Of a DNA stretch of 64,000 nucleotides, positions 1 through 64,000 are shown piece after piece. A model generated the notes under the pieces. The model did no database searches. It had not been told where the DNA came from and saw only the letters and a list, made by a program, of their open reading frames with translations. Position 1 is the first letter of the stretch. Every line of letters starts with the position of its first letter. The DNA lies in the NCBI GenBank assembly GCA_021108075.1, contig JAIORP010000135.1, positions 87,938 to 151,937 on the forward strand. Reading direction: 5' to 3'. Position numbers and translations under genes: made by a program. The DNA is from Candidatus Omnitrophota bacterium (GTDB lineage Bacteria; Omnitrophota; Gorgyraeia; Zapsychrales; Zapsychraceae).

Positions 1-26
1 ATTCACAAAACAGTCATTTCAACCAA

Positions 27-1979
27 TTGACCCTTCAAAAAAAGCAAATCTCTGAACTCAATAAAGAAAATGTCAACTTAGAATCTGAAAATAGCGACAT
101 GCAACGACAGATCAAATCCATACAACAGAGCAATAAAAACATCCTCCAGTCGGTAAAATCCAAAATGCTTGAAGATATCCGTTTTTTACAATCTGAGAAC
201 GACTCCTTACAGGAATCGCAGGACAAAAAATCGAACCAGGTCGCGAGGGATTCAGAAAAGACAATCAGCCAGTTAACGCAAAAACTGAAAAGTGCAAACA
301 TGTCGTTCGCGACGCAAAAAAAAGAAATGCAATCCATTCAAGAAAAAAATAAAAACATCCTCCAGTCGGTAAAATCCAAAATGCTTGAAGATATCCGTCT
401 TTTACAATCTGAGAACGACTCCTTACAGGAATCGCAGGACAAAAAATCGAACCAGGTCGCGAGGGATTCAGAAAAGACAATCAGCCAGTTAACGCAAAAA
501 CTGAAAAGTGCAAACATGTCGTTCGCGACGCAAAAAAAAGAAATGCAATCCATTCAAGAAAAAAATAAAAACATCCTCCAGTCGGTAAAATCCAAAATGC
601 TTGAAGATATCCGTCTTTTACAATCTGAGAACGACTCCTTACAGGAATCGCAGGACAAAAAATCGAACCAGGTCGCGAGGGATTCAGAAAAGACAATCAG
701 CCAGTTAACGCAAAAACTGAGCAAAGCCAACATATTCATATCGGAACAAAAAGAAAAAATACTGTCCATTCAACAAAAAAAAGATACCCTAAACAATGAT
801 ATCCGGCGATATGCAGAAAAAGAGCAACAATTACGCAAAAAAATTGCCCGGGTTCGAAAATCTATGGAGAATCAAAGCCAAGCTGTAAAAACTGAAATCG
901 ATAAAGCGAACAAACCCTTGCTTGAAAAAATCAACAACTACGAAACCAGGATAAAAAAGACTAAATCGATGGCAAACCTAAAATTGAAAGACATACAAGA
1001 AGATCTCCAGGCTCAAATATCAAACCTGAACAACAATCTCGATCAAGCCCGACACGTTGTTATCCAGAAAAATCATAAAATTGACGAATTGCACCAAAAT
1101 TTTACTGATATAAAAAATAAATTCGACCAGGGAGAAAACGATAAAAATCAAATCAATCAAAAGCTCCAATCGGCATTGAAGAAATTAAAATTAGACAAGT
1201 CCTCTTACCGTGAGCAGATAGACACCGAAAAAAAACCCCTTTTGGAAGAAATTGAACGGCTACGCGCGTCTTTCTCAAGCAAAGAGGCCCAGTGGCAAAA
1301 CAAAATTAAGGTAGAAATCAACCCATTACTGGAACAAATAAAAAAATTAGACAATGAACTCAATAGCAGCTCCCAAAAATTTCATGTTAAGGAACAAGAA
1401 ATACGTCAATTAAACGTGAAAAGCTCTGAAATGAAAAAAAATTTAACGGATCAGCGTTCCCTTCAAAACAAATTAGAGAATGAAATCAGTTCACTGCAGG
1501 ATAAATTTCTCCGGCAAAAAGACCGCACAAATCAATTGGTCCGCGAACGCGAATCGCCTTTACTTGAAAAAATTCAATCACTTCAAAATCAGTTAGAAAA
1601 ACAAAAAATAAACCCTCTGAAAAAAAATAAAAAGACATTAAAAGAGTACCAATCAAAAATCAACAAACTCCAAGCTCACCTGGATCAGACCAAAAAAATC
1701 TTAAACCAAAAATCAGACCAAAACAATTCTTTGGAATCTAAAATGAAAAAATTAAGCAATGAATTAAGTCTGATCTCCAAAGACAAAAAATCATTGCAAG
1801 ACACCTTACGCTCACTCGAAAATCAAATTTCTTCCCTACACACAGAGCACGCAATGAATATAAGGAAACAGAAAGAAAAAAGTATTCAGCTTGAACGCAA
1901 CTTATCACGGCAGCAAATTGACTATAAAGAAATATCTGAAGAAGTTACGAACGCCCTTGAACTCTTACAAGTACCATAA
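27..1979 (+). CDS. Coiled-coil protein with internal 72-aa tandem repeats. Probably 5'-partial: the frame is open to the window edge and 27 is a TTG.
   Basis: 650-aa ORF rich in Q/K/E/L heptad-like sequence (myosin/SMC-like). No stop upstream in frame back to nt 3. Three near-identical 72-aa units. Confidence 0.5.
   Translation: MTLQKKQISELNKENVNLESENSDMQRQIKSIQQSNKNILQSVKSKMLEDIRFLQSENDSLQESQDKKSNQVARDSEKTISQLTQKLKSANMSFATQKKEMQSIQEKNKNILQSVKSKMLEDIRLLQSENDSLQESQDKKSNQVARDSEKTISQLTQKLKSANMSFATQKKEMQSIQEKNKNILQSVKSKMLEDIRLLQSENDSLQESQDKKSNQVARDSEKTISQLTQKLSKANIFISEQKEKILSIQQKKDTLNNDIRRYAEKEQQLRKKIARVRKSMENQSQAVKTEIDKANKPLLEKINNYETRIKKTKSMANLKLKDIQEDLQAQISNLNNNLDQARHVVIQKNHKIDELHQNFTDIKNKFDQGENDKNQINQKLQSALKKLKLDKSSYREQIDTEKKPLLEEIERLRASFSSKEAQWQNKIKVEINPLLEQIKKLDNELNSSSQKFHVKEQEIRQLNVKSSEMKKNLTDQRSLQNKLENEISSLQDKFLRQKDRTNQLVRERESPLLEKIQSLQNQLEKQKINPLKKNKKTLKEYQSKINKLQAHLDQTKKILNQKSDQNNSLESKMKKLSNELSLISKDKKSLQDTLRSLENQISSLHTEHAMNIRKQKEKSIQLERNLSRQQIDYKEISEEVTNALELLQVP
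117..719 (+). repeat. Intragenic tandem repeat, 216-bp unit x about 2.8 copies. Copies 2 and 3 look identical; copy 1 differs at a few positions.
   Basis: Unit starts at 117, 333 and 549. Protein repeat SIQEKNKNILQSVKSKMLEDIRLLQSENDSLQESQDKKSNQVARDSEKTISQLTQKLKSANMSFATQKKEMQ. The mirror-image 71-aa ORFs on the - strand are a repeat artefact. Confidence 0.9.
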
Positions 1980-2260
1980 ATTATTAAACAACAAAAGCTT
2001 ACCAAAACAAACGCAAACAGCATCTAAACTGCTTCCGCCATCAGTTTAATAATTATCATTGTAACCGATACCATTCAAATGTTGCCATTATTTAACATTT
2101 CATAACATCCTCTCAGCCAAATAGGCCACAAATCCGTTCCGGCGACAAGCCCGGCATGACCAAATTATTGAAACGAGTTGTTCGCCCATTAGACCCCCTC
2201 AGCGTGCTGTATAATGGCCGACAAAAAATTTCTTCCTTCGATAAATTTTCTTGAATTGGC

Positions 2261-2289
2261 TTGACTAGCCATTTCCTTTAATATATTTT
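2261..2289 (+). promoter_or_regulatory. Candidate sigma70-type promoter for the downstream glycan operon
   Basis: TTGACT at 2261-2266, 17-nt spacer, TATTTT at 2284-2289. About 36 nt upstream of the 2325 start. An upstream TG+TATAAT element sits at 2208-2215. AT-rich region, so weak. Confidence 0.25.
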
Positions 2290-2324
2290 AAGTATAGTAT
2301 TATTACTATTAATAAAGGTTTACC

Positions 2325-3503
2325 ATGAATTTCATTTTATTGATCACAACGAAAATACGTGACCTGCTCCATATAAGAAACTTTAATATTATCATTACGA
2401 TCATCCCCATATTAACTTTTCTCCTGTTGCTGTATCTATATATCCTGACCCGTTATGAACATCTTATTAGCGCCATCGTATTTTGTCTGATTCCAGCCAT
2501 TTTCGCGTTTTTTTACGTCCTCATATTAACGCCTCTCGTTATCTTTATCGCTCAAAAAACAAAAATCATGGATCAAACCACTTGCCACGATCTTGACAAA
2601 AAACCGACACCCTTATTAGGCGGTGTGAGCCTGTATTTATCTTTTGTCCTTGTCGGATTGCTGTATTTACCTTTTACACCTCAATGGAAAAGCATTTTAA
2701 TCGCATCCTCAATTATTTTTGTTATCGGAACCATTGATGACATTCGGCCATTATCATCGACCATCAGACTTTTCGGACAAATTTCCGCATCTTTTATTAT
2801 TATGTCCAGTGGATTGATGGTTTCCTTTATGCCCGATAATTTCTGGGGATCAGTCGCTTCGGTCCTCATCACGCTTATTTGGATCCTGGGAATCATCAAT
2901 GCGACAAATTTTTCTGATGGAGTGGACGGATTAGCGGCCGGCATCATTGTCATCGCGGCCTTGTTCTTTTTCTTCATCACGTTGCACCTGGGGCAATATC
3001 ATGTTTCTTTAATTTGTACGATACTCATAGGTTGCGGAATGGGTTTTCTTGTTTTCAATTTTAAACCAGCAAAAATATATCTCGGTGATGGCGGAAGCAC
3101 ATTTTTGGGATTCCTCATTGCGTCAATCGCCCTCTATGGCGAATGGTCAAGCCGTGGCCCAATCATCGCGTTAGGGATACCTGTTCTTATCCTCGGCGTT
3201 CTCATTTTTGACATGATCTACATAACGTTTAGCCGTATTCGCAATGGTCACGTTAACAATTTTAAAGAGTGGCTTGACTATACAGGCCGCGATCATTTTC
3301 ATCATCGGCTTATAAACTTAGGATTCTCTGAAAAAAATTCTGTCATTTTCATCTACATCGTTTGCATTGTTTTAGGAATTAGCGCCTTACAAATAGAGAA
3401 CGCTCGCTTAAGTTATCCGGTCGTCATTCAATTAATTCAATCAACCTTAATTTTTCTCCTTATTATCATGCTTATGCTCATGGGGCGTAAATTATCAAAT
3501 TAA
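2325..3503 (+). CDS. Polyprenol-phosphate:HexNAc-1-phosphate transferase, glycosyltransferase family 4 (WecA/MraY/WbpL family). Initiating enzyme.
   Basis: Polytopic membrane protein with the MraY/WecA signature NATNFSDGVDGLAAG, a DDIRPLS motif and a C-terminal basic/His region. Confidence 0.85.
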   Translation: MNFILLITTKIRDLLHIRNFNIIITIIPILTFLLLLYLYILTRYEHLISAIVFCLIPAIFAFFYVLILTPLVIFIAQKTKIMDQTTCHDLDKKPTPLLGGVSLYLSFVLVGLLYLPFTPQWKSILIASSIIFVIGTIDDIRPLSSTIRLFGQISASFIIMSSGLMVSFMPDNFWGSVASVLITLIWILGIINATNFSDGVDGLAAGIIVIAALFFFFITLHLGQYHVSLICTILIGCGMGFLVFNFKPAKIYLGDGGSTFLGFLIASIALYGEWSSRGPIIALGIPVLILGVLIFDMIYITFSRIRNGHVNNFKEWLDYTGRDHFHHRLINLGFSEKNSVIFIYIVCIVLGISALQIENARLSYPVVIQLIQSTLIFLLIIMLMLMGRKLSN

Positions 3504-3507
3504 AGAC

Positions 3508-4566
3508 ATGGCTAAAACAATAAACACGCATAAAAAGGGATTCATTCTTTTTTTAGTTCTGATCGTTTTGATCAGCAATTTGCTAACTTTTTTCGTTTCT
3601 TTATACCAAACCGCATTGCTCGAACATAAAAACATACTTCAAAATATGCGCCACACCTTGGGTGAACTGCGGCGCATTGGTAGCGATTCCGATAACATTC
3701 CGACATCGATCAATCCTCCCTTTATCACGTATGTCATCGATCAAAAAGAAGGCACCTTCTTAGTCCCCAGAGCCGTTCCTTTTGTTCGAAAAAAAAAGGA
3801 TCTCTGGGACTATCATATGACAAAGCTCATCTACCAAATGCAAAAGCAAAAAGAAGGTGAGATCCATTACCCCAAGGAATCCGGTTTACGTGACTGGATA
3901 AAAGGCAATAATACCATCCTATTTACGACCCTGTCTGAGAAGGGATGGATCATCGCCATCGAGGTTTATATGGAAAGCCCCATACAAATTTTTAAATCAC
4001 GGATCAACAAAACACTCATTCTCAATGTTTTATCCATTTTATTTTTTTCCGCTCTCTTAATGGTGCTCTTTGTAAACCGTAAATTAATTGTTTTAAGTAA
4101 ACTCATCTCTGACAATCTAGAAAGCGGATTAGTTCAGATGAATACCGCATCTGAATGGTCTGAGTCCATGATCAAACAGGACCCGACGCCTGAGATTGAG
4201 CCCGGGTCATCAGAAATAAACATCGTCCCGACTGATCACGTTCTTAACATTGAATTATCACAAAACATCGAAAAACCTGATGACACGACAGCACCACTGG
4301 GGTTGACGCTGAATTCTCCTCAGGCAAGCTCACCGCTATCAGATGCAGAGACAGAAAATTCTTTTGAACCGCAACTTCAAATAAAAACAAAACCGACTCA
4401 AAGGATTGCTCATCCGGCTAAACCTAAACCAAAGAAAAAATTACGTAAAAATATTTCTCAAAGAACCAAATCAGGACCGGACTATAATGATTTGACACTC
4501 AACTTGCAGGAGATCAAATCCCCCGTTCTAAAAAAAATGATCAACAAAATTCGAAATAATAAATAA
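3508..4566 (+). CDS. Hypothetical bitopic/double-TM protein with a disordered S/P/E-rich and basic C-terminal tail
   Basis: Predicted TM helices near aa 10-35 and 170-195. About 130 aa lie between them (possible periplasmic domain). No recognisable catalytic motif. Confidence 0.4.
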   Translation: MAKTINTHKKGFILFLVLIVLISNLLTFFVSLYQTALLEHKNILQNMRHTLGELRRIGSDSDNIPTSINPPFITYVIDQKEGTFLVPRAVPFVRKKKDLWDYHMTKLIYQMQKQKEGEIHYPKESGLRDWIKGNNTILFTTLSEKGWIIAIEVYMESPIQIFKSRINKTLILNVLSILFFSALLMVLFVNRKLIVLSKLISDNLESGLVQMNTASEWSESMIKQDPTPEIEPGSSEINIVPTDHVLNIELSQNIEKPDDTTAPLGLTLNSPQASSPLSDAETENSFEPQLQIKTKPTQRIAHPAKPKPKKKLRKNISQRTKSGPDYNDLTLNLQEIKSPVLKKMINKIRNNK

Positions 4567-4575
4567 AGGCTAAAT

Positions 4576-5397
4576 ATGTATACAGAATATTGGGGATTGC
4601 GGGAAAAGCCGTTTGAATTAACGCCTGATCCGCGCTATGTGTACTATTCCAGAGAACATGAAGAGGCGCTAACAGGACTTTTTTATACGGTACAGGAGCT
4701 TAAAGGCGCTATGCTGTTAACAGGATTATATGGATGCGGGAAGACGATCCTTAGCCGCGTCTTTCTGAATGAACTCATTGGATCAAAATACGAAGTTGCC
4801 TTAATCACGAATCCTCGCTTAACGGCCAATGAGTTATTAACAGAAATGATTTACCAACTAGGCGGTGGTCTTCACGAAACAGCCTCAAAAGGTGAATTGC
4901 TCCGCATATTCAATGAATTAATTTATTCGAACATCAATATCGGTAAAGAAACAATCATCGTCATTGATGAAGCCCAGTCCATTGAAGACATCGAAACATT
5001 TGAAGAATTACGATTACTACTAAACTTTCAGCAAAATGACCGTTTTCTGCTAACCATGATCCTGATTGGACAATCGGATCTCCGCAAACGTTTGAAACAA
5101 CTGCCCCAATTGAAACAACGGCTCATGATTGACTATCACCTAAACCCGTTAGATGAGCAAGACGCTATCCGATATATCGAACACCGCTTAAATATCGCTG
5201 GCGCGCAAAACAAAATATTTGACTTGAAAGCGAAAAAAATGATGTACCGTCAATCGAGTGGAATCCCGCGCGTCATTAACGGCATAGCCGACATGGCTTT
5301 GTTTGAAGGGGCGAATCAGGAGACGAAATTGATTGATGACCAATTGATCTTGAAAATTTCAAAAAATTTACAGTTTGAAAAACCGCAAAGAATATAA
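4576..5397 (+). CDS. ExeA/GspA-like AAA+ ATPase (the putative secretion ATPase type found in PEP-CTERM EPS loci)
   Basis: Walker A GLYGCGKT and Walker B IVIDEAQ. Size and N-terminal YWGLREKPF motif are typical of ExeA-like ATPases. Confidence 0.75.
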   Translation: MYTEYWGLREKPFELTPDPRYVYYSREHEEALTGLFYTVQELKGAMLLTGLYGCGKTILSRVFLNELIGSKYEVALITNPRLTANELLTEMIYQLGGGLHETASKGELLRIFNELIYSNINIGKETIIVIDEAQSIEDIETFEELRLLLNFQQNDRFLLTMILIGQSDLRKRLKQLPQLKQRLMIDYHLNPLDEQDAIRYIEHRLNIAGAQNKIFDLKAKKMMYRQSSGIPRVINGIADMALFEGANQETKLIDDQLILKISKNLQFEKPQRI

Positions 5398-5404
5398 AAA
5401 TATT

Positions 5405-6352
5405 ATGCCGGCAAAAAAACCTGAAAATCAAAAAAACAAATCCTCCTCACCAGCAGCGTTGTACATTGAGTTATTTGAGACTGTCCGCGACACATTAACG
5501 AAATCTATTAATAAGACGCAAATTGAGGACATCATTTCCAGAATCACCGGCCATTTCATGAAGTGGCCGTATAATGACCTGCTGCTATATACGTATACTT
5601 ACTCAAAATCAAACTACATTATGGCACACATTTCCAACAATGTTATCTTGAGCATCGGATTTGGTCATAACATCGGTTTATCGCAGGATGATCTTATTGA
5701 ATTAGGAACATGCGCTTTTTGTCATGATTTCGGAATGGCTGAATACATTCACCTTTTTCAAAAAGGCCACCAGCTAACAGAAGAAGAAAATAAAATGATT
5801 AAGAATCACCCCCGAAAATCAGCGGACTTTTTTAAAGACCTGTATTCAGACAGAATCATTAAAGTCATGCTCGACGTCCATGAAAATGTAAACGGTTTGG
5901 GTTATCCCAGCGGGAAATCAGGCATAGAAATTTCTTTTTTTGCGAAAATCATTTCGATCTGTGATGTCTTTGAAGCCTTAACGCATCCCCGCAATTTTCG
6001 CAAAGAATTCAACCCCTATGAAGCTATTAAAATTATCATCAAGAAAAAAAATATCATCTTTGACGACAAAGTCTTAAAAAAATTTGTGGAATTTATGTCC
6101 ATCTATCCCATTGGTTCCATCGTCTACCTGAATACCGGAGAGATCGCCATTGTCACAGCCAGCAACAAAGGCTACCCAACACGGTCCATCGTTCAAATAT
6201 TGTTAAACCCAAAAAAAGAAATTGATAAAAACCACCGCACGATTGACCTCCTGAAAGACGATATGGTTTATATCATCGCACCGGTTGAACCAAAAATTGA
6301 AAAAGAAATCATTCAAGTCCTTAAACCGAGAGGGAACTTTAACCTTCAATAA
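5405..6352 (+). CDS. HD-GYP domain protein (putative c-di-GMP phosphodiesterase or sensor)
   Basis: HD motif CHDFGM and HENVNGLGYPSG (HHExxDGxGYP-like). The track start 5375 is a TTG overlapping the upstream gene; ATG at 5405 preferred. Confidence 0.6.
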   Translation: MPAKKPENQKNKSSSPAALYIELFETVRDTLTKSINKTQIEDIISRITGHFMKWPYNDLLLYTYTYSKSNYIMAHISNNVILSIGFGHNIGLSQDDLIELGTCAFCHDFGMAEYIHLFQKGHQLTEEENKMIKNHPRKSADFFKDLYSDRIIKVMLDVHENVNGLGYPSGKSGIEISFFAKIISICDVFEALTHPRNFRKEFNPYEAIKIIIKKKNIIFDDKVLKKFVEFMSIYPIGSIVYLNTGEIAIVTASNKGYPTRSIVQILLNPKKEIDKNHRTIDLLKDDMVYIIAPVEPKIEKEIIQVLKPRGNFNLQ

Positions 6353-6358
6353 AACCTC

Positions 6359-7168
6359 ATGAAAAAGACCATATTTCTAATTCTAATCATACTGCTTTCA
6401 AGCATTCTGCCTCCTTCCGGATGGGGGCAGTCGTCCCGCGACTTTTATATTGAAGAACATCAAAAATCCATTATGAACGAGACCCCGGCGGGACAGGATC
6501 AAAGGACATCGTCAAACAACGCTAAATACAAAAGTGAAGAAGATTTAATCATTCGACAACTCGAAATTATAACAGGCGATGAAGAAACTCGTTATATCAT
6601 CGTGCCTGGAGACACATTGTCCATCTATTACAATGACCGTAACAAACGGCCAGGAGCAGCTTATGTCGTCAACAGCAAAGGTGAAATTCAAATGCCGCTC
6701 ATTGGAGCTGTAAAAATTTCAGGACTGAACAGAAAGGACTCCCGCGAGAAGACAAATGAACTCCTCAGCCAATATATCCGCAAACCGGACGTCGACCTAC
6801 GCATCAATGTTGCTGGTCGATTCATGGTGATCGGGGCGGTACACACCCCGGGTGTGTACCGCATCGAACAAAACCTGACCATTTTAGAAGCGATATACAA
6901 TGCGAGAGGGCCTGTTGAAAATAAAGCAAAAATGAATAGTGTCCTGCTCATCAGAGGAGGGAAGGACAACCCGGTTATCACCCGGCTGGATTTAAAAAAA
7001 GTGCTAAAAAAAGGCGATCAAACTGACAACGTCTTACTTAAGCCAGGTGACATGGTTTTTGTTCCGACATCATTTATTTTTCACTTAGATCAATTCCAGA
7101 AAACCATGTACCGGCACATTCTAACCTATTATGGATTAGGTGGCACGGTACCGCTAAAAAATCCTTAG
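6359..7168 (+). CDS. Polysaccharide export protein, OPX family (Wza/GumB-like: Poly_export + SLBB)
   Basis: Signal peptide, then IVPGDTLSIYY...GEIQMPLIGAVKISGL Poly_export motif, followed by an SLBB-like region. Confidence 0.75.
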   Translation: MKKTIFLILIILLSSILPPSGWGQSSRDFYIEEHQKSIMNETPAGQDQRTSSNNAKYKSEEDLIIRQLEIITGDEETRYIIVPGDTLSIYYNDRNKRPGAAYVVNSKGEIQMPLIGAVKISGLNRKDSREKTNELLSQYIRKPDVDLRINVAGRFMVIGAVHTPGVYRIEQNLTILEAIYNARGPVENKAKMNSVLLIRGGKDNPVITRLDLKKVLKKGDQTDNVLLKPGDMVFVPTSFIFHLDQFQKTMYRHILTYYGLGGTVPLKNP

Positions 7169-7192
7169 TGATTATGTCGTTCTTATAATATT

Positions 7193-9460
7193 ATGGAAAA
7201 TCCCGAAATCACCTTATCAGAATATTGGCGAATCATACGGAAACGAAAATGGACCATCATTTCAGTCTTCATTACTGTCTTCCTTTCGACCGTTATCTTC
7301 ACAAAATTGCAAACACCGGTCTATCATTCCGCGATTGAAATCAAAATAGAAAAACAGCAACCGTTGTTAGCAGATAGCACGACAGGGGCCCTGACGGTCC
7401 AGACAGGTGCGGCTTTAAACTTAGCGACAGAAATCCGATTAATTAAGAGTTTACCCGTATTGCGCAAAGTTGTTGAGAAAATTGAAGTCCTGCCTCCAAC
7501 GGGCGAAGAGAGAGAAAATGCCATCCATTCAATCGCGTTACAGTACCAAAAAAACGTTCAAGCTGATCAGATTGCCGATACCAATATCATCAATATTCAA
7601 GTCTTTTCCAACGACCCCCAAACAGCAACGCTCATGGCCTCAGCTATAGCGGATGTCTATATTGTGGAAAACATCGAAGGCCGCAAAAAACAACTCAAAG
7701 CCATGATTGAATTTATTGACAAACAACTGACAGCCTACAAAAAATCCCTCGCCGATCAAGAATCCGATTTACAAAAATTCAAACAGAATGAAAAGGTTTT
7801 TGAAGTCACACCGGATATCAAAGCTACGCTTGATCGGTCAACAATTGAAGGAACATTTGAATTTGAGACAGAAATGCTTAAGATCGACTCCGACCTCAAA
7901 AAGTTAAAAAAAGTTTTGCAAAATAAATCTGAAACAAATATGGGACAAATCATTTCAGAAAAAAACCTATCAGAAAACTATATTTTTGTCGGGCTGAAGA
8001 GACGTCTGTTAGAACTTGAATTCGAACGGTTCTTGCTATTGATTGACTATACGGAACGTCACCCTGACGTTGTTATTAAAAATCAAATCATCGGAAATAT
8101 CAAAGAAAAAATTGTTATTATGTTAAAAAACTTTTCATCTATACCCATTACCCTTGAGGTAGAAACAGATTTGGCGCTCTACATAAAAAAACTGTTCCTC
8201 GAAACGAGAAGAGAAGTCCTCTACCGCATTGTTAACCGTTTCTATGGTGACTCCGGGTCCCTGTCATCCAACCAATTGCAGTACGTCCGTTTAAAACGAA
8301 ATGTCGACCGGTTGCTCAATTCTTACGATAATTTTCTAAACAAAAGGACCGAAGCCCGGCTTGACTTATCCAAGGTTATTGATGACGTTGTGACCGTCGT
8401 CTCTCCCGCCACTAAACCCGAGACCCCCATTAAACCGAATGCAAGGGTCAATTATCTCGTAGCAACCGCTGTGGGCATTCTTTTAGGAATATTGATCGCG
8501 TTCTTGAAGGAAAGTGTCGATACATCCGTATCCACGATCTCTGACGTTGAACAGGATTTAAAACTGAATATCCTCGGTATTGTTCCACACATGAAAAAAG
8601 AAGAGGTCCTCACTGGTAAGGAGGATCTGCCTGAAGGGCATATCACAAAAAAAATGATCTTACAACGGGCCCGTCTGGTAACGATAACATCCCCTAAATC
8701 CTGGCACTCTGAAAGCATCAAGATGATCCGCACAAATTTGATGCAACTGAATAAAAACAAAAACATCAAATGCGTCCTGTTCACTAGCTCGGATAAACAG
8801 GAAGGGAAGTCAACGATGGTGACAAATCTGGCCTTATCCATTGCTCAGCTAGGCAAAAAAATTATTCTGGTTGGCGGGAACATGCGCCGGCCGACCGTAT
8901 ATAAAATTTTTGGGCTCAATCGCGAACCAGGGCTGTCGGACGTGCTGATGGGTAATACCAAATGGAAAAATGTTGTCAACACCTCAACGGACATACTGAC
9001 TGGCGGACTGAATGTTGATCAATTATTGCATATGCCCGGCATCGATAACTTGAGTGTCTTAACATGTGGGCGCCCGGTCGATAATGTCTCTGAACTCCTC
9101 AACTCAAAAGATCTGGACCTCTTGTTAAAAGAATTACGATCAGAATTTGATATCATTATCATGGATTGCTCTCCTGTTATGGCCGTTCCGGATGCCATCA
9201 CGCTTTCAGACAAAGTCGATGGAATGGTCTTAATATATAAGGTTGGCCATACCCCGAAAGATGTTCTCAAAATGGCCAAAAACAACCTGACACACGCCAA
9301 TGCCAATATATTGGGTGTTGTGCTCAACGACATTAAAACAGAAGCCCAGGTCGGGTATTCGGCTTATTACTACCGCTACTATAGCGAAACCGGCAGCAAA
9401 CCGCAAAAAAAACCAACACCTCCATCAAAAAGTGGCAATAAAAATATTTTTAATATTTAG
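7193..9460 (+). CDS. Polysaccharide co-polymerase / chain-length determinant fused to a BY-kinase domain (Wzc-like tyrosine autokinase)
   Basis: N-terminal TM + Wzz-like coiled region, second TM near aa 420. C-terminal P-loop SSDKQEGKSTMVTNLA (Walker A'), DxD Walker B. Tyrosine cluster SAYYYRYY near the C-terminus. Confidence 0.8.
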   Translation: MENPEITLSEYWRIIRKRKWTIISVFITVFLSTVIFTKLQTPVYHSAIEIKIEKQQPLLADSTTGALTVQTGAALNLATEIRLIKSLPVLRKVVEKIEVLPPTGEERENAIHSIALQYQKNVQADQIADTNIINIQVFSNDPQTATLMASAIADVYIVENIEGRKKQLKAMIEFIDKQLTAYKKSLADQESDLQKFKQNEKVFEVTPDIKATLDRSTIEGTFEFETEMLKIDSDLKKLKKVLQNKSETNMGQIISEKNLSENYIFVGLKRRLLELEFERFLLLIDYTERHPDVVIKNQIIGNIKEKIVIMLKNFSSIPITLEVETDLALYIKKLFLETRREVLYRIVNRFYGDSGSLSSNQLQYVRLKRNVDRLLNSYDNFLNKRTEARLDLSKVIDDVVTVVSPATKPETPIKPNARVNYLVATAVGILLGILIAFLKESVDTSVSTISDVEQDLKLNILGIVPHMKKEEVLTGKEDLPEGHITKKMILQRARLVTITSPKSWHSESIKMIRTNLMQLNKNKNIKCVLFTSSDKQEGKSTMVTNLALSIAQLGKKIILVGGNMRRPTVYKIFGLNREPGLSDVLMGNTKWKNVVNTSTDILTGGLNVDQLLHMPGIDNLSVLTCGRPVDNVSELLNSKDLDLLLKELRSEFDIIIMDCSPVMAVPDAITLSDKVDGMVLIYKVGHTPKDVLKMAKNNLTHANANILGVVLNDIKTEAQVGYSAYYYRYYSETGSKPQKKPTPPSKSGNKNIFNI

Positions 9461-9471
9461 AGAGTCTTAGC

Positions 9472-10962
9472 ATGAGTTATGCCGGCCGTGAAAAAATTTT
9501 AATCCTTTCGATATTTCTCTTCTGCATCATACTGGCTAAAATTATCACGGAGACGTCTTATCTTGTTCCCTTAATGATCATCATCAGCATCACGGGTTTT
9601 TTGATCGCCTTCACACATACGCACATGGCCATGATCTTTCTTATTTTCTCCATGTTATTATCCCCGGAGTTAATCGTCGGAAGTGTGACGAAAAGAGACA
9701 TCGTTATCCGAATAGACGACTTATTGATCCTTGTCTTTAGTCTCGCATGGATCGCCCGGTCCGCTATCAATAAAAATTTAACGATCATAACCAAGACCCC
9801 GATCAACCGCTTTATTGCCTTTTACTGCTTTATGTTTTCTTTAAGCACGATTAACGGGATTCTCTTTGAAACAGTCAGCCCCTTCAAGGGGATATTCTAT
9901 ATACTTAAATATATTGAATATTATTTTATTTTTTATCTCGCCGCAGGGATCTTAAAAAATAAGCCCCAGATGAAAACCTATATCAAAGCCATTATCATCA
10001 CCTATGCGATCGTTAATATTTACGCTTTCCTGCAAATCGGCACGCACGGCCGTGTTTCCGCACCCTTCGAGGGGAAGGTAGGGGAGCCGAACACATTAGG
10101 CGGCTATCAGGTCTTAATATTGGGGATCATTATTGGCTTATTAACTCATACAACCTTTTCGCCGAAATGGAAATGGACACTAATCCTCGTCGCCCTGTTT
10201 TCTCTCATCCCTTTCGCCTATACGTTATCACGTTCCGCTTACATGTCCATAATTCCGATGTATTTCACCCTGATTTTTTTCAACAAATCAAAAAAAAGGA
10301 ATATTCTGATTGGAATTTTGATCATTTGTGTCATTGTGTCGATTTTCTTTTTCCCTCAGAACATCAAAGACCGTATCAAGTACACGTTTATCCCGCATCC
10401 CCAGGAGCATATTGAACCTGTAAAATTTCTCGGAGTCAGCCTCGGCCCTTCAGCGTCAGCACGTATTCAGGACTGGATAAGGGTCTATAAAAAATGGCAA
10501 AACAAACCCTTCCTAGGGTATGGCGTGACCGGTATGGGTTTTCTGGATAGTCAATTTATTAGAACTTTTGTCGAGTTAGGACTCCTGGGGTTCTTCGCGT
10601 TCTGCGCCCTGTTATTGAGCATCGGATATCACACGTTAAAAATTTACAAAACAACCAAAGATCCTTTCTACAAAGGATTATCCCTTGGCTTCTTTGCGGC
10701 GCACTTAGGCATGATTGCGCATGCCATCACAGCGAACACCTATATCATCATCCGCATCATGGAACCTTACTGGTTCTTGGCCGCCATGGTCATGTGCATT
10801 CCCCGTCTGGAGGCCCGGCATCAACAGGCTTTGATCATGAATCAGGAACAGGCTCAACTGGAAGATGACGAAGAGGGGGTTCCTTTACTGAAAAAGCCCA
10901 ATTACAACATCGCGCATTTACTGAACTACAGCAATGTCAAACATAAGGACCATCATTATTAA
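9472..10962 (+). CDS. O-antigen ligase / Wzy_C-domain polytopic membrane protein (putative O-glycosylation ligase or polymerase)
   Basis: At least 10 TM helices. Wzy_C-type motifs YTLSRSAYMSI and KPFLGYGVTGMGF. Confidence 0.65.
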   Translation: MSYAGREKILILSIFLFCIILAKIITETSYLVPLMIIISITGFLIAFTHTHMAMIFLIFSMLLSPELIVGSVTKRDIVIRIDDLLILVFSLAWIARSAINKNLTIITKTPINRFIAFYCFMFSLSTINGILFETVSPFKGIFYILKYIEYYFIFYLAAGILKNKPQMKTYIKAIIITYAIVNIYAFLQIGTHGRVSAPFEGKVGEPNTLGGYQVLILGIIIGLLTHTTFSPKWKWTLILVALFSLIPFAYTLSRSAYMSIIPMYFTLIFFNKSKKRNILIGILIICVIVSIFFFPQNIKDRIKYTFIPHPQEHIEPVKFLGVSLGPSASARIQDWIRVYKKWQNKPFLGYGVTGMGFLDSQFIRTFVELGLLGFFAFCALLLSIGYHTLKIYKTTKDPFYKGLSLGFFAAHLGMIAHAITANTYIIIRIMEPYWFLAAMVMCIPRLEARHQQALIMNQEQAQLEDDEEGVPLLKKPNYNIAHLLNYSNVKHKDHHY

Positions 10963-10974
10963 AGGCTTAAAAAC

Positions 10975-11853
10975 ATGAATCCGATCAATCAAGAAACAAC
11001 ATCCTCATACCAAATCCACATCCGTCCGAATAAAAGCTGGCATCACATGAATTGGCATGCGATATGGGAATACCGTGACCTGCTTTTTTTGCTGGTACGG
11101 CGTGATTTCGTATCCAAATATAAACAGACTATTCTCGGGCCGTTATGGTTTATCCTCCAGCCATTGGCAACGACCATTGTTTTCACGGTTGTCTTTAGCC
11201 GTGTCGCCCGCATCCCAACGGATTCCATTCCGCCCATGTTATTTTATCTTTGCGGGTTAATCGGCTGGATGTATTTTGCGAACTGTCTTAATTACACATC
11301 GACGACATTTGTTACGAACGCCGGAATCTTCAACAAAGTTTATTTCCCGCGCTTGATCATCCCGTTTTCTGTTATCATTTCCCGTTTTCTTGCCTTTATC
11401 ATCCAATTTGTCATGTTCATCGGATTTTATATTTTTTATAAATTTTTTACCCCCGCGTCTGATACGTTTCATTTAAACCCCGCGGCACTGATATTCTTTC
11501 CCTTGCTGATTATGCTCACAGCTTTATTAGGATTGGGCATGGGACTCTGGTTATCCGCTTTAACAGCAAAATACCGTGATTTAACACAATTAACGACCTT
11601 CTTAACCTCTTTGTGGATGTACGCGACACCCGTTATTTATCCCTTGTCGCTCATACCGGCCAAATGGCATAAAGTGATGGCCCTTAATCCCATGGCGGGT
11701 ATCGTCGAAGCTTATCGTTACTGTTTCTTCAGCGTCACTGTTGGGAATTTATTTTTTTACATGCTCAGTTCCATCATAATGACGCTGATCATCCTTATTT
11801 CCGGTATATTAATTTTCAATAAAACTGAACGTAATTTTATCGATACAATATAA
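10975..11853 (+). CDS. wzm: ABC-2 type polysaccharide exporter permease (Wzm/KpsM/TagG family)
   Basis: 6-TM ABC-2 permease. N-terminal ILGPLWFILQPLATTIVFTVVFSRVA is typical of Wzm. Confidence 0.85.
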   Translation: MNPINQETTSSYQIHIRPNKSWHHMNWHAIWEYRDLLFLLVRRDFVSKYKQTILGPLWFILQPLATTIVFTVVFSRVARIPTDSIPPMLFYLCGLIGWMYFANCLNYTSTTFVTNAGIFNKVYFPRLIIPFSVIISRFLAFIIQFVMFIGFYIFYKFFTPASDTFHLNPAALIFFPLLIMLTALLGLGMGLWLSALTAKYRDLTQLTTFLTSLWMYATPVIYPLSLIPAKWHKVMALNPMAGIVEAYRYCFFSVTVGNLFFYMLSSIIMTLIILISGILIFNKTERNFIDTI

Positions 11854-11857
11854 AAAC

Positions 11858-13186
11858 ATGAAACCCATCATTGAAATAGAAAAATTATCAAAACTGTACC
11901 GCCTGGGGAGTATCAGCGCGAACACATTCCAGGATTCACTGAAAAACTGGTTTCACCGTATTAAAAATAGCCCTCCTGCGACCGCCGATAAATCCTCTTC
12001 GCGTTTGATGATTGATCCTAACGACCCTCAGGCCGGGCCAGAACCCAATACCCTGTGGGCGCTCAGAGACATTTCTTATGAACTCCAGGAAGGGGAAATC
12101 CTCGGGATTATCGGACGCAATGGTGCCGGTAAATCGACGCTGCTCAAAATCCTGACCCAGATTACCGAACCAACCTCTGGCCAGGCTGTCCTGCGCGGCC
12201 GAACAGCGTCTTTATTAGAAATTGGCACGGGATTTCACCCTGAACTAACGGGCCGCGAAAACATCTATTTAAACGGGGCTATACTTGGAATGAAAAAAAA
12301 AGAAATTGATTCCAAATTCGAAGAAATTGTCGACTTTTCAGGCATTCCCAAATTCATCGATACACCTGTCAAACGATACTCCAGCGGCATGTATGTTCGC
12401 CTGGCTTTTGCGGTCGCGGCCCATCTCGAACCGGAGATACTGTTAGTTGATGAAGTATTGGCCGTGGGAGATGTCGAATTCCAGAAAAAATGTTTGGGCA
12501 AGATGAAAAATGTTTCAAAGAGCGGCCGGACAATCCTGTTTGTCAGTCACAATATGCAAGCGATCAAGCAATTATGTACCCAAACGATCATCCTTGACAA
12601 AGGACGAATGATATTCAGCGGCAGCGCGGAGTCCGCGGTGGATAAATATTTAGGTGACGGGTTGTCACTAAAAGGCGAACAAATCTGGGATCATACTCAG
12701 ACCGCGCCAGGCGATGATATCGTTCGTGTCCATTCTGTGCGCGTCATGAACACCGATAACCGTTCGCGCACGCAATTCGATGTTCGTGATCCGATGACAA
12801 TTGAGTTAAAATATACTGTTTATGAAGATGGACATCAACTTGCCACTCAGATCTACTTGTTTAATGATGCCGGCCAGGTTATTTTAAACACGAAAGACAA
12901 CAAAGACTCCCCCTGGGGAGATCGTTGCATCCCAAAAGGCTCCTATTGCGCGCGCTGTACGGTTCCAGCAGACCTGATCAATGAAGGACAGATATCTATC
13001 GGCATCGGTATCGGAACGGTCGGGCCGTCTTATTTCATCGGGCACGTCACAATATATGATGCTGTTATATTCGCCGTGACAGATGCTTTTGATCCAGAGG
13101 GAGTGAGGGGTAACTATCCCTTCGAATGGAAAGTGGGCGACATCCGCACGCACATCCCATGGAAGGTGGAGCGCCTTGAAAACTAA
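11858..13186 (+). CDS. wzt: ABC transporter ATP-binding protein Wzt with a C-terminal glycan-binding (Wzt_C-like) extension
   Basis: Walker A GRNGAGKST, signature YSSGMYVRLAFA, Walker B LLVDEVLAVGD. About 190-aa beta-rich C-terminal extension beyond the NBD. Confidence 0.85.
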   Translation: MKPIIEIEKLSKLYRLGSISANTFQDSLKNWFHRIKNSPPATADKSSSRLMIDPNDPQAGPEPNTLWALRDISYELQEGEILGIIGRNGAGKSTLLKILTQITEPTSGQAVLRGRTASLLEIGTGFHPELTGRENIYLNGAILGMKKKEIDSKFEEIVDFSGIPKFIDTPVKRYSSGMYVRLAFAVAAHLEPEILLVDEVLAVGDVEFQKKCLGKMKNVSKSGRTILFVSHNMQAIKQLCTQTIILDKGRMIFSGSAESAVDKYLGDGLSLKGEQIWDHTQTAPGDDIVRVHSVRVMNTDNRSRTQFDVRDPMTIELKYTVYEDGHQLATQIYLFNDAGQVILNTKDNKDSPWGDRCIPKGSYCARCTVPADLINEGQISIGIGIGTVGPSYFIGHVTIYDAVIFAVTDAFDPEGVRGNYPFEWKVGDIRTHIPWKVERLEN

Positions 13187-14012
13187 TTCTATCAAACAAG
13201 CCGTCAAACGCTATCCGTGGATGCATAAACCTTTAAAAGCAGGATACTCCTGTTACAACGGCTTAAAAAATTTTCTGTTGCGCCGATTTCCATATTTAGA
13301 TTACCAATGCACTCTTTGGGGCAACAAACCCTATTACGGAACCTTCTTGATGGCCGGACAAATTTTACCAGCACGTAAATATGTCATGCGGGATATGATC
13401 CGGCGAGAATTGATGCAAACCGTTCGTTCTGACTTTACCCTGCTCGAGATCGGATCATGGGCTGGCTTATCCACATCCATTTGGGCGCAAGAATGTCAAC
13501 ATCAATCAAAAGGCACGGTCTTCTGTATCGATACATGGGAAGCATCTTTGAATGTTCCCGAAATCATGCAAAAAGCCGCGAAAAGGAATCGGATTTACAA
13601 GCTGTTTCAGCACAACATGAGATGCTCAGGTTATGAGAACATTGTTTTTCCCATTAAGGCTTCAAGCGATGTCATGCATAATATCCTCAAGCCGCAATCC
13701 TTTGACCTTATTTTCATCGACGGGGATCATGCCCACACGCAGTTCAAGAAAGATTTGATCAACTATATGCCGTTGATCAAAGACAAGGGCATTATTTGCG
13801 GTGATGACCTTGAGCATTTGCCCCAGGACATTGATTTGGGCTTCGCGCGTAATCACCTGGAAGAAGATTACATCGAAGACGCCTCAAACAATCAAAAATA
13901 TCATCCGGGGATAGCTGTGGCCATCCAGGAAGTCTTTGGTTCTGTCAGCATGAAAGAGGGGTTCTGGGCCATGCGGAAAATCGGACCGGAGTGGCATAAA
14001 GTAGCGTTCTAG
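13176..14012 (+). CDS. Class I SAM-dependent methyltransferase (Methyltransf_24/CmcI-like). Candidate chain-terminating O-methyltransferase.
   Basis: LLEIGSWAGLS glycine-rich motif and FIDGDHAH motif. Start uncertain: TTG at 13176 or ATG at 13221. Confidence 0.55.
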   Translation: MKTNSIKQAVKRYPWMHKPLKAGYSCYNGLKNFLLRRFPYLDYQCTLWGNKPYYGTFLMAGQILPARKYVMRDMIRRELMQTVRSDFTLLEIGSWAGLSTSIWAQECQHQSKGTVFCIDTWEASLNVPEIMQKAAKRNRIYKLFQHNMRCSGYENIVFPIKASSDVMHNILKPQSFDLIFIDGDHAHTQFKKDLINYMPLIKDKGIICGDDLEHLPQDIDLGFARNHLEEDYIEDASNNQKYHPGIAVAIQEVFGSVSMKEGFWAMRKIGPEWHKVAF

Positions 14013-14037
14013 CGTAAATTTAACACAGGGATATCAC

Positions 14038-15219
14038 ATGAAGACATTTTCAAAACTGACCGGTCGCTTACTTGGACAACCGATGTTCCATCTTTTAGAA
14101 AAAATTGAACGATTTAAAAAAGCCGGCCGGGATATCATCCATCTGGAAATCGGTGATGCCGACTTCCGCGCGCACCAACACATCATTGATGCAACAAAAA
14201 ACGCGCTTGATGCCGACAAGACGCATTACGTCAATTCCATGGGGCTGAATGAACTCCGGGACGCTATTTGTGAATATACGCTGCAAACCCTGGATTTTCG
14301 GCCCCGGAGGGAACAGGTTCTTGTTATGCCGGCACATGCCATCATCGACACGCTTATCCGGTGTGTTGCTAATCCAGGAGATGAAATTATATGCCCTGAG
14401 CCGGGATTTTCAAGTTATCATGCCGTGCTGACATATTTGAATCTAAAAAAAACTTCCATCCCTTTAAAAGAAGAAAATAAATTCTGCCTGCAAGCCGCTG
14501 ATATCGAGCCTAAAATCCATGATCACACACGATTGCTCATCATCACATCACCGAATAATCCAACCGGTTCCGTTTTATCAAAAAAACAAGTCCGGGATAT
14601 CGCTTTACTGTGTCAACAAAAAGACATCTACCTTTTAAGTGATGAAATATATTCCCGCGTGATTTATGAAGGGCAACACTATTCCTGTAGTTTTCTGGAT
14701 CAATGCCGTGAAAGAACAATTATTTTAAACGGTTTCGGGAAATCATTTTCCATGCCGGGATGGAGACTTGGTTATGCCATCGGACCGGTAGACTTAATCC
14801 AGAAAATGGGACTGTTATTTCAAACGATTTATTCCTGCTGTTCGCCGTTCAATCAATACGGGGCCATTGAAGCTTTGACAGGAAACCAGGAGGTTGTTGA
14901 GGCCAGAATAAAAACATATAAATCCCTGCGGGATTTCATCCTCTCAGAAATCAATGATATCCCCGGGATAACATGCACCGCCCCTAAAGGCGCCTTTTAT
15001 ATTTTTCCGAATATCAAAGAAACCGGCCTAACAAGTGCGGCGTTTGCCGATTATATGCTGAAAAAAGCTGATGTGGCCTTATTACCCGGAACACATTTTG
15101 GGCAAACAGGCGAGGGCTATGTCCGCATTTGTTTCACAAAAAAACAAGACGAACTTCACAGAGCGTGTGAACGGATCAGAAACGCCTTAAAGGAGAGGGT
15201 GCAATGCGACCAATTCTAA
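14038..15219 (+). CDS. PLP-dependent aminotransferase, class I/II (AspAT fold)
   Basis: NGFGKSFSMPGWRLGY (SxxK lysine motif) and an overall class-I aminotransferase layout. Confidence 0.8.
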   Translation: MKTFSKLTGRLLGQPMFHLLEKIERFKKAGRDIIHLEIGDADFRAHQHIIDATKNALDADKTHYVNSMGLNELRDAICEYTLQTLDFRPRREQVLVMPAHAIIDTLIRCVANPGDEIICPEPGFSSYHAVLTYLNLKKTSIPLKEENKFCLQAADIEPKIHDHTRLLIITSPNNPTGSVLSKKQVRDIALLCQQKDIYLLSDEIYSRVIYEGQHYSCSFLDQCRERTIILNGFGKSFSMPGWRLGYAIGPVDLIQKMGLLFQTIYSCCSPFNQYGAIEALTGNQEVVEARIKTYKSLRDFILSEINDIPGITCTAPKGAFYIFPNIKETGLTSAAFADYMLKKADVALLPGTHFGQTGEGYVRICFTKKQDELHRACERIRNALKERVQCDQF

Positions 15220-16370
15220 TCAATGATATTACCCTGCGTGATGGTGAACAGGCGCCCGGAGTCAATTTTTATCCGGAGGAAAAATGCCGCATAGCCGAAC
15301 AGCTGCTAAAAATGAACATTCCTATTATTGAAGCCGGTTTTGCGATTGCTTCGGACAACGACTTTGATGCGATTCAAATGATCAGCAAAAGATTCGGACA
15401 CAAATCCGGTCCGGTCATCTGTTCCATGGCACGCGCGACCCTCAGAGATATTGAACGCGCAGCAGAATCCGTCCGCCCCGCGGCCAGAGGCCGGGTCCAG
15501 GTCGTTTTGGGCACGTCGGACATCCATCTCAAATACAAATTCAAAAAAACACGCAATGAAATCAAAGATATCGCGCATAAAACGGTCCGTTACGCCAAAA
15601 CACTTTGTGCTGATATCGAATTCGCCGCGGAAGACGCGACAAGAAGCGATATTGATTTTTTAACGGAAGTCACGCAAATCGCGGTTGCGGCCGGGGCAAC
15701 GACCATTGAGTTACCGGACACAGTTGGATATGCCACTCCGCACGAATATGCGCATCTCGTTCAACATATCGTTGATCATATGGATCCGGGCATCACCGTT
15801 GCCACACACTGTCACAATGATTTAGGCCTGGCGGTCGCCAACACCCTTTTTGGTATTATGGCCGGCGCTTCCCAGGCGGAAGTAACGATAAACGGCATCG
15901 GTGAACGGGTGGGCAATGCCTCAGCCGAAGAAGTCATTATGGCGTTAAAAACACGACAGGATTACTTTCAAATCCAATTGGATATCAATACCAAAGAAAT
16001 CATGAAGACATCAGAATTAGTGGAAGAACTATCGGCCATCAAGGTTGCAAACAATAAAGCCATCGTCGGCTGCAATGCCTTTCGCCATGAATCAGGCATC
16101 CACCAGGACGGTTTGATCAAAAACAAAAGCACCTATCAAATCATGGAACCGGAAGACATCGGTGTTAAAGGGTATGGTCTTGTCTTAGGAAAGCTTTCCG
16201 GCCGGCATGCCTTGCAGGATAAGATCCAATCATTCGGGCTCACAATGAATGATCAGGAGTTTGACCGATTCTACATGGCATTCAAAGATGTGGCCTCTAA
16301 AAAAAAGTTTCTGTTAGAAGAAGATCTTCTCAAACTCATAAAGAAGCATGGCTATGAAACGATCAAGTGA
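15204..16370 (+). CDS. LeuA/NifV/CimA-family (HMGL-like, DRE-TIM metallolyase) acyl-CoA:2-oxoacid condensing enzyme. Short form without the LeuA regulatory domain.
   Basis: ITLRDGEQAPG and HCHNDLGLAVANTL motifs. 388 aa. Confidence 0.75.
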   Translation: MRPILINDITLRDGEQAPGVNFYPEEKCRIAEQLLKMNIPIIEAGFAIASDNDFDAIQMISKRFGHKSGPVICSMARATLRDIERAAESVRPAARGRVQVVLGTSDIHLKYKFKKTRNEIKDIAHKTVRYAKTLCADIEFAAEDATRSDIDFLTEVTQIAVAAGATTIELPDTVGYATPHEYAHLVQHIVDHMDPGITVATHCHNDLGLAVANTLFGIMAGASQAEVTINGIGERVGNASAEEVIMALKTRQDYFQIQLDINTKEIMKTSELVEELSAIKVANNKAIVGCNAFRHESGIHQDGLIKNKSTYQIMEPEDIGVKGYGLVLGKLSGRHALQDKIQSFGLTMNDQEFDRFYMAFKDVASKKKFLLEEDLLKLIKKHGYETIK

Positions 16371-17247
16371 TTACCATTCAATTCCAGACCTCGCGCAATT
16401 GTTTTCAAAAGAACAATCGATCGGTATATTTGAAAAAATGTGCCTGTGCCGTTATTTCGAACTGGAGGTGGCCAATGCCTATGAAAAAAGTCTTATCGCC
16501 AGTCCGATCTACTTATCCATCGGGCAGGAATCCATTTCAGCAGCTTTGTCGACGGTGATTTCTAATTTTACCATTTTTGCTCAACACCGCTGCCACTCGG
16601 CCTATTTAGCCTTCGGGGGAGACCAGCATAAAATTGTCGACGAACTCCTCGGGCGTCCAACAGGCTGCGCTTTTGGGCAAGGCGGTTCACCCATGCTACA
16701 GGACCCGGATATCCCCATGATCGGACATCATGGATTAATCGGTGAAAATATTCCTCTGGCGGTCGGTTATGCCTTAGGCAGTACTCAGCCAACTTTATGT
16801 CTTTTCGGAGATGCGGCAGCAGAAGAAGATTATGCCCTGACCGCTATGGGATTTGCGTCAAAACATCAACTGCCCGTTTTATTTGTTTGTGAAGACAATG
16901 ATTTGTCCATTTTAACGCCGACAGAGGTCCGCCGAAACTGGGAAATCTGCGATGTTGCGCAGGCCCTGAACATGCCAGCTGTTGATATCACGGATGACCC
17001 CTGGTTAATCGCTCATCACGCGCAAGAACTCATCCAGTCATTGCCAGCGTTCATCAACTGCCGCACCTGCCGGCATTACTGGCACGCAGGGGTCGGCATT
17101 GATCATGAACCGGAATGGGACCGTCTTCAACTCGTTAAAGATCAATTAAAGACGTTAAGCATTAACGCCCAGGACATCGAAGAACAGACAAAACAAGACA
17201 TAAAAGGATTATGGGAAAAACTGTTGCCGAAACAATTAAAGATCTAA
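16348..17247 (+). CDS. TPP-binding subunit of a split TPP-dependent enzyme (2-oxoacid dehydrogenase E1-alpha-like or transketolase N-terminal-like)
   Basis: GDAAAEEDYALTAMGFASKHQLPVLFVCEDNDLSI matches the TPP-binding GDG...E...N motif region. Confidence 0.65.
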   Translation: MAMKRSSDYHSIPDLAQLFSKEQSIGIFEKMCLCRYFELEVANAYEKSLIASPIYLSIGQESISAALSTVISNFTIFAQHRCHSAYLAFGGDQHKIVDELLGRPTGCAFGQGGSPMLQDPDIPMIGHHGLIGENIPLAVGYALGSTQPTLCLFGDAAAEEDYALTAMGFASKHQLPVLFVCEDNDLSILTPTEVRRNWEICDVAQALNMPAVDITDDPWLIAHHAQELIQSLPAFINCRTCRHYWHAGVGIDHEPEWDRLQLVKDQLKTLSINAQDIEEQTKQDIKGLWEKLLPKQLKI

Positions 17248-18140
17248 CCTTTGATCACTTAAAAAATAATAACGGACTGCTCTTAGGCCAGGCCATTACG
17301 GCCGTGGGCTATGTGAACCATACTGTTCCGAAAAATTGTCCGGGCATCATTGAACTCTCCATGGCTGACGTCGCGGGTTCAGGCATCGCAGTTGGAACAG
17401 CTCTTGCGGGTCGAAGACCTATTTTAGTTATCCGCTTCCAGGACTTTTTGATCTTAAACGGCAGTATGTTGATCAACTATGCCGCCAAATCAAAAGATAT
17501 GTTTCAACAGCCCTCACCGATCTTCGTGCGCGCATTAGCCATTGAAGGACACGGTGCCGGACCGGTTCACTCAGCAAAACTTCATAATATCTTCATGCAT
17601 TTTCCCGGATTCCGTGTTTGGGCGCCGATAACACCGAATGAATATAAACAAACATGGACAGACTTTTTGGAGCATGATGATCCGGTCATCTCCTGCGAAC
17701 ATCGCAGCAGCTTTTCTTCTCGTGATGAATATGCGAATGAAATAGAACCGGCTGCGGATATCACCCTATTCGGCATATCTGTTGGACGGACGAACATCAT
17801 AAAAGCAGCGCGGACATTACGGGCTGAGGGGATCACGGTCAACCTTGTTCATATCGTCCAACTCAAACCACTTGTACTGCAACAATCATGGCTTGAGGCT
17901 TTAAGCCGCAGCCATTGCGGACTGGTGGTCGACACGGGCTTTGAAACTTGCGGGGCCGGCCAAAACATTGCCTATGAATTGATGTTAAAGACGAATAAAC
18001 CTGTTCAGGCATTGGGACTCAAGGACGTCTCTGTAGGCGTTTCCGGGGATAAAGAAAATTTAACACCCCGTCCGGAGCAAATTGTTACAGCGGTTAAAAA
18101 TAGGCTAAGAAACCGGTCAGGTCCGATGCGGTCAGCTTAA
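17211..18140 (+). CDS. Pyrimidine-binding/C-terminal subunit of the split TPP enzyme (E1-beta-like or transketolase C-terminal-like)
   Basis: Transketolase_pyr-like region (SMADVAGSGIAVGTALAGRRP...FQDFLILNGSMLINYAAK) plus a C-terminal domain. Overlaps the upstream subunit gene in another frame. Confidence 0.65.
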   Translation: MGKTVAETIKDLTFDHLKNNNGLLLGQAITAVGYVNHTVPKNCPGIIELSMADVAGSGIAVGTALAGRRPILVIRFQDFLILNGSMLINYAAKSKDMFQQPSPIFVRALAIEGHGAGPVHSAKLHNIFMHFPGFRVWAPITPNEYKQTWTDFLEHDDPVISCEHRSSFSSRDEYANEIEPAADITLFGISVGRTNIIKAARTLRAEGITVNLVHIVQLKPLVLQQSWLEALSRSHCGLVVDTGFETCGAGQNIAYELMLKTNKPVQALGLKDVSVGVSGDKENLTPRPEQIVTAVKNRLRNRSGPMRSA

Positions 18141-18158
18141 CACTATCAGGAGGCTATT

Positions 18159-18893
18159 ATGTCAGTATTTAATTTTCAAAATAAAACCGCGGTCGTAACA
18201 GGGGGAACACGCGGTATCGGCCGAGCGGTCGCGAAAGGTCTCCTCGAATCAGGAGCAAAAGTGATCGTAACGGGCACAAAGGAATCACCCGCCTGGTTAA
18301 ACAACTATCCCCGGGCACAGCATATGACATTAGACTTTCTTAAAGAAAACAGCCTGTCATCATTTATGGCGTCGTTTCCACCGGAACAGGCGGTCGACAT
18401 TCTCATTAATAATGCCGGTATCCACATACCAAAACCTTTTACAGAACTAACACAACAGGACTGGGAAGATATCATGAGAATCAATATTATCGGCCCGGCA
18501 GATCTCATCAATAAAATGATCCCCTTTATGCGAAAAAATGTGTCCGGAAACATCCTCAATATGAGTTCGATCGCTGGATTCATCGCCCGTCCGGGATCAA
18601 CGGCTTACTCGGCGAGCAAATCCGCCTTAAATGCTTTCACCCGGTCACTCGCTTTAGAACTGGCAAAGGATAACATCAAGGTTAACGCTCTTTGCCCTGG
18701 AACAACAGAAACAGATATGGTTAAAGAACAAATGGATGAAGACCGGCGCAAACATTTTCTATCACTTATTCCGATGCAGCGTTTTGCCCTTCCTGAAGAA
18801 ATCGCCCAATGGGCTTTGTTCCTTTGTTCAGACTTGAATACTTATATGACCGGGCAAACGGTCATTGTGGACGGCGGGGCAACCATACAATAA
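18159..18893 (+). CDS. Short-chain dehydrogenase/reductase (FabG-like SDR)
   Basis: TGGTRGIGRAVA Rossmann motif and YSASK catalytic motif. Strong AGGAGG-like RBS. Confidence 0.85.
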   Translation: MSVFNFQNKTAVVTGGTRGIGRAVAKGLLESGAKVIVTGTKESPAWLNNYPRAQHMTLDFLKENSLSSFMASFPPEQAVDILINNAGIHIPKPFTELTQQDWEDIMRINIIGPADLINKMIPFMRKNVSGNILNMSSIAGFIARPGSTAYSASKSALNAFTRSLALELAKDNIKVNALCPGTTETDMVKEQMDEDRRKHFLSLIPMQRFALPEEIAQWALFLCSDLNTYMTGQTVIVDGGATIQ

Positions 18894-18926
18894 AAAAAGA
18901 TTACAAGAATAAAAAAGAGGTATCAA

Positions 18927-20081
18927 ATGAAAAAAATCGCCATGATACCTGTTCGACTGAACAGTCAACGGGTTCCAAATAAAAATTTAAGGCTGCTCAA
19001 TGGCAAACCGATGGTCGCCTATATCATCGAAACGGCATTGGCAACAAATACTTTTGATGAGGTTTACCTGAATTCCGAAGCGGAAATATTTAAGGAAATA
19101 GCCGACCAATATGGCATTAAATTTTACCACCGTCCGGCAGAACTGGCCTCAGACCGGTCAACGAGTGAGGACTTTGTCTATGACTTCATCAAAAATGTTG
19201 AAGGGGATGTGCTCTACCAGCTGCTGGCGACATCACCATTAATCACTCCCATGGAAATCACACATTTTGTGCATGATATGTCCCTGAATGCATTAGACAC
19301 GCTGGTTTCAATCGTGAATCATCGCATCGCGAGCCTCTACAAAAAGCAACCGGTTAATTACGGATTAACAGAAAAATTGAAGAGCTCTCAGACGATGGTC
19401 CCTGTCCAAACATACGCGACGGTTCTTATGGCCTGGCGATATGAAAACTTCAAGGCCAATATGGAAACGCATGGATGCGCTTATTATGGTGGTGACGGTC
19501 GGATTGGATATTATGAATTGAAGGGATTATCCGCCATTGACGTGGACCAGGAAGAAGATTTTATTTTAGCTGAAATCGCGATGCAATATCGAAATGAATC
19601 CCGTCAGGATCAACCGCGGTATTACACATCCAAAAAACAAAAAAACGAACATAGTGAAGTGGATGTTCCGGAAATCCTACGCAAAGACGGCGTCAGCCTT
19701 CGCGATTTTGAACACGAAAATCAACCCTTATTTCACGTGCAGCAGATCATTGATAAGATGGGAACCAACCAATCCTGGTCATACCGGGTGGTTAACACGG
19801 AAAGTAACAGCGCAACCTTAATATCACAAATGCCCGGAGGAGGGAATCGACGGCATTATCATCCAGACTGGAATGAATGGTGGTACATCATCAAAGGTCA
19901 ATGGAAATGGGAAATTGAAGGCAAAAAAATCATTGTCAAAAAAGGTGATATCGTTTTTATCGAAAAGAATAAATGGCACCAAATTACGGCGATGGGAGAA
20001 GAATCTGCTATCCGTCTGGCTGTCAGCCGTGGTGATGTGCCGCACATTTACACAGAGGACATTGAAAACCCATGCCAATAA
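18927..20081 (+). CDS. Acylneuraminate/Kdo-type cytidylyltransferase-family domain (CTP_transf_3) fused to a C-terminal cupin domain
   Basis: N-terminal MKKIAMIPVRLNSQRVPNKNL...GKP (CMP-sugar synthetase family). C-terminal HYHPDWNEWWYIIKG...KWHQI cupin-like motifs. Confidence 0.7.
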   Translation: MKKIAMIPVRLNSQRVPNKNLRLLNGKPMVAYIIETALATNTFDEVYLNSEAEIFKEIADQYGIKFYHRPAELASDRSTSEDFVYDFIKNVEGDVLYQLLATSPLITPMEITHFVHDMSLNALDTLVSIVNHRIASLYKKQPVNYGLTEKLKSSQTMVPVQTYATVLMAWRYENFKANMETHGCAYYGGDGRIGYYELKGLSAIDVDQEEDFILAEIAMQYRNESRQDQPRYYTSKKQKNEHSEVDVPEILRKDGVSLRDFEHENQPLFHVQQIIDKMGTNQSWSYRVVNTESNSATLISQMPGGGNRRHYHPDWNEWWYIIKGQWKWEIEGKKIIVKKGDIVFIEKNKWHQITAMGEESAIRLAVSRGDVPHIYTEDIENPCQ

Positions 20082-20848
20082 AAAATAATCAAGAAATCAC
20101 ACAATTATTTCAACCGTTATTACAAGAAGCCCGAGAACTGATACAGAAAAAACCTCTTAAAATTTATGAATCACAACAAAAAGATATTTCCATAAACTTG
20201 GATCTGATGCTGCATGACCTGATAAAAAATTTCTTATCCCAACACTTTTCCTTTGATGTCCTATCCGAAGAAGATAAGGACCAGTGCGACTTTCTGAAGC
20301 AAACACAACCCGTCTGGATCATTGATCCGCTGGATGGATCTTTCAATGTCAGCCGTCAGATCCCGATGTCTTGCCTATCGTTGGGGTTGTGGTATGATGA
20401 TACGCCCCGGTGGGGGCTTATTTACGATTTCAATCGGGATGAATTGTTTATCGGCTCACTGCCGGAGAATGAAATTTGTGCCCGGTCCGGTGCCTGGTGC
20501 AATCAGCAACCGATACAGCCGGCGCGTACCCCGGTCGCTGAAGGCGTTTTATCCACGGGCTACCCTTCATGGCGGGATTTCTCCGATGACGCCTTAAAAC
20601 GCTCCATTCAGCAGGTTCAATCCTGGAAGAAAATTCGCATGATTGGTTCAGCCGCGCTTTCCCTGGCCTGGGTTGGATGTGGACGGGTCGATGCGTATAT
20701 GGAAGAGGATATCCGGATTTGGGATGTCGCAGCAGGGTTGGCCATCGTGCAGGCGGCCGGGGGCCAGTTTGTCATGCAAAAAAACCAAAAAACAAATTTT
20801 GTCACGGTAAAAGCCGCCAATGGAACGATACCCGTAAATGAAATTTAA
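20072..20848 (+). CDS. Inositol-monophosphatase-family sugar phosphatase (IMPase/CysQ-like)
   Basis: WIIDPLDGSFN and WDVAAGLAIVQAAGG motifs. Confidence 0.75.
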   Translation: MPIKNNQEITQLFQPLLQEARELIQKKPLKIYESQQKDISINLDLMLHDLIKNFLSQHFSFDVLSEEDKDQCDFLKQTQPVWIIDPLDGSFNVSRQIPMSCLSLGLWYDDTPRWGLIYDFNRDELFIGSLPENEICARSGAWCNQQPIQPARTPVAEGVLSTGYPSWRDFSDDALKRSIQQVQSWKKIRMIGSAALSLAWVGCGRVDAYMEEDIRIWDVAAGLAIVQAAGGQFVMQKNQKTNFVTVKAANGTIPVNEI

Positions 20849-20880
20849 TCCCCGGCGATTTTAAAGGAGACAATGAATAT

Positions 20881-21870
20881 ATGATTAAAGTCGGAATCAT
20901 TGGTTTCGGAAAAATGGGAAAAATAAGGGCGCATGCGATAAAAGCGAACGCTCTCGGACAGATTGTGTCAATTTTTGAAGTTGATAAAAATCTCATTTCT
21001 GATGAATATCCTTTTGTTGAAAGCGTAGACGACATATTCAATAATGAGGACATCAATACCCTTTTCATTTGCACACCCAATTATTTAAACAAAGATCTCA
21101 CGATAAGAAGCCTTCAGGCCGGCAAACATGTCTTTTGTGAAAAACCGCCGGCATTTAATGAGCAAGATATGCAGGCCGTCATTGCCGTTGAAAAAAAAAC
21201 GGACACGAAGTTGATGTACGGGTTTAATCATCGGCACCATACCAGCATCAAGCACATTAAACACCTGATTGATTCAGGAGAATACGGGAACATCTTATGG
21301 ATGCGCGGACGTTATGGTAAAAGCACGGACACGTCTTTTTTTGATACCTGGCGGGCCAAAAAAAAACTTGCGGGCGGGGGCATTTTATTAGATCAGGGCA
21401 TTCACATGTTAGATCTTTTCCTGTGTTTTGCCAAGGACTTTCATGAGACACATTCTTTTGTGTCCAATTTATATTGGAAGTTGGAGATCGAAGACAATGT
21501 CTTTGCCATCCTCAGAAACAATAACAATGGCATTGTTGCCTCATTGCATTCAACGATGACACAATGGCGCCATCTTTTTTCTCTGGAAATCTTCCTGGAA
21601 AAAGGATATTTTGTTTTAAATGGACTAAAAACTTCAAGTGGTACTTACGGCGATGAAATATTAACGATAGCTAAGAATCGCTCGACCGCTCCGGCGGCAA
21701 CATGGGAAGATGAAGAAAAAATCGTCTATCAAACCGACCGGTCCTGGCGCTCAGAAATCGATTATTTCTTTGATGCCATCTTAAAAGACACGCCCATTGA
21801 AGTCGGCAATTCTTTAGACGCCCTTAAATTGATGGCGATCACAGATAAGCTATACCAGGAAAGGACCTAA
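20881..21870 (+). CDS. Gfo/Idh/MocA-family NAD(P)-dependent oxidoreductase
   Basis: N-terminal IKVGIIGFGKMGK Rossmann region, EKP motif, typical length. Confidence 0.75.
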   Translation: MIKVGIIGFGKMGKIRAHAIKANALGQIVSIFEVDKNLISDEYPFVESVDDIFNNEDINTLFICTPNYLNKDLTIRSLQAGKHVFCEKPPAFNEQDMQAVIAVEKKTDTKLMYGFNHRHHTSIKHIKHLIDSGEYGNILWMRGRYGKSTDTSFFDTWRAKKKLAGGGILLDQGIHMLDLFLCFAKDFHETHSFVSNLYWKLEIEDNVFAILRNNNNGIVASLHSTMTQWRHLFSLEIFLEKGYFVLNGLKTSSGTYGDEILTIAKNRSTAPAATWEDEEKIVYQTDRSWRSEIDYFFDAILKDTPIEVGNSLDALKLMAITDKLYQERT

Positions 21871-21871
21871 G

Positions 21872-22435
21872 ATGGAGGATAAACAATTCATTGAGACCTA
21901 TTTTCAAACGTTTCAACAATGTATTCAGCCCGGCGGGATCGAAGAAGACATGCTGAAAATGCGGGATATCATGCTTGCGGCTAACCGCGCGAGAAAAAAA
22001 ATTATCTTCGCCGGCAACGGAGCAAGCGCGACAATTGCCAGTCATTGCGCCTTAGATTACACAAAACAAGCGGGTATCCGTTCAACATGTTTTAACGAAG
22101 CCGCATTATTAACGGCTTTTGGAAACGATTTTGGTTATGAAATGTGGCTGCAAAAAGCCCTGGAATTTTATGCCGATAAAGAAGATTTGATCGTCTTAAT
22201 CAGTTCTAGTGGCAAATCGCCGAATATCATCAACGCCGCACAATATGCTAAAGACAAAAAATTTACAATCGTAACATTGACAGGTTTTGATCCCAATAAT
22301 CCTTTAAAAAAAATGGGTGATATCAACTTCTGGGTAGAAAGCAAGTCCTATAATATGATTGAATGCACACATATGTTCTGGCTTGTTCTTGTTTGTGACC
22401 TTATTATCGGCAAATCAGAGTACAAAACATCGTAA
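21872..22435 (+). CDS. SIS-domain sugar-phosphate isomerase (GmhA-like sedoheptulose-7-phosphate isomerase type)
   Basis: 187 aa, single SIS domain, GNGASATIASHCALD and ISSSGKSPNII motifs. Confidence 0.7.
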   Translation: MEDKQFIETYFQTFQQCIQPGGIEEDMLKMRDIMLAANRARKKIIFAGNGASATIASHCALDYTKQAGIRSTCFNEAALLTAFGNDFGYEMWLQKALEFYADKEDLIVLISSSGKSPNIINAAQYAKDKKFTIVTLTGFDPNNPLKKMGDINFWVESKSYNMIECTHMFWLVLVCDLIIGKSEYKTS

Positions 22436-22515
22436 CCCCCGATGAACATCCGGCCTGCGGCAGACACAGAGACCAGAATTGAAACTCGGCCGTCGATGCG
22501 ATTTTTGGATTAATT

Positions 22516-23976
22516 ATGTTAGACCTCCTTATTATAAAACCAGGCGCACAGCGCTTTCTATACCAAAAACTTAGCTCGTCTATTAGCGCGATCGAACCGC
22601 CACTGTGGGGACTATTGCTCGCAAACTTTATCCGTCAAAATGGATTTCAGGTTCAAATCAAAGATGCTGAAATTGACACGATTCAATCGATCCAAGAGAC
22701 GATAACAACCCGTAACCCCAAATTAATCGCCATCGTCGTATCAGGGACCAATCCTTCGGCCTCAACCATGAACATGGTCGGCGCAACGGCCATGATTCGT
22801 CATCTTCGACAATATTTTCCCGGGCTGAAAATCATCCTAATCGGATTACACCCTTCGGCGTTACCAGAACAGACGTTACGGGATGAAAATGTGGATTATG
22901 TCTGCGAGGGAGAAGGGTTTGAGACCACCCTGCTCTGGCTGCAGGGATCAAAATTAGAAGGAATCCCAGGTTTATGGTATAAAGAAGGGCTTCAAATAAA
23001 GCATCAAGAACGGGCGTGCTTAGTTGATCCCAACAGGATGCCCATGCCTGCCTGGGATCTCGTCGACTTAAACCGCTACCGCGCGCATAATTGGCACTGT
23101 TTTGGAAGCCTTGATCAACGCCAGCCATACGCGGTCATATATACGAGCCTCGGTTGTCCGTATCATTGTGACTTCTGCTGTATTCACGCGATATTCGGGC
23201 AGCCCAATATTCGTTACCGGTCCATCAACCTCATCATGGAAGAAGTGGATCTATTGGTCAATGATTATCATGTTAAAAACATAAAAATTCTTGATGAATG
23301 TTTTGTACTTGATCAGCAACATGTGTTAGAATTTTGTGAAGCGATGATCCGCCGCAAGTATTCGGTCAATATGTGGGCTTACGCCCGGATTAACACCATC
23401 AACGAAAAAATTCTTTTAAAAATGAAAGCGGCCGGCTTTCGTTGGATCGGCTATGGGATCGAATCAGGAACACCCGCGGTTTTAAGTGGTGTCCATAAAG
23501 CGCAATACGATAACCAAAAAATTTTTGACGTCGTCAAATTAACAAAAAAATCAGGGCTAAATGTCGGGGGGAATTTTATCTTTGGACTCCCGAATGACAA
23601 TATCGCGGGGATGCGGCGCACATTAGCCTTAGCCGTTCAACTCAATTGTGAATACGCGAACTTTTATACGGCGATGGCTTATCCGGGGTCAAAACTCTAT
23701 GATAAAGTCAGACATAAAGCCGGGCTATTACCCCGGACATGGGAAGGATATTCACAATTTGGAACAGAATGTTTTCCATTGCGCAATGATTTCTTAACAC
23801 AAACGGACATACTGGCTTTCCGCGATCAAGCTTTTATCGACTATTTTTCCCGGGCTGAATACCTTGATATGATTGAGCGAAAATTTGGAAGTCAGACAAT
23901 GCTTCATATCAATAAGATGACACAATACAAATTAAAGAGGACACTGCTAGAAGTCGACCAACAACAGCTGGCTTAA
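22516..23976 (+). CDS. B12-binding domain radical SAM protein (class B radical SAM, methyltransferase-like)
   Basis: N-terminal cobalamin-binding-like Rossmann region. CPYHCDFC (CxxxCxxC) radical SAM cluster motif. Confidence 0.8.
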   Translation: MLDLLIIKPGAQRFLYQKLSSSISAIEPPLWGLLLANFIRQNGFQVQIKDAEIDTIQSIQETITTRNPKLIAIVVSGTNPSASTMNMVGATAMIRHLRQYFPGLKIILIGLHPSALPEQTLRDENVDYVCEGEGFETTLLWLQGSKLEGIPGLWYKEGLQIKHQERACLVDPNRMPMPAWDLVDLNRYRAHNWHCFGSLDQRQPYAVIYTSLGCPYHCDFCCIHAIFGQPNIRYRSINLIMEEVDLLVNDYHVKNIKILDECFVLDQQHVLEFCEAMIRRKYSVNMWAYARINTINEKILLKMKAAGFRWIGYGIESGTPAVLSGVHKAQYDNQKIFDVVKLTKKSGLNVGGNFIFGLPNDNIAGMRRTLALAVQLNCEYANFYTAMAYPGSKLYDKVRHKAGLLPRTWEGYSQFGTECFPLRNDFLTQTDILAFRDQAFIDYFSRAEYLDMIERKFGSQTMLHINKMTQYKLKRTLLEVDQQQLA

Positions 23977-23986
23977 AGGAGAAATT

Positions 23987-24982
23987 ATGATCATCAGTCG
24001 TACACCGTTTAGAATTTCATTTTTTGGTGGAGGAACAGATTACCCCGCATGGTATGAAAAAAACGGAGGAGCGGTCTTATCAACGACTATCGATAAATAT
24101 TGTTATTTAACCTGCCGCTCTCTGCCCCCTTTCTTTGACCATCGCTACCGCATTGTTTATTCAAAGATTGAATTAGTCAAAGACGTCCACAAAATTCAAC
24201 ACCCGGTTGTCCGCGTATGCCTGGAAAACATGGATGTCCCGCAAGGGATTGAACTGCATCACGATGGGGATTTACCTGCCCGGACAGGCTTAGGTTCAAG
24301 CTCTGCTTTTACGGTTGGGCTGCTACACTCCCTCTACGCGCTCAAAGGGATCATGCCGACCAAAAAACGTCTTGCGGATGAAGCCATACATTTTGAAAGG
24401 GAAGTATTGAGTGAAGCTGTCGGCTCACAGGACCAGGTCGCTGTCGCTCATGGCGGGTTTAATAAAATTTCTTTCAGTCAAACCGGGGACTATCAAATAG
24501 ATCCCGTGATCTTAGACCGTGACCGCCTGGATAATTTGCAAAATCATATCATGCTTTACTTCACGGGTTTTTCCAGAATCGCCTCCAAGGTCGCACGGAA
24601 GCAAATTGAAAACACCCCTAAAAAGCAAAAAGAACTGGCCACCATGCAATCTATGGTCGACACGGCCATTGACATCTTATGCAATCGCAGGGACCTCACT
24701 GAATTCGGCCGGTTGCTGCATGAAACATGGATGCTGAAAAGATCGCTGACAGATAAAGTGTCAACAAACGATATCGATCAAATATATGCTGACGCCCGTT
24801 CTTCCGGCGCTATCGGAGGTAAACTCATTGGAGCTGGCGGGGGCGGATTCATGATTCTCTTTGTTCCGCCAAAGCTCCAGAATAAAGTTCGCGTGAAGTT
24901 AAACAATTTGTTGGAAGTAAAATTCAATTTTGAAACTTCTGGCACGCAAATTATTTTTCATAAAGAAGATCCTATCATATAA
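23987..24982 (+). CDS. GHMP-family sugar kinase (D-glycero-D-manno-heptose-7-phosphate kinase HddA-like)
   Basis: GHMP motif LPARTGLGSSSAFTVG. C-terminal GAGGGGF motif. Confidence 0.75.
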   Translation: MIISRTPFRISFFGGGTDYPAWYEKNGGAVLSTTIDKYCYLTCRSLPPFFDHRYRIVYSKIELVKDVHKIQHPVVRVCLENMDVPQGIELHHDGDLPARTGLGSSSAFTVGLLHSLYALKGIMPTKKRLADEAIHFEREVLSEAVGSQDQVAVAHGGFNKISFSQTGDYQIDPVILDRDRLDNLQNHIMLYFTGFSRIASKVARKQIENTPKKQKELATMQSMVDTAIDILCNRRDLTEFGRLLHETWMLKRSLTDKVSTNDIDQIYADARSSGAIGGKLIGAGGGGFMILFVPPKLQNKVRVKLNNLLEVKFNFETSGTQIIFHKEDPII

Positions 24983-24987
24983 CAAAC

Positions 24988-25923
24988 ATGTTGCAATTTG
25001 ATCAAACTGATTATTTGCCAAAATCGTCCCAACGAATTGAGCGGTTATACCGGATCGTCAACAATAGACCGGCCGCAATATTATGTCCGGGTCCGTCCAT
25101 CAACACGCTGGAGCAACGCATCCATGACCTGAAAAAAGAAAATATTTGTTGGGTTTCACTGAATCATTACACGGTCATTGAAAAAAATATTCTCAATCAA
25201 ATCAATAAGAACCTGTCGGTCTTATTTTGCAGCGCCCGGGAATTCTTACCGACATTATACGGTGATATTCAAAATTTCTTAAACCGTGATGATCAGAATA
25301 TCTTTATCTCTTCTTTTTGGCGTGAAGCATATGGACTCATGGATTCCTCATTCCAGCTCAAAGAGTTTATTAAAGAGTACGATGAGAAAATGTTATTTTT
25401 TTCAATCCAACAAAATGACAAAGTGCCCAATGAACACTTCCCGTTACATCTCATGCACAGCAACAGTTTGTTAGGGCTCATCCAGATGATATTACTCGGC
25501 CAACCTCAAGCGGTCTATCTGTTTGGGGCGGATGGGTATTGTCCGGATGATCAACCGCATTATTATCGGGCAGAGGATGACGGGCATAGGGGGGATGTCC
25601 ACAAAACAATCAAGGTCGGAAAACTTGAAGACTTAAAATACGACACGAATAAACTGTTTAACCCGGTTGCCCGCAAAGCGATAAGAAACGTCACGCAAAC
25701 ATTCAAACTACAAGAAACCAGCATATACAACTGCTCCCCTGAAAGTTATTATCTGCCATTTCCAAAGATTGCCTATGATGATGCCCTAAAACTTTTAACC
25801 CGGAAACAGGTGTTTAATCCAAAGATGGATCTGCGAACCCCGGAAGAAAAAAAACTCGTTCAATCCTATCAGCGAAGCGGATTTGTCAGCAAATTAAAAT
25901 CACTATTTCTTAGGAACGCATAA
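24988..25923 (+). CDS. Hypothetical protein, possibly a DUF115/MptE-like domain. Function unknown.
   Basis: LCPGPSI and LFGADGY motifs are reminiscent of DUF115. No firm motif. Confidence 0.35.
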   Translation: MLQFDQTDYLPKSSQRIERLYRIVNNRPAAILCPGPSINTLEQRIHDLKKENICWVSLNHYTVIEKNILNQINKNLSVLFCSAREFLPTLYGDIQNFLNRDDQNIFISSFWREAYGLMDSSFQLKEFIKEYDEKMLFFSIQQNDKVPNEHFPLHLMHSNSLLGLIQMILLGQPQAVYLFGADGYCPDDQPHYYRAEDDGHRGDVHKTIKVGKLEDLKYDTNKLFNPVARKAIRNVTQTFKLQETSIYNCSPESYYLPFPKIAYDDALKLLTRKQVFNPKMDLRTPEEKKLVQSYQRSGFVSKLKSLFLRNA

Positions 25924-26876
25924 TGCCTGATAAAAAACCTGAACTATCTATCATTAGTCCATCCTGGAACACCGGCAGATTTGCTGAGACGACCATTCAG
26001 TCCATCCAGCAGCAAACGTTTAAAGGTTGGGAACATATTATCATCGACAATGAGTCGGACGATGGCTCGCTCGATATCTTCAAGAAACACAAACACATTA
26101 AACTTGTCTGTGAAAAAGACCGCTCTCCTGACGAGGGCTTTCGAAAGGGTTTGGCCCTGGCCCAGGGCGACTATATCACTTTCTGCGGTATTTCGGACGG
26201 ATACATCAATCATAAATGGTATGAATTATGCCTGGATATCCTGGAAAGACAACCACAATATTCACTCGTATGGGGTATTGATCAGATTATGCTGGAGGAT
26301 GGCACCTTGAACTGGATCCCTTTTAATCACCTGTTTAAGGACCCGGCTCCAACCGGGCCGGAATTCCTATCCTACTGGCTGGATAATTTTATCATGTTTC
26401 ATGAACGAAACCTTATTGTCCGAAAAAATGTCATGGAAAAATGCTATCCTCATTTTCATCCCAATATGATCGGTAACGAGAGCGCTTATTGCACATTCTT
26501 CCACAATTTTAATGCTAACGGTTATTTGCCCTATTTTCTGCCCATCCTTGCCGCCTATGGACGCCAACATGAGAATGCCGCGAGCTGCCGTCAAAAAAAA
26601 ACAGGGGAGCTGGATAACGCCTTAAAAAAATATTATACCGACTGTGAAAATTTCAAAAGATCGTTATTAAAAGAGCCGCAACCATTTTATTTCAAAGACG
26701 GGGCAGGGAATAATCTTTCTGAAACATTTGATCGAGACCGCTACCTCCGGAATCATAAACAAAAATTCTTAAAAAATCTGGCCATCAATCTTTTGCCCCC
26801 GTTTCTGACGTACGGACTGCGTGCGACCAAACGCGAAATAACGCGTTTACAACTCAAATTGAAAGGGGAACGGTAA
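25923..26876 (+). CDS. Glycosyltransferase family 2
   Basis: LSIISPSWNTGRF...IIIDNESDDGS (GT-A, DxD region). Confidence 0.75.
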   Translation: MPDKKPELSIISPSWNTGRFAETTIQSIQQQTFKGWEHIIIDNESDDGSLDIFKKHKHIKLVCEKDRSPDEGFRKGLALAQGDYITFCGISDGYINHKWYELCLDILERQPQYSLVWGIDQIMLEDGTLNWIPFNHLFKDPAPTGPEFLSYWLDNFIMFHERNLIVRKNVMEKCYPHFHPNMIGNESAYCTFFHNFNANGYLPYFLPILAAYGRQHENAASCRQKKTGELDNALKKYYTDCENFKRSLLKEPQPFYFKDGAGNNLSETFDRDRYLRNHKQKFLKNLAINLLPPFLTYGLRATKREITRLQLKLKGER

Positions 26877-28964
26877 ATGTTTTTCTCCTTCAAAATCAAA
26901 AGCATTCGAAAAACGGACAGAGTGCTCGAAATTGGGCCGGGAGGGTCAGCCCATCCACGGGCTAATGTCCTGCTCGAAAAAATTTATAACTCAAGTGATG
27001 AAGCCAAAGCACAGAGGGGTTATTTGCCCCCGCTTCAAACCGACAAACAAATTGTGTACTATGCAGGCGGCGCCTTTCCGTTTAAAAATAAAGAATTTGA
27101 TTATGTCATTTGCTCACACGTTCTCGAACATGTCGTCAACCCTGACCATTTCATTAAAGAAATAAACCGTGTCGCCCGTAAAGGATACATCGAATATCCG
27201 CTGATTTATTATGATTTTCTTTATGATATCCCTGAACATATTACTTTTCTAAAATATCAGAAAGGCAAAATATATTGGCAATCGAAAAAAGACATCATTC
27301 AAGAAAACATCAAACCGATCCAGCTTTTCTTTAACAAGAGCCTGGAAGCTGGATATCATGACTTAGTCAATGATCTAAAAGAATATCTGATTGAGGGTTT
27401 TGAATGGTTCGACCACATTGAAATTGTTCAAACCCATCATCTTGAGGATCTCCTGTATAAGGACATCTTGCTGCCGCAGAAACAACAACAAAAATTGATC
27501 TTCGGAATGGATGAAAATATCAGCCCTTATGATTCCCAAAAAACACAATCAACGTATACGGTCAATTTAGAACAAAGGGAAAAATGGCTGGGGCACATCC
27601 TCAAACATTTACCATCAGGGTGGCGCATCCTTGATGCCGGCGCTGGAGAAAGACAATATAAAAAATTCTGTCAGCATCTACACTATGTCGCTCAAGACGC
27701 TTGTAAATATGATGGTCAGGGCAACGAAGAAGGTTGGCAGACGGACCAATGGGAAACAGGAAGAATTGATATTAAGTCAGATATCATCCGTATCCCCGTT
27801 GACAATGAATCGTTTGATGCCGTGATGTGTATCGAAGTATTTGAGCACATCCCGGAACCCATAAAAGCCCTCGAAGAGTTTTACCGTATCTTAAAGGATG
27901 ACGGCATTCTTATTCTGACCGCTCCTTTCTGGAGCCTATCCCATCTGGCGCCTTATCACTTTTACTCTGGGTTTAATCAATATTTTTTTGAATACGCGCT
28001 CCATCAACAGGGCTTTGATATTATTTTGCTTGAAGCAAATGGAAATTATTTTGATGTGATCGGGCAAGAACTACGCCGGGTTGAGGCGGTTGCCGAAGAG
28101 TATGCCCAGCGCAAACTATCTTATTTTGATAAGAAAGCCCTGCGGCGCTTATCACAAACCCTGAAGGAGTTAGCACAAAATGATCAAAAATCACATCAGC
28201 TCACTTGTTTCGGTTTCCATATCCTTGCTCGAAAAAAAACAAATAAGTCCATCCCGGGCAAAAACGATGACAAGACCGAAAAATATTCGGCAGAAGAAAA
28301 ATTTTGGATTGAAGAAATCAACAACTACATCAAGTGGTACCATGGTGAAATAAAAGAATTGTACGAAACGCCTGCGCCAGAAAGTCATCAAAAAGAAAAA
28401 CGCTTCAATGAAAGCCATAATGCTATTTTGACGTGGTTCCGGGGCCACCAACAGGTCAAATACCAAATCGATCTTGATTTGCCTGTTGATGCTTTTAAGG
28501 GAATGAAGGTGCTTGATATTGGGGCAGGCCCCATACCCAGCGCTGAAGTCTTTGAGAATTGTCATCTTTACTGCTTAGACCCATTATCCCTGCAATATTT
28601 TAAAGCCGGGTTCCCTTATCATTATTACCGTCCGACAACAAAATTCATTAACGCTCCGGCAGAACAGATGCCTTTTCCTGATCATTATTTTGATGCCGTT
28701 ATTTCAGCGAATGCCATTGATCACGTCGATGATATTCAAAAAACCGCAGAGGAAATAAAACGCGTACTGAAACCAGCTGGACGGTTGCGAATACACGCCC
28801 ACTATCATAAGAAAAAAGAAACCGAACCCGTTGAATTAAACGATCAAATCATGGAAAAACTTTTCAAATGGTGTTCAAATTTCAAAAAAATTCAATTCTC
28901 AAATTCAAAAACCGGTTGTGTTGCCCCGAAAGGGGAAATGTACGCGCTCTGGTCGAATTTTTAA
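26877..28964 (+). CDS. Multidomain protein with three class I SAM-dependent methyltransferase domains
   Basis: Three glycine-rich motif I regions: VLEIGPGGS (aa about 15), ILDAGAGER (aa about 250), VLDIGAGPIP (aa about 545). Each is followed by acidic motif II/III-like segments (DYVICSHVLEH, FDAVMCIEVFEH, FDAVISANAIDH). Confidence 0.7.
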   Translation: MFFSFKIKSIRKTDRVLEIGPGGSAHPRANVLLEKIYNSSDEAKAQRGYLPPLQTDKQIVYYAGGAFPFKNKEFDYVICSHVLEHVVNPDHFIKEINRVARKGYIEYPLIYYDFLYDIPEHITFLKYQKGKIYWQSKKDIIQENIKPIQLFFNKSLEAGYHDLVNDLKEYLIEGFEWFDHIEIVQTHHLEDLLYKDILLPQKQQQKLIFGMDENISPYDSQKTQSTYTVNLEQREKWLGHILKHLPSGWRILDAGAGERQYKKFCQHLHYVAQDACKYDGQGNEEGWQTDQWETGRIDIKSDIIRIPVDNESFDAVMCIEVFEHIPEPIKALEEFYRILKDDGILILTAPFWSLSHLAPYHFYSGFNQYFFEYALHQQGFDIILLEANGNYFDVIGQELRRVEAVAEEYAQRKLSYFDKKALRRLSQTLKELAQNDQKSHQLTCFGFHILARKKTNKSIPGKNDDKTEKYSAEEKFWIEEINNYIKWYHGEIKELYETPAPESHQKEKRFNESHNAILTWFRGHQQVKYQIDLDLPVDAFKGMKVLDIGAGPIPSAEVFENCHLYCLDPLSLQYFKAGFPYHYYRPTTKFINAPAEQMPFPDHYFDAVISANAIDHVDDIQKTAEEIKRVLKPAGRLRIHAHYHKKKETEPVELNDQIMEKLFKWCSNFKKIQFSNSKTGCVAPKGEMYALWSNF

Positions 28965-29097
28965 TTTTTAAAACTTCAATATTAAGTTCTGATTAAATAT
29001 TATTTTTTTATGCGCGAATTATCATCCAAACAATACTGTTTGATTCATTCTTCCCGGCAAAATTTCTTCTCAATTATTTCTTGAACAGAGGATCAAT

Positions 29098-29979
29098 ATG
29101 ATTGTCGTAAGATTATGTGGAGGATTAGGAAACCAATTATTTCAATACGCCGCCGCTCGAAGCTTATCTGAAAGATTACAGACAGCGGTTAAACTTGACA
29201 CAACATGGTTTCACTTACAACAAGATCGAAACTTCATGATTGATGTTTTTCATATTAAGGCCGACATGGCCTCGGAACAAGAGATCTCCACTTTCCATAC
29301 ATCCGGGCGAACCGGTTTTTGGCCTAAACTGCACGGTATGCTAACAAACAAAAAAAGAACCGACCAAACCTATTTTCAAGAAGAACATTTCCATGTTAAT
29401 CCGGATTTCTTTCACCTGAATAATTCCGTCTATTTAGACGGGTACTGGCAAAGCGAAAAATATTTTGAAAACATCAAAGAACAACTTCGCAATGAATTAA
29501 CGTACAAGAAGCCGTCAACAGATGAAAACAAGGACATGCTGGCGGAAATATCTTCTACAAAAAATCCGACGGTGAGCCTTCATATTCGACGCGGCGACTA
29601 TGTCAAAGACCCGCGAATTACCAGGGTCTTATACTCCTGTCAATTGGATTACTACCACAAGGCGGTCGAAACCATCGCCCAAAAGGTTTCCAACCCGTTC
29701 TTCTACGTATTCAGCGATGATGTTCCCTGGTGCCATAAGCATCTCAGACTGCACCACGCCTATAAAGTCATCAGCCATAACCCGCCTGGACAGGAATGGG
29801 AAGATTTCCGGTTAATGACCGCTTGCCAGCATCATATTACGGCAAACAGTTCTTTTTCCTGGTGGGGAGCATGGTTAGACCATACCCCGCAGAAGATCAT
29901 CATTTCTCCTTTAAAATGGTTCAAAAATAAAAATTATAATGATAAAGACTTAATTCCATCAGGATGGATTCGCATATGA
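29098..29979 (+). CDS. Glycosyltransferase family 11, alpha-1,2-fucosyltransferase
   Basis: N-terminal LCGGLGNQLFQYAAARSL and HIRRGDY motifs, diagnostic of GT11 (FutC/WbsJ type). Confidence 0.85.
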   Translation: MIVVRLCGGLGNQLFQYAAARSLSERLQTAVKLDTTWFHLQQDRNFMIDVFHIKADMASEQEISTFHTSGRTGFWPKLHGMLTNKKRTDQTYFQEEHFHVNPDFFHLNNSVYLDGYWQSEKYFENIKEQLRNELTYKKPSTDENKDMLAEISSTKNPTVSLHIRRGDYVKDPRITRVLYSCQLDYYHKAVETIAQKVSNPFFYVFSDDVPWCHKHLRLHHAYKVISHNPPGQEWEDFRLMTACQHHITANSSFSWWGAWLDHTPQKIIISPLKWFKNKNYNDKDLIPSGWIRI

Positions 29980-30947
29980 GTGCTGTGCCAAAAATTTCTG
30001 TCCTCATGTCGGTCTATAACGGAGAGCAATACCTCGCCCAGGCCATCGAAAGTGTTCTGGGACAAACAATGCCTGATTTCGAATTCATCATTATTAATGA
30101 CGGATCGAACGATAACACACAGCACATCATTAATAAATTTTCCGATAAACGAATCATCACAGTGCAGAACAGGACCAATATCGGACTGACCCTATCGCTC
30201 AATAAGGGTATCCAGTCAGCCAAAGCACAATATATCGCCCGTCACGACGCGGATGACATCTCTTTACCCGAACGGTTCCAAAAGCTTTACGAGTATATGG
30301 AAAGAAATCCCCACATTGTTTTGCTGGGGTCGAGCTGCCTTCTCATCGACACACAAGGGAACGTCCTCAAAACAAAAAAATTATCAACTGGCAGCAAGAA
30401 CTTAAAACAACATCTAAGAAGGTGCAGCCAATTCTGTCATGGATCTGTCATTTATCGCAAACAAACCGTAAATAAACTGCATGGATATCGGCCCAAAGCG
30501 AAATATGTCGAGGATTATGACCTGTGGTGCCGGATGGCAAAGGCATACGATATTGAAAACTTAGCTGAACCACTCTATCAATTGCGCCTGCATGCGGATT
30601 CCATCTCCATCAAGAACTTATTCACGCAAAAGCGATATGAGCGGCTCATCTCCAATCTTTACGCGAAAGAGTCAAAAGACACGATGGAAGAATTGGATGA
30701 TTTAACCGACCAGGAAATCGAATCGCGACTGACTCAGCTTTTACCGGTCAACCAAAATACCATCAATCGCATTCATCGTGACAAATACTATGAATGGTCA
30801 GAAATTATGTATAATGCCAAGAAATATAAAAGCACGATGAAGCAGTTGAAAGAGGCCATGCACTATGATGCCCGGGATGCGGCCGCGTGGTTGTTATTGA
30901 CGAAATGCGTCATTAAATTAATGTTTGCAAAAAACTCATCGTCTTAG
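29976..30947 (+). CDS. Glycosyltransferase family 2
   Basis: ISVLMSVYNGEQYLAQAIESVLGQT...FIIINDGSND. ATGA start/stop overlap with the upstream gene. Confidence 0.8.
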   Translation: MSAVPKISVLMSVYNGEQYLAQAIESVLGQTMPDFEFIIINDGSNDNTQHIINKFSDKRIITVQNRTNIGLTLSLNKGIQSAKAQYIARHDADDISLPERFQKLYEYMERNPHIVLLGSSCLLIDTQGNVLKTKKLSTGSKNLKQHLRRCSQFCHGSVIYRKQTVNKLHGYRPKAKYVEDYDLWCRMAKAYDIENLAEPLYQLRLHADSISIKNLFTQKRYERLISNLYAKESKDTMEELDDLTDQEIESRLTQLLPVNQNTINRIHRDKYYEWSEIMYNAKKYKSTMKQLKEAMHYDARDAAAWLLLTKCVIKLMFAKNSSS

Positions 30948-30954
30948 GAGCAAT

Positions 30955-31917
30955 ATGCCTGATTCACGTTTAAAAGCCAGCGTTATCATTTCAACACATA
31001 ATGGTGCAACACGAATATTAAAAACTCTTTTTAGTCTCACAAAGCAAACAATGAAAGACTTCGAGATTATTGTTGTTGATAATGCTTCTACGGATAACAC
31101 AAAAGAGGTTGTCCAAGGCGCAAAAAAAGATATCGCTTGTCTCCAATACGTGTTCGAGCCGAATTTGGGTATTTCCGCCGCACGCAATAAGGGCTTTCAG
31201 ATATCCAAAGGGGAGGTTATCCTTTTCATGGATGATGATGAAATTGCTTCTCCCGGATGGGTTCATGAACACGTGAAGGTCTATGGATCAAACAAAAACA
31301 TTGACGCCATAGGTGGCAGGATCATTCTGAAATGGACATCCCTGCGCCCCGGGTGGTTACCGAGGAAAATAAACCGCCGCATGGGATGCTTAAATTTGGG
31401 TGTTCACGCCAGACCCATGATTTTCCCCGAGTATCCGTTCGGAGGAAATATGTCCTTTCGTCGCAACATCTTCAAACAACTAAAGGGTTTCTCCCTGACA
31501 TTCGGCATTAAAGGTTGTGGCCTGATGGGCAATGAAGAAAAAGAAATCTTCTTCCGTTTAAATCAATTGAACCCGCGGCATATCGTGCAATATTCCCCTG
31601 AAGCCTATGTGCACCACACCATCAACGCGAAAAGATTATCTCAGAAAAACATCATCATGAGAAACTTCTACCAGGGCGTCTCAGATGTCTTATTTACAGA
31701 ATTAACAGAATCACCCCGACGCTCAAGGATCCGTTGGTTAAAGAGAAGCCTCCGTGGATACGTTTCCGTTTTTCAAACATTTTTTCCCATTTTCAAATTC
31801 CGGATCAAAAAAAAAGAAACGAAACTTTTTATGATGCAAATCAGCTGCGCATACTGGCTGGGTTACGCCCGGGAATGCCTTAAATTTTGTTTGATAAACA
31901 AAAACAATAAAAAATAA
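30955..31917 (+). CDS. Glycosyltransferase family 2
   Basis: ASVIISTHNGA...IIVVDNASTDNT and a DDDE region. ATG at 30955 is preceded by AGGAG; the track start 30925 overlaps the upstream gene. Confidence 0.8.
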   Translation: MPDSRLKASVIISTHNGATRILKTLFSLTKQTMKDFEIIVVDNASTDNTKEVVQGAKKDIACLQYVFEPNLGISAARNKGFQISKGEVILFMDDDEIASPGWVHEHVKVYGSNKNIDAIGGRIILKWTSLRPGWLPRKINRRMGCLNLGVHARPMIFPEYPFGGNMSFRRNIFKQLKGFSLTFGIKGCGLMGNEEKEIFFRLNQLNPRHIVQYSPEAYVHHTINAKRLSQKNIIMRNFYQGVSDVLFTELTESPRRSRIRWLKRSLRGYVSVFQTFFPIFKFRIKKKETKLFMMQISCAYWLGYARECLKFCLINKNNKK

Positions 31918-32984
31918 TGAAATCTATTTTTATACCAGACTACTCTGACGGAAATCCATACCAGGAATTATTAGCCCGTGCGCTGAAAAAATATGGGGTA
32001 ACGGTTACGTATTCCAATCCCACGGGTATTTTCTGCCTTTTAAAAATTGTGAAAAAAGCCCGTCAGTCACCGGATACCATTATTCATCTGCATTGGATTA
32101 ACACACTTATCCCACTCGGTCGGAGCAACCTCAGGACAGCCGCCCGGATTCTATTCTTTGATATAGGATTATTGCTGCTCCGCATGCACCGCATAAAACT
32201 CGTGTGGACCATTCATAATAAATTTTGCCATGACAGTCAGCACCGCAAAATCGAACGGATGGCACGGCGCGCGCTCGCGCAGACAGCCCAAACTCTTTTT
32301 GTCCATAGCCCGTCGGTAATCCCGGAACTCGCGGAATTATACAATGTTACCCCCGATAAATTTCAAGTGATTGATCACGGGCACTATATTGATGTTTGTC
32401 CAAATAATATCACCGAACAAGAAGCACGGGCGAAAAATAATATCCCTCAGGACCATTTGGTCTATCTCAGTATTGGTTCACTGAAGAAGTATAAGGGCGT
32501 TATGGATATTATTGAAGCCTATCAACAACTGCACATTCCCAATAGCACCCTGCTGATCGTCGGCCAACCGTCCGACCAAACTCTCGCAAATGAACTTCAA
32601 AAACGTTGCCGGGACGATTTGAACCTCAAACTCATCTTCAAATTTGTCAACGATCAAGAGATGCAGTTCTATCTTAACTGTGCCGATGTCGTTGTCTACT
32701 CGTTTAAAGAAATCCTGACTTCAGGATCTCTTATTCTTGCCCTTTCATTTAAAAAAGCCGTCATTGCGCCGGCATTAGGCTGCATTCCGGATATTGTTAA
32801 TCCATCGGGTTCCTTTTTGTATGATCCGAATGACCCTCAAGGGCTCTTACAGGCCATGTCGTCAGCCAGCAAAGCCGACTTGAAAAAAATGGGAGAACAC
32901 AATTTCAAAACAGCCCGAAGTTTCGATTGGGACCGTATCGCAACAACTACCTTTGATGTTTATTCAAAAACAGGTCAACAATAG
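31917..32984 (+). CDS. Putative glycosyltransferase (GT-B/GT4-like). Assignment uncertain.
   Basis: Size and position in the GT array. No clear E-x7-E motif. Weak. Confidence 0.4.
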   Translation: MKSIFIPDYSDGNPYQELLARALKKYGVTVTYSNPTGIFCLLKIVKKARQSPDTIIHLHWINTLIPLGRSNLRTAARILFFDIGLLLLRMHRIKLVWTIHNKFCHDSQHRKIERMARRALAQTAQTLFVHSPSVIPELAELYNVTPDKFQVIDHGHYIDVCPNNITEQEARAKNNIPQDHLVYLSIGSLKKYKGVMDIIEAYQQLHIPNSTLLIVGQPSDQTLANELQKRCRDDLNLKLIFKFVNDQEMQFYLNCADVVVYSFKEILTSGSLILALSFKKAVIAPALGCIPDIVNPSGSFLYDPNDPQGLLQAMSSASKADLKKMGEHNFKTARSFDWDRIATTTFDVYSKTGQQ

Positions 32985-33295
32985 AATGAATATGAATTTG
33001 AAAACTGCCTGGATTACATTTTATAATCACACAAAATATGGTGTTTTTGGTGATTTTGGAAATGTTTTCACGCAAGGCCTGCGGGCTTGTATTCAGAATA
33101 AACGCTATCAATGTACAAAAAAAATGCTGCAGGGCCTTTCAGCCACGCGAAAAGATATTCCTTGTTGCCGTTGCGGGACCTACCAAAAAATGTTAAAACA
33201 GAATATCTTTCCGGACCTGACAGAAAACAAATCTTCTGTTAAAAAAATCATATTAAAGCAGCTTTTTAAACCATACTAAACATTAAAACACACAC

Positions 33296-35155
33296 ATGAC
33301 CGATCCCAATTGCGAGAGACTAATCAGTGTCATTATTCCCACATTTAACCGGGCTAATTTCTTAAGCCGCGCGGTCAAGAGTGTGCTTCTGCAGACGCAA
33401 ACGCATTTTGAACTCATCATCGTGGATGACGCGTCCATTGATCACACAAAAAAAATTATAAGAGAATTCAAAGACCCCCGCATTAAATTTATTTCATTCC
33501 TGGTGCATAAAGGTGGTCAGTCTGCGCGTAATGCGGGGATCAAAAAGGCCAGGGGGGAATTTATCGCCTTCTTAGATGACGACGATGAATGGAAAAAAGA
33601 AAAGCTTGAAAAAGAATTAGGCCACTTCCTGCAATGTCCTGAAAAAGTTGGTGTTGTTTATTCAGGGTCGGAAGTCATCGATAAGAGAAAAAATGCTATC
33701 CTTCGAACAAATATACCATCCCGCACACCCGACATGAAATATCAACTGCTGTTCGGGCCTGTTATCGGCAGTGTCAGCTACGCGCTTATCCGAAAAAACT
33801 GTTTTGATGATATTGGGTTATTTGATGAATCTTTAAAAAGCTGTCAGGATTGGGATATTTGGAGACGTATCGCCAACCGGTATGAAATCACGTTTATCCC
33901 CGAAGTTCTGACGACCACGTATCAGCATGATAATCAGATCTCAAACGATATTGATGCGGTCATCCAGGGCCGGAAACAAATCCTCAATAAATACTGGCAG
34001 GAGTTGCGCCAATATCCCCATATCAAAATTATTCATTTAAAAACCATTGGAAAATTGTACTGTTTAAGAGGCCTGCGGAAAGAGGCCTGGGGCTATTTTA
34101 AAGAAACACTCAAAATCAATCCTGTTGAAATTTTTAAGATTATAATGTGGTGCTTGTTTGACTTCCCGGGGGTAAAACGCGCATCTCGTTTCATCATAAG
34201 AAAAAAGCCCTTGAAAAAAATTATAACAAAGACAAGGATCAGAATTCCTTTTATTCATGACCAACCCCTGGTCAGTGTCATTATTCCAACCCGCAACCGC
34301 GCGAATATGCTGAAAAAATCCATACAAAGCGCGCTGGACCAAACTTATACCCACATTGAAATTATCATCGTCGATGATGCCTCAACCGATCGAACACACG
34401 ATATCATCTGCGAAATTAAAGATCCGCGGATCAAATATATCAAACATCAAAAAACGAAAGGCGGGTCTGCCGCTCGGAACACGGGAATAAAAATGTCACA
34501 AGGGGATTACATTGCCCTCATCGATGATGATGATGAGTGGAACCCCAATAAAATAGCGCTCTGCTTGAAAAAATTCAATGATGTCGCCCCAAACGTCGGT
34601 ATCATTTATTCCGGATCAGAAACCTATGAACGAAGAGGGGACAAACTCCTTAAACGGTCCTTACCCGCTTATAAAGGAGACTTAACCAAACCGCTACGGC
34701 TAGGTCCAACAGTATGCGGTTTAAATTCCACACTGATTAAGAAAGAGTGTTTTGAAAAAATCGGGTTATTTGATGAGTCACTGAAAAGCTGCCAGGATTG
34801 GGATATGTGGAAACGGATTTCCCAGGAATACGCGTTTGATTATGTCAATGACATCCTCGCGAGAATCAATTTCCATAAATCTCAAATTTCTAAAGATCTG
34901 GATGCCGTTATTACCGGGCGGGAACAAATTCTTAAAAAATATTCTGAGGAATATAAATATAATCCGCAAGACCTGATCATTCATTACAAATCCCTGGGCA
35001 AACTGTATTCCATAAAAAATGACCGGTCGAACGCGTTCCGCTACTTTTATAAGGTTGTTCAAATGAACTTTATTGAGATTTTTAAAATATTGGCATGGTA
35101 TATGTTAGAATATCGTAACGTGAAAAAAATCGAATACCATAAAATGTACGACTAA
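33296..35155 (+). CDS. Bifunctional tandem GT2-GT2 glycosyltransferase (polymerising type)
   Basis: Two GT2 modules. ISVIIPTFNRANFL...LIIVDDASIDHT at aa about 10. VSVIIPTRNRANML...IIIVDDASTDRT at aa about 325. Each is followed by DDDDEW and CQDWD motifs. The halves show patchy high nucleotide identity. Confidence 0.8.
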   Translation: MTDPNCERLISVIIPTFNRANFLSRAVKSVLLQTQTHFELIIVDDASIDHTKKIIREFKDPRIKFISFLVHKGGQSARNAGIKKARGEFIAFLDDDDEWKKEKLEKELGHFLQCPEKVGVVYSGSEVIDKRKNAILRTNIPSRTPDMKYQLLFGPVIGSVSYALIRKNCFDDIGLFDESLKSCQDWDIWRRIANRYEITFIPEVLTTTYQHDNQISNDIDAVIQGRKQILNKYWQELRQYPHIKIIHLKTIGKLYCLRGLRKEAWGYFKETLKINPVEIFKIIMWCLFDFPGVKRASRFIIRKKPLKKIITKTRIRIPFIHDQPLVSVIIPTRNRANMLKKSIQSALDQTYTHIEIIIVDDASTDRTHDIICEIKDPRIKYIKHQKTKGGSAARNTGIKMSQGDYIALIDDDDEWNPNKIALCLKKFNDVAPNVGIIYSGSETYERRGDKLLKRSLPAYKGDLTKPLRLGPTVCGLNSTLIKKECFEKIGLFDESLKSCQDWDMWKRISQEYAFDYVNDILARINFHKSQISKDLDAVITGREQILKKYSEEYKYNPQDLIIHYKSLGKLYSIKNDRSNAFRYFYKVVQMNFIEIFKILAWYMLEYRNVKKIEYHKMYD

Positions 35156-35157
35156 GC

Positions 35158-36183
35158 ATGAAAATATTATTTTCCAGTTATCACAACCCGCACTTTCTGA
35201 CTGTAACCGAATACGTTGAAAATGCCATCCTGGAATCAGGTCATGAACTCATTCGTTTTGACGCCAGACAATTTATCATCCCCGGGCGCTTAAGAGAATC
35301 CATTCCCGTTTTGGAATGGGCCGACCTGATACGAATCAATTTAAATTTTATCGACACGGTCCGCAAGGAAAAGCCTGATCTTTGCATCATCATGTGCGGA
35401 CACCGCATTTTTCCTGGCAGCGTCCGGAAAGTTAAGAAACAGGGCATTCCTATTGTCTTGTGGACCACAGACGTGCCCCTAGTTTTTGATACGATAAAAA
35501 AAAACGCGACTCAATACGATTATGTGTTCTGCGCAGGTTCGGAGGCCGTTGACATCCTCTCGGGAGATAACCTTCAAAATCTGCAATTGCTACCGTTTGC
35601 CTGTGACGAACATCTGCATCACCGCACAGTATTATCCCCCCGGGATGAAGAGCAATACCAAAAAGAACTCGCCTTTGTCGGCTCTTATTATCCCAACCGG
35701 GCAGCCATACTTGAAAAACTGTGTGATTACCGGCTCGGAATTTGGGGACCAGGGTGGCAAAACCTGCCAGACACTTCGCCGTTGAAAAAAATCGCGATAA
35801 CAAAACAGGTCTCACACAATGAGTGGATCAAAATTTTCTCGTCGGCAAAGCTAGCGCTCGTGATCCACTATCAGGACGGACAAACACCGTCTTATCAGGC
35901 CAGCCCCAAATTATTTGAAGCCCTGGCTTGCCAGTGTTTTGTCCTCGTTGACAAACAAAAAGACGCCCTGGATATGTTTACGGCAGGCAAACATGTCGTT
36001 TTCTGGAATGATATCGATGACTTAAAGGAAAAGGTCGACTTTTACCTCAAGCACTCAGACCTGCGCAACGCCATCGCCAGAGAAGGGGAACAATGCAACA
36101 AACAGCACCACACCTATAAAAACCGGCTCAACCTGTTACTGGATACGTTGCGGAACAAAAGCGTCTTAAAGGGATCGCGATGA
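35158..36183 (+). CDS. CgeB-like/GT-B glycosyltransferase
   Basis: ELAFVGSYYPNRAAILEKL...GPGW resembles the CgeB-family (Glyco_trans_1_2) C-terminal domain. Confidence 0.45.
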   Translation: MKILFSSYHNPHFLTVTEYVENAILESGHELIRFDARQFIIPGRLRESIPVLEWADLIRINLNFIDTVRKEKPDLCIIMCGHRIFPGSVRKVKKQGIPIVLWTTDVPLVFDTIKKNATQYDYVFCAGSEAVDILSGDNLQNLQLLPFACDEHLHHRTVLSPRDEEQYQKELAFVGSYYPNRAAILEKLCDYRLGIWGPGWQNLPDTSPLKKIAITKQVSHNEWIKIFSSAKLALVIHYQDGQTPSYQASPKLFEALACQCFVLVDKQKDALDMFTAGKHVVFWNDIDDLKEKVDFYLKHSDLRNAIAREGEQCNKQHHTYKNRLNLLLDTLRNKSVLKGSR

Positions 36184-36920
36184 ATGTCAAAGACATAAAA
36201 GAAAAAGAACGGAATTTCAGAGAAAAAGACCGCCCTTTCGAGGAATTTACTGTCGCGACAAAAACAAAGTGGTGGAGCTTGATCGAACTCAACCAGGTTT
36301 GTGCTTCTATTCAATCCGCAAACGGGATCAATCTCCTGGATATCGGTTGCAGCGACGGCCGGCTGCTGGAATACCTCTATAAAAAAAATCCTCAAAACAA
36401 TCTCTACGGCATTGACTTTGCGCATAATCCCTTAAAAGCTCTTCAACAGAAAACCATGGAAAGTTATCCTGTTTGCGGGGATATCAGCTCATTACCATAC
36501 AAGGATCAATCTTTTCAATATGCTGTCGCTATTCAAGTCATTCAGCAAATTCCAACCCGGAACGAACGTCAAAAGGTGCTGCGCGATATCCACAGGGTCC
36601 TGGCCATGAATGGACGTTTTATATTAACGGTCTTAAATCAAAAAATTTGGGCGCATCTGGTAGAGAACGGAAAGGAGGGGCCGTTAAAGACAGCCAGAGA
36701 TCTGCACGTCTATTTATATAATCCCGAAGATCTACGGTCTGAAATGAATGCCGCCGGTTTTTCCGTGGAGCGAATTGTCGGGATCAACCATTTACCTGTC
36801 CGTCACATAAAGAAGCTTAAAGGTTTGAGCCTGTTTGCCGACCGTCTCATCAACATTATATGGCCCACATTCAGTTTAAAAAAAGGATGTTATTTATTAG
36901 CGGTATGCCAAAAAAAATAA
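36180..36920 (+). CDS. Class I SAM-dependent methyltransferase
   Basis: LLDIGCSDGRLLEYL motif I and a VIQQIP region. Confidence 0.75.
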   Translation: MNVKDIKEKERNFREKDRPFEEFTVATKTKWWSLIELNQVCASIQSANGINLLDIGCSDGRLLEYLYKKNPQNNLYGIDFAHNPLKALQQKTMESYPVCGDISSLPYKDQSFQYAVAIQVIQQIPTRNERQKVLRDIHRVLAMNGRFILTVLNQKIWAHLVENGKEGPLKTARDLHVYLYNPEDLRSEMNAAGFSVERIVGINHLPVRHIKKLKGLSLFADRLINIIWPTFSLKKGCYLLAVCQKK

Positions 36921-38020
36921 ACATCATACACCTGATCCCCGCGTTGAATATCGGAGGAGCGGAAAAAGTTGTCCTCAATTTATGCCGGCACTTTGACCCC
37001 GCGCGCTTCAAGTTAACGCTGGTTTATTGGCAAGGCAATGATGACTTATTACCAGAATTTAAAAAAAGTCCGGTTCAAATTATTAAACTGCAGCTAAAGA
37101 CGGTTATCAGCCTAAATTCAGTCTTGAAAATCCGCCGATTGATTAAAACGACCCAGGCCGATATCATTCATACCCATTTTATCGACGCCGATCTCTTAGG
37201 ATTCTTATCCAGCCGTTTTCTGCGGACAGCCATGATCGTCGATATTCACAGTTACCCGTTTCCGGACAAAACAACACATTGTTTGCGATATTATTTAATG
37301 TCTTTCGGCATTAAAAAATTCCTCTGTGTTTCCAATACTGTTAAGGCCGTCATTCAACAAAAGACTAAAATTCCAGACAAAAAAATCAAGGTCGTCTATA
37401 ATGGGATTACCCTGGACAGCCGCTATGATCCACGCAGCCGGAAGGAAAGAGGCCGCATCAAGCAATCACTCAACATACCTGAAGGCCATATTATCGTTGG
37501 TAACATTTCCAGGCTGATATTAGACAAAGGGCAAGAATACCTGATCCGTGCGATGCCGGACATTATACAGTCGCATAAAAACGTTATCGCCCTTATCATC
37601 GGCGACGGCGAATTGCGGGACCAGCTCAAACAGCTCGCCAGCGATCTAAATATTGAGTCCCACATCATTTTTACCGGCACACGGACTGATATCCCCGAAT
37701 TATTAAGCATTATGGATGTCTTTGTTTTTCCGACTTTCCGCGAGGCTATGGGAATCACGGTGTTGGAGGCCATGGCCGCAGAAAAACCGATTATCGCAAC
37801 AGATGACGCCGCTATCCCGGAACTGATCCGGCACAGGAAAGAAGGGCTGCTGATTCACCCCGGCAATGAACAATTGATCACGCAAGCGGTACAGGCTTTA
37901 CTGGACGATAAAGAATCCGCGCGCCAGTATGCCAAAAACGCCAGGCAAAGAGTCAGCCAATTCAGTCTCGATCAAATGATGATAAACACGGCGCATTTAT
38001 ATGAGGACGTTCCGGGATGA
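36905..38020 (+). CDS. Glycosyltransferase family 4 (GT-B)
   Basis: N-terminal HLIPALNIGGAEKVV. C-terminal EAMGITVLEAMAAEKPIIATD (E-x7-E). The track start 36860 overlaps the upstream gene; ATG at 36905 preferred. Confidence 0.8.
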   Translation: MPKKINIIHLIPALNIGGAEKVVLNLCRHFDPARFKLTLVYWQGNDDLLPEFKKSPVQIIKLQLKTVISLNSVLKIRRLIKTTQADIIHTHFIDADLLGFLSSRFLRTAMIVDIHSYPFPDKTTHCLRYYLMSFGIKKFLCVSNTVKAVIQQKTKIPDKKIKVVYNGITLDSRYDPRSRKERGRIKQSLNIPEGHIIVGNISRLILDKGQEYLIRAMPDIIQSHKNVIALIIGDGELRDQLKQLASDLNIESHIIFTGTRTDIPELLSIMDVFVFPTFREAMGITVLEAMAAEKPIIATDDAAIPELIRHRKEGLLIHPGNEQLITQAVQALLDDKESARQYAKNARQRVSQFSLDQMMINTAHLYEDVPG

Positions 38021-39135
38021 TAAAAATCGTCTATTTTCATGAAGGTCATCAGTTTGGCGGGGCGGAAAGAAGTCTTTTAAACTTGATACGGCATCTTGAC
38101 CGCCATAAATTTTCACCATACTTCATCTGTTCCTCAGACCAAATTTTCACCGGCAAACTGTCACAAATGGATACGGGGTATGACATCTTAAGTTTCCCGT
38201 CGTTAAAACGTAACACCCCCCTCAAAGTGTTTGCGGATTACAAACAACTCGTTCAAACAATGCAGGAACTGAAACCTGATATTCTCCATTCAAACAGTCC
38301 CAGAACCAATTTCTATTCCGGCATCATCGGTCATCATCTACACATTCCCGCCGTGTGGCATGCCCGTAATCTATTAAGCCCCGGCCAAAAGTGGGACCCG
38401 GACTGTTTTTTTGCTTTCTTATCCAGGGTCATCATCTGCAACTCTGATGCCATCCGGAAAAGATTCAAAAAAAAAGCCATCACTATTCTCAATGGCGTGG
38501 ACACCAACAAGTTTCATCCGGAGATCCCTGTTAAAGTGTTCCGCAAAAAATACAATTTAAATCCCAACGCAACCATTTTGATGATGACCAGCCGTATCTG
38601 TCCAAATAAAGGGCATGAAACATTCCTGCAAGCGGGGAAGTTGCTCCACGAAACCAATCCAGACATCCAATTGGTCATCGTGGGCGACGCGCCTGTGCAA
38701 GAAAAATGGCGGATTGAGAAACTGAAACAATTGACCGAACAGTCTGAGATAACCAATCGCGTTATTTTCACGGGGTTTGTGGACAACGTGCCTGAAGCCC
38801 TGAGCGCTTGTGACATTTTTATTCATGCCGCGGACGCGGAACCATGCGGACGGGTCTTATTTGAAGCCATGGCCATGGCCAAACCCGTGATCGCAACAAA
38901 CACCGGAGGGAATCCGGAGATCATTAAAGACAATGTGACGGGTATCCTCATGTCACCGCGCAACCCATTGATCCTGGCTGACAATATTCTCCATCTGATA
39001 CAGCATCCGGACACAGCCAAGAAAATGGGGCAACAAGGCCGCAAACGGGTTCTGGAACAATTCTCGATCCAGAAACATGTCCAGGCCACCCAGAAGATAT
39101 ATGAACAAATCATGGACGGTACCTTATGCGTCTAG
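38017..39135 (+). CDS. Glycosyltransferase family 4 (GT-B)
   Basis: FGGAERS N-terminal motif. EPCGRVLFEAMAMAKPVIATNTGGNPEII. Confidence 0.8.
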   Translation: MIKIVYFHEGHQFGGAERSLLNLIRHLDRHKFSPYFICSSDQIFTGKLSQMDTGYDILSFPSLKRNTPLKVFADYKQLVQTMQELKPDILHSNSPRTNFYSGIIGHHLHIPAVWHARNLLSPGQKWDPDCFFAFLSRVIICNSDAIRKRFKKKAITILNGVDTNKFHPEIPVKVFRKKYNLNPNATILMMTSRICPNKGHETFLQAGKLLHETNPDIQLVIVGDAPVQEKWRIEKLKQLTEQSEITNRVIFTGFVDNVPEALSACDIFIHAADAEPCGRVLFEAMAMAKPVIATNTGGNPEIIKDNVTGILMSPRNPLILADNILHLIQHPDTAKKMGQQGRKRVLEQFSIQKHVQATQKIYEQIMDGTLCV

Positions 39136-40247
39136 GGATTGATGCACGCGAAATTCAATCAGGAGTCTGCACGGGAATAGGCAGGCCTCTGCTGAATTTT
39201 TTAAAATTTTTTCCGACACTGATGCCGCGCGACCAATGTCTATTATTCTCAAACCAACCCATTCCTTTAAAATTTCCTGAACCTATCCGTAATATTGTTA
39301 TCCCCGAAAACAATACATGGCTGTGGGATCAATGGATACTGCCGCAGGCCATACACACAAAAAAAGTCACAATTTTTTATTCACCGTATTACAAAATCCC
39401 TGTCATAGCAAAGTGCCCGACCATTGCCGCGATCTTAGATCTCATGTATCTTGTTTATCCTGCCTATAAAAAAGAAATGTCCGTCCTTAAAAAACATTAT
39501 TATTACTCATTCGGCAAACACATGGCCCACAAAGCAACCAGAATATTAACGTGTTCCCATCATTCTAAAAAGGATATCGTTCAGCTTTACCATATCGACC
39601 CCAAAAAAATCGTCACCATCCCTTTAAGCATCAGCTCAATTTATCGACCGGAAAAAGATCACAATAAGATCCGGGCCTTCAGAAAAAAAAATGGTCTGGA
39701 ACGTCCATACCTTTTATATCTCGGGAATTTTAAAATCCATAAAAATGTCCGGACATTGATTCAGGCCTTCAACGACATCCATGACCGACATCCAGACCTG
39801 ACCCTTGTCCTCGCAGGACCAAAGACGCATGAATATTCAGACTTGAAAAAGAAAATATCTGAGTTAAAATTGAATGATCATGTGCGCTTTATCGGTAAAA
39901 TAATGGAAGACGATCAACCGCATCTTCTATATTCAGCCGCGGACATCTTCATAATGCCTTCGCTGTACGAGGGTTTTGGATTGCCCCCCGCTGAAGCAAT
40001 CGCCTGTGGAACGCCTGTTATTGCCGCAAAGACGGCATCGCTACCGGAAGTCGTAGGGGAGGCGGGGTTCCTCGTGAACGCTCAAGACTCAAACGAATTA
40101 GCCCGGGCCATGATAGCGGTACTCAAAGATCAAAACCTGAAGGATCGTATGGTCCAAAAGGGTTTCAAACATATTCAATCATTTGAAGAAGAACGCGTTG
40201 CTCAACAAATGGCAAACCTTTTTATATCCGTAAAAAATGCCGCCTAA
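39126..40247 (+). CDS. Glycosyltransferase family 4 (GT-B)
   Basis: [30 protein letters not shown] (E-x7-E). Confidence 0.8.
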
Positions 40248-41277
40248 ACAAATTGACTTAAAAAAAATCAAAAAAATATTATTTGTCGTGATGGGTGGCC
40301 TTGGAAACTTGATTCTAACCATTCCGGCGTTAAAAACATTGCGTATCAACATCCCCCGGGCAAAAATTACATTGCTGTTAGGCGAACCTTATATAGAAAA
40401 TATTATCAAAGATGAAAACCTTTATGACGATATTTTGTTATTAGACCGCCGGGGGAAAACGAAAATGACCCATGTCCTGGACATGGTTAAACAGGCCCGG
40501 AACCATCAATTTGATCTTGCCATCGTCGCCAGTCACACGAACGCGTTCAAATCAAGCTTCCTGTTGTTCTGCATGCGTATTCCTCTTCGGCTCGGACAAG
40601 ATATTAACGGACAAAGTTTTTTTTATACCCATAAAATCCCTTTAGAACAAGACACACATGAAACAGATGGCACATGCCAGGTTGTCGGACAATTAGGTCT
40701 TCAACGGGTCATGGACTCGCCTCAGTTAACCCCGACACCCCGGAGCGCTGAATTGGCCCAACAGTTCTTACACGACCGCGGGATAAATTCTAAAGAGAAT
40801 CTGATCGGAATTCATCCGGGATCCGGCTTCAAACAAAAATATAAACGCTGGTCACACCATAAATTCGCTTCTCTCTGCGATCAATTGATCGATCAATACC
40901 AGGCCCAAATTGTTATCACGGGCGGTCCATCAGAAGTGAGCCTTGCCAACGATATTTCTAAAATCATGAAAGGATATCCGGTCAATGCCGCCGGAAAATT
41001 GTCGCTCAACCATACAGCCGCGCTGATCCAACATTGCAACTTATTTATCAGTAATGATAGCGGGCTGGCCCATATCGCCGCAGCCGTCCAGACACCATTG
41101 ATTGTTTTATTCGGTTCGACCAATGAAAAAAGAATCGCGCCGCGGGGAAAAAATATCCATATCCTGCGAAGAAAGAAGACGTCCAGAAAAACACCGCCCA
41201 GCATGCTCATTAACGCGATAACAGAAACCGATGTTTTAAATCAAGTGAAATCCATAATAAAAACAAAACAATCATGA
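40237..41277 (+). CDS. Glycosyltransferase family 9 (heptosyltransferase-type)
   Basis: ILFVVMGGLGNLILTIPALKTL N-terminal motif. GNDSGLAHIAAAVQTPLIVLFGSTN C-terminal motif. Both typical of GT9. Confidence 0.8.
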   Translation: MPPKQIDLKKIKKILFVVMGGLGNLILTIPALKTLRINIPRAKITLLLGEPYIENIIKDENLYDDILLLDRRGKTKMTHVLDMVKQARNHQFDLAIVASHTNAFKSSFLLFCMRIPLRLGQDINGQSFFYTHKIPLEQDTHETDGTCQVVGQLGLQRVMDSPQLTPTPRSAELAQQFLHDRGINSKENLIGIHPGSGFKQKYKRWSHHKFASLCDQLIDQYQAQIVITGGPSEVSLANDISKIMKGYPVNAAGKLSLNHTAALIQHCNLFISNDSGLAHIAAAVQTPLIVLFGSTNEKRIAPRGKNIHILRRKKTSRKTPPSMLINAITETDVLNQVKSIIKTKQS

Positions 41278-42443
41278 AAATCAAAGTCTTACACATCATC
41301 ACACGGCTTGATCTCGGAGGATCCGCGACAAACACCCTGGAAACAGTCAAACGTTTAGACAAACAAAAATATGACACACATCTGATCAGCGGGAACACGT
41401 CTGATCCGAACCACGACATCGCGCGGTATATTAAGGACAATGACATCGACTGCACCTTCATGCCCGCATTACAAAGACCGGTTCATCCCCTTAAAGACCT
41501 GTTAGCCCTATACAAAATTTACCGCTACCTGAAAAAAAATTCTTACGATATCGTGCACACCCATTCCTCAAAGGGAGGGATCATCGGCCGTTGGGCCGCA
41601 AAACTGGCCGGGGTGCCTGTGATCATTCACACCCCGCATGGACATATTTATTACGGTTACTTTAACGCGTTCCTAACAAGAATTTTTATCTTTATCGAAC
41701 AGTTAACAGCCGGACTGACCGACAAAATCATCACACTTACAAACCTCGGAACAAAAGAGCACCTCGACTTTAAGATTGCCCCGGCTGATAAATTCGTCAC
41801 CATTTACAGCGGCATCCATATTCCGGATTATCAAGCATCCAAGCAAGGAAAACAAAAAGTCCGGGAAAAATTTCAACTCAAACCCGGTCATATGATCATT
41901 GGATCGGTCGCACGTCTTGATCCGATCAAAGGCAATGACATTCTTCTTGAAGCGTTCTTTCGTTTGCAACAAGAGTTTCCCGACTGCTATCTGCTTTTAG
42001 TGGGTTCAGGGTCCCAGCAACCAATGTTAGAAGAACGCTGCAAAGAATGGCGCATTCAGGACCGGGTTATTTTTTGCGGTTATCAAAAAAACGTCGCGGA
42101 CTTGATCAATGCCATGGACATTTTTGTCCTGGCGTCCAGGAACGAAGGCATGGGACGCGTGTTATTAGAAGCAATGGCCTGCCAGAAACCCATCGTCGCC
42201 AGCCGGACAGGGGGGATACCCGAACTCATTGATGACAACAAAAACGGCATCCTCGTAACGCCCCAACAACCTGAAGAACTCTATTCAGCCCTGAGTCAAC
42301 TCCTTCGACAACCGGACCTCAGACGTCAATTGGGCCGAACCGGGTTTCAGCGCGTCAATGAAAAATTCAGTATTGAAAAAATGGTTTCTGATATTGACGG
42401 CTTATATAAAAAACTGTTAAATAGTACTAATGACATTAAATAG
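41274..42443 (+). CDS. Glycosyltransferase family 4 (GT-B)
   Basis: LGGSATN N-terminal motif. EGMGRVLLEAMACQKPIVASRTGGIPELI. Confidence 0.8.
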   Translation: MKIKVLHIITRLDLGGSATNTLETVKRLDKQKYDTHLISGNTSDPNHDIARYIKDNDIDCTFMPALQRPVHPLKDLLALYKIYRYLKKNSYDIVHTHSSKGGIIGRWAAKLAGVPVIIHTPHGHIYYGYFNAFLTRIFIFIEQLTAGLTDKIITLTNLGTKEHLDFKIAPADKFVTIYSGIHIPDYQASKQGKQKVREKFQLKPGHMIIGSVARLDPIKGNDILLEAFFRLQQEFPDCYLLLVGSGSQQPMLEERCKEWRIQDRVIFCGYQKNVADLINAMDIFVLASRNEGMGRVLLEAMACQKPIVASRTGGIPELIDDNKNGILVTPQQPEELYSALSQLLRQPDLRRQLGRTGFQRVNEKFSIEKMVSDIDGLYKKLLNSTNDIK

Positions 42444-42445
42444 AT

Positions 42446-43138
42446 ATGATTGTTAGCATTCACCAACCCCAATATCTGCCCTGGTTAGGCTATTTTGATA
42501 AAATCGCCCAATCGGATCTTTTTATCCTGTTGGATGATGTCCAATTTAAAAAGAATGAATGGCAGAACCGCAATCGCATACGGACAAACGGTGATTGGCA
42601 ATGGTTAACCGTTCCGGTTATCCACCATTTCGGACAAAACATAAAGCAGACCGCAATCAATAATAAAGTCAACTGGCGCGATAAGCAATTGAAATCCCTG
42701 CAACTCAATTACGGTAAAACACCATACTTTGAGACCTATTTTCCACGCTTTCGCTCCATTATCCAACAAGATCGGCCATTTTTATCGGATTTGAATATTG
42801 CCGTCATTCAAGCATGCCTATCCATCCTGAAAATAGAAACACAAATTCTGATATCCTCGGCATTCAAATTGCAGACCGATAAAACGCAACGCCTGATTGA
42901 CTTGTGCCAACACGTTAAAGCCGACACCTATCTTTCCGGAACGGATGGGCCGAATTATATGGATATGGATTTGTTCGCTCAACATCAGATCAACGTGATG
43001 GTCCAAAAATACACACATCCCCGATACCCGCAAGGGGGAAACATAAAAGATTCAAATTTTATATCGCATTTATCTATAATTGATCTATTATTTAACTGTG
43101 GAGCGAACAGCCTGAATATTCTTCGAAATCAATCCTAA
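42446..43138 (+). CDS. WbqC-like family protein (function unknown, typical of O-antigen loci)
   Basis: N-terminal MIVSIHQPQYLPWLGYFDKI matches the WbqC-family start. Confidence 0.75.
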   Translation: MIVSIHQPQYLPWLGYFDKIAQSDLFILLDDVQFKKNEWQNRNRIRTNGDWQWLTVPVIHHFGQNIKQTAINNKVNWRDKQLKSLQLNYGKTPYFETYFPRFRSIIQQDRPFLSDLNIAVIQACLSILKIETQILISSAFKLQTDKTQRLIDLCQHVKADTYLSGTDGPNYMDMDLFAQHQINVMVQKYTHPRYPQGGNIKDSNFISHLSIIDLLFNCGANSLNILRNQS

Positions 43139-43153
43139 AGACAGGGGTCAAAC

Positions 43154-44206
43154 ATGAAATTGATTGTTACTGGTGGAGCGGGATTAGTGGGATCTCATTG
43201 CGCGGAATACTTTGCCAATAAAGAACATCACGTCACTGTCATCGACAACCTCATGCGCTCACAAATTTTCGGAGCGGGAAATAAAACCGTCGAATACAAT
43301 TGGCAATATCTTAAAAAATATAAAAACATTTCATTGATCAAACAAGATGTGCGTGACTTGCCGGCTATGCTGCGGATCTTTAAACGCATTAAACCCCATG
43401 TTGTCATTCATACCGCAGGGCAACCCGGGGTCAAATTTTCATTGAACAATCCGATTGAAGACTATTCTATTAACGCGACCGGAACCCTGAACACGCTGGA
43501 AGCCCTCAAACAATCCAATAAAAAAGGCACATTCATTTATTGCTCGACAAATAAAGTTTTCGGTGACAATGTGAATAAAGTCACCCTGAAGGAAAAGAAA
43601 AAAAGATATGAATTCCGCAACATCTCCGGCATAAAAGAAAATTTCTCCATTGATTTAACCGGACACACCCCATACGGCGTCTCCAAGTTAACCGGGGATT
43701 TGTACACACAAGATTACGCGAAGACACATGGGCTCAAATGCGGCGTCTTTCGCATGAGCTGCATCTACGGCACCCGTCAGTTTGGTTTTGAAGACCAGGG
43801 ATGGCTCGCCTGGTTTGCCAACCGGTATTTTCTCAAAAAACCGGTCACAATCTTCGGCGATGGGAAACAAACCCGCGATGTCTTATGGGTGGAGGACCTG
43901 GTGAGGGCCTTTGAAGCTTTTATCCAATCCGATTACCAGGGGGAAGTCTTTAATATGGGAGGGGGGCCAAAAAACACATTGTCATTGCTCGAACTAACCG
44001 ACATTCTCGAAACGGTTTCTGACCGCGATATCAAAATCAAGTTCGGCGCATGGCGTAAATTTGATCAAAAGGTTTATATTTCTGACATTACAAAAGCGAA
44101 AAGAATGCTCAAATGGAAACCAACTGTGCGCCCCCAACAAGGCATCGAGCGGTTGTACCGTTGGATCGAAGAGAATGAAAAAATATTTCATTCATTTCTA
44201 AAATAA
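43154..44206 (+). CDS. NAD-dependent sugar epimerase/dehydratase (extended SDR)
   Basis: VTGGAGLVGSH Rossmann motif and YGVSK catalytic YxxxK. Confidence 0.8.
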   Translation: MKLIVTGGAGLVGSHCAEYFANKEHHVTVIDNLMRSQIFGAGNKTVEYNWQYLKKYKNISLIKQDVRDLPAMLRIFKRIKPHVVIHTAGQPGVKFSLNNPIEDYSINATGTLNTLEALKQSNKKGTFIYCSTNKVFGDNVNKVTLKEKKKRYEFRNISGIKENFSIDLTGHTPYGVSKLTGDLYTQDYAKTHGLKCGVFRMSCIYGTRQFGFEDQGWLAWFANRYFLKKPVTIFGDGKQTRDVLWVEDLVRAFEAFIQSDYQGEVFNMGGGPKNTLSLLELTDILETVSDRDIKIKFGAWRKFDQKVYISDITKAKRMLKWKPTVRPQQGIERLYRWIEENEKIFHSFLK

Positions 44207-44223
44207 TAGAAGGAAGGTGTCTC

Positions 44224-44841
44224 ATGAATATTCTGGCCTTTGGTGCTCATCCGGATGATATTGAACTGGGTTGTGCGGGCACGCTATTGAAGTATGCCAA
44301 ACAGGGCAGCAATGTCTATCTGTGTGTTTTAAGTTCGGGATCTGAAGCGGGCGATGCGGTAACACGCGAGCATGAACAGGAAGAAGCGGCAAAAAAACTC
44401 GGGGTCAAAGAATTAATCTGGGGCCATTGTGAGGACACCAAAATATCGGTGAATAAAAACAATATTTCTTTTATCGAATCTGTCCTCCAGAAAATCAAAC
44501 CCGATGAAGTTTATGTGAATTATTACGATGACACTCATCAGGATCACCGGGCCTTAGCCCAGTGTGTTATTTCCGCGACCCGCTATACGCAAAGAGTGAT
44601 TTATTATGAAGATTACACGTCCAATAATTTCATTCCGGACATCTTTGTGGATATTGGTGAAATCATCGAGGAAAAAATTCGTATTATTGAATCTTTCAAG
44701 TCCCAGATCTCACGGTCATTTCCCTCTGAATTAAACATGATCGAAAGTATCCGGGCCGTTGCCCATTTTCGCGGTTTTCAAGGTCGCACTAAATATGCCG
44801 AGGGGTTCAAGGCCCTCCGTTATTTGAAACATCTGGAATGA
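44224..44841 (+). CDS. PIG-L/LmbE-family N-acetylglucosaminyl deacetylase
   Basis: ILAFGAHPDDIELGCAGTL N-terminal motif. HQDH motif. Confidence 0.8.
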   Translation: MNILAFGAHPDDIELGCAGTLLKYAKQGSNVYLCVLSSGSEAGDAVTREHEQEEAAKKLGVKELIWGHCEDTKISVNKNNISFIESVLQKIKPDEVYVNYYDDTHQDHRALAQCVISATRYTQRVIYYEDYTSNNFIPDIFVDIGEIIEEKIRIIESFKSQISRSFPSELNMIESIRAVAHFRGFQGRTKYAEGFKALRYLKHLE

Positions 44842-46862
44842 ATGTAAGCATGACAATTTCTGAACAGAAAAAACCCCAGGGATATCAACGACAACACACA
44901 TTGGAACGTGTTCTCATCACTCTTTTGTTCTTAACCTTCCTGCTGATTTCTTTTCTGCATGCTCCCGGCATTCACAGCGTATTGACCGAACGCTATAAGT
45001 TGGTCCGTCTCGAAGGCTTTGGCCTCATGGATGTTCTTTTTCTGCTCTTCAATTATACCGGCATCAGTCTGTTCGGTTTTTGCTTGATCAAACCTTTCTA
45101 CGTGAAGCAGGAACGCGAATCATTTTTTATCAAGCTGACAGGGTCATTCTTCATCGGCTACCTTTGCGCCATTGCGCTTATTCGATTGCTATCCTTTATC
45201 GTTCCCTATCCCCACATTTATTTCCCTGTTTGTGTTGCCATGGGGCTCATCTGTCTTTCCCTGCACGGCAACCGGTCAAAAACCCGTCTGAACAGGGAAC
45301 ACGGGGCCCCTAATCATTCTTCTTTACATCGCACCCTTGAGATTCTGCTTTGTCTGTCTGCTTTCATCCTTGTTCTTTTGATCCAGGTCCGCAATGACAT
45401 GGGTGATTTTGCCTGGGTGGGCCATGGCCCGGATCAATACGCGTATCTGTTGCGGGAATGGGGCACTGGCAGTGAAAAACATTTTCCGATCATCCGCCTG
45501 CATTGCGATGAGTTAATTTTTCATTATTTTCTTAACCCGCACCATCACCCGCGCTTTAATCCGATCATCCCGTGGTGGATAACATTAGGGGTTATCAAAA
45601 TATCTTCACTGGCATTTTTTTACTTATTATTCAAACGTCTCAAACTATCGACCTTATTCGCCTGGACATGTTCGCTCTTTGTCCATGCCGGGACGACCGC
45701 CCTTAATCCTTCAAAGTATTACTTGTTATTTGACTCGTCCAATCCTTTATTTTTTACAGCCCATTCCGGACGGATCGTCGGTATTCCTTTATTTATGCTC
45801 CTGTTAATCTTGATTGTTGAAAACATCAAAGGGGCAAAAGAAGGAGAGGCGCACATCCCGTTAATATTCTTTGGACTCACCGGCATCGGGATCAGCGCGA
45901 CATCGTTCTCCAATGCGGCCTGGATACTCGGATTAATCAGCTTCGCGCTCATGTATATCAACTTTTTCCCATCTCAGCTTTGTCACCCCAGGCAAACGCG
46001 GACATTTGATCGTCAAAATAATATCTTCATTTTTTTAACGGTATTGACCTGTCTCACCCTATACTCTCTACCTTATAGCGAAAACCGCTTTTTGAACGAC
46101 CGCACCATCCTGGTGCTGTTTCTGGCCATGCTTTACATATACCGGCTGACAAACCTGTTCTATTTTCCGAATGAATGGCATCAATACTGGATGATCCTTA
46201 AAGATAATAAAATGAACCTGCAACTGCTGACCGCATTGTTCGGGATCATAATCAGTTTCCTCTTATTTTTTAACATAACCGTCGATAATCCTGTTTCGAA
46301 AAAGGTCTACGCGCGACTTTATGCCCGGCAACAACTCTCGCTGAAATCTTTACCCGGGTATAAAGATCAACCGGAGCAATCCATTGACAAAGCGTTCTAC
46401 CTCGGAGACTACCGGAGCCCCAGCCGCAACAATCTCTATGCTTATAACCAGGGGCCCTGGGACTTTATCGCGTACTACGGCGGAATCCTTTCCATGATGC
46501 TTTTCACGAATTTCGCCTTCAAACTTGGCCCTGCCACAAAAGAAAAATCGCAATTTTTCTTCCGGGAAATATTTCTTATGGCCACGATCGGAATCCCTTT
46601 GTGTTTCTTTCTCATGGATTTCGTAAGTTTTGGTCCGCGCGCCTGGATTAAAAGCCGTTTTTTAGAAATACCGGTTTATATTGTACTTTTCTGCTTTTTA
46701 TATAAAATATATACAAGTGTTCCAAAAAAATGGCAGTGGGGGTTTTCTGCTCTATTCATTTTTTATTGTGTAATGCCCTTTTGGATGACCCAAAGGGTGC
46801 ATCGGGTTATTCGTAATTATCGAATAATAAAAAAATTAAATCAAATAAGCAGAGCAAAATAA
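44838..46862 (+). CDS. Large polytopic membrane protein of unknown function (possible GT-C-like glycosyltransferase or polymerase)
   Basis: 674 aa, at least 12 predicted TM helices. No catalytic motif recognised. Confidence 0.4.
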   Translation: MNVSMTISEQKKPQGYQRQHTLERVLITLLFLTFLLISFLHAPGIHSVLTERYKLVRLEGFGLMDVLFLLFNYTGISLFGFCLIKPFYVKQERESFFIKLTGSFFIGYLCAIALIRLLSFIVPYPHIYFPVCVAMGLICLSLHGNRSKTRLNREHGAPNHSSLHRTLEILLCLSAFILVLLIQVRNDMGDFAWVGHGPDQYAYLLREWGTGSEKHFPIIRLHCDELIFHYFLNPHHHPRFNPIIPWWITLGVIKISSLAFFYLLFKRLKLSTLFAWTCSLFVHAGTTALNPSKYYLLFDSSNPLFFTAHSGRIVGIPLFMLLLILIVENIKGAKEGEAHIPLIFFGLTGIGISATSFSNAAWILGLISFALMYINFFPSQLCHPRQTRTFDRQNNIFIFLTVLTCLTLYSLPYSENRFLNDRTILVLFLAMLYIYRLTNLFYFPNEWHQYWMILKDNKMNLQLLTALFGIIISFLLFFNITVDNPVSKKVYARLYARQQLSLKSLPGYKDQPEQSIDKAFYLGDYRSPSRNNLYAYNQGPWDFIAYYGGILSMMLFTNFAFKLGPATKEKSQFFFREIFLMATIGIPLCFFLMDFVSFGPRAWIKSRFLEIPVYIVLFCFLYKIYTSVPKKWQWGFSALFIFYCVMPFWMTQRVHRVIRNYRIIKKLNQISRAK

Positions 46863-47004
46863 TCGATAGGAACAGGTCAAACGCCCTGGATCAAAACCCG
46901 GAAAGGGCGCGGTTATGGCTGCCTGCTTAAAAATTATTAGAAGATTTCTTCCCGCGAAAAAATCCACAATGGAAGAAATAACAATTATTTAGGAAGTTGA
47001 TATT

Positions 47005-48816
47005 ATGAATACTTACAAAGTATGTATCCTGGCGGCCGGAACAGGACGCCGATTAGGACGACTATCGGATAAAATGAATAAAGCCCTGTTACCGATCAAA
47101 TCAAAGGCGATCATCTCACACATCATTGAAAAATTTGACAAAAAGATCGAAATTATCATTGCGGTGGGGCACCAAAAAGAGACCCTGATCCAATACGTCC
47201 GTTGCGCCCATCCTGACCGTAGAATTAAATTCACTCCGGTCAAGCGTTTTAAAGGTGACGGCACCGGGCCGGGTTTTTCTCTCTTGCAATGCCGCCAGCA
47301 ATTAAAGTGCCCCTTTATTTTATTCACGGCTGACACGCTCGTAACAGAAGATATCCCGCCGCCGACCAATAACTGGTACGGTGTCGCGCCCATCAAGAAG
47401 CCTGAGTTGTATTGCACAGCCCGGGTCATTAACCATGTCGTCTGCCATATCGATGACAGGACAAAAACAAGGAACAAATTCGCGTTTATCGGAGTGGCCG
47501 GCGTTCTGGATCATGATTTCTTTTTTGAGAAGTTACAGGAAGATAAGACCCTGATCATGAATGAGATCCCACTATCCAATGGTTTTAAAGCCCTGCTTAC
47601 GAAAAGATTAAAAGCAAAATATTTCACCTGGTATGACACGGGCACGCTTGAAGAATACGCGCAAGCCATTCAAGCCTTAGCTCCTGAGGATCAATACATC
47701 AATGTCACAAACATGGATCAGTTCACGTACAAGGTGGAAGACCGGCATATTTTCCTGCTGACGGACCGCAAGGATTCGCAAAGCATCCTGCACCGCCAGA
47801 GGCTTTTAACAAATTTAATCCCTGAGATGCAGAGTGTGTCAGATAATGTCTTTACCATCCAAAAACAAACGGCTGAACCATTCTATGAAAACCTCAGACC
47901 GCAATTGTTTCTTAAACTTTACCAGTGGTTACAGACGCAGCTTTGGGACCGGTATGAGCTGTCGGATGAATTCCAAAAAACGTTCCAGCAAAAATGTAAA
48001 AATTTGTACCAGCACAGGACAAACAAAATTATCCAGGACTTTCAAAACGAACAGAAACAGAAAGACGGCTTTCACTATATCAACGACGCGCGTGTTCCTC
48101 CCCTCGCGGCCCTTTTAAATAGAGTGAATTGGAAAAAAATATTGAACGGAACGCCCGCCCGCGTGCATGGAAAACTATCCTTAATGAACGTCGACGTGAA
48201 GACCGTTAATCAAAGAAAACACTTTTCACTCAACAACAGTTTTACTGATTTTGACGGTTTAATCGAGTATGGTGATCTGTATTGGGACCTTGCCGCGCTT
48301 TATACGAGCATTCGTTTAAACTTCCTATTATTGCGCAAAGGGGCTTTCAGCCTATACCGGCAGCAAAGAAAGATTGAATTGGACTACCAGATCAATCAAA
48401 AACTGTTAGATATTCAAAAAATTTTCCTGAATTGCGTGGCTGAAGATGGTTACGATGTCCAAAAAATATCCATTTTATCATCGATTTACTGTTTTCATCT
48501 GATACCGGAATATGTCAGCCCCTTGAACGAATTCTTATTTTACTTTGCCAAAAAGGCCTTGTTTGAAAGCCTCGGGAAGAAGCAAAATGAAGAAAATCCC
48601 GAGAAGAGGCCGAATGCAGAAAGTCCCGAAAAAAAACAGAATGAAGAAAGTCCCGAGAAGAGACAGAATGCAAAAAGGCCCGGGAAGAGACAGAATACAA
48701 GAAGGCCCGGAAAAAGGCCGAATACAAGAAGGCCCGGGAAGAGGCCGAATGAAGAAAATCCCGGGAAGAGACAGAATGAAGAAAATCCCGGGAAGAGGCC
48801 GAATGAAGAAACGTAA
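47005..48816 (+). CDS. Fusion protein: sugar-phosphate nucleotidyltransferase domain + kinase-like (APH/ChoK-fold-like) region + C-terminal 9-aa tandem-repeat tail
   Basis: N-terminal CILAAGTGRRLGRLSDKMNKALLPI (NTP_transferase G-x-G-x-R-L signature). Central TDFDGLIEYGDLYWDLAAL resembles the DxE/Brenner region of choline/aminoglycoside kinases. Tail of KRQNEENPG-type repeats. Confidence 0.6.
   Translation: MNTYKVCILAAGTGRRLGRLSDKMNKALLPIKSKAIISHIIEKFDKKIEIIIAVGHQKETLIQYVRCAHPDRRIKFTPVKRFKGDGTGPGFSLLQCRQQLKCPFILFTADTLVTEDIPPPTNNWYGVAPIKKPELYCTARVINHVVCHIDDRTKTRNKFAFIGVAGVLDHDFFFEKLQEDKTLIMNEIPLSNGFKALLTKRLKAKYFTWYDTGTLEEYAQAIQALAPEDQYINVTNMDQFTYKVEDRHIFLLTDRKDSQSILHRQRLLTNLIPEMQSVSDNVFTIQKQTAEPFYENLRPQLFLKLYQWLQTQLWDRYELSDEFQKTFQQKCKNLYQHRTNKIIQDFQNEQKQKDGFHYINDARVPPLAALLNRVNWKKILNGTPARVHGKLSLMNVDVKTVNQRKHFSLNNSFTDFDGLIEYGDLYWDLAALYTSIRLNFLLLRKGAFSLYRQQRKIELDYQINQKLLDIQKIFLNCVAEDGYDVQKISILSSIYCFHLIPEYVSPLNEFLFYFAKKALFESLGKKQNEENPEKRPNAESPEKKQNEESPEKRQNAKRPGKRQNTRRPGKRPNTRRPGKRPNEENPGKRQNEENPGKRPNEET
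48577..48813 (+). repeat. Imperfect 27-bp tandem repeat (about 8.8 copies) encoding 9-aa K/R/Q/N/E/P-rich units at the 3' end of the 47005 gene
   Basis: Units KKQNEENPE, KRPNAESPE, KKQNEESPE, KRQNAKRPG, KRQNTRRPG, KRPNTRRPG, KRPNEENPG, KRQNEENPG. Causes the artefactual overlapping ORFs at 48545-48934 (+) and 48515-48823 (-). Confidence 0.85.
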
Positions 48817-48924
48817 TGGCCAAGATCGGATTATTTATTCCGGCTACACGGTGGAGAAGTCCATCCGCGCTATGCCCCGGGATTTCCGGGCAGATGATGA
48901 CCTCATTGAGAAGGGAGTAGCCGC

Positions 48925-49980
48925 ATGCCCATGATCATCCCGCATTCCAAACCGTCCTTGACGCTCAAAGACCATCGCTGTTTGCATGACATTTTTCAAA
49001 CAAAAATGATCGCGCAACATCAATTTGTGCGGCAATTTGAAAAAAACTTTTCAACATACCATTCTTTGAAAGATGCCGTTGCCCTGAACTCCGGAACAGC
49101 GGCCTTGCACCTGGCCTTATTAGCCCTCGACGTTCAGCAAGGGGATGAGGTGATCATCCCGTCTTATGTCTGCACGGCTTTATTAAACGCGGTGCATTAC
49201 ACGCAGGCGAAACCGGTGATCGTGGATGTGCTAAGGACGGACGGGAACATTTGTCCCGCGGCGGTTAAACAGGCGCTTACAAGTAAAACAAAAGCGGTCA
49301 TCGTGCCGCACATGTTCGGGATCCCGGCGGATATCCGCCCGATCAAAAATATGGGTGTGCCCATTATTGAAGATTGCGCTCAAGCCCTTGGATCCGAATA
49401 CCGTGACAAAAAAATCGGACAGTTCGGCACAATCAGCATTTTTTCTTTTTACGCCACCAAAGTCATCACCACCGGGGAAGGGGGTATGCTGGCGGCTAAT
49501 AATACCAAACTGATCAACCGCGTCCGTGATTTGCGCGATTATGACAATAAACCAACGTACCGCGTCCGGTTTAATTATAAGCTGACCGACCTGCAGGCCA
49601 AACTCGGGCTGAACCAGTTTAGCCGCTTAGACACATTCTTAAAAAAACGCCGCGCGGTCGCGAAAAAATATGACAAGGCCTTTTTGACCCTGCCCGTCGA
49701 GCGGCCGCAGATTGATTCCGCCAAAAAGCATATCGACTATCGCTATATCATCCGCGTAGAAAAGAAAAGTGCGCTTTTAAAATTTTTACAAGGCAAGGGC
49801 ATCCAGGCCTGTTCACCGGTCTTCAGGCCTCTGCACGCGTGCGCGCAATCATCGGCATGTCCGCAGACAACACAGTTGATGCGGACCGAAATATCGCTGC
49901 CGATTTATCCGGACCTCACGGCAAAGGAAACGCGGCACATCATTCAACAAGTGGTTCAATTTTATACAAAGGAACGATGA
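48925..49980 (+). CDS. DegT/DnrJ/EryC1/StrS-family PLP-dependent sugar aminotransferase
   Basis: N-terminal IPHSKPSL. FSFYATKVITTGEGGML lysine motif. Confidence 0.85.
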   Translation: MPMIIPHSKPSLTLKDHRCLHDIFQTKMIAQHQFVRQFEKNFSTYHSLKDAVALNSGTAALHLALLALDVQQGDEVIIPSYVCTALLNAVHYTQAKPVIVDVLRTDGNICPAAVKQALTSKTKAVIVPHMFGIPADIRPIKNMGVPIIEDCAQALGSEYRDKKIGQFGTISIFSFYATKVITTGEGGMLAANNTKLINRVRDLRDYDNKPTYRVRFNYKLTDLQAKLGLNQFSRLDTFLKKRRAVAKKYDKAFLTLPVERPQIDSAKKHIDYRYIIRVEKKSALLKFLQGKGIQACSPVFRPLHACAQSSACPQTTQLMRTEISLPIYPDLTAKETRHIIQQVVQFYTKER

Positions 49981-50909
49981 AAAAACGTTCGATCAAACAG
50001 TTTATCCGCAGCCTGACGCACATATCCAAAGCGCGCGAACACTATGATATCTTCACGCAGGAATACCCGCCCGGACATTTCTTCAGCCCGATCCCGTCCA
50101 GGGAAGAAATCCTGCAAAGGGCCGATCAAATTTTCCAGAACAATGTTAAAAAAATTCCGGGGATCAAACTAAATCTCACAAAACAAAAGCAATTGCTGGG
50201 CCTGCTGAAACGCTACTATCAGGATATGCCCTTCGCGAAATACCAGAGCGACCGGCTGCGGTATTATTTCAATAATAATTTCTTCAGTTACGCCGACGCG
50301 GTGATTTACTATTGCCTCCTGCGCCATTACAAACCAAAAAACATCATTGAGATCGGTTCAGGCTTTTCTTCGGCGGTTACACTGGACACGAACGACCTTT
50401 TTTTCAAAGGAAAGATTGAATGCGCTTTTATTGAGCCCTATTGCGACCGTCTAAGGTCTTTGATGAATGAAAACGACCGAAAAAAATACACCATCCTGAA
50501 ACAACCTGTTCAGGATGTGCCTTTGTCCTTTTTTGAAAAACTGTCCGGGCGCGACGTGCTGTTCATTGACTCCTCACACGTGCTCAAGGCCGGCAGCGAT
50601 GTCAACTATATCCTGTTTGAGGTTCTGCCGCGGTTGAAAAAAGGGGTGCTGATCCATTTTCATGATATCTTTTATCCATTCGAGTACCCGCGCCGATGGA
50701 TTGAAGGGGGCCGCGCCTGGAACGAAGCCTATGCCCTGCGGGCCTTTCTGCAATACAATTCCGCCTATGACATTCTGCTTTTTAATACATACCTTCAGCA
50801 AACCCAAAACGAATGGTTTCACAAACACATGCCGCTCTTCCTGAATAAGACCAACCTGGATTGGAGCCTGATCGAAGAATGCAGCAGCTTGTGGCTGATG
50901 AAAAATTAA
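49977..50909 (+). CDS. Putative SAM-dependent methyltransferase (TylF/CmcI-like fold)
   Basis: NIIEIGSGFSSAV glycine-rich motif and FIDSSH motif. ATG at 49977 overlaps the DegT stop (ATGA); the track start 49839 lies inside DegT. Confidence 0.4.
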   Translation: MKKRSIKQFIRSLTHISKAREHYDIFTQEYPPGHFFSPIPSREEILQRADQIFQNNVKKIPGIKLNLTKQKQLLGLLKRYYQDMPFAKYQSDRLRYYFNNNFFSYADAVIYYCLLRHYKPKNIIEIGSGFSSAVTLDTNDLFFKGKIECAFIEPYCDRLRSLMNENDRKKYTILKQPVQDVPLSFFEKLSGRDVLFIDSSHVLKAGSDVNYILFEVLPRLKKGVLIHFHDIFYPFEYPRRWIEGGRAWNEAYALRAFLQYNSAYDILLFNTYLQQTQNEWFHKHMPLFLNKTNLDWSLIEECSSLWLMKN

Positions 50910-50913
50910 AAAA

Positions 50914-50962
50914 CGTGAGGACGGTTGGTACTTTTTTTAATAAAGTACCAACCGTCCCTACG
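50914..50962. terminator. Palindromic hairpin element (copy 1) immediately after the 50909 stop. Probable bidirectional terminator.
   Basis: GGACGGTTGGTAC-TTTTTTTAATAAA-GTACCAACCGTCC. Same core as the copy at 53303-53358. Confidence 0.5.
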
Positions 50963-51005
50963 TTTCAGGGGGAGAGTATGTCCCGGTTTGTCCATTAGTG
51001 TCATA

Positions 51006-51035
51006 TTGACAAAATACCAATTTAATAGTAATAAT
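51006..51035 (+). promoter_or_regulatory. Candidate sigma70 promoter for the PEP-CTERM protein gene
   Basis: Perfect TTGACA at 51006-51011, 17-nt spacer, TAATAAT -10-like region. About 60 nt upstream of ATG 51093, which has a GGGGA RBS. Confidence 0.4.
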
Positions 51036-51092
51036 GAATGTCAAACCATACTACTCGAAAAATCATTATTACTTTGTCAAAGGGGAAAAACG

Positions 51093-53252
51093 ATGAAAAC
51101 AAAAGTACTGCTTAGCCTTGGTGTCTTTATCTTTATTTTAACGTCCGCCTTACCGGCCTTTGCCGAAACGGTTTATTGGGATGGAGAAGGAACCAGTGAC
51201 CTCTGGAGTGATCATCTAAACTGGAATTCAGACATTAATCCGGTGGACGGTGATGATGTTCTCCTCGACGGCGATTTGTTTGGAAGTTATTTTAGTGTAA
51301 TATACGATGAACCCGCGCTTTCCTTAAATTCATTAACAATAGATTGGGACGCCTGGCTTGATCATTCCCTCTGTTATTCACTTTCAGTCGGCCAGGAGAC
51401 GATCGGGAATTTTAGTTACGGTTTTTTATATCAATCCGGCGGGTCACATAGTGTAACCGGTGATCTATATCAGGGGTACAACTCAGAGGCCTTCGGTGAT
51501 TATTTGCTGACTGACGGCGGCAGTTTGTCGGTTGGAGGAAACCACCTGATCGCCGGGGACGGTGGCGCTTATTTTGAGTTAGACGGTTCCGGTGTTCATA
51601 CCGTCAACAATGACTTAAACCTGGGACAGGGATCTGCCAGTAATGGTCAATATGATTTGATTCAGGGCGATTTAATCGTCTATGGAAATTTAAACAACGG
51701 ACACGAGGGTACGGGCGCATTCAGTCAATCCCTGGGATCGAATACCATCCACGGAGACCTCGCGCTCGGTACCGGCTCCGGTGTAGGTTACTATGATTTA
51801 TACGACGGCTCGCTTTCGGTTACCGGTGGGGAATTCATCGGCAGTGTCGGCAACGGGTGGTTTGAGCAATACAATGGTACCCATGAGAACTTTGGTCACA
51901 CCGTCATCGGCCAATACACAGGCAGTGAAGGATATTATACGCAGGAAGGCGGCGACTATTTCATCGATGGAAATTTCACAATCGCGGCTTATAACGGTAG
52001 CTTCGGCGAATACACCCTGAATGACGGGACCCTCGCCGTTAATCTGTATAATAACAGAAAAGAAGTGTTTATCGGTAATGGCGGAACAGGTTATTTCTAC
52101 CAAAACGGCGGTTTCTTTGATGCCCACGATTCCGGAGTCTATCTCGGTAACCAGTCGACCAGTTCAGGAACCTATATTATGACCGGTGGCCAGTTTGATG
52201 CCAGCGGTATGGCTCTTGGCGAATGGGGCGGGACCGCCTATTTTCTGCAAGACGGCGGAACGGTCAACATGCTAAATGACCATTTAACCCTTGCTCGTCA
52301 GGGTTCCAGCACGGGGACTTATGATATATGGAACGGAGACTTGAACATTCAGAACGGCGATCTTGTTGTTGGTAAACTGGGTTTTGGGACATTCAATCAG
52401 ACCGGCGGCACAGTGAACGTGAGTGGTAACGTTATCATTTCTGCCACACCCAATTCCAGTTGGGGGATCTATAACCTTACATACGGCACATTGAACGCCG
52501 GCACAATCAACAATAACGGTAAATTTTATTATTCCGGCGGACAACTGAACGCCAGTATTTCCAATTCAGCCGGAGCAACGGTTGACGTCAGCGGGGCAGG
52601 AACGACTATCAACGGAGATTTTCATAACCACGGCACGTTTAAAGTGACAAACACAACGACAAACATTACCGGCAGCTTTCATAATTTCAACGCGTTTATT
52701 AGCGATCCCGCGACCACACATGTCCAGGACCTGATTGTTGAAGGCTCCGGATATATCAGCGCGGGCGTGGGTGATGAGATCCACATCACAGGCAACTTCA
52801 AAGATAAAAGCACCCGGAATCAGGACTTTCAAACCCGCAACGCGCAGTTATTTTTTGATGGTAGCGCCCATGAAGTGATGTTTAATAGCCTGGACCTCGG
52901 CCCGCAGGAGACAGCCTATGACAATAATTTTGGATGGGGCCATGTCGACTTTGGGTTAGGCACGTTCACTCTTATTACGCAGGATGATGGCCGACTCGGG
53001 GCTTTATATACAGGGACCATTGGCGGAATAGATGTGTCCGGGGATATCTTAAATAATTTTAGCGGGGATAACAATATTTATTATCTGGCACAGGCTAACT
53101 CATGGTTAAATGGAAAGACATATGATTTTGCTACAGGCCATGGGCAGCTGATCGCTGCCGGCGTCGTGCCGGAACCGATCAGCTCGGTCTTGTTTACGCT
53201 TGGCAGTGCTGTTCTTGCCGCTTCCGGAATTCGAAAAAAACGTAGCCGGTAA
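51093..53252 (+). CDS. Secreted PEP-CTERM-anchored protein with about 22-aa glycine-rich beta-strand repeats (autotransporter-associated/beta-helix-like)
   Basis: Signal peptide MKTKVLLSLGVFIFILTSALPAFA. Repeats of the form GxYxLxxGxLxVxGN. C-terminal VPEP + hydrophobic TM + RKKRSR is the canonical PEP-CTERM sorting signal. The track ORF start 50925 is upstream read-through. Confidence 0.8.
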   Translation: MKTKVLLSLGVFIFILTSALPAFAETVYWDGEGTSDLWSDHLNWNSDINPVDGDDVLLDGDLFGSYFSVIYDEPALSLNSLTIDWDAWLDHSLCYSLSVGQETIGNFSYGFLYQSGGSHSVTGDLYQGYNSEAFGDYLLTDGGSLSVGGNHLIAGDGGAYFELDGSGVHTVNNDLNLGQGSASNGQYDLIQGDLIVYGNLNNGHEGTGAFSQSLGSNTIHGDLALGTGSGVGYYDLYDGSLSVTGGEFIGSVGNGWFEQYNGTHENFGHTVIGQYTGSEGYYTQEGGDYFIDGNFTIAAYNGSFGEYTLNDGTLAVNLYNNRKEVFIGNGGTGYFYQNGGFFDAHDSGVYLGNQSTSSGTYIMTGGQFDASGMALGEWGGTAYFLQDGGTVNMLNDHLTLARQGSSTGTYDIWNGDLNIQNGDLVVGKLGFGTFNQTGGTVNVSGNVIISATPNSSWGIYNLTYGTLNAGTINNNGKFYYSGGQLNASISNSAGATVDVSGAGTTINGDFHNHGTFKVTNTTTNITGSFHNFNAFISDPATTHVQDLIVEGSGYISAGVGDEIHITGNFKDKSTRNQDFQTRNAQLFFDGSAHEVMFNSLDLGPQETAYDNNFGWGHVDFGLGTFTLITQDDGRLGALYTGTIGGIDVSGDILNNFSGDNNIYYLAQANSWLNGKTYDFATGHGQLIAAGVVPEPISSVLFTLGSAVLAASGIRKKRSR

Positions 53253-53302
53253 TAATCTTTCGGCATTTCTTTTTTAATATCAGGTCATACGTTAGAATCT
53301 TT

Positions 53303-53358
53303 ATAAAAGTAGGGACGGTTGGTACTTTTTTAAAAAGTACCAACCGTCCCTACTTTTT
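53303..53358. terminator. Palindromic hairpin element (copy 2) with flanking A- and T-runs. Rho-independent bidirectional terminator after the PEP-CTERM gene.
   Basis: AAAAGTAGGGACGGTTGGTACTTTTTT / AAAAAGTACCAACCGTCCCTACTTTTT, about 21-bp perfect stem followed by TTTTTCT. Confidence 0.65.
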
Positions 53359-53389
53359 CTTACTTTTTAGTTTAACGTATTGGTATTAC

Positions 53390-53418
53390 TTGCATATTAC
53401 AATCATCCATACTATAAT
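53390..53418 (+). promoter_or_regulatory. Candidate sigma70 promoter for gltA
   Basis: TTGCAT at 53390-53395, 17-nt spacer, consensus TATAAT at 53413-53418. About 105 nt upstream of the gltA start. Confidence 0.35.
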
Positions 53419-53523
53419 AGACGCTCATTTCCACCAAAGACTCACATTTGACTAACCGCAATAATATATTAAGAAGTCAATATTAAAGAAAAAGACATCA
53501 AAAGAACCGGGGAGGTTTATACG

Positions 53524-54813
53524 ATGAGCGACACAGCTAAATTAATATTAGGTGACAAAACCTACAATTTGCCGATTATTACAGGAACAGAAAATGAAAA
53601 AGCGATTGATATCACAAAACTCAGGACAGAAACATCTTTTATCACTTTAGACAACGGATTCGCCAATACCGGCGCGACAGAAAGCAGCATCACCTTCATT
53701 GACGGAGAAAAAAGCATTTTGCGTTATAGAGGGATACCCATTGAACAAGTCGCTGAACACTCCACTTTTGTTGAAACAGCCTATTTACTTATTTATAATC
53801 ACTTACCAAACAAATGTGAATTAGAAGTTTTTTCAAAGTCATTCACAGAACAAGCCATGATTCACGAAGACATGAAAAACTTCTTTAACGGTTATCCCTC
53901 CGGAGGGCATCCGATGAGTATCCTGGCGTCCATGGTCTGCTCCTTATCCGCCTATTACCCGGAGCTCGTCAAACCCAATCCATCCAAGGAAGAAATTGAC
54001 CTGTGTGTTGTTGAACTGCTGTCCAAGGTCAGGACCATTTGCGCGTTCTCTTACAAGAAATCCATTGGCGAACCCTTTATTTACCCCCGCCATGATTTGC
54101 GTTACGTGTCAAACTTCCTGAATATGCTGTTCTCATCCAGCAACCGTTATTATGACATCAACCCTATCATCGTTGACACCTTAGAAGTGCTCTTTATTCT
54201 CCACGCTGACCACGAACAAAATTGCAGCACGTCCACCTGCCGCCTGGTAGGAAGTTCCTGGGCCAATTTGTTCGCGAGCGTGTCTGCCGCGATTTGTGCC
54301 TTATGGGGCCCATTGCACGGCGGGGCCAATCAAAGTGTTATTGAAATGTTGCAATCGATCATTGCGGATGGCGGCGACCTGAAAAAATACATTAACAAGG
54401 CCAAAGACCGGAATGACCCGTTCCGGCTGATGGGCTTCGGCCACCGTGTTTATAAAAACTACGACCCGCGCGCCCGTATTATTAAAAAGAAGGCCTATGA
54501 GGTCTTCAACAAACTCGGCATCAATGACCCGCTGCTCGACCTGGCTGTTAAGTTAGAAGAGCAGGTCTTAAAAGATGAATACTTCATTGAACGCAAACTT
54601 TATCCGAATGTTGATTTCTATAGCGGGCTTATTTACCAGGCCATTGGCATTCCAACAAAAATGTTCCCGGTCATGTTCGCCATCGGCCGTCTTCCTGGCT
54701 GGATCGCGCATTGGGTTGAAATGCGTGAAAATCCAAAATCACGCATCGGCCGGCCAAGACAAATTTACATCGGTAATAATGAAACAAATTATACGCCGAT
54801 CGGCAATCGATAA
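53524..54813 (+). CDS. gltA: Citrate synthase
   Basis: GFGHRVYKNYDPRA signature. Size 429 aa. HGGANQ motif. Confidence 0.9.
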   Translation: MSDTAKLILGDKTYNLPIITGTENEKAIDITKLRTETSFITLDNGFANTGATESSITFIDGEKSILRYRGIPIEQVAEHSTFVETAYLLIYNHLPNKCELEVFSKSFTEQAMIHEDMKNFFNGYPSGGHPMSILASMVCSLSAYYPELVKPNPSKEEIDLCVVELLSKVRTICAFSYKKSIGEPFIYPRHDLRYVSNFLNMLFSSSNRYYDINPIIVDTLEVLFILHADHEQNCSTSTCRLVGSSWANLFASVSAAICALWGPLHGGANQSVIEMLQSIIADGGDLKKYINKAKDRNDPFRLMGFGHRVYKNYDPRARIIKKKAYEVFNKLGINDPLLDLAVKLEEQVLKDEYFIERKLYPNVDFYSGLIYQAIGIPTKMFPVMFAIGRLPGWIAHWVEMRENPKSRIGRPRQIYIGNNETNYTPIGNR

Positions 54814-55115
54814 TTATAAAGTCGTATCTCGTGGTCCGCATATTGCAACCAGGAATATGAGCAAAACAGATCCTTATAATTTCACGGAATCAGTATATTT
54901 GATTCAGGAATATAACCGTTAAAAAGCTGTTTTCTTTAAAACCGTTACTTCCTTTTTTTATTAATTTTTTCATTGTAAAATAAATACAAAATCTAAAAAA
55001 ATTAAACAGCAAAACATACATTCGCGCTGGAATATCGAGATACGAAATACCAGCAGCAGATAAATTTTGACCTTAATTTTTTTATATAAATCATATCTGA
55101 GAAAGGGGTATCAGC

Positions 55116-56567
55116 GTGATCACCTTCCAAGCTAAAACACAAGGCCATCAAACGGCAACGCTTATCTTACTTTATAAAGACACGACCGGAAAGGCGCAAC
55201 ATCCTTTGATCCCAAAAGATGTGACTGAACCGATCAAGGACCTGGCCGAAAAAAAACAATTTGACGGAGATAAAGGCGTGCTTTTTCCTCTGATGATCAA
55301 CGACCAACTCTATTTACTGGTTGGTCTGGGGAAACAAAAAGACGCAACCCCGACTTCCATAAGGATTGTTGTCCGGCAGGCGTGTTTAAGTGCATATCTA
55401 AAAAACACACCATCTGCTGAAATCATTCCCGCGGATCATGAGACAGAAACAATTATCGCGGTTATTGAAGGGATCCTGCTGGGCACCTACACGTGGGATA
55501 AATACATAACCCCGCCAAAGGAAAACGCGCCCATCAAAGACAAAGACTATGTGATCATCACAAAGAAGAAAAAAACTTATGAAGACAGCATCGTCATTTG
55601 CGCGGGCACGAATTTCACCCGCGATTTAGTGAACGACAACGCGGACACGGTCCATTCGGAATTTTTGGAAAAAACGGTCCGGGATGTGATCAAGGGGCAC
55701 AAGAACACAAAGCTAACCGTCTTCGGCCGCAAAGAACTCAAAGCCAGGGGAATGAACCTGCATCTGGCTGTTAACCAGGGCAGCCGCTACGAGCCGAAAC
55801 TGATCATCGTCGAATATAACGGCGACAAACCAAATAACAAATACAGCGCGATCGTCGGCAAAGGGATCACCTATGACACCGGCGGGCTCAACCTGAAACC
55901 TTCGGGTTATATGGAAACCATGCGCATGGATATGGGCGGCACAGCCTCAGTTATTGGTACGATGCAAAATATCCTGGCATTAGCGCCAAAGAAAAACATT
56001 CTCTTTGCCTGCGGCATCGCTGAGAACGCGATTGGACCGGGCGCCTACAAGCCGGGCGATATCATTAAAAGTTTTTCCGGAAAAACAGTTGAGGTGGCCA
56101 ATACCGATGCCGAAGGCCGCTTAGTGCTGGCTGATGCCTTATCCTATCTGACCGAGACCTATAAAATTAAACGCGTTATCGATATCGCGACGCTAACAGG
56201 CGCATGTGTGGTCGCTCTCGGGCATGATTACACGGGCCTGATGTCTTCCCAGGATGACTTTGCTCAAAAGATGCTCACGTCCGCGCAGGCGACCGATGAC
56301 CGGGCCTGGCAATTGCCGATTTACCCGGAATTGAAAAACGCCGTGAAATCAAAGATCGCAGACATCCGTAATTTAGGATTCGCAAAAGGTGCTGCCGGCA
56401 CAATCACGGCAGGGGAATTCCTGCGTCAGTTCACTAATGATGTGCCCTGGGCGCATCTCGATATCGCCGGATCAGCCTGGGTCGATGGGGCTGACCGTAT
56501 GTATTTTGGACATGGCGCGACAGGAGCGAGCGTCCGTTTACTGACACACTTTTTAAGGAATCATTAG
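55116..56567 (+). CDS. pepA: Leucyl aminopeptidase (M17 family)
   Basis: NTDAEGRLVLADAL signature. GTG start preceded by an AAAGGGG RBS. Confidence 0.85.
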   Translation: MITFQAKTQGHQTATLILLYKDTTGKAQHPLIPKDVTEPIKDLAEKKQFDGDKGVLFPLMINDQLYLLVGLGKQKDATPTSIRIVVRQACLSAYLKNTPSAEIIPADHETETIIAVIEGILLGTYTWDKYITPPKENAPIKDKDYVIITKKKKTYEDSIVICAGTNFTRDLVNDNADTVHSEFLEKTVRDVIKGHKNTKLTVFGRKELKARGMNLHLAVNQGSRYEPKLIIVEYNGDKPNNKYSAIVGKGITYDTGGLNLKPSGYMETMRMDMGGTASVIGTMQNILALAPKKNILFACGIAENAIGPGAYKPGDIIKSFSGKTVEVANTDAEGRLVLADALSYLTETYKIKRVIDIATLTGACVVALGHDYTGLMSSQDDFAQKMLTSAQATDDRAWQLPIYPELKNAVKSKIADIRNLGFAKGAAGTITAGEFLRQFTNDVPWAHLDIAGSAWVDGADRMYFGHGATGASVRLLTHFLRNH

Positions 56568-56857
56568 GGTACGATCTCACGCATCCAGTGTTATGCCCGA
56601 CTATAAATAAATATTCCGTATCTCATATCTCGAATAAGGAAGACCTATCTCACAGAGCCAGAATACGAAAACATACGACGGTCATATGTCTTCATGGAAC
56701 ACAAATATTTCAATCATTGTATGTCTATGACAGGGATCACGTCCTTCAGATTCCGTATCTAAACACATTGAAAAAAACACAGGGAAACACACTGAATTGA
56801 AATATCCAGTGCGAGGATAAATTAATTTCTGCACTAAAAGATTGAGGGTAAGATTGT

Positions 56858-56883
56858 CCCCCCACTCTTTTTTTGGGGGGGGG
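56858..56883. repeat. Homopolymer hairpin C6-ACTC-T7-G9 in the pepA/nfeD intergenic region
   Basis: CCCCCCACTCTTTTTTTGGGGGGGGG. Potential stem-loop and/or slippage-prone G9 tract. Confidence 0.6.
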
Positions 56884-57166
56884 AAGCACCTCCGGAGGAG
56901 GGACGCCAAATGGAGATGAATTTCCCTGGCGGAAGTGGCTCGCTTATAAAAAAATTAATTTGGCAAGACACTAATTATTTATATTTAAATATCATTTTGG
57001 ATTCTTCGATTCATCCATTATAATTTTAATACGAATCCAAACAAAAGGCATAAGTACCGATATACTTTTTTGCTCTGGATATCCGACAGAGCAAACGTGC
57101 GATATTGATCCATACAGAGGTTGTGCGATACGAAATATTTATCCACTGAGATGCTAGGAGATTGTC

Positions 57167-58783
57167 ATGAACAAAAGAAGATATGTTTTCCATTTCTCCA
57201 TTATTGCCGGCATGGTTGGCCTGGGCCTTTTATTTTCACCTCTTCAAGCCAGCGGGCGCGCCAATAAAGTTTATTCCATCCAGCTGGATGGCGATTCGAT
57301 CAACCCCGTTACATCCGAATACATCATCGGGGCGATCCATAAAGCGACTTTAGATGACGCCGAATGCCTGATCATCAAACTCGACACCCCCGGAGGATTG
57401 CTCAGTTCCACGCGTTCCATTGTGAAAGGAATGCTAACCTCAAAGGTGCCTTTGGTGGTTTACATTTCACCCAGCGGTTCCCGCGCGGGATCAGCCGGCG
57501 TTTTTATCACGTATGCCAGCCACGTTGCGGCCATGGCACCCTCAACACATATCGGAGCCGCCCATCCTGTGTCCTACGGACAAGCCCCGAAGAACAACAA
57601 AGAATGGGAAGACCTGAAGAAAATCATCAAAGAAATCCGCGAACAAACAGAAAAATTATCGGATAAACCGGAAAAATCAACGGACAGAGCTCAAACCCCT
57701 GAAAAAAAACCTGACGCCGAAAAAACAGCGGACGAACCCGGCACCGCGCCAAAAGAATCGACGGGTGTGGATCAAGAGAAAAAAACAGAAAAAAATATAA
57801 CAGATGAAGTAAAAGACAAACCAACAGAAAAAGAAACCGATAACGCGCAAGAAAATGAGGAAAATAATTACGAAGACCTCGTTCCGGACAAAGACGCGAT
57901 GGGCAGCAAAGTGCTGCAAGATACCGTCGCCTTTATCCGCGCGATCGCGCAGGCCCGCAACCGCAATGTAAAATGGGCGGTAAAAAGTGTCACAAAGAGC
58001 ATTTCCATCACGAATGAAGAGGCCATTAAAAAGGGCGTGGTTGAAATCATCGCGAAAAATGACGCGGATTTGCTCAAGCAACTTGATGGCCGTGTTGTGG
58101 TCGTTAACGGGGAAGAACGAAAATTGCACACGGCTTCGGCCACCATTGTCGATCTGTCCATGACGATGCGTCAAGAAATATTCAATGTCCTGGCTGATCC
58201 GAACATTGCTTACATTTTGTTGATCCTTGGATTCTTTGGATTATTGTTCGAAGTGACCCATCCTGGCTTCGGATTGCCGGGAATATTAGGAACGATTTTC
58301 CTCATTTTAGCGTTTTACAGCCTGCAGACATTGCCGACCAATTATGCCGGATTAGCATTAATCCTGGTGGGGATCATCTTCCTGATTGCCGAGGTCTATG
58401 TGCCGGGATTCGGGTTGTTCACCATCAGCGGTATCATCAGTCTGGTGATCGGTTCCCTCCTGCTGTTTGATGCCGGAGACCCGACCATGCGCGTTTCAAA
58501 ATCCATCATTTTTACTATTACGCTGGCATTCTCGGGGATCGCGATCTTCATCCTGCACGCCCTGGTCAAAACCTGCCGGGCAAAAAAAACGACGGGTCAG
58601 GAAGGCATGGTTGGAGCGGAGGGCACCGCGCAAACAACATTGGAACCAGGCAAAAAAGGCAAAGTTTTTGTTCATGGTGAATATTGGAACGCGATCAGCG
58701 ATGAAAAAATCAATAAAGATGAAGATATCGTCGTTGAAAACGTAAAAGGGTTAACCGTTAAAGTTAAGAAAAAAAGCAACTAA
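57167..58783 (+). CDS. NfeD-family membrane-bound ClpP-class serine protease with a C-terminal OB-fold domain. Carries a K/E-rich low-complexity insertion.
   Basis: SPSGSRAGSAGVFITYASHVAAMAPSTHIGAAHP protease motif. Multi-TM central region. C-terminal beta-rich domain. Confidence 0.8.
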   Translation: MNKRRYVFHFSIIAGMVGLGLLFSPLQASGRANKVYSIQLDGDSINPVTSEYIIGAIHKATLDDAECLIIKLDTPGGLLSSTRSIVKGMLTSKVPLVVYISPSGSRAGSAGVFITYASHVAAMAPSTHIGAAHPVSYGQAPKNNKEWEDLKKIIKEIREQTEKLSDKPEKSTDRAQTPEKKPDAEKTADEPGTAPKESTGVDQEKKTEKNITDEVKDKPTEKETDNAQENEENNYEDLVPDKDAMGSKVLQDTVAFIRAIAQARNRNVKWAVKSVTKSISITNEEAIKKGVVEIIAKNDADLLKQLDGRVVVVNGEERKLHTASATIVDLSMTMRQEIFNVLADPNIAYILLILGFFGLLFEVTHPGFGLPGILGTIFLILAFYSLQTLPTNYAGLALILVGIIFLIAEVYVPGFGLFTISGIISLVIGSLLLFDAGDPTMRVSKSIIFTITLAFSGIAIFILHALVKTCRAKKTTGQEGMVGAEGTAQTTLEPGKKGKVFVHGEYWNAISDEKINKDEDIVVENVKGLTVKVKKKSN

Positions 58784-58795
58784 AAGGAGATAATC

Positions 58796-59539
58796 ATGCC
58801 CGTATTTATTGTTATCGTTGTCATCTTGCTCATCCTGGCCTTTAATTGGGTGAAGTTCCCGCGCGAATATGAAAGACTGGTTGTCTTTCGCTTAGGACGT
58901 GTTGACGCTGCTCCTCGAGGGCCGGGAACAACCATTATCGCCTGGCCATTGGAACAATCCATTACCGTCAGCACCCGTACCATCACCCTGGACGTTCCAT
59001 CCCAGGATATTATTACCAAGGATAATATTTCCGCAAAAGTGAACGCGGTTGTTTATTTCCGCGTCATGGAGCCTATTAAAGCCATCTGTGAGGTACAAAA
59101 CTACCAATACGCCACGTCCCAGATGGCGCAAACAACATTGCGCAGTATTTTAGGGGAGATGGATCTCGATGATCTGCTCCAGGAAAGGGAACAGATCAAT
59201 GAACGTCTGCAAACGATCCTGGACAAACAAACAGATCCCTGGGGCATAAAAGTTTCGGCGGTCGAAGTCAAACACGTTGATATTACCGAAGACCTCCGCA
59301 GGGCCATGGCCCGCCAGGCTGAGGCTGAACGGGAAAGGCGCGCGAAAATTATCGCCGCAGAAGGGGAGTTCCAGGCCGCGGCAAAAATATGCGAGGCCGC
59401 TGATATGATGCAAAAATCACCGATGTCTCTGCAATTGCGTTATCTGCAGACATTGGTTGAGATCGGCAGTGAAAATAATACGACAACATTATTCCCCATT
59501 CCGATTGATCTTATGCAGGCCTTTGTGAATAAAAAATAA
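58796..59539 (+). CDS. SPFH/band-7 (stomatin-like) protein, partner of NfeD
   Basis: N-terminal TM, then an SPFH domain ([17 protein letters not shown]...). Coiled-coil [24 protein letters not shown]. Confidence 0.85.
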
Positions 59540-59566
59540 ACGCCTATCCGTTTGGTTCACGATAAG

Positions 59567-59643
59567 AAAAACCCGAAGTTAACGTTGAAAAAACCTTATT
59601 CTCCCATATAATAAGATGGTTAACGGTATCTTCGGGTTTTTTA
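59567..59643 (+). terminator. Probable rho-independent terminator after the stomatin gene
   Basis: AAAAACCCGAAG ... CTTCGGGTTTTTT stem with a long (about 50 nt) interior, followed by a T-run. Confidence 0.4.
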
Positions 59644-59696
59644 TATCCGGGAACGATGAAGGATCGAAAAAAATTTATACGGTTGAGGAGTGAGTC

Positions 59697-61094
59697 ATGA
59701 CAGAATTTCGCCAGGAGACAGATAGTATGGGCGCGATGAATGTGCCTGCAGACAAATATTGGGGGGCCCAGACAGCACGCTCACTGAAAAATTTCGATAT
59801 CGGCACAGAAGTATTCTGTCCTGAATTCATCCGCGCCCTTGCCATCGTCAAAAAAGCCTCGGCAAAGGCCAACAAATGCTTTAACAAACTTCCTAAGGAA
59901 AAATTTCAACTGATCACGCAGGCGGCAGAAGAAGTCATGGACGGCCGCTTCAACGACCAGTTCCCCTTGAGCATCTGGCAAACCGGCAGCGGCACACAAA
60001 CAAACATGAACATGAACGAAGTGATTGCCAACCGGGCGATTGAGATCGCCGGGGGTAGGAAGGGCAGCAAGGAGCCCATCCATCCGAATGATGATGTCAA
60101 TATGTCGCAATCCTCCAATGATGTGATCCCCACAGCCATGCATATTTCCTGTAGCACCATGATTCACAAGTCGTTGGTCCCAGGTTTGGACGCTCTGAAG
60201 CGGACATTGGAAAAAAAATCGGCAGAATTTTATCAGATCAATAAAATCGGCCGGACCCATCTAATGGACGCAACCCCAATTTCACTGAAACAAGTCTTCG
60301 ACTCTTTTTCCAAACAAATTGAAGATCAAATGCAAAATTTAAAACACGCGACACACGGCCTGGACCACTTGCCTGTCGGAGGAACAGCCGTCGGCACAGG
60401 GTTTAATACACCGTCCGGGGAATATGCCACAGAAGTGGTGAATGATATTTCAAAAATTTGCGGGTACACGTATCATCCCGCGCCAAATAAATCGATTGGC
60501 ATTGCCTCGCACGACGCCATTGTCGCGTTAAGCGGAGTCTGCAAAACCATCGCGGTCGCTTTGATGAAGATCGCCAATGATATCCGATGGATGGCCTCTG
60601 GCCCGCGTTGCGGCATCGCCGAATTGATTTTACCGGCCAATGAGCCCGGCAGCTCGATCATGCCGGGTAAGGTGAACCCCACCCAGTGTGAGGCCCTGAC
60701 CATGGTCTGCGCGCAGGTGATGGGCAATGATACAACGATCAATATCGCAGGGGCAAGCGGCAATTTTGAATTAAATGTCTACAAACCGGTCATGATATAT
60801 AATATCTTGCAGTCGATCCGATTGCTCAGTGACTCCATCAACCGTTTCAACAAAAACTGTGTGCTGGGGATTCAAGTCAACACCGCAGAAGTCGACGAAC
60901 ACCTGAAAAATTCCCTGATGCTGGTCACGGCACTGAACGCGCACCTGGGTTATGACCAGGCGGCCCGGATCGCAAAAAAAGCGTATGAAGAGAAGACGAC
61001 ATTAAAAGAAGCGGCGCTGGCCTTAGGATTGATCGATGCCCAGACGTTTGATCGCGTGGTTGATCCGTGCAAAATGCTAGGACCACAACAATAA
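59697..61094 (+). CDS. fumC: Fumarate hydratase class II
   Basis: GSSIMPGKVNPTQCEA signature. N-terminal ETDSMGAMNVPADKYWGAQT is typical of FumC. Confidence 0.85.
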   Translation: MTEFRQETDSMGAMNVPADKYWGAQTARSLKNFDIGTEVFCPEFIRALAIVKKASAKANKCFNKLPKEKFQLITQAAEEVMDGRFNDQFPLSIWQTGSGTQTNMNMNEVIANRAIEIAGGRKGSKEPIHPNDDVNMSQSSNDVIPTAMHISCSTMIHKSLVPGLDALKRTLEKKSAEFYQINKIGRTHLMDATPISLKQVFDSFSKQIEDQMQNLKHATHGLDHLPVGGTAVGTGFNTPSGEYATEVVNDISKICGYTYHPAPNKSIGIASHDAIVALSGVCKTIAVALMKIANDIRWMASGPRCGIAELILPANEPGSSIMPGKVNPTQCEALTMVCAQVMGNDTTINIAGASGNFELNVYKPVMIYNILQSIRLLSDSINRFNKNCVLGIQVNTAEVDEHLKNSLMLVTALNAHLGYDQAARIAKKAYEEKTTLKEAALALGLIDAQTFDRVVDPCKMLGPQQ

Positions 61095-61251
61095 TCTGCC
61101 CCTTTATCCTTCGACAGAAGATATCGATATGACACCCGGACAAAAAAATGAACTCAAAAAAAGTATCCGGGCGCGGATCGCTGAAATTTCAGCGAACATG
61201 AAAAGTTTGAAGAAAACATCCTATTCGACAGCATAAAACAAAGACCACACC

Positions 61252-61929
61252 ATGAAAGAAGTCGACATGTATAAACCCCTTAAAAATTTTCTGGAAAAGA
61301 AGGGGTATATTGTGCATTCGGAGGTGGAGAGCATCGACGTAATGGCGCGAAAAGACAATGAATTGTTGATTGTCGAGATGAAGACAACGTTTAACCTTCA
61401 ATTGGTTTATCAGCTGATCGAGCGCCTGAAAATCACCGATCAAGTCTATGCCTATGTTCCGCTGGGAAAAGGCGGGCGCTGGCCAAAACCTTACAAAAGG
61501 ATGTGCGCGCTGCTGAAGCGTCTGCATTGCGGACTGATCACATTGGATCAGCATACACAAAAAAAAGTCGTTGTGGAATATAAACCCGCGCCGTTTAATC
61601 CGCGTAAAAATTACGCAAAGAAAAAGCTGGCCGTCAACGAGTTTGCAGGGCGAAGCATTGACTTGAATCAAGGCGGAAGCACAAAAAAATTATTGTTTAC
61701 GGCGTATAAAGAAAAAACCATCCGCGTCGCGATGTATCTGTTTGAACGCGGGCCTTCATCGACGCAAGATATCAAAAAGGGTCTGGATGTCAAGAATACC
61801 GTGGACATTCTAAACAAAAATTATTTTCATTGGTTTGAACGCGTTTCCCGCGGGGTGTACAGCATCACCCCCGACTTTGAATTCTTCCGGCTAAAATATA
61901 AAAAACAAATTGATCAATTATGGCGGTAA
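61252..61929 (+). CDS. Hypothetical protein: N-terminal PD-(D/E)XK nuclease-like core plus a C-terminal winged-helix-like region
   Basis: IDVMARKDNELLIVEMK (D...ExK arrangement). C-terminal RGVYSITPD wHTH-like end. Confidence 0.4.
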   Translation: MKEVDMYKPLKNFLEKKGYIVHSEVESIDVMARKDNELLIVEMKTTFNLQLVYQLIERLKITDQVYAYVPLGKGGRWPKPYKRMCALLKRLHCGLITLDQHTQKKVVVEYKPAPFNPRKNYAKKKLAVNEFAGRSIDLNQGGSTKKLLFTAYKEKTIRVAMYLFERGPSSTQDIKKGLDVKNTVDILNKNYFHWFERVSRGVYSITPDFEFFRLKYKKQIDQLWR

Positions 61930-62011
61930 GAGATCAACTGCGGGATTAAATCTACACCTGGCCCCTAATTACAATGTTCATATCATTTTTTTATATTTCA
62001 CAAGGTGATAC

Positions 62012-62677
62012 ATGATAAGAACAGTCACTACTTTCTTGTCTATTCTCGTATTTTTTTCTATCATTGCAAATAACGTTTGTGCTGCCGACTACATCGTCAA
62101 CCCGGGCGATACCCTGATCAAAATATCAGAACAGCATCTCGGCGATAATGGGCGTTGGAGGGAGATTGCTGAACAGAATCAATTAAAACCACCCTATGCG
62201 ATTCATGCGGGGCAAAAGCTTGTTTTACCTTCTGAAAACTCAAACAATTTCTTTGCCAATCCCATCAAAATATCAGACACGAAATTAATTTCGAGGATAT
62301 TATTAATTTATTGTCTTGTTTCGATCATCTTTTCCACCTTCAGTTTAAAAATAACATGCTGGTTTTTTTGTATCAAATGCACGCTGAAACAATGCCTTGG
62401 TATTTCATTGATATTTTTATTAATGACATCACCCGCGCTTTTGAGTTATCCTTTTTTCGAAACTCATCTTCAAATATTAAGCGTTCTTTTATTTGTCTTT
62501 GGCCTTGCTGCCACTATCCTGAGTGTTGCGATCATTAAAAAAATCCTCAAATGTAAATGGCGCCAAGCAATGGGTCTGTATTTAGTAGCAGGATTTGTAT
62601 CGCACATCCTTTATTTCTTGTTTAATTTTTTCGGAATGGTGGGCATTGCGGTCTCATTATTTAGTAAAGCGAACTAA
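62012..62677 (+). CDS. LysM-domain membrane protein
   Basis: Signal/TM N-terminus. DYIVNPGDTLIKISEQHLGDNGRWREIAEQNQL...GQKLVLP LysM. Several C-terminal TM helices. Confidence 0.6.
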   Translation: MIRTVTTFLSILVFFSIIANNVCAADYIVNPGDTLIKISEQHLGDNGRWREIAEQNQLKPPYAIHAGQKLVLPSENSNNFFANPIKISDTKLISRILLIYCLVSIIFSTFSLKITCWFFCIKCTLKQCLGISLIFLLMTSPALLSYPFFETHLQILSVLLFVFGLAATILSVAIIKKILKCKWRQAMGLYLVAGFVSHILYFLFNFFGMVGIAVSLFSKAN

Positions 62678-62737
62678 TACAACCGATTTCAGGCAATGCA
62701 ATGAGACTTCCGAAAGGCAATAAGTCCTGACCACTAT

Positions 62738-63994
62738 TTATTCTTCCAAAGAAAAAGGGCGGTCGAAGACCAAACGGTATTTGTCGAGGAAGCGTTGGTA
62801 GGCCTGGACATAGCCCGCATGTCCGTCTTTTGACATCTCATCATAAATCTTCATAATATCCCGCTGAACCTTCTTATTGTCTAAATTCACGCGCAAGGCC
62901 TGGTCATAAAAATCAATCGCCTGCTCATGCCGATCATGTTTCCGGTACAATTGCCCCAGATAAAACATCGCGTTAAAATGCGAGGGTTCATTGCGCAGGC
63001 TTTGCATCAAATATTTTTCAGCTAACTCGTCCAGTCCCAGGTCAAAATACATTTCACCCAGATGAAACTGGGCGTAAGCAAAGTCGGGCTTGATGTCTAA
63101 AGCCCCTGAAAAGAGCGACTGCAAAAAAACCAAACTGATCGCTTCCCGATGATAGCATGTTTGACGTCCGAGCTTAACGGAACGCCTGGCCATGCATAGC
63201 CGGGGAGAACGGTTTTCCTGGCGTAAACAGGTTTGGTATGCCTTGATCAACGAGTCATAAACAACATCCTCTTTATACGCCGCGCCCAGTTTCTCAAAAA
63301 CCAGGGCTGTGGCCCCCTGCTGATGTTTCTCCAACTGATGCGTCCAAAGCTTCACGCTATTTTGCCAAACACAAGCCTGATAAAAGGTTTTAACCCCCAG
63401 GAAAACAAATAACCCGGATAAGGCCAGAAAACACAATGCCCGCGTTGTCGGCGATCGCCATTTCCTCCAGAATTGTTCGATATAATGGCTACAAAACATA
63501 ATAATACCCACACTCGGCAAATACATAAACCGGTCGGCAACCACATTCGCGTCCGCCTGGTTATCAAAGCGCCACAAAAAAAATATTGAACACACATAAA
63601 ACATCAGGCCAAAAATAAATAGGCGGTTCTTGCGGAACCGCACGACCAGCAAAAGCGTTAAAACAAACCCGATCAAAGACGCCAGGTAAACGGGATTGGA
63701 CAGGCTCACCGGTTGCGGCAGATTATAGAGATGGACAAAATAATCCGGGAAAAAAAACTTGCGCAGATAAAACATAGCCGACCAGGTCCAGATCAAGGCG
63801 GATTGCGGCCAGATAACCATAGGTTCACGGGCCTGTGTTCCGTATGAGATCAAAACAACCGGGACCAACATAAAGCCGATCACCAGTTTCTCCATTAGTG
63901 TCACGGCATTGATCGGCCGCTTTTTAAACCAGTCACATAAAAGCAAAATAAATGGGAGACTCAGGGCCATGGGCTTAGATAACACGCTCAACAA
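62738..63994 (-). CDS. TMTC-like polytopic membrane protein with C-terminal TPR repeats (PMT/DUF1736-type, putative GT-C protein O-glycosyltransferase). Probably N-terminally truncated by the window edge.
   Basis: Multiple TM helices with a DRFMYLPSVG motif. TPR-like repeats follow (YAQFHLGEMYFDLG..., FNAMFYLGQLYRK...). The ORF runs to within 6 nt of the window end. Confidence 0.6.
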   Translation of the reverse strand: MLSVLSKPMALSLPFILLLCDWFKKRPINAVTLMEKLVIGFMLVPVVLISYGTQAREPMVIWPQSALIWTWSAMFYLRKFFFPDYFVHLYNLPQPVSLSNPVYLASLIGFVLTLLLVVRFRKNRLFIFGLMFYVCSIFFLWRFDNQADANVVADRFMYLPSVGIIMFCSHYIEQFWRKWRSPTTRALCFLALSGLFVFLGVKTFYQACVWQNSVKLWTHQLEKHQQGATALVFEKLGAAYKEDVVYDSLIKAYQTCLRQENRSPRLCMARRSVKLGRQTCYHREAISLVFLQSLFSGALDIKPDFAYAQFHLGEMYFDLGLDELAEKYLMQSLRNEPSHFNAMFYLGQLYRKHDRHEQAIDFYDQALRVNLDNKKVQRDIMKIYDEMSKDGHAGYVQAYQRFLDKYRLVFDRPFSLEE

Positions 63995-64000
63995 GGCGCA

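Follow-up and report, generated by a model that had tools for sequence, protein, structure and literature searches.

The gene at positions 22516-23976 belongs to a large, uncharacterised orthologous family of class B (cobalamin-binding) radical SAM enzymes, and the best explanation for this family is that it modifies a heptose-type sugar, activated as a nucleotide derivative, that is destined for a cell-surface glycan. It was analysed within the window, i.e. the whole stretch of 64,000 nucleotides, and it sits in a glycan locus of about 50 kb from a Candidatus Omnitrophica MAG. The gene marks a family that occurs in hundreds of species from many phyla and that is tied to a conserved sugar cassette of 6-9 genes. 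As a heptose-type kinase and a ThDP ligase are nearly constant neighbours, the family probably helps to build a rare modified cell-surface sugar. The exact reaction is not readable from sequence, and we tentatively favour a cobalamin-dependent C-methylation. Once known, the reaction would establish a new and seemingly common building block among rare sugars, and it would illustrate how radical chemistry and thiamine chemistry act together on sugars. The family would also impose a B12 requirement on envelope glycans in many uncultured lineages.

The radical SAM protein

The gene and the features of its product are as follows:
22516..23976, + strand: class B (cobalamin-binding) radical SAM enzyme (486 aa, ATG start; Pfam)
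22582..22926, + strand: N-terminal B12-binding Rossmann domain, residues 23-137 (PF02310, 54.7 bits, cut-off 32.1)
23140..23631, + strand: radical SAM core, residues 209-372, including GIESG with G314 and E316 (PF04055, 56.9 bits, cut-off 29.5)
23155..23178, + strand: [4Fe-4S] cluster-binding motif CPYHCDFC, C214-P-Y-H-C218-D-F-C221 (translation)

In the ORF listing the reading frame has exactly these boundaries, and the start codon is considered right because the N-terminus is in register with those of the homologues (alignment A1). An identical protein is present at NCBI as 'B12-binding domain-containing radical SAM protein' from a Candidatus Omnitrophica MAG. More than 5,000 homologues were retrieved at E <= 0.001 in the database sequence search, and the homology is far beyond chance.

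The class B assignment made in the initial annotation is borne out by both Pfam domains and by the cluster-binding motif. The pattern C214-x3-C218-x2-C221 is invariant in the 20 family members of alignment A1. This also applies to G314 and E316 of the sequence G314-I-E316-S-G318 in the radical SAM core, which we take, by its position, to be the GGE-type SAM-binding motif. In the AlphaFold2 model (pLDDT 86.8, pTM 0.89), the N-terminal domain adopts a beta-alpha-beta fold, in which S76-G-T78 comes after beta3 (70-74), on the beta3-alpha3 loop, G110 comes after beta4 (106-109), and G132-E133 is found ahead of alpha5 (135-142). Residues G110, G132 and E133 do not vary in A1, position 76 is either S or T, and T78 is kept in most members. 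Contacts to base-off cobalamin have been described for a Ser/Thr motif on the beta3-alpha3 loop, a Gly on beta4 and a Gly-Glu pair before alpha5 (PMC9204698), and as judged by sequence and model only, the protein is predicted to carry these contact motifs. Thus, the cobalamin-binding motif, for which the initial annotation had proposed an alignment check, is present according to Pfam, A1 and the model. Models of B12-dependent families also reach into the N-terminal domain (BchE from residue 16; ApyD, PhpK and BzaD from about residue 33-35), and the alignment with TsrM (6wte) in the PDB sequence search begins at residue 34. No predicted membrane or carbohydrate-binding part was found with Pfam or in the AlphaFold2 model.

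Gene neighbourhood in the window and across the family

The following genes surround the radical SAM gene in the window:
10975..13186, + strand: Wzm/Wzt ABC exporter with Wzt C-terminal carbohydrate-binding domain (Pfam ABC2_membrane, ABC_tran, Wzt_C)
14038-15219, + strand: class I/II aminotransferase (Pfam)
15204-16370, + strand: LeuA-like 2-alkylmalate synthase core, without regulatory domain
16348-17247, + strand: ThDP enzyme E1 alpha (Pfam E1_dh)
17211-18140, + strand: ThDP enzyme E1 beta (Pfam Transket_pyr/Transketolase_C)
18159..18893, + strand: short-chain dehydrogenase/reductase (SDR), FabG-like (Pfam adh_short_C2, 193 bits)
18927..20081, + strand: CMP-sugar synthetase-type cytidylyltransferase fused to a cupin (Pfam CTP_transf_3 and Cupin_2)
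20072..20848, + strand: inositol-monophosphatase-family sugar phosphatase (Pfam Inositol_P, 139.8 bits)
20881..21870, + strand: GFO/IDH/MocA sugar dehydrogenase (Pfam)
21872..22435, + strand: SIS-domain isomerase, GmhA-like (Pfam SIS_2)
23987..24982, + strand: GHMP sugar kinase, HddA/WcbL-like (Pfam GHMP_kinases_N/C)

The radical SAM gene had been placed between an SIS isomerase and a GHMP kinase within a sugar-activation context, and Pfam supports this placement. The start codon of the kinase, which is preceded by an AGGAG ribosome-binding site, is only 10 bases past the radical SAM stop codon. Both neighbours are predicted to be heptose-pathway-like without reaching GmhA or HddA equivalog status. 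For the SIS protein, gmhA is the best NCBIfam model but scores 73.9 bits, far under the equivalog cut-off of 209.45, while the kinase scores 142.8 bits against the HddA model, far under its cut-off of 600. The best PDB matches of the kinase are heptose kinases (3k85, 4usk, 4n3o).

Upstream of these genes, the two-subunit ThDP enzyme (16348..18140), which comes without E2/E3, is a candidate carboligase, and the aminotransferase and the LeuA-like enzyme (14038..16370) are possible suppliers of its 2-oxo-acid donor. The GFO/IDH/MocA dehydrogenase, with glycoside 3-dehydrogenase DgpA and inositol dehydrogenases among its PDB relatives, is a candidate keto-sugar maker. Residues 5-217 of the cytidylyltransferase-cupin protein align with CMP-NeuAc synthetase 1qwj. 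For ORF 24988-25923, Pfam gave no match, and the only matches in NCBIfam and among PDB sequences, to class II aminoacyl-tRNA synthetases, are weak and unconvincing.

Linkage across the family was computed for 44 complete loci, which extend for at least 8 kb on both sides of the radical SAM gene. The most constant partner is a two-subunit ThDP enzyme (93%), for which E1 alpha/beta and split transketolase substitute for each other. An orthologous GHMP kinase follows (86%); it is found in 64 of the 84 loci overall, with a median identity of 58%, and is encoded directly downstream of the radical SAM gene in 23 loci. A DegT-family gene for an RfbH/ColD-type 3-dehydrase occurs in 77% of the complete loci; in 55 of 59 such neighbours His replaces the PLP lysine, and RfbH is the best model. 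Less frequent are Fcl-like/SDR enzymes, namely two SDRs (61% and 57%), a GDP-type nucleotidyltransferase (43%) whose scores against HddC and mannose-1-phosphate guanylyltransferase are nearly the same, small polyprenyl-phosphate GT2 genes (32%) and an SIS gene (23%). The partner phosphatase is nearest to GmhB, and GmhA and GmhB are sometimes linked to the family. The SDR 'Epi1' carries the sequence TTNSGYG, as read from its sequence, at the position where 4,6-dehydratases have a TDE motif. A reduced locus is found in Azospirillum lipoferum, where only an Fcl-like reductase, the radical SAM gene, the kinase and a NUDIX gene are present and no ThDP enzyme is nearby. Additional B12-binding radical SAM paralogues, up to three in tandem, occur in 19 of 82 loci.

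The conserved unit thus consists of the radical SAM enzyme, the kinase and the ThDP enzyme. As the family-wide neighbours include the ThDP enzyme, the 3-dehydrase and the SDRs, placement between SIS and GHMP genes is only part of the picture. The usual 3-dehydrase, the two SDRs and the GDP-type nucleotidyltransferase of the family are absent from the 64-kb window. Because these partners are missing and the nucleotidyltransferase encoded in the window is of the CMP-ulosonic-acid type, the substrate sugar in this genome is uncertain. The initial annotation had proposed a C-methylated branched sugar or heptose as product. A branched or otherwise modified sugar is reasonable, because a ThDP carboligase-type enzyme, the most constant partner of the family, belongs to the operon-like run of the radical SAM gene; the methyl group itself is a matter of the reaction considered below.

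Relatives and curated families

At least 517 species genomes hold a confirmed member of the family, and these genomes are filed under about 15 different phylum or candidate-division names; 3,117 clusters at 50% identity were obtained at E <= 1e-30. Among the carriers are one archaeon as well as cultured Azospirillum, Herbaspirillum, Solidesulfovibrio and cyanobacteria. Orthologues with 45-47% identity to the protein are DMR_RS21980 of S. magneticus RS-1 (pDMC1), AZOLI_RS29160 of A. lipoferum 4B and ABAZ39_RS32355 of Azospirillum argentinense Az39 (plasmid p5). A literature search retrieved no study of this family, and none of the curated family thresholds of NCBIfam was attained by the protein. 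The best-scoring curated model is HpnJ (TIGR03471), which spans residues 82-456 with 149.9 bits against a cut-off of 577.6. BchE (TIGR02026) is also below threshold (117.4 bits, cut-off 481.35), as is the AprD4-family diol dehydratase model NF033070 (85.7 bits, cut-off 500), which covers only residues 149-401.

On a common tblastn scale, the closest functionally assigned relative found is a probable orthologue of MoeK5 on pSCL4 of S. clavuligerus (132 bits, E = 8e-38, with 29% identity across 367 residues). Its assignment is based on synteny rather than on a named record, as the moe cluster on pSCL4 is syntenic with that of S. ghanaensis (PMC3814723). Annotated HpnJ proteins reached 83-94 bits (26% identity), BchE proteins 73-102 bits, and the best match on the S. 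cattleya megaplasmid, a gene not identified here, 87 bits. All identities in this comparison, which covers the MoeK5 orthologue, HpnJ and BchE, are at most 29%. A Burkholderia stagnalis plasmid match (H22) was discarded as an HpnJ representative, its context being RiPP-like. As a control, the MoeK5 orthologue itself was compared to NCBIfam; its best models are ApyD, HpnJ and BchE at 134-138 bits. Since the same top models with similar scores are obtained for this probable methylase orthologue, the nearest-HMM signal is uninformative, and we discarded it as evidence for a non-methylating enzyme. Grouping with non-methylating families, which the initial annotation had named as a refutation of its proposal, is not what the tblastn scores show, but this check has little power at such divergence.

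In structural terms, the best match of the model is AprD4 (PDB 6fd2; TM 0.71/0.76, E = 5e-22, 19% identity), which is also the best match in the PDB sequence search (E = 1.5e-17, aligning only from residue 149). AprD4 is the 1,2-diol dehydratase of apramycin biosynthesis, with a sugar as its substrate and an SDR-type reductase as its partner. To our knowledge, it requires no cobalamin. It differs from the family studied here in that it aligns by sequence with the radical SAM core only, whereas the N-terminal domain of our protein exceeds the Pfam threshold for B12 binding. HpnJ, with its proposed ring contraction towards the hopanoid cyclitol ether, has a sugar ring as substrate, but it is weaker than the MoeK5 orthologue in pairwise comparison, and no hopanoid genes are found near the radical SAM gene.

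MoeK5 is the proposed C-methylase of the first sugar unit of moenomycin and has the two-domain architecture and a sugar substrate in common with our protein. However, identity is low, and its pathway leads to a phosphoglycolipid secondary metabolite without kinase, ThDP or 3-dehydrase partners. GenK, GenD1 and Fom3 are class B methylases of carbinol carbons, and theirs is the chemistry that the initial annotation had put forward. GenK and GenD1 act on aminoglycoside sugars and Fom3 on the nucleotide-activated substrate CMP-2-hydroxyethylphosphonate (PMC9204698, PMC12931638). They belong to antibiotic pathways, while the gene analysed here is found in a cell-surface glycan locus. The functionally assigned sugar-acting class B enzymes GenK, GenD1, Fms7 and MoeK5 all come from antibiotic pathways (PMC9204698, PMC12931638), and our literature search, which included reviews, found none assigned to ordinary cell-surface glycan biosynthesis.

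The usual cassette of the family follows a logic known from acyl-branched sugars, namely yersiniose and erwiniose (YerE/ErwE) and paulomycose with its E1 alpha/beta branching enzyme (PMC9306805, PMC4802897). This logic combines a nucleotidyltransferase, an RfbH-type 3-dehydrase, a ThDP carboligase and a reductase. In contrast, these pathways have neither a radical SAM enzyme nor an HddA-like kinase. The ThDP enzyme of the family is of the E1 alpha/beta or split-transketolase type, not of the YerE type, and the window has no 3-dehydrase.

Candidate reactions

C-methylation is a plausible candidate reaction. Our preferred reading, which we hold tentatively and at not quite even odds, is that the enzyme uses cobalamin to methylate either a heptose-type sugar or the side chain that the ThDP enzyme installs on it. 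The isomerase, the kinase, the phosphatase and the cytidylyltransferase-cupin protein would supply the sugar, into which the GFO dehydrogenase would introduce a carbonyl. E1 alpha/beta would attach a branch, for which the aminotransferase and the LeuA-like enzyme would provide a 2-oxo acid. The reduced [4Fe-4S] cluster would split SAM, and the resulting 5'-deoxyadenosyl radical would remove a hydrogen at an unactivated carbon, probably a carbinol, that belongs either to the sugar or to the ThDP-installed acyl side chain. Methyl-cobalamin, reloaded from a second SAM, would then donate a methyl radical to yield the C-methyl group, and Wzm/Wzt would export the product within the glycan. Most characterised class B enzymes are methylases (PMC12931638), with MoeK5, GenK and Fom3 being Csp3 methylases (PMC12931638, PMC9204698), and the attachment of branches to keto-sugars is an established role of ThDP enzymes, both E1 alpha/beta pairs and the YerE type (PMC4802897, PMC9306805). 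That the probable MoeK5 orthologue outscores HpnJ and BchE on one scale leans towards methylation, and the tandem paralogues resemble multi-methylation pathways. On the other side, no family member has been characterised, no curated model reaches its threshold, the SIS and GHMP proteins score far below the GmhA and HddA cut-offs, several usual partners of the family are absent from the window, an identity of 29% to the MoeK5 orthologue leaves the chemistry unfixed, and the best fold and PDB sequence match is a non-methylating sugar dehydratase.

This last point argues for a radical dehydratase or rearrangase which acts on the sugar without methylating it, like AprD4 or as proposed for the ring contraction by HpnJ. 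Such an enzyme would create a carbonyl, e.g. from the exocyclic 6,7-diol of a heptose, which could serve as ThDP acceptor for C2 extension or branching, or be reduced by an SDR to leave a deoxy position. We consider this rather unlikely. It would account for the ThDP enzyme as most constant partner, which is even fused to the radical SAM protein in P0121 (a fusion to E1 alpha), and the interchange of split transketolase and E1 alpha/beta agrees with an acceptor, aldehyde or ketone, that has to be generated. The reductase and radical SAM genes of A. lipoferum resemble the AprD4/AprD3 dehydratase-reductase pairing, and the altered TDE position of 'Epi1' as well as the top curated models, which are the non-methylases HpnJ and BchE, point in the same direction. 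However, these models are equally among the best for the MoeK5 orthologue, AprD4 shares the radical SAM core alone while the B12-binding domain of our protein is well conserved, and identity to AprD4 (19%) is below that to the MoeK5 orthologue (29%). In addition, most characterised class B enzymes methylate, and keto groups can already be obtained from other cassette enzymes (SDR, GFO, RfbH-type). The more specific version, that a cobalamin-dependent but non-methylating enzyme exposes a carbonyl on a heptose-type sugar which the coupled ThDP enzyme extends or branches by two or more carbons, is distinctly unlikely in our view. If true, the surfaces of bacteria and archaea would owe higher-carbon or branched sugars to a widespread route that has not been described so far.

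Two further alternatives place methylation or modification elsewhere than on the soluble sugar. A 2-oxo acid or amino-acid-derived unit, made by the aminotransferase and the LeuA-like (IPMS-like) enzyme, might be methylated before E1 alpha/beta coupling. The gene order aminotransferase, IPMS-like enzyme, E1 alpha, E1 beta of the window recurs in L001 and L032, where two or three radical SAM copies follow directly, and the same run from the IPMS-like gene onward is found in L004 and L006. The fusion P0121 would fit, as would the use of tailored 2-oxo acids by branched-sugar ThDP enzymes (PMC9306805). However, the aminotransferase/IPMS-like pair is found with the family in no more than about 5 of the 84 loci, the tightest partner is a sugar kinase, and the radical SAM gene is kept where the ThDP enzyme is not nearby, which makes this substrate very unlikely. 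Equally improbable is action on a lipid-linked or finished glycan, e.g. on a terminal residue read by the carbohydrate-binding domain of Wzt, instead of a soluble precursor. Exporter genes with Wzt_C are located 9 kb upstream, and several related loci likewise contain Wzm/Wzt. A distant relative with 30% identity, P0247, carries fused GT2 and methyltransferase domains, and besides the polyprenyl-phosphate GT2 genes in about a third of the complete loci there is a GT-C gene after the cassette of S. magneticus. Against this, the constant partners (kinase, nucleotidyltransferase, 3-dehydrase, SDRs) are enzymes of soluble precursor pathways, and the protein has neither a predicted membrane part nor a carbohydrate-binding one.

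Several other pathways were considered and rejected. A phosphonate pathway, as might be suggested by a homocitrate-synthase-like enzyme together with a B12-dependent P-methylase, was dismissed, as neither PEP mutase nor phosphonopyruvate decarboxylase was found among the scanned ORFs of the window or the listed genes of related loci. A cyclitol or carbocycle was considered on account of the Inositol_P and inositol-dehydrogenase-like neighbours, but each of these accompanies the family in only 1 of 84 loci, and generic sugar roles fit. Formation of erwiniose by C-methylation of a 3,6-dideoxy branched heptose in the usual cassette is ruled out, as ErwE forms this sugar without the help of a radical SAM enzyme, its substrates being 4-hydroxy-2-oxopentanoate and a 3,6-dideoxy-4-keto-hexose (PMC9306805).

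The radical SAM gene in its glycan locus

The ORF at 22516-23976 codes for a protein of 486 aa (rSAM) with a B12-binding domain (residues 23-137; 54.7 bits, Pfam cut-off 32.1) and a Radical_SAM domain (residues 209-372; 56.9 bits, cut-off 29.5), and the cluster motif C214-PYH-C218-DF-C221 can be read in its translation. ORF, domains and motif bear out the initial annotation of a B12-binding radical SAM protein, and Pfam confirms its placement between a SIS gene and a GHMP kinase gene; the reading as a class B enzyme in a sugar cassette is correct. The kinase gene starts 10 bases past the rSAM stop codon and is preceded by AGGAG. An identical protein is on record for a Candidatus Omnitrophica MAG.

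The gene is part of one long glycan locus on the forward strand, which begins at about 2.3 kb of the window and ends at about 53 kb. This locus codes for a WecA-type GT4, many GT2, GT4, GT9 and GT11 glycosyltransferases, several methyltransferases, a WbqC-like protein, a PIG-L deacetylase and a DegT aminotransferase. At 6359-13186, Wza, Wzc and Wzy_C-type genes lie beside a Wzm/Wzt ABC exporter with a carbohydrate-binding Wzt_C domain, so that parts of two export routes occur side by side.

Genes around rSAM in the window
from 13176, +, methyltransferase (Methyltransf_24)
14038-15219, +, class I/II aminotransferase
15204-16370, +, LeuA (2-isopropylmalate synthase) catalytic core without regulatory domain (520 bits to NF002086, cut-off 532)
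from 16348, +, E1 alpha
from 17211, +, E1 beta
from 18159, +, FabG-like SDR
18927-20081, +, cytidylyltransferase of the CMP-sugar-synthetase (CMP-NeuAc/Kdo-synthetase) type, fused to a C-terminal cupin
from 20072, +, phosphatase of the inositol-monophosphatase family
from 20881, +, GFO/IDH/MocA dehydrogenase (relatives include glycoside 3-dehydrogenases)
21872-22435, +, SIS
22516-23976, +, class B radical SAM protein (rSAM)
23987-24982, +, GHMP kinase
24988-25923, +, 311-aa ORF
from 25923, +, GT2

No Pfam family matches the 311-aa ORF, which shows no more than a very weak similarity to the class II aminoacyl-tRNA synthetase core (E from about 1e-3 to 0.4); at two loci of rSAM relatives in other genomes (L045 and L052), homologues lie beside the cassette. 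Further downstream, a 695-aa ORF (26877-28964) carries three class I SAM methyltransferase domains, and a second Methyltransf_24 protein is encoded at 49839. The first 2000 nt of the window have a low G+C (0.36) and a strongly positive AT skew (+0.39); the 650-aa ORF at 27-1979 belongs to no Pfam family.

In solved class B enzymes cobalamin is held base-off and His-off, contacted by a Ser/Thr motif on the beta3-alpha3 loop, a Gly on beta4 and a Gly-Glu before alpha5 (PMC9204698), so that the classical DxHxxG motif is not needed. In the AlphaFold2 model of rSAM (pLDDT 86.8, pTM 0.89), S76-G-T78 follows beta3 (70-74), G110 follows beta4 (106-109) and G132-E133 precedes alpha5 (135-142). In an alignment of 20 homologues (49-55% identity), G110, G132 and E133 are kept in all 20, position 76 is Ser or Thr, and T78 is kept in most. 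Also conserved are the three cluster cysteines, G314 and E316 of GIESG, and A-H-N-W-H (190-194), a signature of the family. Curated HMMs of B12 families cover the N-terminal domain (BchE from residue 16; ApyD, PhpK and BzaD from about 33-35); the model of AprD4, which is B12-independent, aligns only from residue 149. The cobalamin-binding motif is present on alignment, as is each class B feature testable in sequence and model; by these features rSAM is a member of the class B radical SAM enzymes and a predicted cobalamin binder.

The usual cassette and the cassette in the window

Window proteins were compared with the rSAM loci by tblastn, and all neighbouring ORFs were clustered. All neighbour shares refer to the 44 complete loci, which have at least 8 kb on each side.

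Neighbours of the rSAM family (share of 44 complete loci)
Two-subunit thiamine-dependent (ThDP) enzyme, any type: 93%
E1 beta / E1 alpha: 55% / 48%
Split transketolase: 25%
Orthologous GHMP kinase (median identity 58%): 86%
DegT-family protein: 77%
SDR clusters Epi1 / Epi2: 61% / 57%
NTP_transferase: 43%
Small polyprenyl-phosphate-type GT2: 32%
SIS: 23%
GmhB-like phosphatase: 11%

The most frequent gene orders are Epi1-rSAM-kinase-nucleotidyltransferase-DegT and ThDP pair-Epi2-Epi1-rSAM-kinase. The PLP lysine is replaced by His in 55 of the 59 DegT-family neighbours (L005-L084, e.g. L053:11463-12665). The curated model that fits these neighbours best is RfbH, which acts as 3-dehydrase in 3,6-dideoxyhexose synthesis; the His-bearing proteins are of the RfbH/ColD 3-dehydrase type. 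About half of the DegT-family neighbours carry a CxCxxC..C insert, which could ligate a metal or an Fe-S cluster. The GHMP kinase has heptose kinases as its best solved relatives (3k85, 4usk (WcbL), 4n3o), the nucleotidyltransferase scores about equally with mannose-1-phosphate guanylyltransferase and HddC models, the small phosphatase is closest to GmhB, and Epi2 is closest to GDP-L-fucose synthase. Because of these identities the usual cassette looks like a GDP-heptose-type activation line, which would be followed by 3-deoxygenation, ThDP carboligation and reduction, with rSAM as an added step.

The window shares rSAM, the kinase and the E1 alpha/beta pair with this cassette. When compared with the usual-cassette proteins, it has no orthologues of the 3-dehydrase, the two SDRs or the GDP-type nucleotidyltransferase; instead, it codes for the GFO dehydrogenase, the FabG-like SDR, the inositol-phosphatase-family enzyme and the cytidylyltransferase-cupin. 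This makes it uncertain which sugar is produced, and a heptose is less well supported here than for the usual cassette. The cytidylyltransferase-cupin points to a CMP-activated, perhaps ulosonic-acid-like sugar, a type not readily reconciled with an anomeric GHMP kinase in the same pathway. An aminotransferase/LeuA-like pair with window-type E1 alpha/beta (50-62% identity) is found only in a few loci from Planctomycetota, Chloroflexota and Nitrospira, in the order aminotransferase-LeuA-like-E1 alpha-E1 beta-rSAM, where rSAM can be present in as many as three copies. In L001 and L032 the pair stands ahead of E1 alpha/beta; in L004 and L006 the LeuA-like gene stands ahead of it.

In candidate division WWE3, rSAM and E1 alpha are naturally fused (P0121, 829 aa; L036:10001-12500), which supports consecutive or coupled rSAM and ThDP steps. 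The link is not absolute, since Azospirillum lipoferum 4B retains only the Fcl-like, rSAM, kinase and NUDIX genes of the cassette within 14 kb. Other multidomain relatives are P0133 (1,173 aa), with two rSAM units, and the distant P0247 (1,879 aa), a chain of B12-rSAM, methyltransferase, GT2, methyltransferase, GT2 and B12-rSAM.

The reaction of rSAM

None of the curated family thresholds is reached by rSAM: HpnJ (150 bits, cut-off 578), BchE (117, 481), the ladderane enzyme (95, 360), AprD4 (86, 500), PhpK (74, 600) and HpnR (58, 650). It is thus outside the HpnJ, BchE and AprD4 families. HpnJ falls into one cluster with Fom3 and MoeK5, both of which are methylases (PMC9204698). A tblastn search of plasmids turned up a B12-rSAM ORF on pSCL4/pCLA1 of Streptomyces clavuligerus, located downstream of an epimerase gene and two asparagine-synthase-like genes; it is most probably MoeK5, because the moe cluster of S. 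ghanaensis has a syntenic counterpart on this plasmid (PMC3814723). In NCBIfam this ORF scores highest with the ApyD, HpnJ and BchE models (134-138 bits). This is the pattern of rSAM itself, and HMM proximity to HpnJ/BchE therefore says nothing on methylation; grouping with non-methylases, which the initial annotation had named as evidence against its proposal, is uninformative when judged by HMM scores.

Compared on one scale (tblastn/BLASTP bits), the probable MoeK5 orthologue (29% identity, 132 bits) scores above annotated HpnJ (26%, 83-94 bits), annotated BchE (22-23%, 73-102 bits) and the best match on the S. cattleya megaplasmid, possibly a thienamycin-cluster enzyme (25%, 87 bits). Furthermore, 19 of 82 loci contain extra B12-rSAM paralogues, as in multi-methylation pathways. 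Both observations lean towards a methylase, and we tentatively favour cobalamin-dependent C-methylation of a sugar or its side chain; the C-methylated branched or heptose sugar proposed initially is a reasonable guess from sequence. A non-methylating radical step is rather unlikely. The best fold and best PDB sequence match of rSAM is nevertheless AprD4, a sugar 1,2-diol dehydratase (TM 0.71/0.76); TsrM, MgmA (a glutamine methylase), OxsB and CysS come next. If a radical step made a carbonyl, the ThDP enzyme would have its acceptor, and the rSAM-E1 alpha fusion would be accounted for. It is improbable that rSAM acts on the 2-oxo-acid donor, and just as improbable that it modifies the glycan at the polymer level; a small share of the probability is assigned to none of these readings. 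The C-methyl guess is less informative than two other results: rSAM, kinase and ThDP enzyme form a conserved unit, and the family is very large.

The usual cassette parallels the yersiniose/erwiniose scheme (PMC9306805) and, in its E1 alpha/beta-dependent branching, that of paulomycose (PMC4802897), but these pathways lack a radical SAM enzyme. A 2026 review of B12-radical SAM enzymes (PMC12931638) gives MoeK5 and GenK only among Csp3 methylases and does not contain the words sugar, polysaccharide or heptose; literature searches on the gene combination found no study. While the enzyme class is known, the rSAM family is uncharacterised and very widespread, and it occurs in a new setting, in which the primary synthesis of sugars for surface glycans is coupled to ThDP chemistry.

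Spread of the family and its inteins

A scan with one genome per species confirmed 517 relatives, and an all-against-library search with rSAM gave 3,117 clusters of 50% identity at E <= 1e-30. The best 80 of the 517 loci are from Omnitrophota, Planctomycetota, Thermodesulfobacteriota, Elusimicrobiota, Chloroflexota, Nitrospira, Verrucomicrobiota, Rokubacteria, KSB1, WWE3, Margulisiibacteriota, Myxococcota, Beta- and Gammaproteobacteria, Cyanobacteria and one Methanoperedenaceae archaeon.

Plasmid-borne orthologues (44-47% identity) occur in the cultured bacteria Solidesulfovibrio magneticus RS-1, A. lipoferum 4B (p6, L085), A. ramasamyi and A. argentinense Az39 (p5, L087). Plasmid pDMC1 of S. 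magneticus (L086) carries the full cassette GT2-GT2-rSAM-NUDIX-kinase-E1 alpha-E1 beta-Fcl-like-DegT-SDR-nucleotidyltransferase, with a small GT2 ahead and a GT-C ("phospholipid carrier-dependent glycosyltransferase") one small hypothetical gene past it. IS66, IS110, IS5 and Tn3 transposase genes near the cassette in S. magneticus and A. argentinense suggest that it has spread horizontally.

While rSAM of the window has no intein, many family members elsewhere do (Intein_splicing, HINT, LAGLIDADG), among them P0129, P0135, P0136, P0145, P0147, P0156, P0195, P0235 and P0258. The inteins sit at no fewer than four sites, every one of which breaks up a catalytic motif: two in CxxxCxxC (ahead of C218 and ahead of C221), one in GIESG (ahead of S317) and one inside NFY|MAYPGS near residue 385.

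Follow-up and report, generated by a model that had tools for sequence, protein, structure and literature searches.

Sugars and small alcohols are activated in several described systems by a kinase paired with a nucleotidyltransferase. HldE is a kinase/nucleotidyltransferase fusion, and a LicCA fusion was reportedly described in Treponema denticola by Kent et al. in 2004 (cited in PMC7368946). AmgK is an anomeric MurNAc/GlcNAc kinase of the APH family, and MurU is a MurNAc-1-P uridylyltransferase. Some domains that look like pseudokinases keep or gain catalysis through relocated residues.

Here we describe a gene of comparable architecture in a 64,000-nucleotide stretch of DNA (the window) from Candidatus Omnitrophota bacterium (GCA_021108075.1 JAIORP010000135.1:87938-151937). 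It is a real two-domain sugar-activating enzyme gene, a decayed member of a widespread, uncharacterized family and not a new type of system.

47005..48816, + strand: complete coding sequence from the ORF list, 603 aa plus stop (TAA at 48814..48816)

The protein has three parts: a nucleotidyltransferase half (aa 1-227), a kinase-fold half (aa 228-525), and a disordered repeat tail. An identical 603-aa protein is called in three independent assemblies made from different samples with different assemblers. An Rfam scan of 46800..49100 gave no match. Scans for promoters and terminators gave nothing informative; the "terminators" called on the minus strand are simply CCCGGG palindromes of the repeat units.

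Parent Family and Lopsided Divergence

The protein shows full-length, collinear homology to a family of ~530-aa fusions (E about 1e-137 to 9e-137, ~40% identity over aa 1-525, 87% query coverage). We collected 353 relatives of about 525-545 aa from DPANN archaea, CPR bacteria, Omnitrophota, SAR86, and Pelagibacteraceae; none has a repeat tail. We found no paper in the literature characterizing the fusion family or its gene cassette. Automatic names of the relatives vary and include "NTP transferase domain-containing protein," "NDP-sugar pyrophosphorylase family protein," and "choline kinase." For the family as a whole, a logic of kinase plus nucleotidyltransferase is plausible.

The two halves have diverged very differently. 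Identity to the relatives is 53% in the N half vs. 28% in the kinase half (ratio 0.53), whereas pairs of relatives average 69% and 58% (mean ratio 0.84, minimum 0.64), and those pairs with equally diverged N halves still share 45% of the C half (minimum 38.6%). The kinase half shows roughly twice the expected divergence. Among 1.84 billion representatives searched exhaustively with HMMER, kinase-half relatives came no closer than about 34% identity, and no close relative shares the degenerate state. Residue conservation, as given below, was counted over 116 relatives.

The Nucleotidyltransferase Half

47005..47685, + strand: nucleotidyltransferase half (aa 1-227), an RmlA/LicC/GalU-like Rossmann fold, apparently intact (Pfam, PDB sequence matches, Foldseek)
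47029..47058, + strand: signature loop L9-A-A-G-T-G-R-R-L-G18, the G-x-G-T/S-R-L/M NTP-binding loop (alignment to 3hl3 and 1jyk)

The initial annotation had proposed an N-terminal NTP_transferase domain of the G-x-G-T-R-L type, and profile and structure searches agree. Two Pfam models score above their gathering cut-offs over aa 7-113 (PF12804, NTP_transf_3, 32.9 bits vs. 27; PF00483, NTP_transferase, 29.5 vs. 21.2). The NTP-binding loop LAAGTGRRLG is kept relative to the family consensus LAAGVGSRMG and aligns to ILAGGTGSRL of RmlA (3hl3) and ILAAGLGTRL of LicC (1jyk); the following Lys motif NKxLLP, here NKALLP, is also present in the alignment to these two structures. Both are PDB sequence matches of the N half, with LicC second-best, and the HddC structures 5xhw and 6jq8 match weakly. 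Top Foldseek matches are RmlA, GalU, and MurU (E 3e-13 to 1e-11, target TM 0.6-0.79), the MurU structures 4y7t, 4y7u, and 4y7v being among the best (target TM 0.74-0.79).

No signature or invariant residue of the N half has been lost, and among its highly conserved family columns 17/95 deviate, mostly by conservative substitution. Conserved positions on the sugar side are changed at P85D, G186N, and Q189P. No NCBIfam equivalog (RmlA, GalU, HddC, MurU, GlmU, and others) reaches its cut-off, the best scoring 43 bits vs. 292, and no second RmlA/HddC-type nucleotidyltransferase occurs elsewhere in the 64-kb window. Assignment of the N half as an RmlA/GalU/MurU/LicC-type sugar-1-phosphate nucleotidyltransferase is supported, and judging from its residues it most likely retains transferase activity. 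For annotation, the transferase half alone can be trusted.

The Kinase-Like Half

47686..48579, + strand: kinase-like half (aa 228-525), choline-kinase/APH (eukaryotic-like kinase) fold, catalytically degenerate (AF2, Foldseek)
47752..47754, + strand: F250 at the position of the ATP-binding beta3 Lys (family RVIKYF, here RHIFLL; alignment)
48166..48189, + strand: HGKLSLMN (aa 388-395), Brenner motif with the catalytic Asp replaced by Lys (D390K) and the Asn kept (alignment)
48229..48243, + strand: L409-N-N-S-F413 in place of the family LLDWR, with N411 at the putative Mg-binding Asp (DFG-equivalent; alignment)
48247..48291, + strand: D415-FDGLIEYGDLYWDL-429, conserved helix-start segment after the metal site (family QDFGGLxxxGDLYYDL; alignment)

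Structure prediction places the middle domain among ChoK/APH-type kinases, as the initial annotation had suspected, rather than in a nonkinase module. Foldseek with the full-length model gave matches to the N domain only, so a separate kinase-domain model was made with AF2 (pLDDT 88.9); its fold is driven by the alignment of intact relatives and is not independent proof that the diverged copy folds. The top PDB matches are ethanolamine kinase 2qg7, choline kinases, APH(3')-Ia, glucosamine kinase 6hwl, and maltokinase (E 3.5e-5 to 1e-3, TM 0.4-0.49). Almost all of the top 50 are ChoK, EthK, APH, glucosamine kinase, maltokinase, or macrolide phosphotransferase, with one protein kinase, Bud32.

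Sequence models recognize far less. Pfam APH (PF01636) misses the kinase half even at E ≤ 1, vs. 21/21 relatives matching in the same 22-sequence domain alignment. NCBIfam does not match this half, nor does it assign the corresponding half of any relative to a meaningful family, and a PDB sequence-profile search returned chance-level matches only (RIPK2, E about 1.3). Among highly conserved columns, 50/91 deviate.

The deviations include the residues expected to carry out phosphotransfer. The beta3 Lys is present in 116/116 relatives and in 137/139 representative clusters covering the column (nine N-truncated fragments fall short of it); here it is F250, within a predicted beta strand (247-252). 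The Brenner Asp, likewise found in 116/116 relatives, is Lys in HGKLSLMN, where the motif's His, Gly, and Asn are retained; the roles of its Asp and Asn have been described for ChoK (PMC7368946). The putative Mg-binding Asp at position 411 is conserved in 99% of the 116 relatives and replaced here by Asn, and W412 and R413 are also lost. The full K/D/N/D set occurs in 135/148 representative clusters, and nine more, which are N-truncated fragments, keep D/N/D.

Comparison with NPTII places family HGDLQFDN on THGDACLPN (catalytic D190, N195), although hhalign aligned the Brenner motif alone (probability 6%, 34 columns). For that reason the Mg-Asp assignment rests on hairpin spacing and motif analogy: N411 lies directly after the beta-hairpin past the Brenner Asn and would occupy the Mg-Asp site at a spacing like that of NPTII D208. 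The initial annotation had taken the DFDG segment for the divalent-cation DxE/Brenner region, which is wrong, since the Brenner motif is HGK....N and the metal-binding Asp lies four residues upstream of DFDG, in the family LLDWR (here LNNSF). The segment itself (DFDGLIEYGDLYWD, aa 415-428) retains the family-invariant F416, G423, D424, and Y426. It is a structural or substrate-side motif, not a metal ligand, and is presumably comparable to ADRYQDIA of NPTII. D415 and a new D417 lie close to the lost metal site.

From K250F, D390K, and D411N we infer that this half is most likely a pseudokinase that has lost kinase activity. The earlier suspicion of an inactive kinase, raised by the change from HGD to HGKLSLMN, is thereby borne out and extended to two further positions. 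Because the beta3 Lys, the Brenner Asp, and the Mg-binding Asp are all replaced, phosphorylation by the 603-aa protein is unlikely.

The Repeat Tail

48571..48813, + strand: nine in-frame 27-bp units of 9 aa each (TRF, codon-register analysis)

Tandem Repeats Finder reports one array at 48565..48811 (period 27, 9.1 copies, 81% matches), in line with the roughly nine imperfect repeats encoding 9-mers that were initially annotated. In codon register the units read LGKKQNEEN, PEKRPNAES, PEKKQNEES, PEKRQNAKR, PGKRQNTRR, PGKRPNTRR, PGKRPNEEN, PGKRQNEEN, and PGKRPNEET; three middle units are strongly basic (net charges +3, +4, +4). The first of the nine units shares residues with the original C-terminus (..ALFESLGKK) and runs on unbroken from the conserved C-terminal helix; the reading frame meets its first stop at 48814. 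In the relatives the protein ends near aa 525-535, which makes the 78-aa repeat tail lineage-specific. As proposed initially, the tail is predicted to be disordered (pLDDT <50, aa 534-603). Short, variable, charged C-terminal extensions occur in the relatives as well.

The 27-bp unit occurs nowhere else in the window (expected by chance: 0). A tail-only protein search found no similar tail, although low-complexity filtering may have hidden matches, and neither the 3' flank nor the repeat junction had an exact-pattern match in JGI metagenome contigs.

Copy number differs between near-identical assemblies by exactly one 27-bp unit. Three assemblies carry nine units and contig L001 (4x coverage, short reads) carries ten, giving 603 vs. 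612 aa with the frame kept; the array (about 245 bp) exceeds typical short reads, and this difference could be an assembly effect. The pattern is as expected from the earlier description of an in-frame repeat of variable length within the coding sequence. Between the strains the tail has acquired, besides the one-unit indel, 3 nonsynonymous and 1 synonymous changes, and substitutions are enriched in the repeat (4/22 within 247/6142 bp, binomial P = 0.011). Differences between units are also mostly nonsynonymous (133 vs. 38). The tail is probably weakly constrained and may be neutral.

With a unit length divisible by three, a change in copy number affects the length of the tail alone and cannot switch the gene on or off. 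We rejected a phase-variable, frame-shifting repeat locus (27 bp is nine codons and the observed one-unit change is frame-neutral). Two + frames and one - frame run through the array without a stop. Of these, the alternative + frame (48545..48934) was rejected as a second functional ORF, since it stays open only through the A/G-rich composition of the units. A CRISPR-like or other noncoding array was also rejected, the units being tandem, spacer-free, and in frame.

Gene Neighborhood and the Missing Cassette

Relatives of the fusion are usually encoded beside a recurrent set of partners. Across 84 related loci we found an HAD phosphatase in 58, a GatZ/KbaZ-like enzyme in 64, a cupin in 65, and a shikimate-dehydrogenase-like (SDH-like) protein in 38, with at least one of the four in 83/84. 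The fusion typically lies between a small HAD phosphatase and the GatZ/KbaZ-like and cupin genes, often with the SDH-like reductase. This cassette of five genes, SDH-like, HAD, transferase-kinase fusion, GatZ/KbaZ-like, and cupin, is very widespread and apparently uncharacterized. It probably makes an NDP-sugar for surface glycans, by a route that would resemble those of HldE and HddA-HddC: a sugar phosphate would be made or isomerized, phosphorylated at the anomeric position, relieved of its distal phosphate, and nucleotidylated.

None of the four partners is found in the 64-kb window, which is part of a 163-kb contig, and partners or an intact paralog could lie elsewhere in the genome. Three neighbors of the fusion gene are of interest:

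43154..44206, + strand: SDR-family NDP-sugar dehydratase/epimerase (Pfam GDP_Man_Dehyd and Epimerase, E 1e-47)
44838..46862, + strand: 674-aa multi-pass membrane protein, family unassigned, the only syntenic partner retained (homologs)
48925..49980, + strand: DegT/DnrJ/EryC1 NDP-sugar aminotransferase, immediately downstream (Pfam PF01041, E 1e-86)

Homologs of the 674-aa protein (29-34% identity, >620 aa) lie upstream of intact fusions in Omnitrophota loci only (L002, L005, L008, and L037). It has no Pfam or NCBIfam match, and its relatives are named only "hypothetical." The SDR protein is a possible downstream user of the NDP-sugar; its best NCBIfam model, dTDP-glucose 4,6-dehydratase, scores below the curated cut-off, as do the PseC, LegC, and ArnB-type models against the DegT aminotransferase. 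The window also carries its own GmhA-like and HddA-like genes, 22-25 kb from the fusion gene.

We saw no sign of a choline- or ethanolamine-type substrate: the family lacks the ChoK D-x-E motif, having LLDWR instead, and its conserved neighbors are sugar-phosphate enzymes. No LicB/LicD-type gene gave a Pfam match among the window ORFs scanned.

Origin and Function of the Fusion Gene

We favor, with a probability of roughly 60%, the reading that the gene is a partly decayed positional ortholog of the fusion family, in which a pseudokinase half and a variable disordered tail are carried by a functional nucleotidyltransferase acting for the polysaccharide cluster around it. The source lineage would have lost the cassette except for the upstream 674-aa membrane protein, and the kinase half would have lost its ATP-binding Lys, catalytic Asp, and Mg-binding Asp while being kept as a folded appendage. 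The N half most likely still makes an NDP-sugar for that cluster, which includes the adjacent SDR and DegT genes, from a sugar-1-phosphate that reaches it by a different route. The tail would have grown from the gene's own last nine codons, by slippage or by expansion through unequal recombination.

Alternatively, the pseudokinase half and the tail could have taken on a new, selected role as a ligand-sensing or allosteric module, as a scaffold docking to the membrane protein, or as a basic tether. The kinase half has kept an intact 300-codon frame and its hydrophobic-core pattern despite 28% identity, which argues for continued selection and some function. The basic middle units of the tail, the conserved synteny with the 674-aa protein, and the charged extensions of relatives would also fit. 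Against this, no close relative shares the derived features, and a tail with no counterpart found in other proteins changes freely between units and strains; we therefore consider a new role unlikely. Its most specific form is clearly improbable: the dead kinase half and basic tail would be a selected module in which binding of a nucleotide or sugar phosphate gates the transferase or in which the protein docks onto the 674-aa protein, the length of the Lys/Arg-rich tail setting how strongly it sticks to anionic membrane or nascent polymer. If true, this would be a glycan-precursor enzyme regulated by a bacterial pseudokinase and tuned at the population level by repeat number.

It is also rather unlikely that the whole gene is a nonfunctional relic of the decayed cassette that has yet to acquire stop codons, with repeat expansion tolerated unselected. 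The lost partners and kinase residues and the freely evolving tail would be expected of such a relic, and the neighboring 674-aa gene carries a nonsense change (C382*) in the variant strain. Independently of this gene, two other family members (P0131 and P0231) have degenerated in both halves, and they too lack the partners; unlike them, the 603-aa protein keeps its N-half signatures and invariant residues and scores above the Pfam cut-offs. Its 603 codons are uninterrupted by any stop or frameshift, the core coding sequence has 3 synonymous changes and 1 nonsynonymous change relative to the variant strain, and the gene is co-oriented within a dense cluster, starting 143 bp after the upstream gene.

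The initial annotation envisaged an active bifunctional enzyme of the LicC+LicA kind, whose atypical kinase would add a phosphate to a small alcohol or sugar before the N domain activates the product with a nucleotide. Its architecture, both folds, and the logic at the level of the family stand, and the rank of LicC among the N-half matches, the retained Brenner His, Gly, and Asn, the GDLYWDL segment, and the intact ORF would all suit an active enzyme. Phosphorylation by this copy is not supported: Phe, Lys, and Asn replace all three residues that the fold requires for phosphotransfer, the APH model that recognizes 21/21 relatives misses this half, whose divergence is accelerated, and neither a ChoK D-x-E motif in the family nor a LicB/LicD-type gene among the window ORFs scanned was found. 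Activity of this kind is very improbable. Finally, that the repeat is an assembly artifact or noncoding DNA wrongly joined to the coding sequence is extremely unlikely, since an array that is open in three frames, outruns a typical short read, and has its 10-unit form from a 4x contig is nonetheless identical in three independent assemblies, consists of imperfect units (81% matches) that help assembly, varies by exactly one unit, and continues the conserved C-terminal helix up to the stop at 48814.

The partly decayed ortholog that we favor matters mostly for annotation, as pipelines would label the gene an "NTP transferase domain-containing protein," or, by transfer from the family, a "choline kinase" or a bifunctional enzyme. 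It also offers a clean natural case of one half of a fused enzyme dying upon loss of its pathway partners, and it illustrates how an in-frame minisatellite growing at the 3' end of a gene can lengthen an enzyme by about 80 disordered residues.

Comparison with Known Systems

The closest system is the ~530-aa fusion family itself, with which the 603-aa protein shares collinear homology, both folds, domain order, and, for Omnitrophota members, the upstream membrane protein. It differs in lacking the K, D, and D residues and the four neighbors, in being an outlier in the kinase half, and in its 78-aa tail. Like bacterial pseudokinases in multidomain enzymes, it keeps the kinase fold without the canonical Lys, Asp, and Asp, although here the degenerate state is known from a single lineage.

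LicC, a CTP:phosphocholine cytidylyltransferase, and LicA, a choline kinase, show the same order of a nucleotidyltransferase followed by a ChoK-fold kinase, and both 1jyk and ChoK/EthK are among the top matches. Likeness of the kinase is at the fold level only (TM 0.4-0.5, 9-17% identity), and the kinase here is predicted to be dead. The LicA-type choline kinase motif h-h-D-h-E ... D-h-x-N-H-x-x-E is absent, the family consensus being LLDWRQDFGG...GDLYYDLAKLY, with LLDWR in place of the ChoK I-D-x-E, and the neighbors are sugar-phosphate enzymes rather than LicB/LicD. AmgK and MurU similarly combine an APH-fold anomeric sugar kinase with an RmlA-like nucleotidyltransferase, but the NCBIfam MurU model scores only 26 bits vs. 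a cut-off of 250, and the context is not one of peptidoglycan recycling.

The NDP-heptose pathways, HldE or HddA+HddC with GmhA/GmhB, contain the same set of activities as the family cassette: an isomerase, an anomeric kinase, an HAD phosphatase, and a nucleotidyltransferase. Their kinases have different folds (PfkB in HldE, GHMP in HddA, APH/ChoK in the family), and the family cassette has a cupin isomerase instead of a SIS domain and an added GatZ/KbaZ-like enzyme.

The fusion and its transferase half

The gene under study encodes a divergent member of an existing family of NTP-transferase/kinase fusions that is itself uncharacterised. The protein probably joins a working transferase to a pseudokinase, and it ends in a minisatellite tail specific to its lineage. 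The initial observation of the ORF and its repeat array was confirmed. The features concerned are:

44838..46862, + strand, membrane protein of 674 aa, directly upstream, the sole retained syntenic neighbour
47005..48816, + strand, fusion ORF, 603 aa
48571 to 48813, + strand, nine 9-residue units in the CDS frame, followed by a TAA stop

Among 5.8 billion proteins searched we found 353 relatives, almost all 520–550 aa and about 36–41% identical to the window protein, in DPANN archaea, CPR bacteria, Omnitrophota, SAR86, Pelagibacteraceae and others. In databases they carry unspecific labels (“NTP transferase domain-containing protein”, “NDP-sugar pyrophosphorylase family protein”, “choline kinase”), and a literature search found no publication characterising such a fusion.

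Pfam NTP_transf_3 and NTP_transferase score above gathering cut-offs over aa 7–113, while all NCBIfam equivalogs fall far below cut-off. The top PDB sequence matches of the N half are 3hl3 (glucose-1-phosphate thymidylyltransferase) and 1jyk (LicC, phosphocholine cytidylyltransferase), with alignments spanning the LAAGTGRRLG loop and the NKALLP lysine, and Foldseek matched the N half of an AlphaFold2 model (117 family sequences as input; mean pLDDT 85.6) to RmlA, GalU and MurU (E about 1e-12 to 3e-13). The N-terminal NTP_transferase domain first proposed is thereby upheld, and this half is probably an active transferase.

A degenerate kinase half

No sequence library searched (Pfam, NCBIfam) matched aa 228–525; Pfam APH (PF01636), present in the C-terminal domains of 21/21 sampled relatives, leaves the window domain unmatched. 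A second, separate model of aa 228–530 (pLDDT 88.9), which leans on the alignment of relatives, matched PDB structures of ethanolamine kinase, choline kinases, APH(3')-Ia and APH(2''), and further of glucosamine kinase, maltokinase and macrolide phosphotransferases (E 3.5e-5 to about 1e-3; TM 0.4 to 0.49). Because these matches form a coherent kinase set, the model supports the kinase-like fold that had been suggested for the middle of the protein.

Across 186 columns at least 90% conserved among 116 relatives (117-sequence alignment), the window protein is off-consensus at 17/95 in the N half versus 50/91 in the kinase half. By alignment, three of these positions are catalytic. Residue 250, the ATP-binding beta3 lysine, is Lys in 116/116 relatives and Phe here (RVIKYF to RHIFLL); residue 390, the catalytic Asp of the Brenner motif, is Asp in 116/116 and Lys here (HGDLQFDN to HGKLSLMN); and residue 411, which would be the Mg-binding Asp after the beta-hairpin, is Asp in 99% and Asn here, with W412S and R413F beside it (LLDWR to LNNSF). 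In hhalign the family HGDLQFDN aligned onto THGDACLPN of NPTII, which bears D190 and N195, and the spacing across the hairpin to LLDW would equal that to D208 in NPTII. PMC7368946 summarises what the Brenner Asp and Asn and the metal-binding Asp do in choline kinase. The segment DFDGLIEYGDLYWD (aa 415–428), highlighted initially as the metal site, is a conserved stretch that is retained in the window protein; it sits just past the metal site, where the family has its Asp at 411, and is not itself a metal ligand.

The LicC+LicA-like interpretation is thus borne out for the architecture and for the suspicion, raised from HGKLSLMN, of an inactive kinase; its metal site is misplaced and its choline/alcohol-kinase function is not supported. 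Judged by these substitutions at near-invariant columns, the kinase half is catalytically degenerate and most likely a pseudokinase.

Divergence is concentrated in this half. Identity to relatives drops from 53% for the N half to 28% for the kinase half (ratio 0.53), against averages of 69% and 58% between relatives (mean ratio 0.84; lowest 0.64); relative pairs with N halves as diverged as the window's retain 45% in the kinase half (minimum 38.6%). When 1.84 billion cluster representatives were searched exhaustively with HMMER, no sequence exceeded about 34% identity to the window kinase half, so only one lineage is known to show the degenerate state. Of 148 representatives, 135 read K/D/N/D at the four key columns, 9 are N-terminally truncated fragments that are still D/N/D, and 2 have His in place of Asn. 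The remaining two, P0131 (locus L091; K/N/N/G) and P0231 (locus L092; I/N/N/N), lost catalytic residues independently.

A lineage-specific repeat tail

Tandem Repeats Finder reports a single array in the region (48565..48811; period 27, 9.1 copies, 81% matches), in agreement with the roughly nine imperfect in-frame repeats described initially. Its units read LGKKQNEEN, PEKRPNAES, PEKKQNEES, PEKRQNAKR, PGKRQNTRR, PGKRPNTRR, PGKRPNEEN, PGKRQNEEN and PGKRPNEET. As had been predicted, the tail appears disordered, with pLDDT below 50 across aa 534–603. Alignments of the 353 relatives cover only the first ~87% of the query, and therefore none has the tail; they stop at about query residue 525–535 or bear short, unrelated, charged extensions. 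No further copy of the 27-bp unit lies in the 64 kb (0 expected by chance), Rfam gave no match over the array region, and a search with the tail alone found no similar protein. Since the first unit overlaps native C-terminal residues (..ALFESLGKK), the array appears to have grown out of the gene's own 3' end, and the tail is a lineage-specific minisatellite.

Differences between units fall mainly at codon positions 2 and 3, with 133 nonsynonymous versus 38 synonymous pairwise codon differences; the net charge is +3, +4 and +4 in the three middle units and neutral or -1 in the outer ones. The A/G-rich unit leaves the array open in a second + frame (48545..48934, a 129-aa ORF reaching the DegT gene start) and on the - strand (48515..48823, 102 aa), and a +1/-1 slip within it would give a different, longer tail.

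The assembled tail length differs in one contig, which may reflect true variation, as anticipated, or an assembly effect. Logan SRR15668621 and ENA ERZ26872899 carry identical DNA for the 603-aa protein, and ERZ26872904 differs by one base in 3.7 kb that leaves it unchanged; a single 4x-coverage contig, L001 (ERZ26872896), has exactly one additional 27-bp unit and hence a 612-aa product. As each unit spans nine codons, gain or loss of a unit changes only the length of the tail and cannot switch expression. The 603-aa and 612-aa forms are separated by 22 substitutions and the one-unit indel over 6142 aligned bases. Four of the 22 lie inside the 247-bp array (0.9 expected; binomial p = 0.011), of which 3/4 are nonsynonymous, and in the 1560-bp gene core 3/4 are synonymous. 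The 674-aa membrane-protein gene of L001 shows 5/9 nonsynonymous differences, including C382* (TGT to TGA, L001:2752-2754, equal to window 45981..45983), and reflects either strain-specific decay or errors of the 4x-coverage contig.

A probably decayed cassette within a polysaccharide cluster

ORFs were called and clustered in 84 loci carrying family genes, many on truncated contigs. A HAD-type phosphatase (~166 aa) lies directly upstream of the fusion in 58/84, a GatZ/KbaZ-like protein (~338 aa) directly downstream in 64/84, a cupin (~143 aa) after the latter in 65, and a shikimate-dehydrogenase-like protein (~272 aa) occurs in 38/84; despite truncation, 83/84 have at least one of these partners. 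In P0069, P0090 and P0112 (about 900 aa) the fusion is joined to the GatZ/KbaZ-like domain. The order is shikimate-dehydrogenase-like, HAD phosphatase, fusion, GatZ/KbaZ-like, cupin, often followed by GtrA-like and GT2 genes. This five-gene cassette is conserved and apparently uncharacterised, and it spans DPANN, CPR, Omnitrophota, SAR86 and Pelagibacteraceae.

Cassette examples: loci L005, L013, L026, L035/L086, L037, L085 and L087; e.g. L086:4734-9005

P0131 and P0231 have no GatZ-like gene directly downstream and no partner on the short contig stretch available. The G-x-G-x-R loop of their transferase half is gone as well, and they look like fully dead copies, whereas the N half of the window protein is intact.

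A tblastn search of the whole 64-kb window detected none of the four partners. Homologues of the upstream 674-aa membrane protein (29–34% identity) precede an intact fusion in only four loci of the 84, all Omnitrophota. Given the missing partners and this synteny, the window gene is most plausibly a positional orthologue whose cassette has decayed, in an Omnitrophota-like genome. The remainder of the window is a single large polysaccharide cluster:

Wza/Wzc/Wzy-type export and polymerisation set
Wzm/Wzt ABC transporter
Glycosyltransferases: many GT2 and GT4, also GT9 and GT11
WbqC and several methyltransferases
SDR dehydratase/epimerase, PIG-L deacetylase, DegT aminotransferase
GmhA-like isomerase, HddA-like GHMP kinase, PseF-like cytidylyltransferase

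Three further loci were noted in the window. A near-perfect (99%) 216-bp tandem repeat (132..720, 2.7 copies, in ORF 27..1979), the second in-frame coding array of the window, specifies 72-aa repeats within a long coiled-coil-like protein rich in Lys, Gln and Glu. A secreted 775-aa repeat protein rich in Gly, Asn and Ser, without a Pfam match (50925..53252), ends in a PEP-CTERM-like sorting signal (VPEP, hydrophobic stretch, RKKRSR). A Methyltransf_24-like GTG ORF (49839..50909) overlaps the DegT gene end by ~140 bp, and its true start is probably further downstream.

The family HMM of the N half detected no second nucleotidyltransferase of its type in the window. A sub-cluster at 18927..24979 encodes a PseF-like cytidylyltransferase-cupin fusion, an inositol-monophosphatase-family protein, a GFO/IDH oxidoreductase, a GmhA-like SIS isomerase, a B12-binding radical-SAM enzyme and an HddA-like GHMP kinase, with no HddC-type nucleotidyltransferase nearby; the fusion's N half, as the sole such transferase in the window, could serve this route. 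In the simplest reading, the N half would still supply an NDP-sugar to the polysaccharide cluster, its sugar-1-phosphate would come by another route, and the kinase may have become dispensable and then decayed.

The window gene is of modest interest in itself, and the parent family's cassette is the more promising lead. Its product is probably an NDP-sugar. NDP-heptose pathways, with which it may be compared, employ GmhA, HldE, GmhB, HddA and HddC. The cassette would follow the same logic of isomerase, anomeric kinase, HAD phosphatase and nucleotidyltransferase, although the folds differ.
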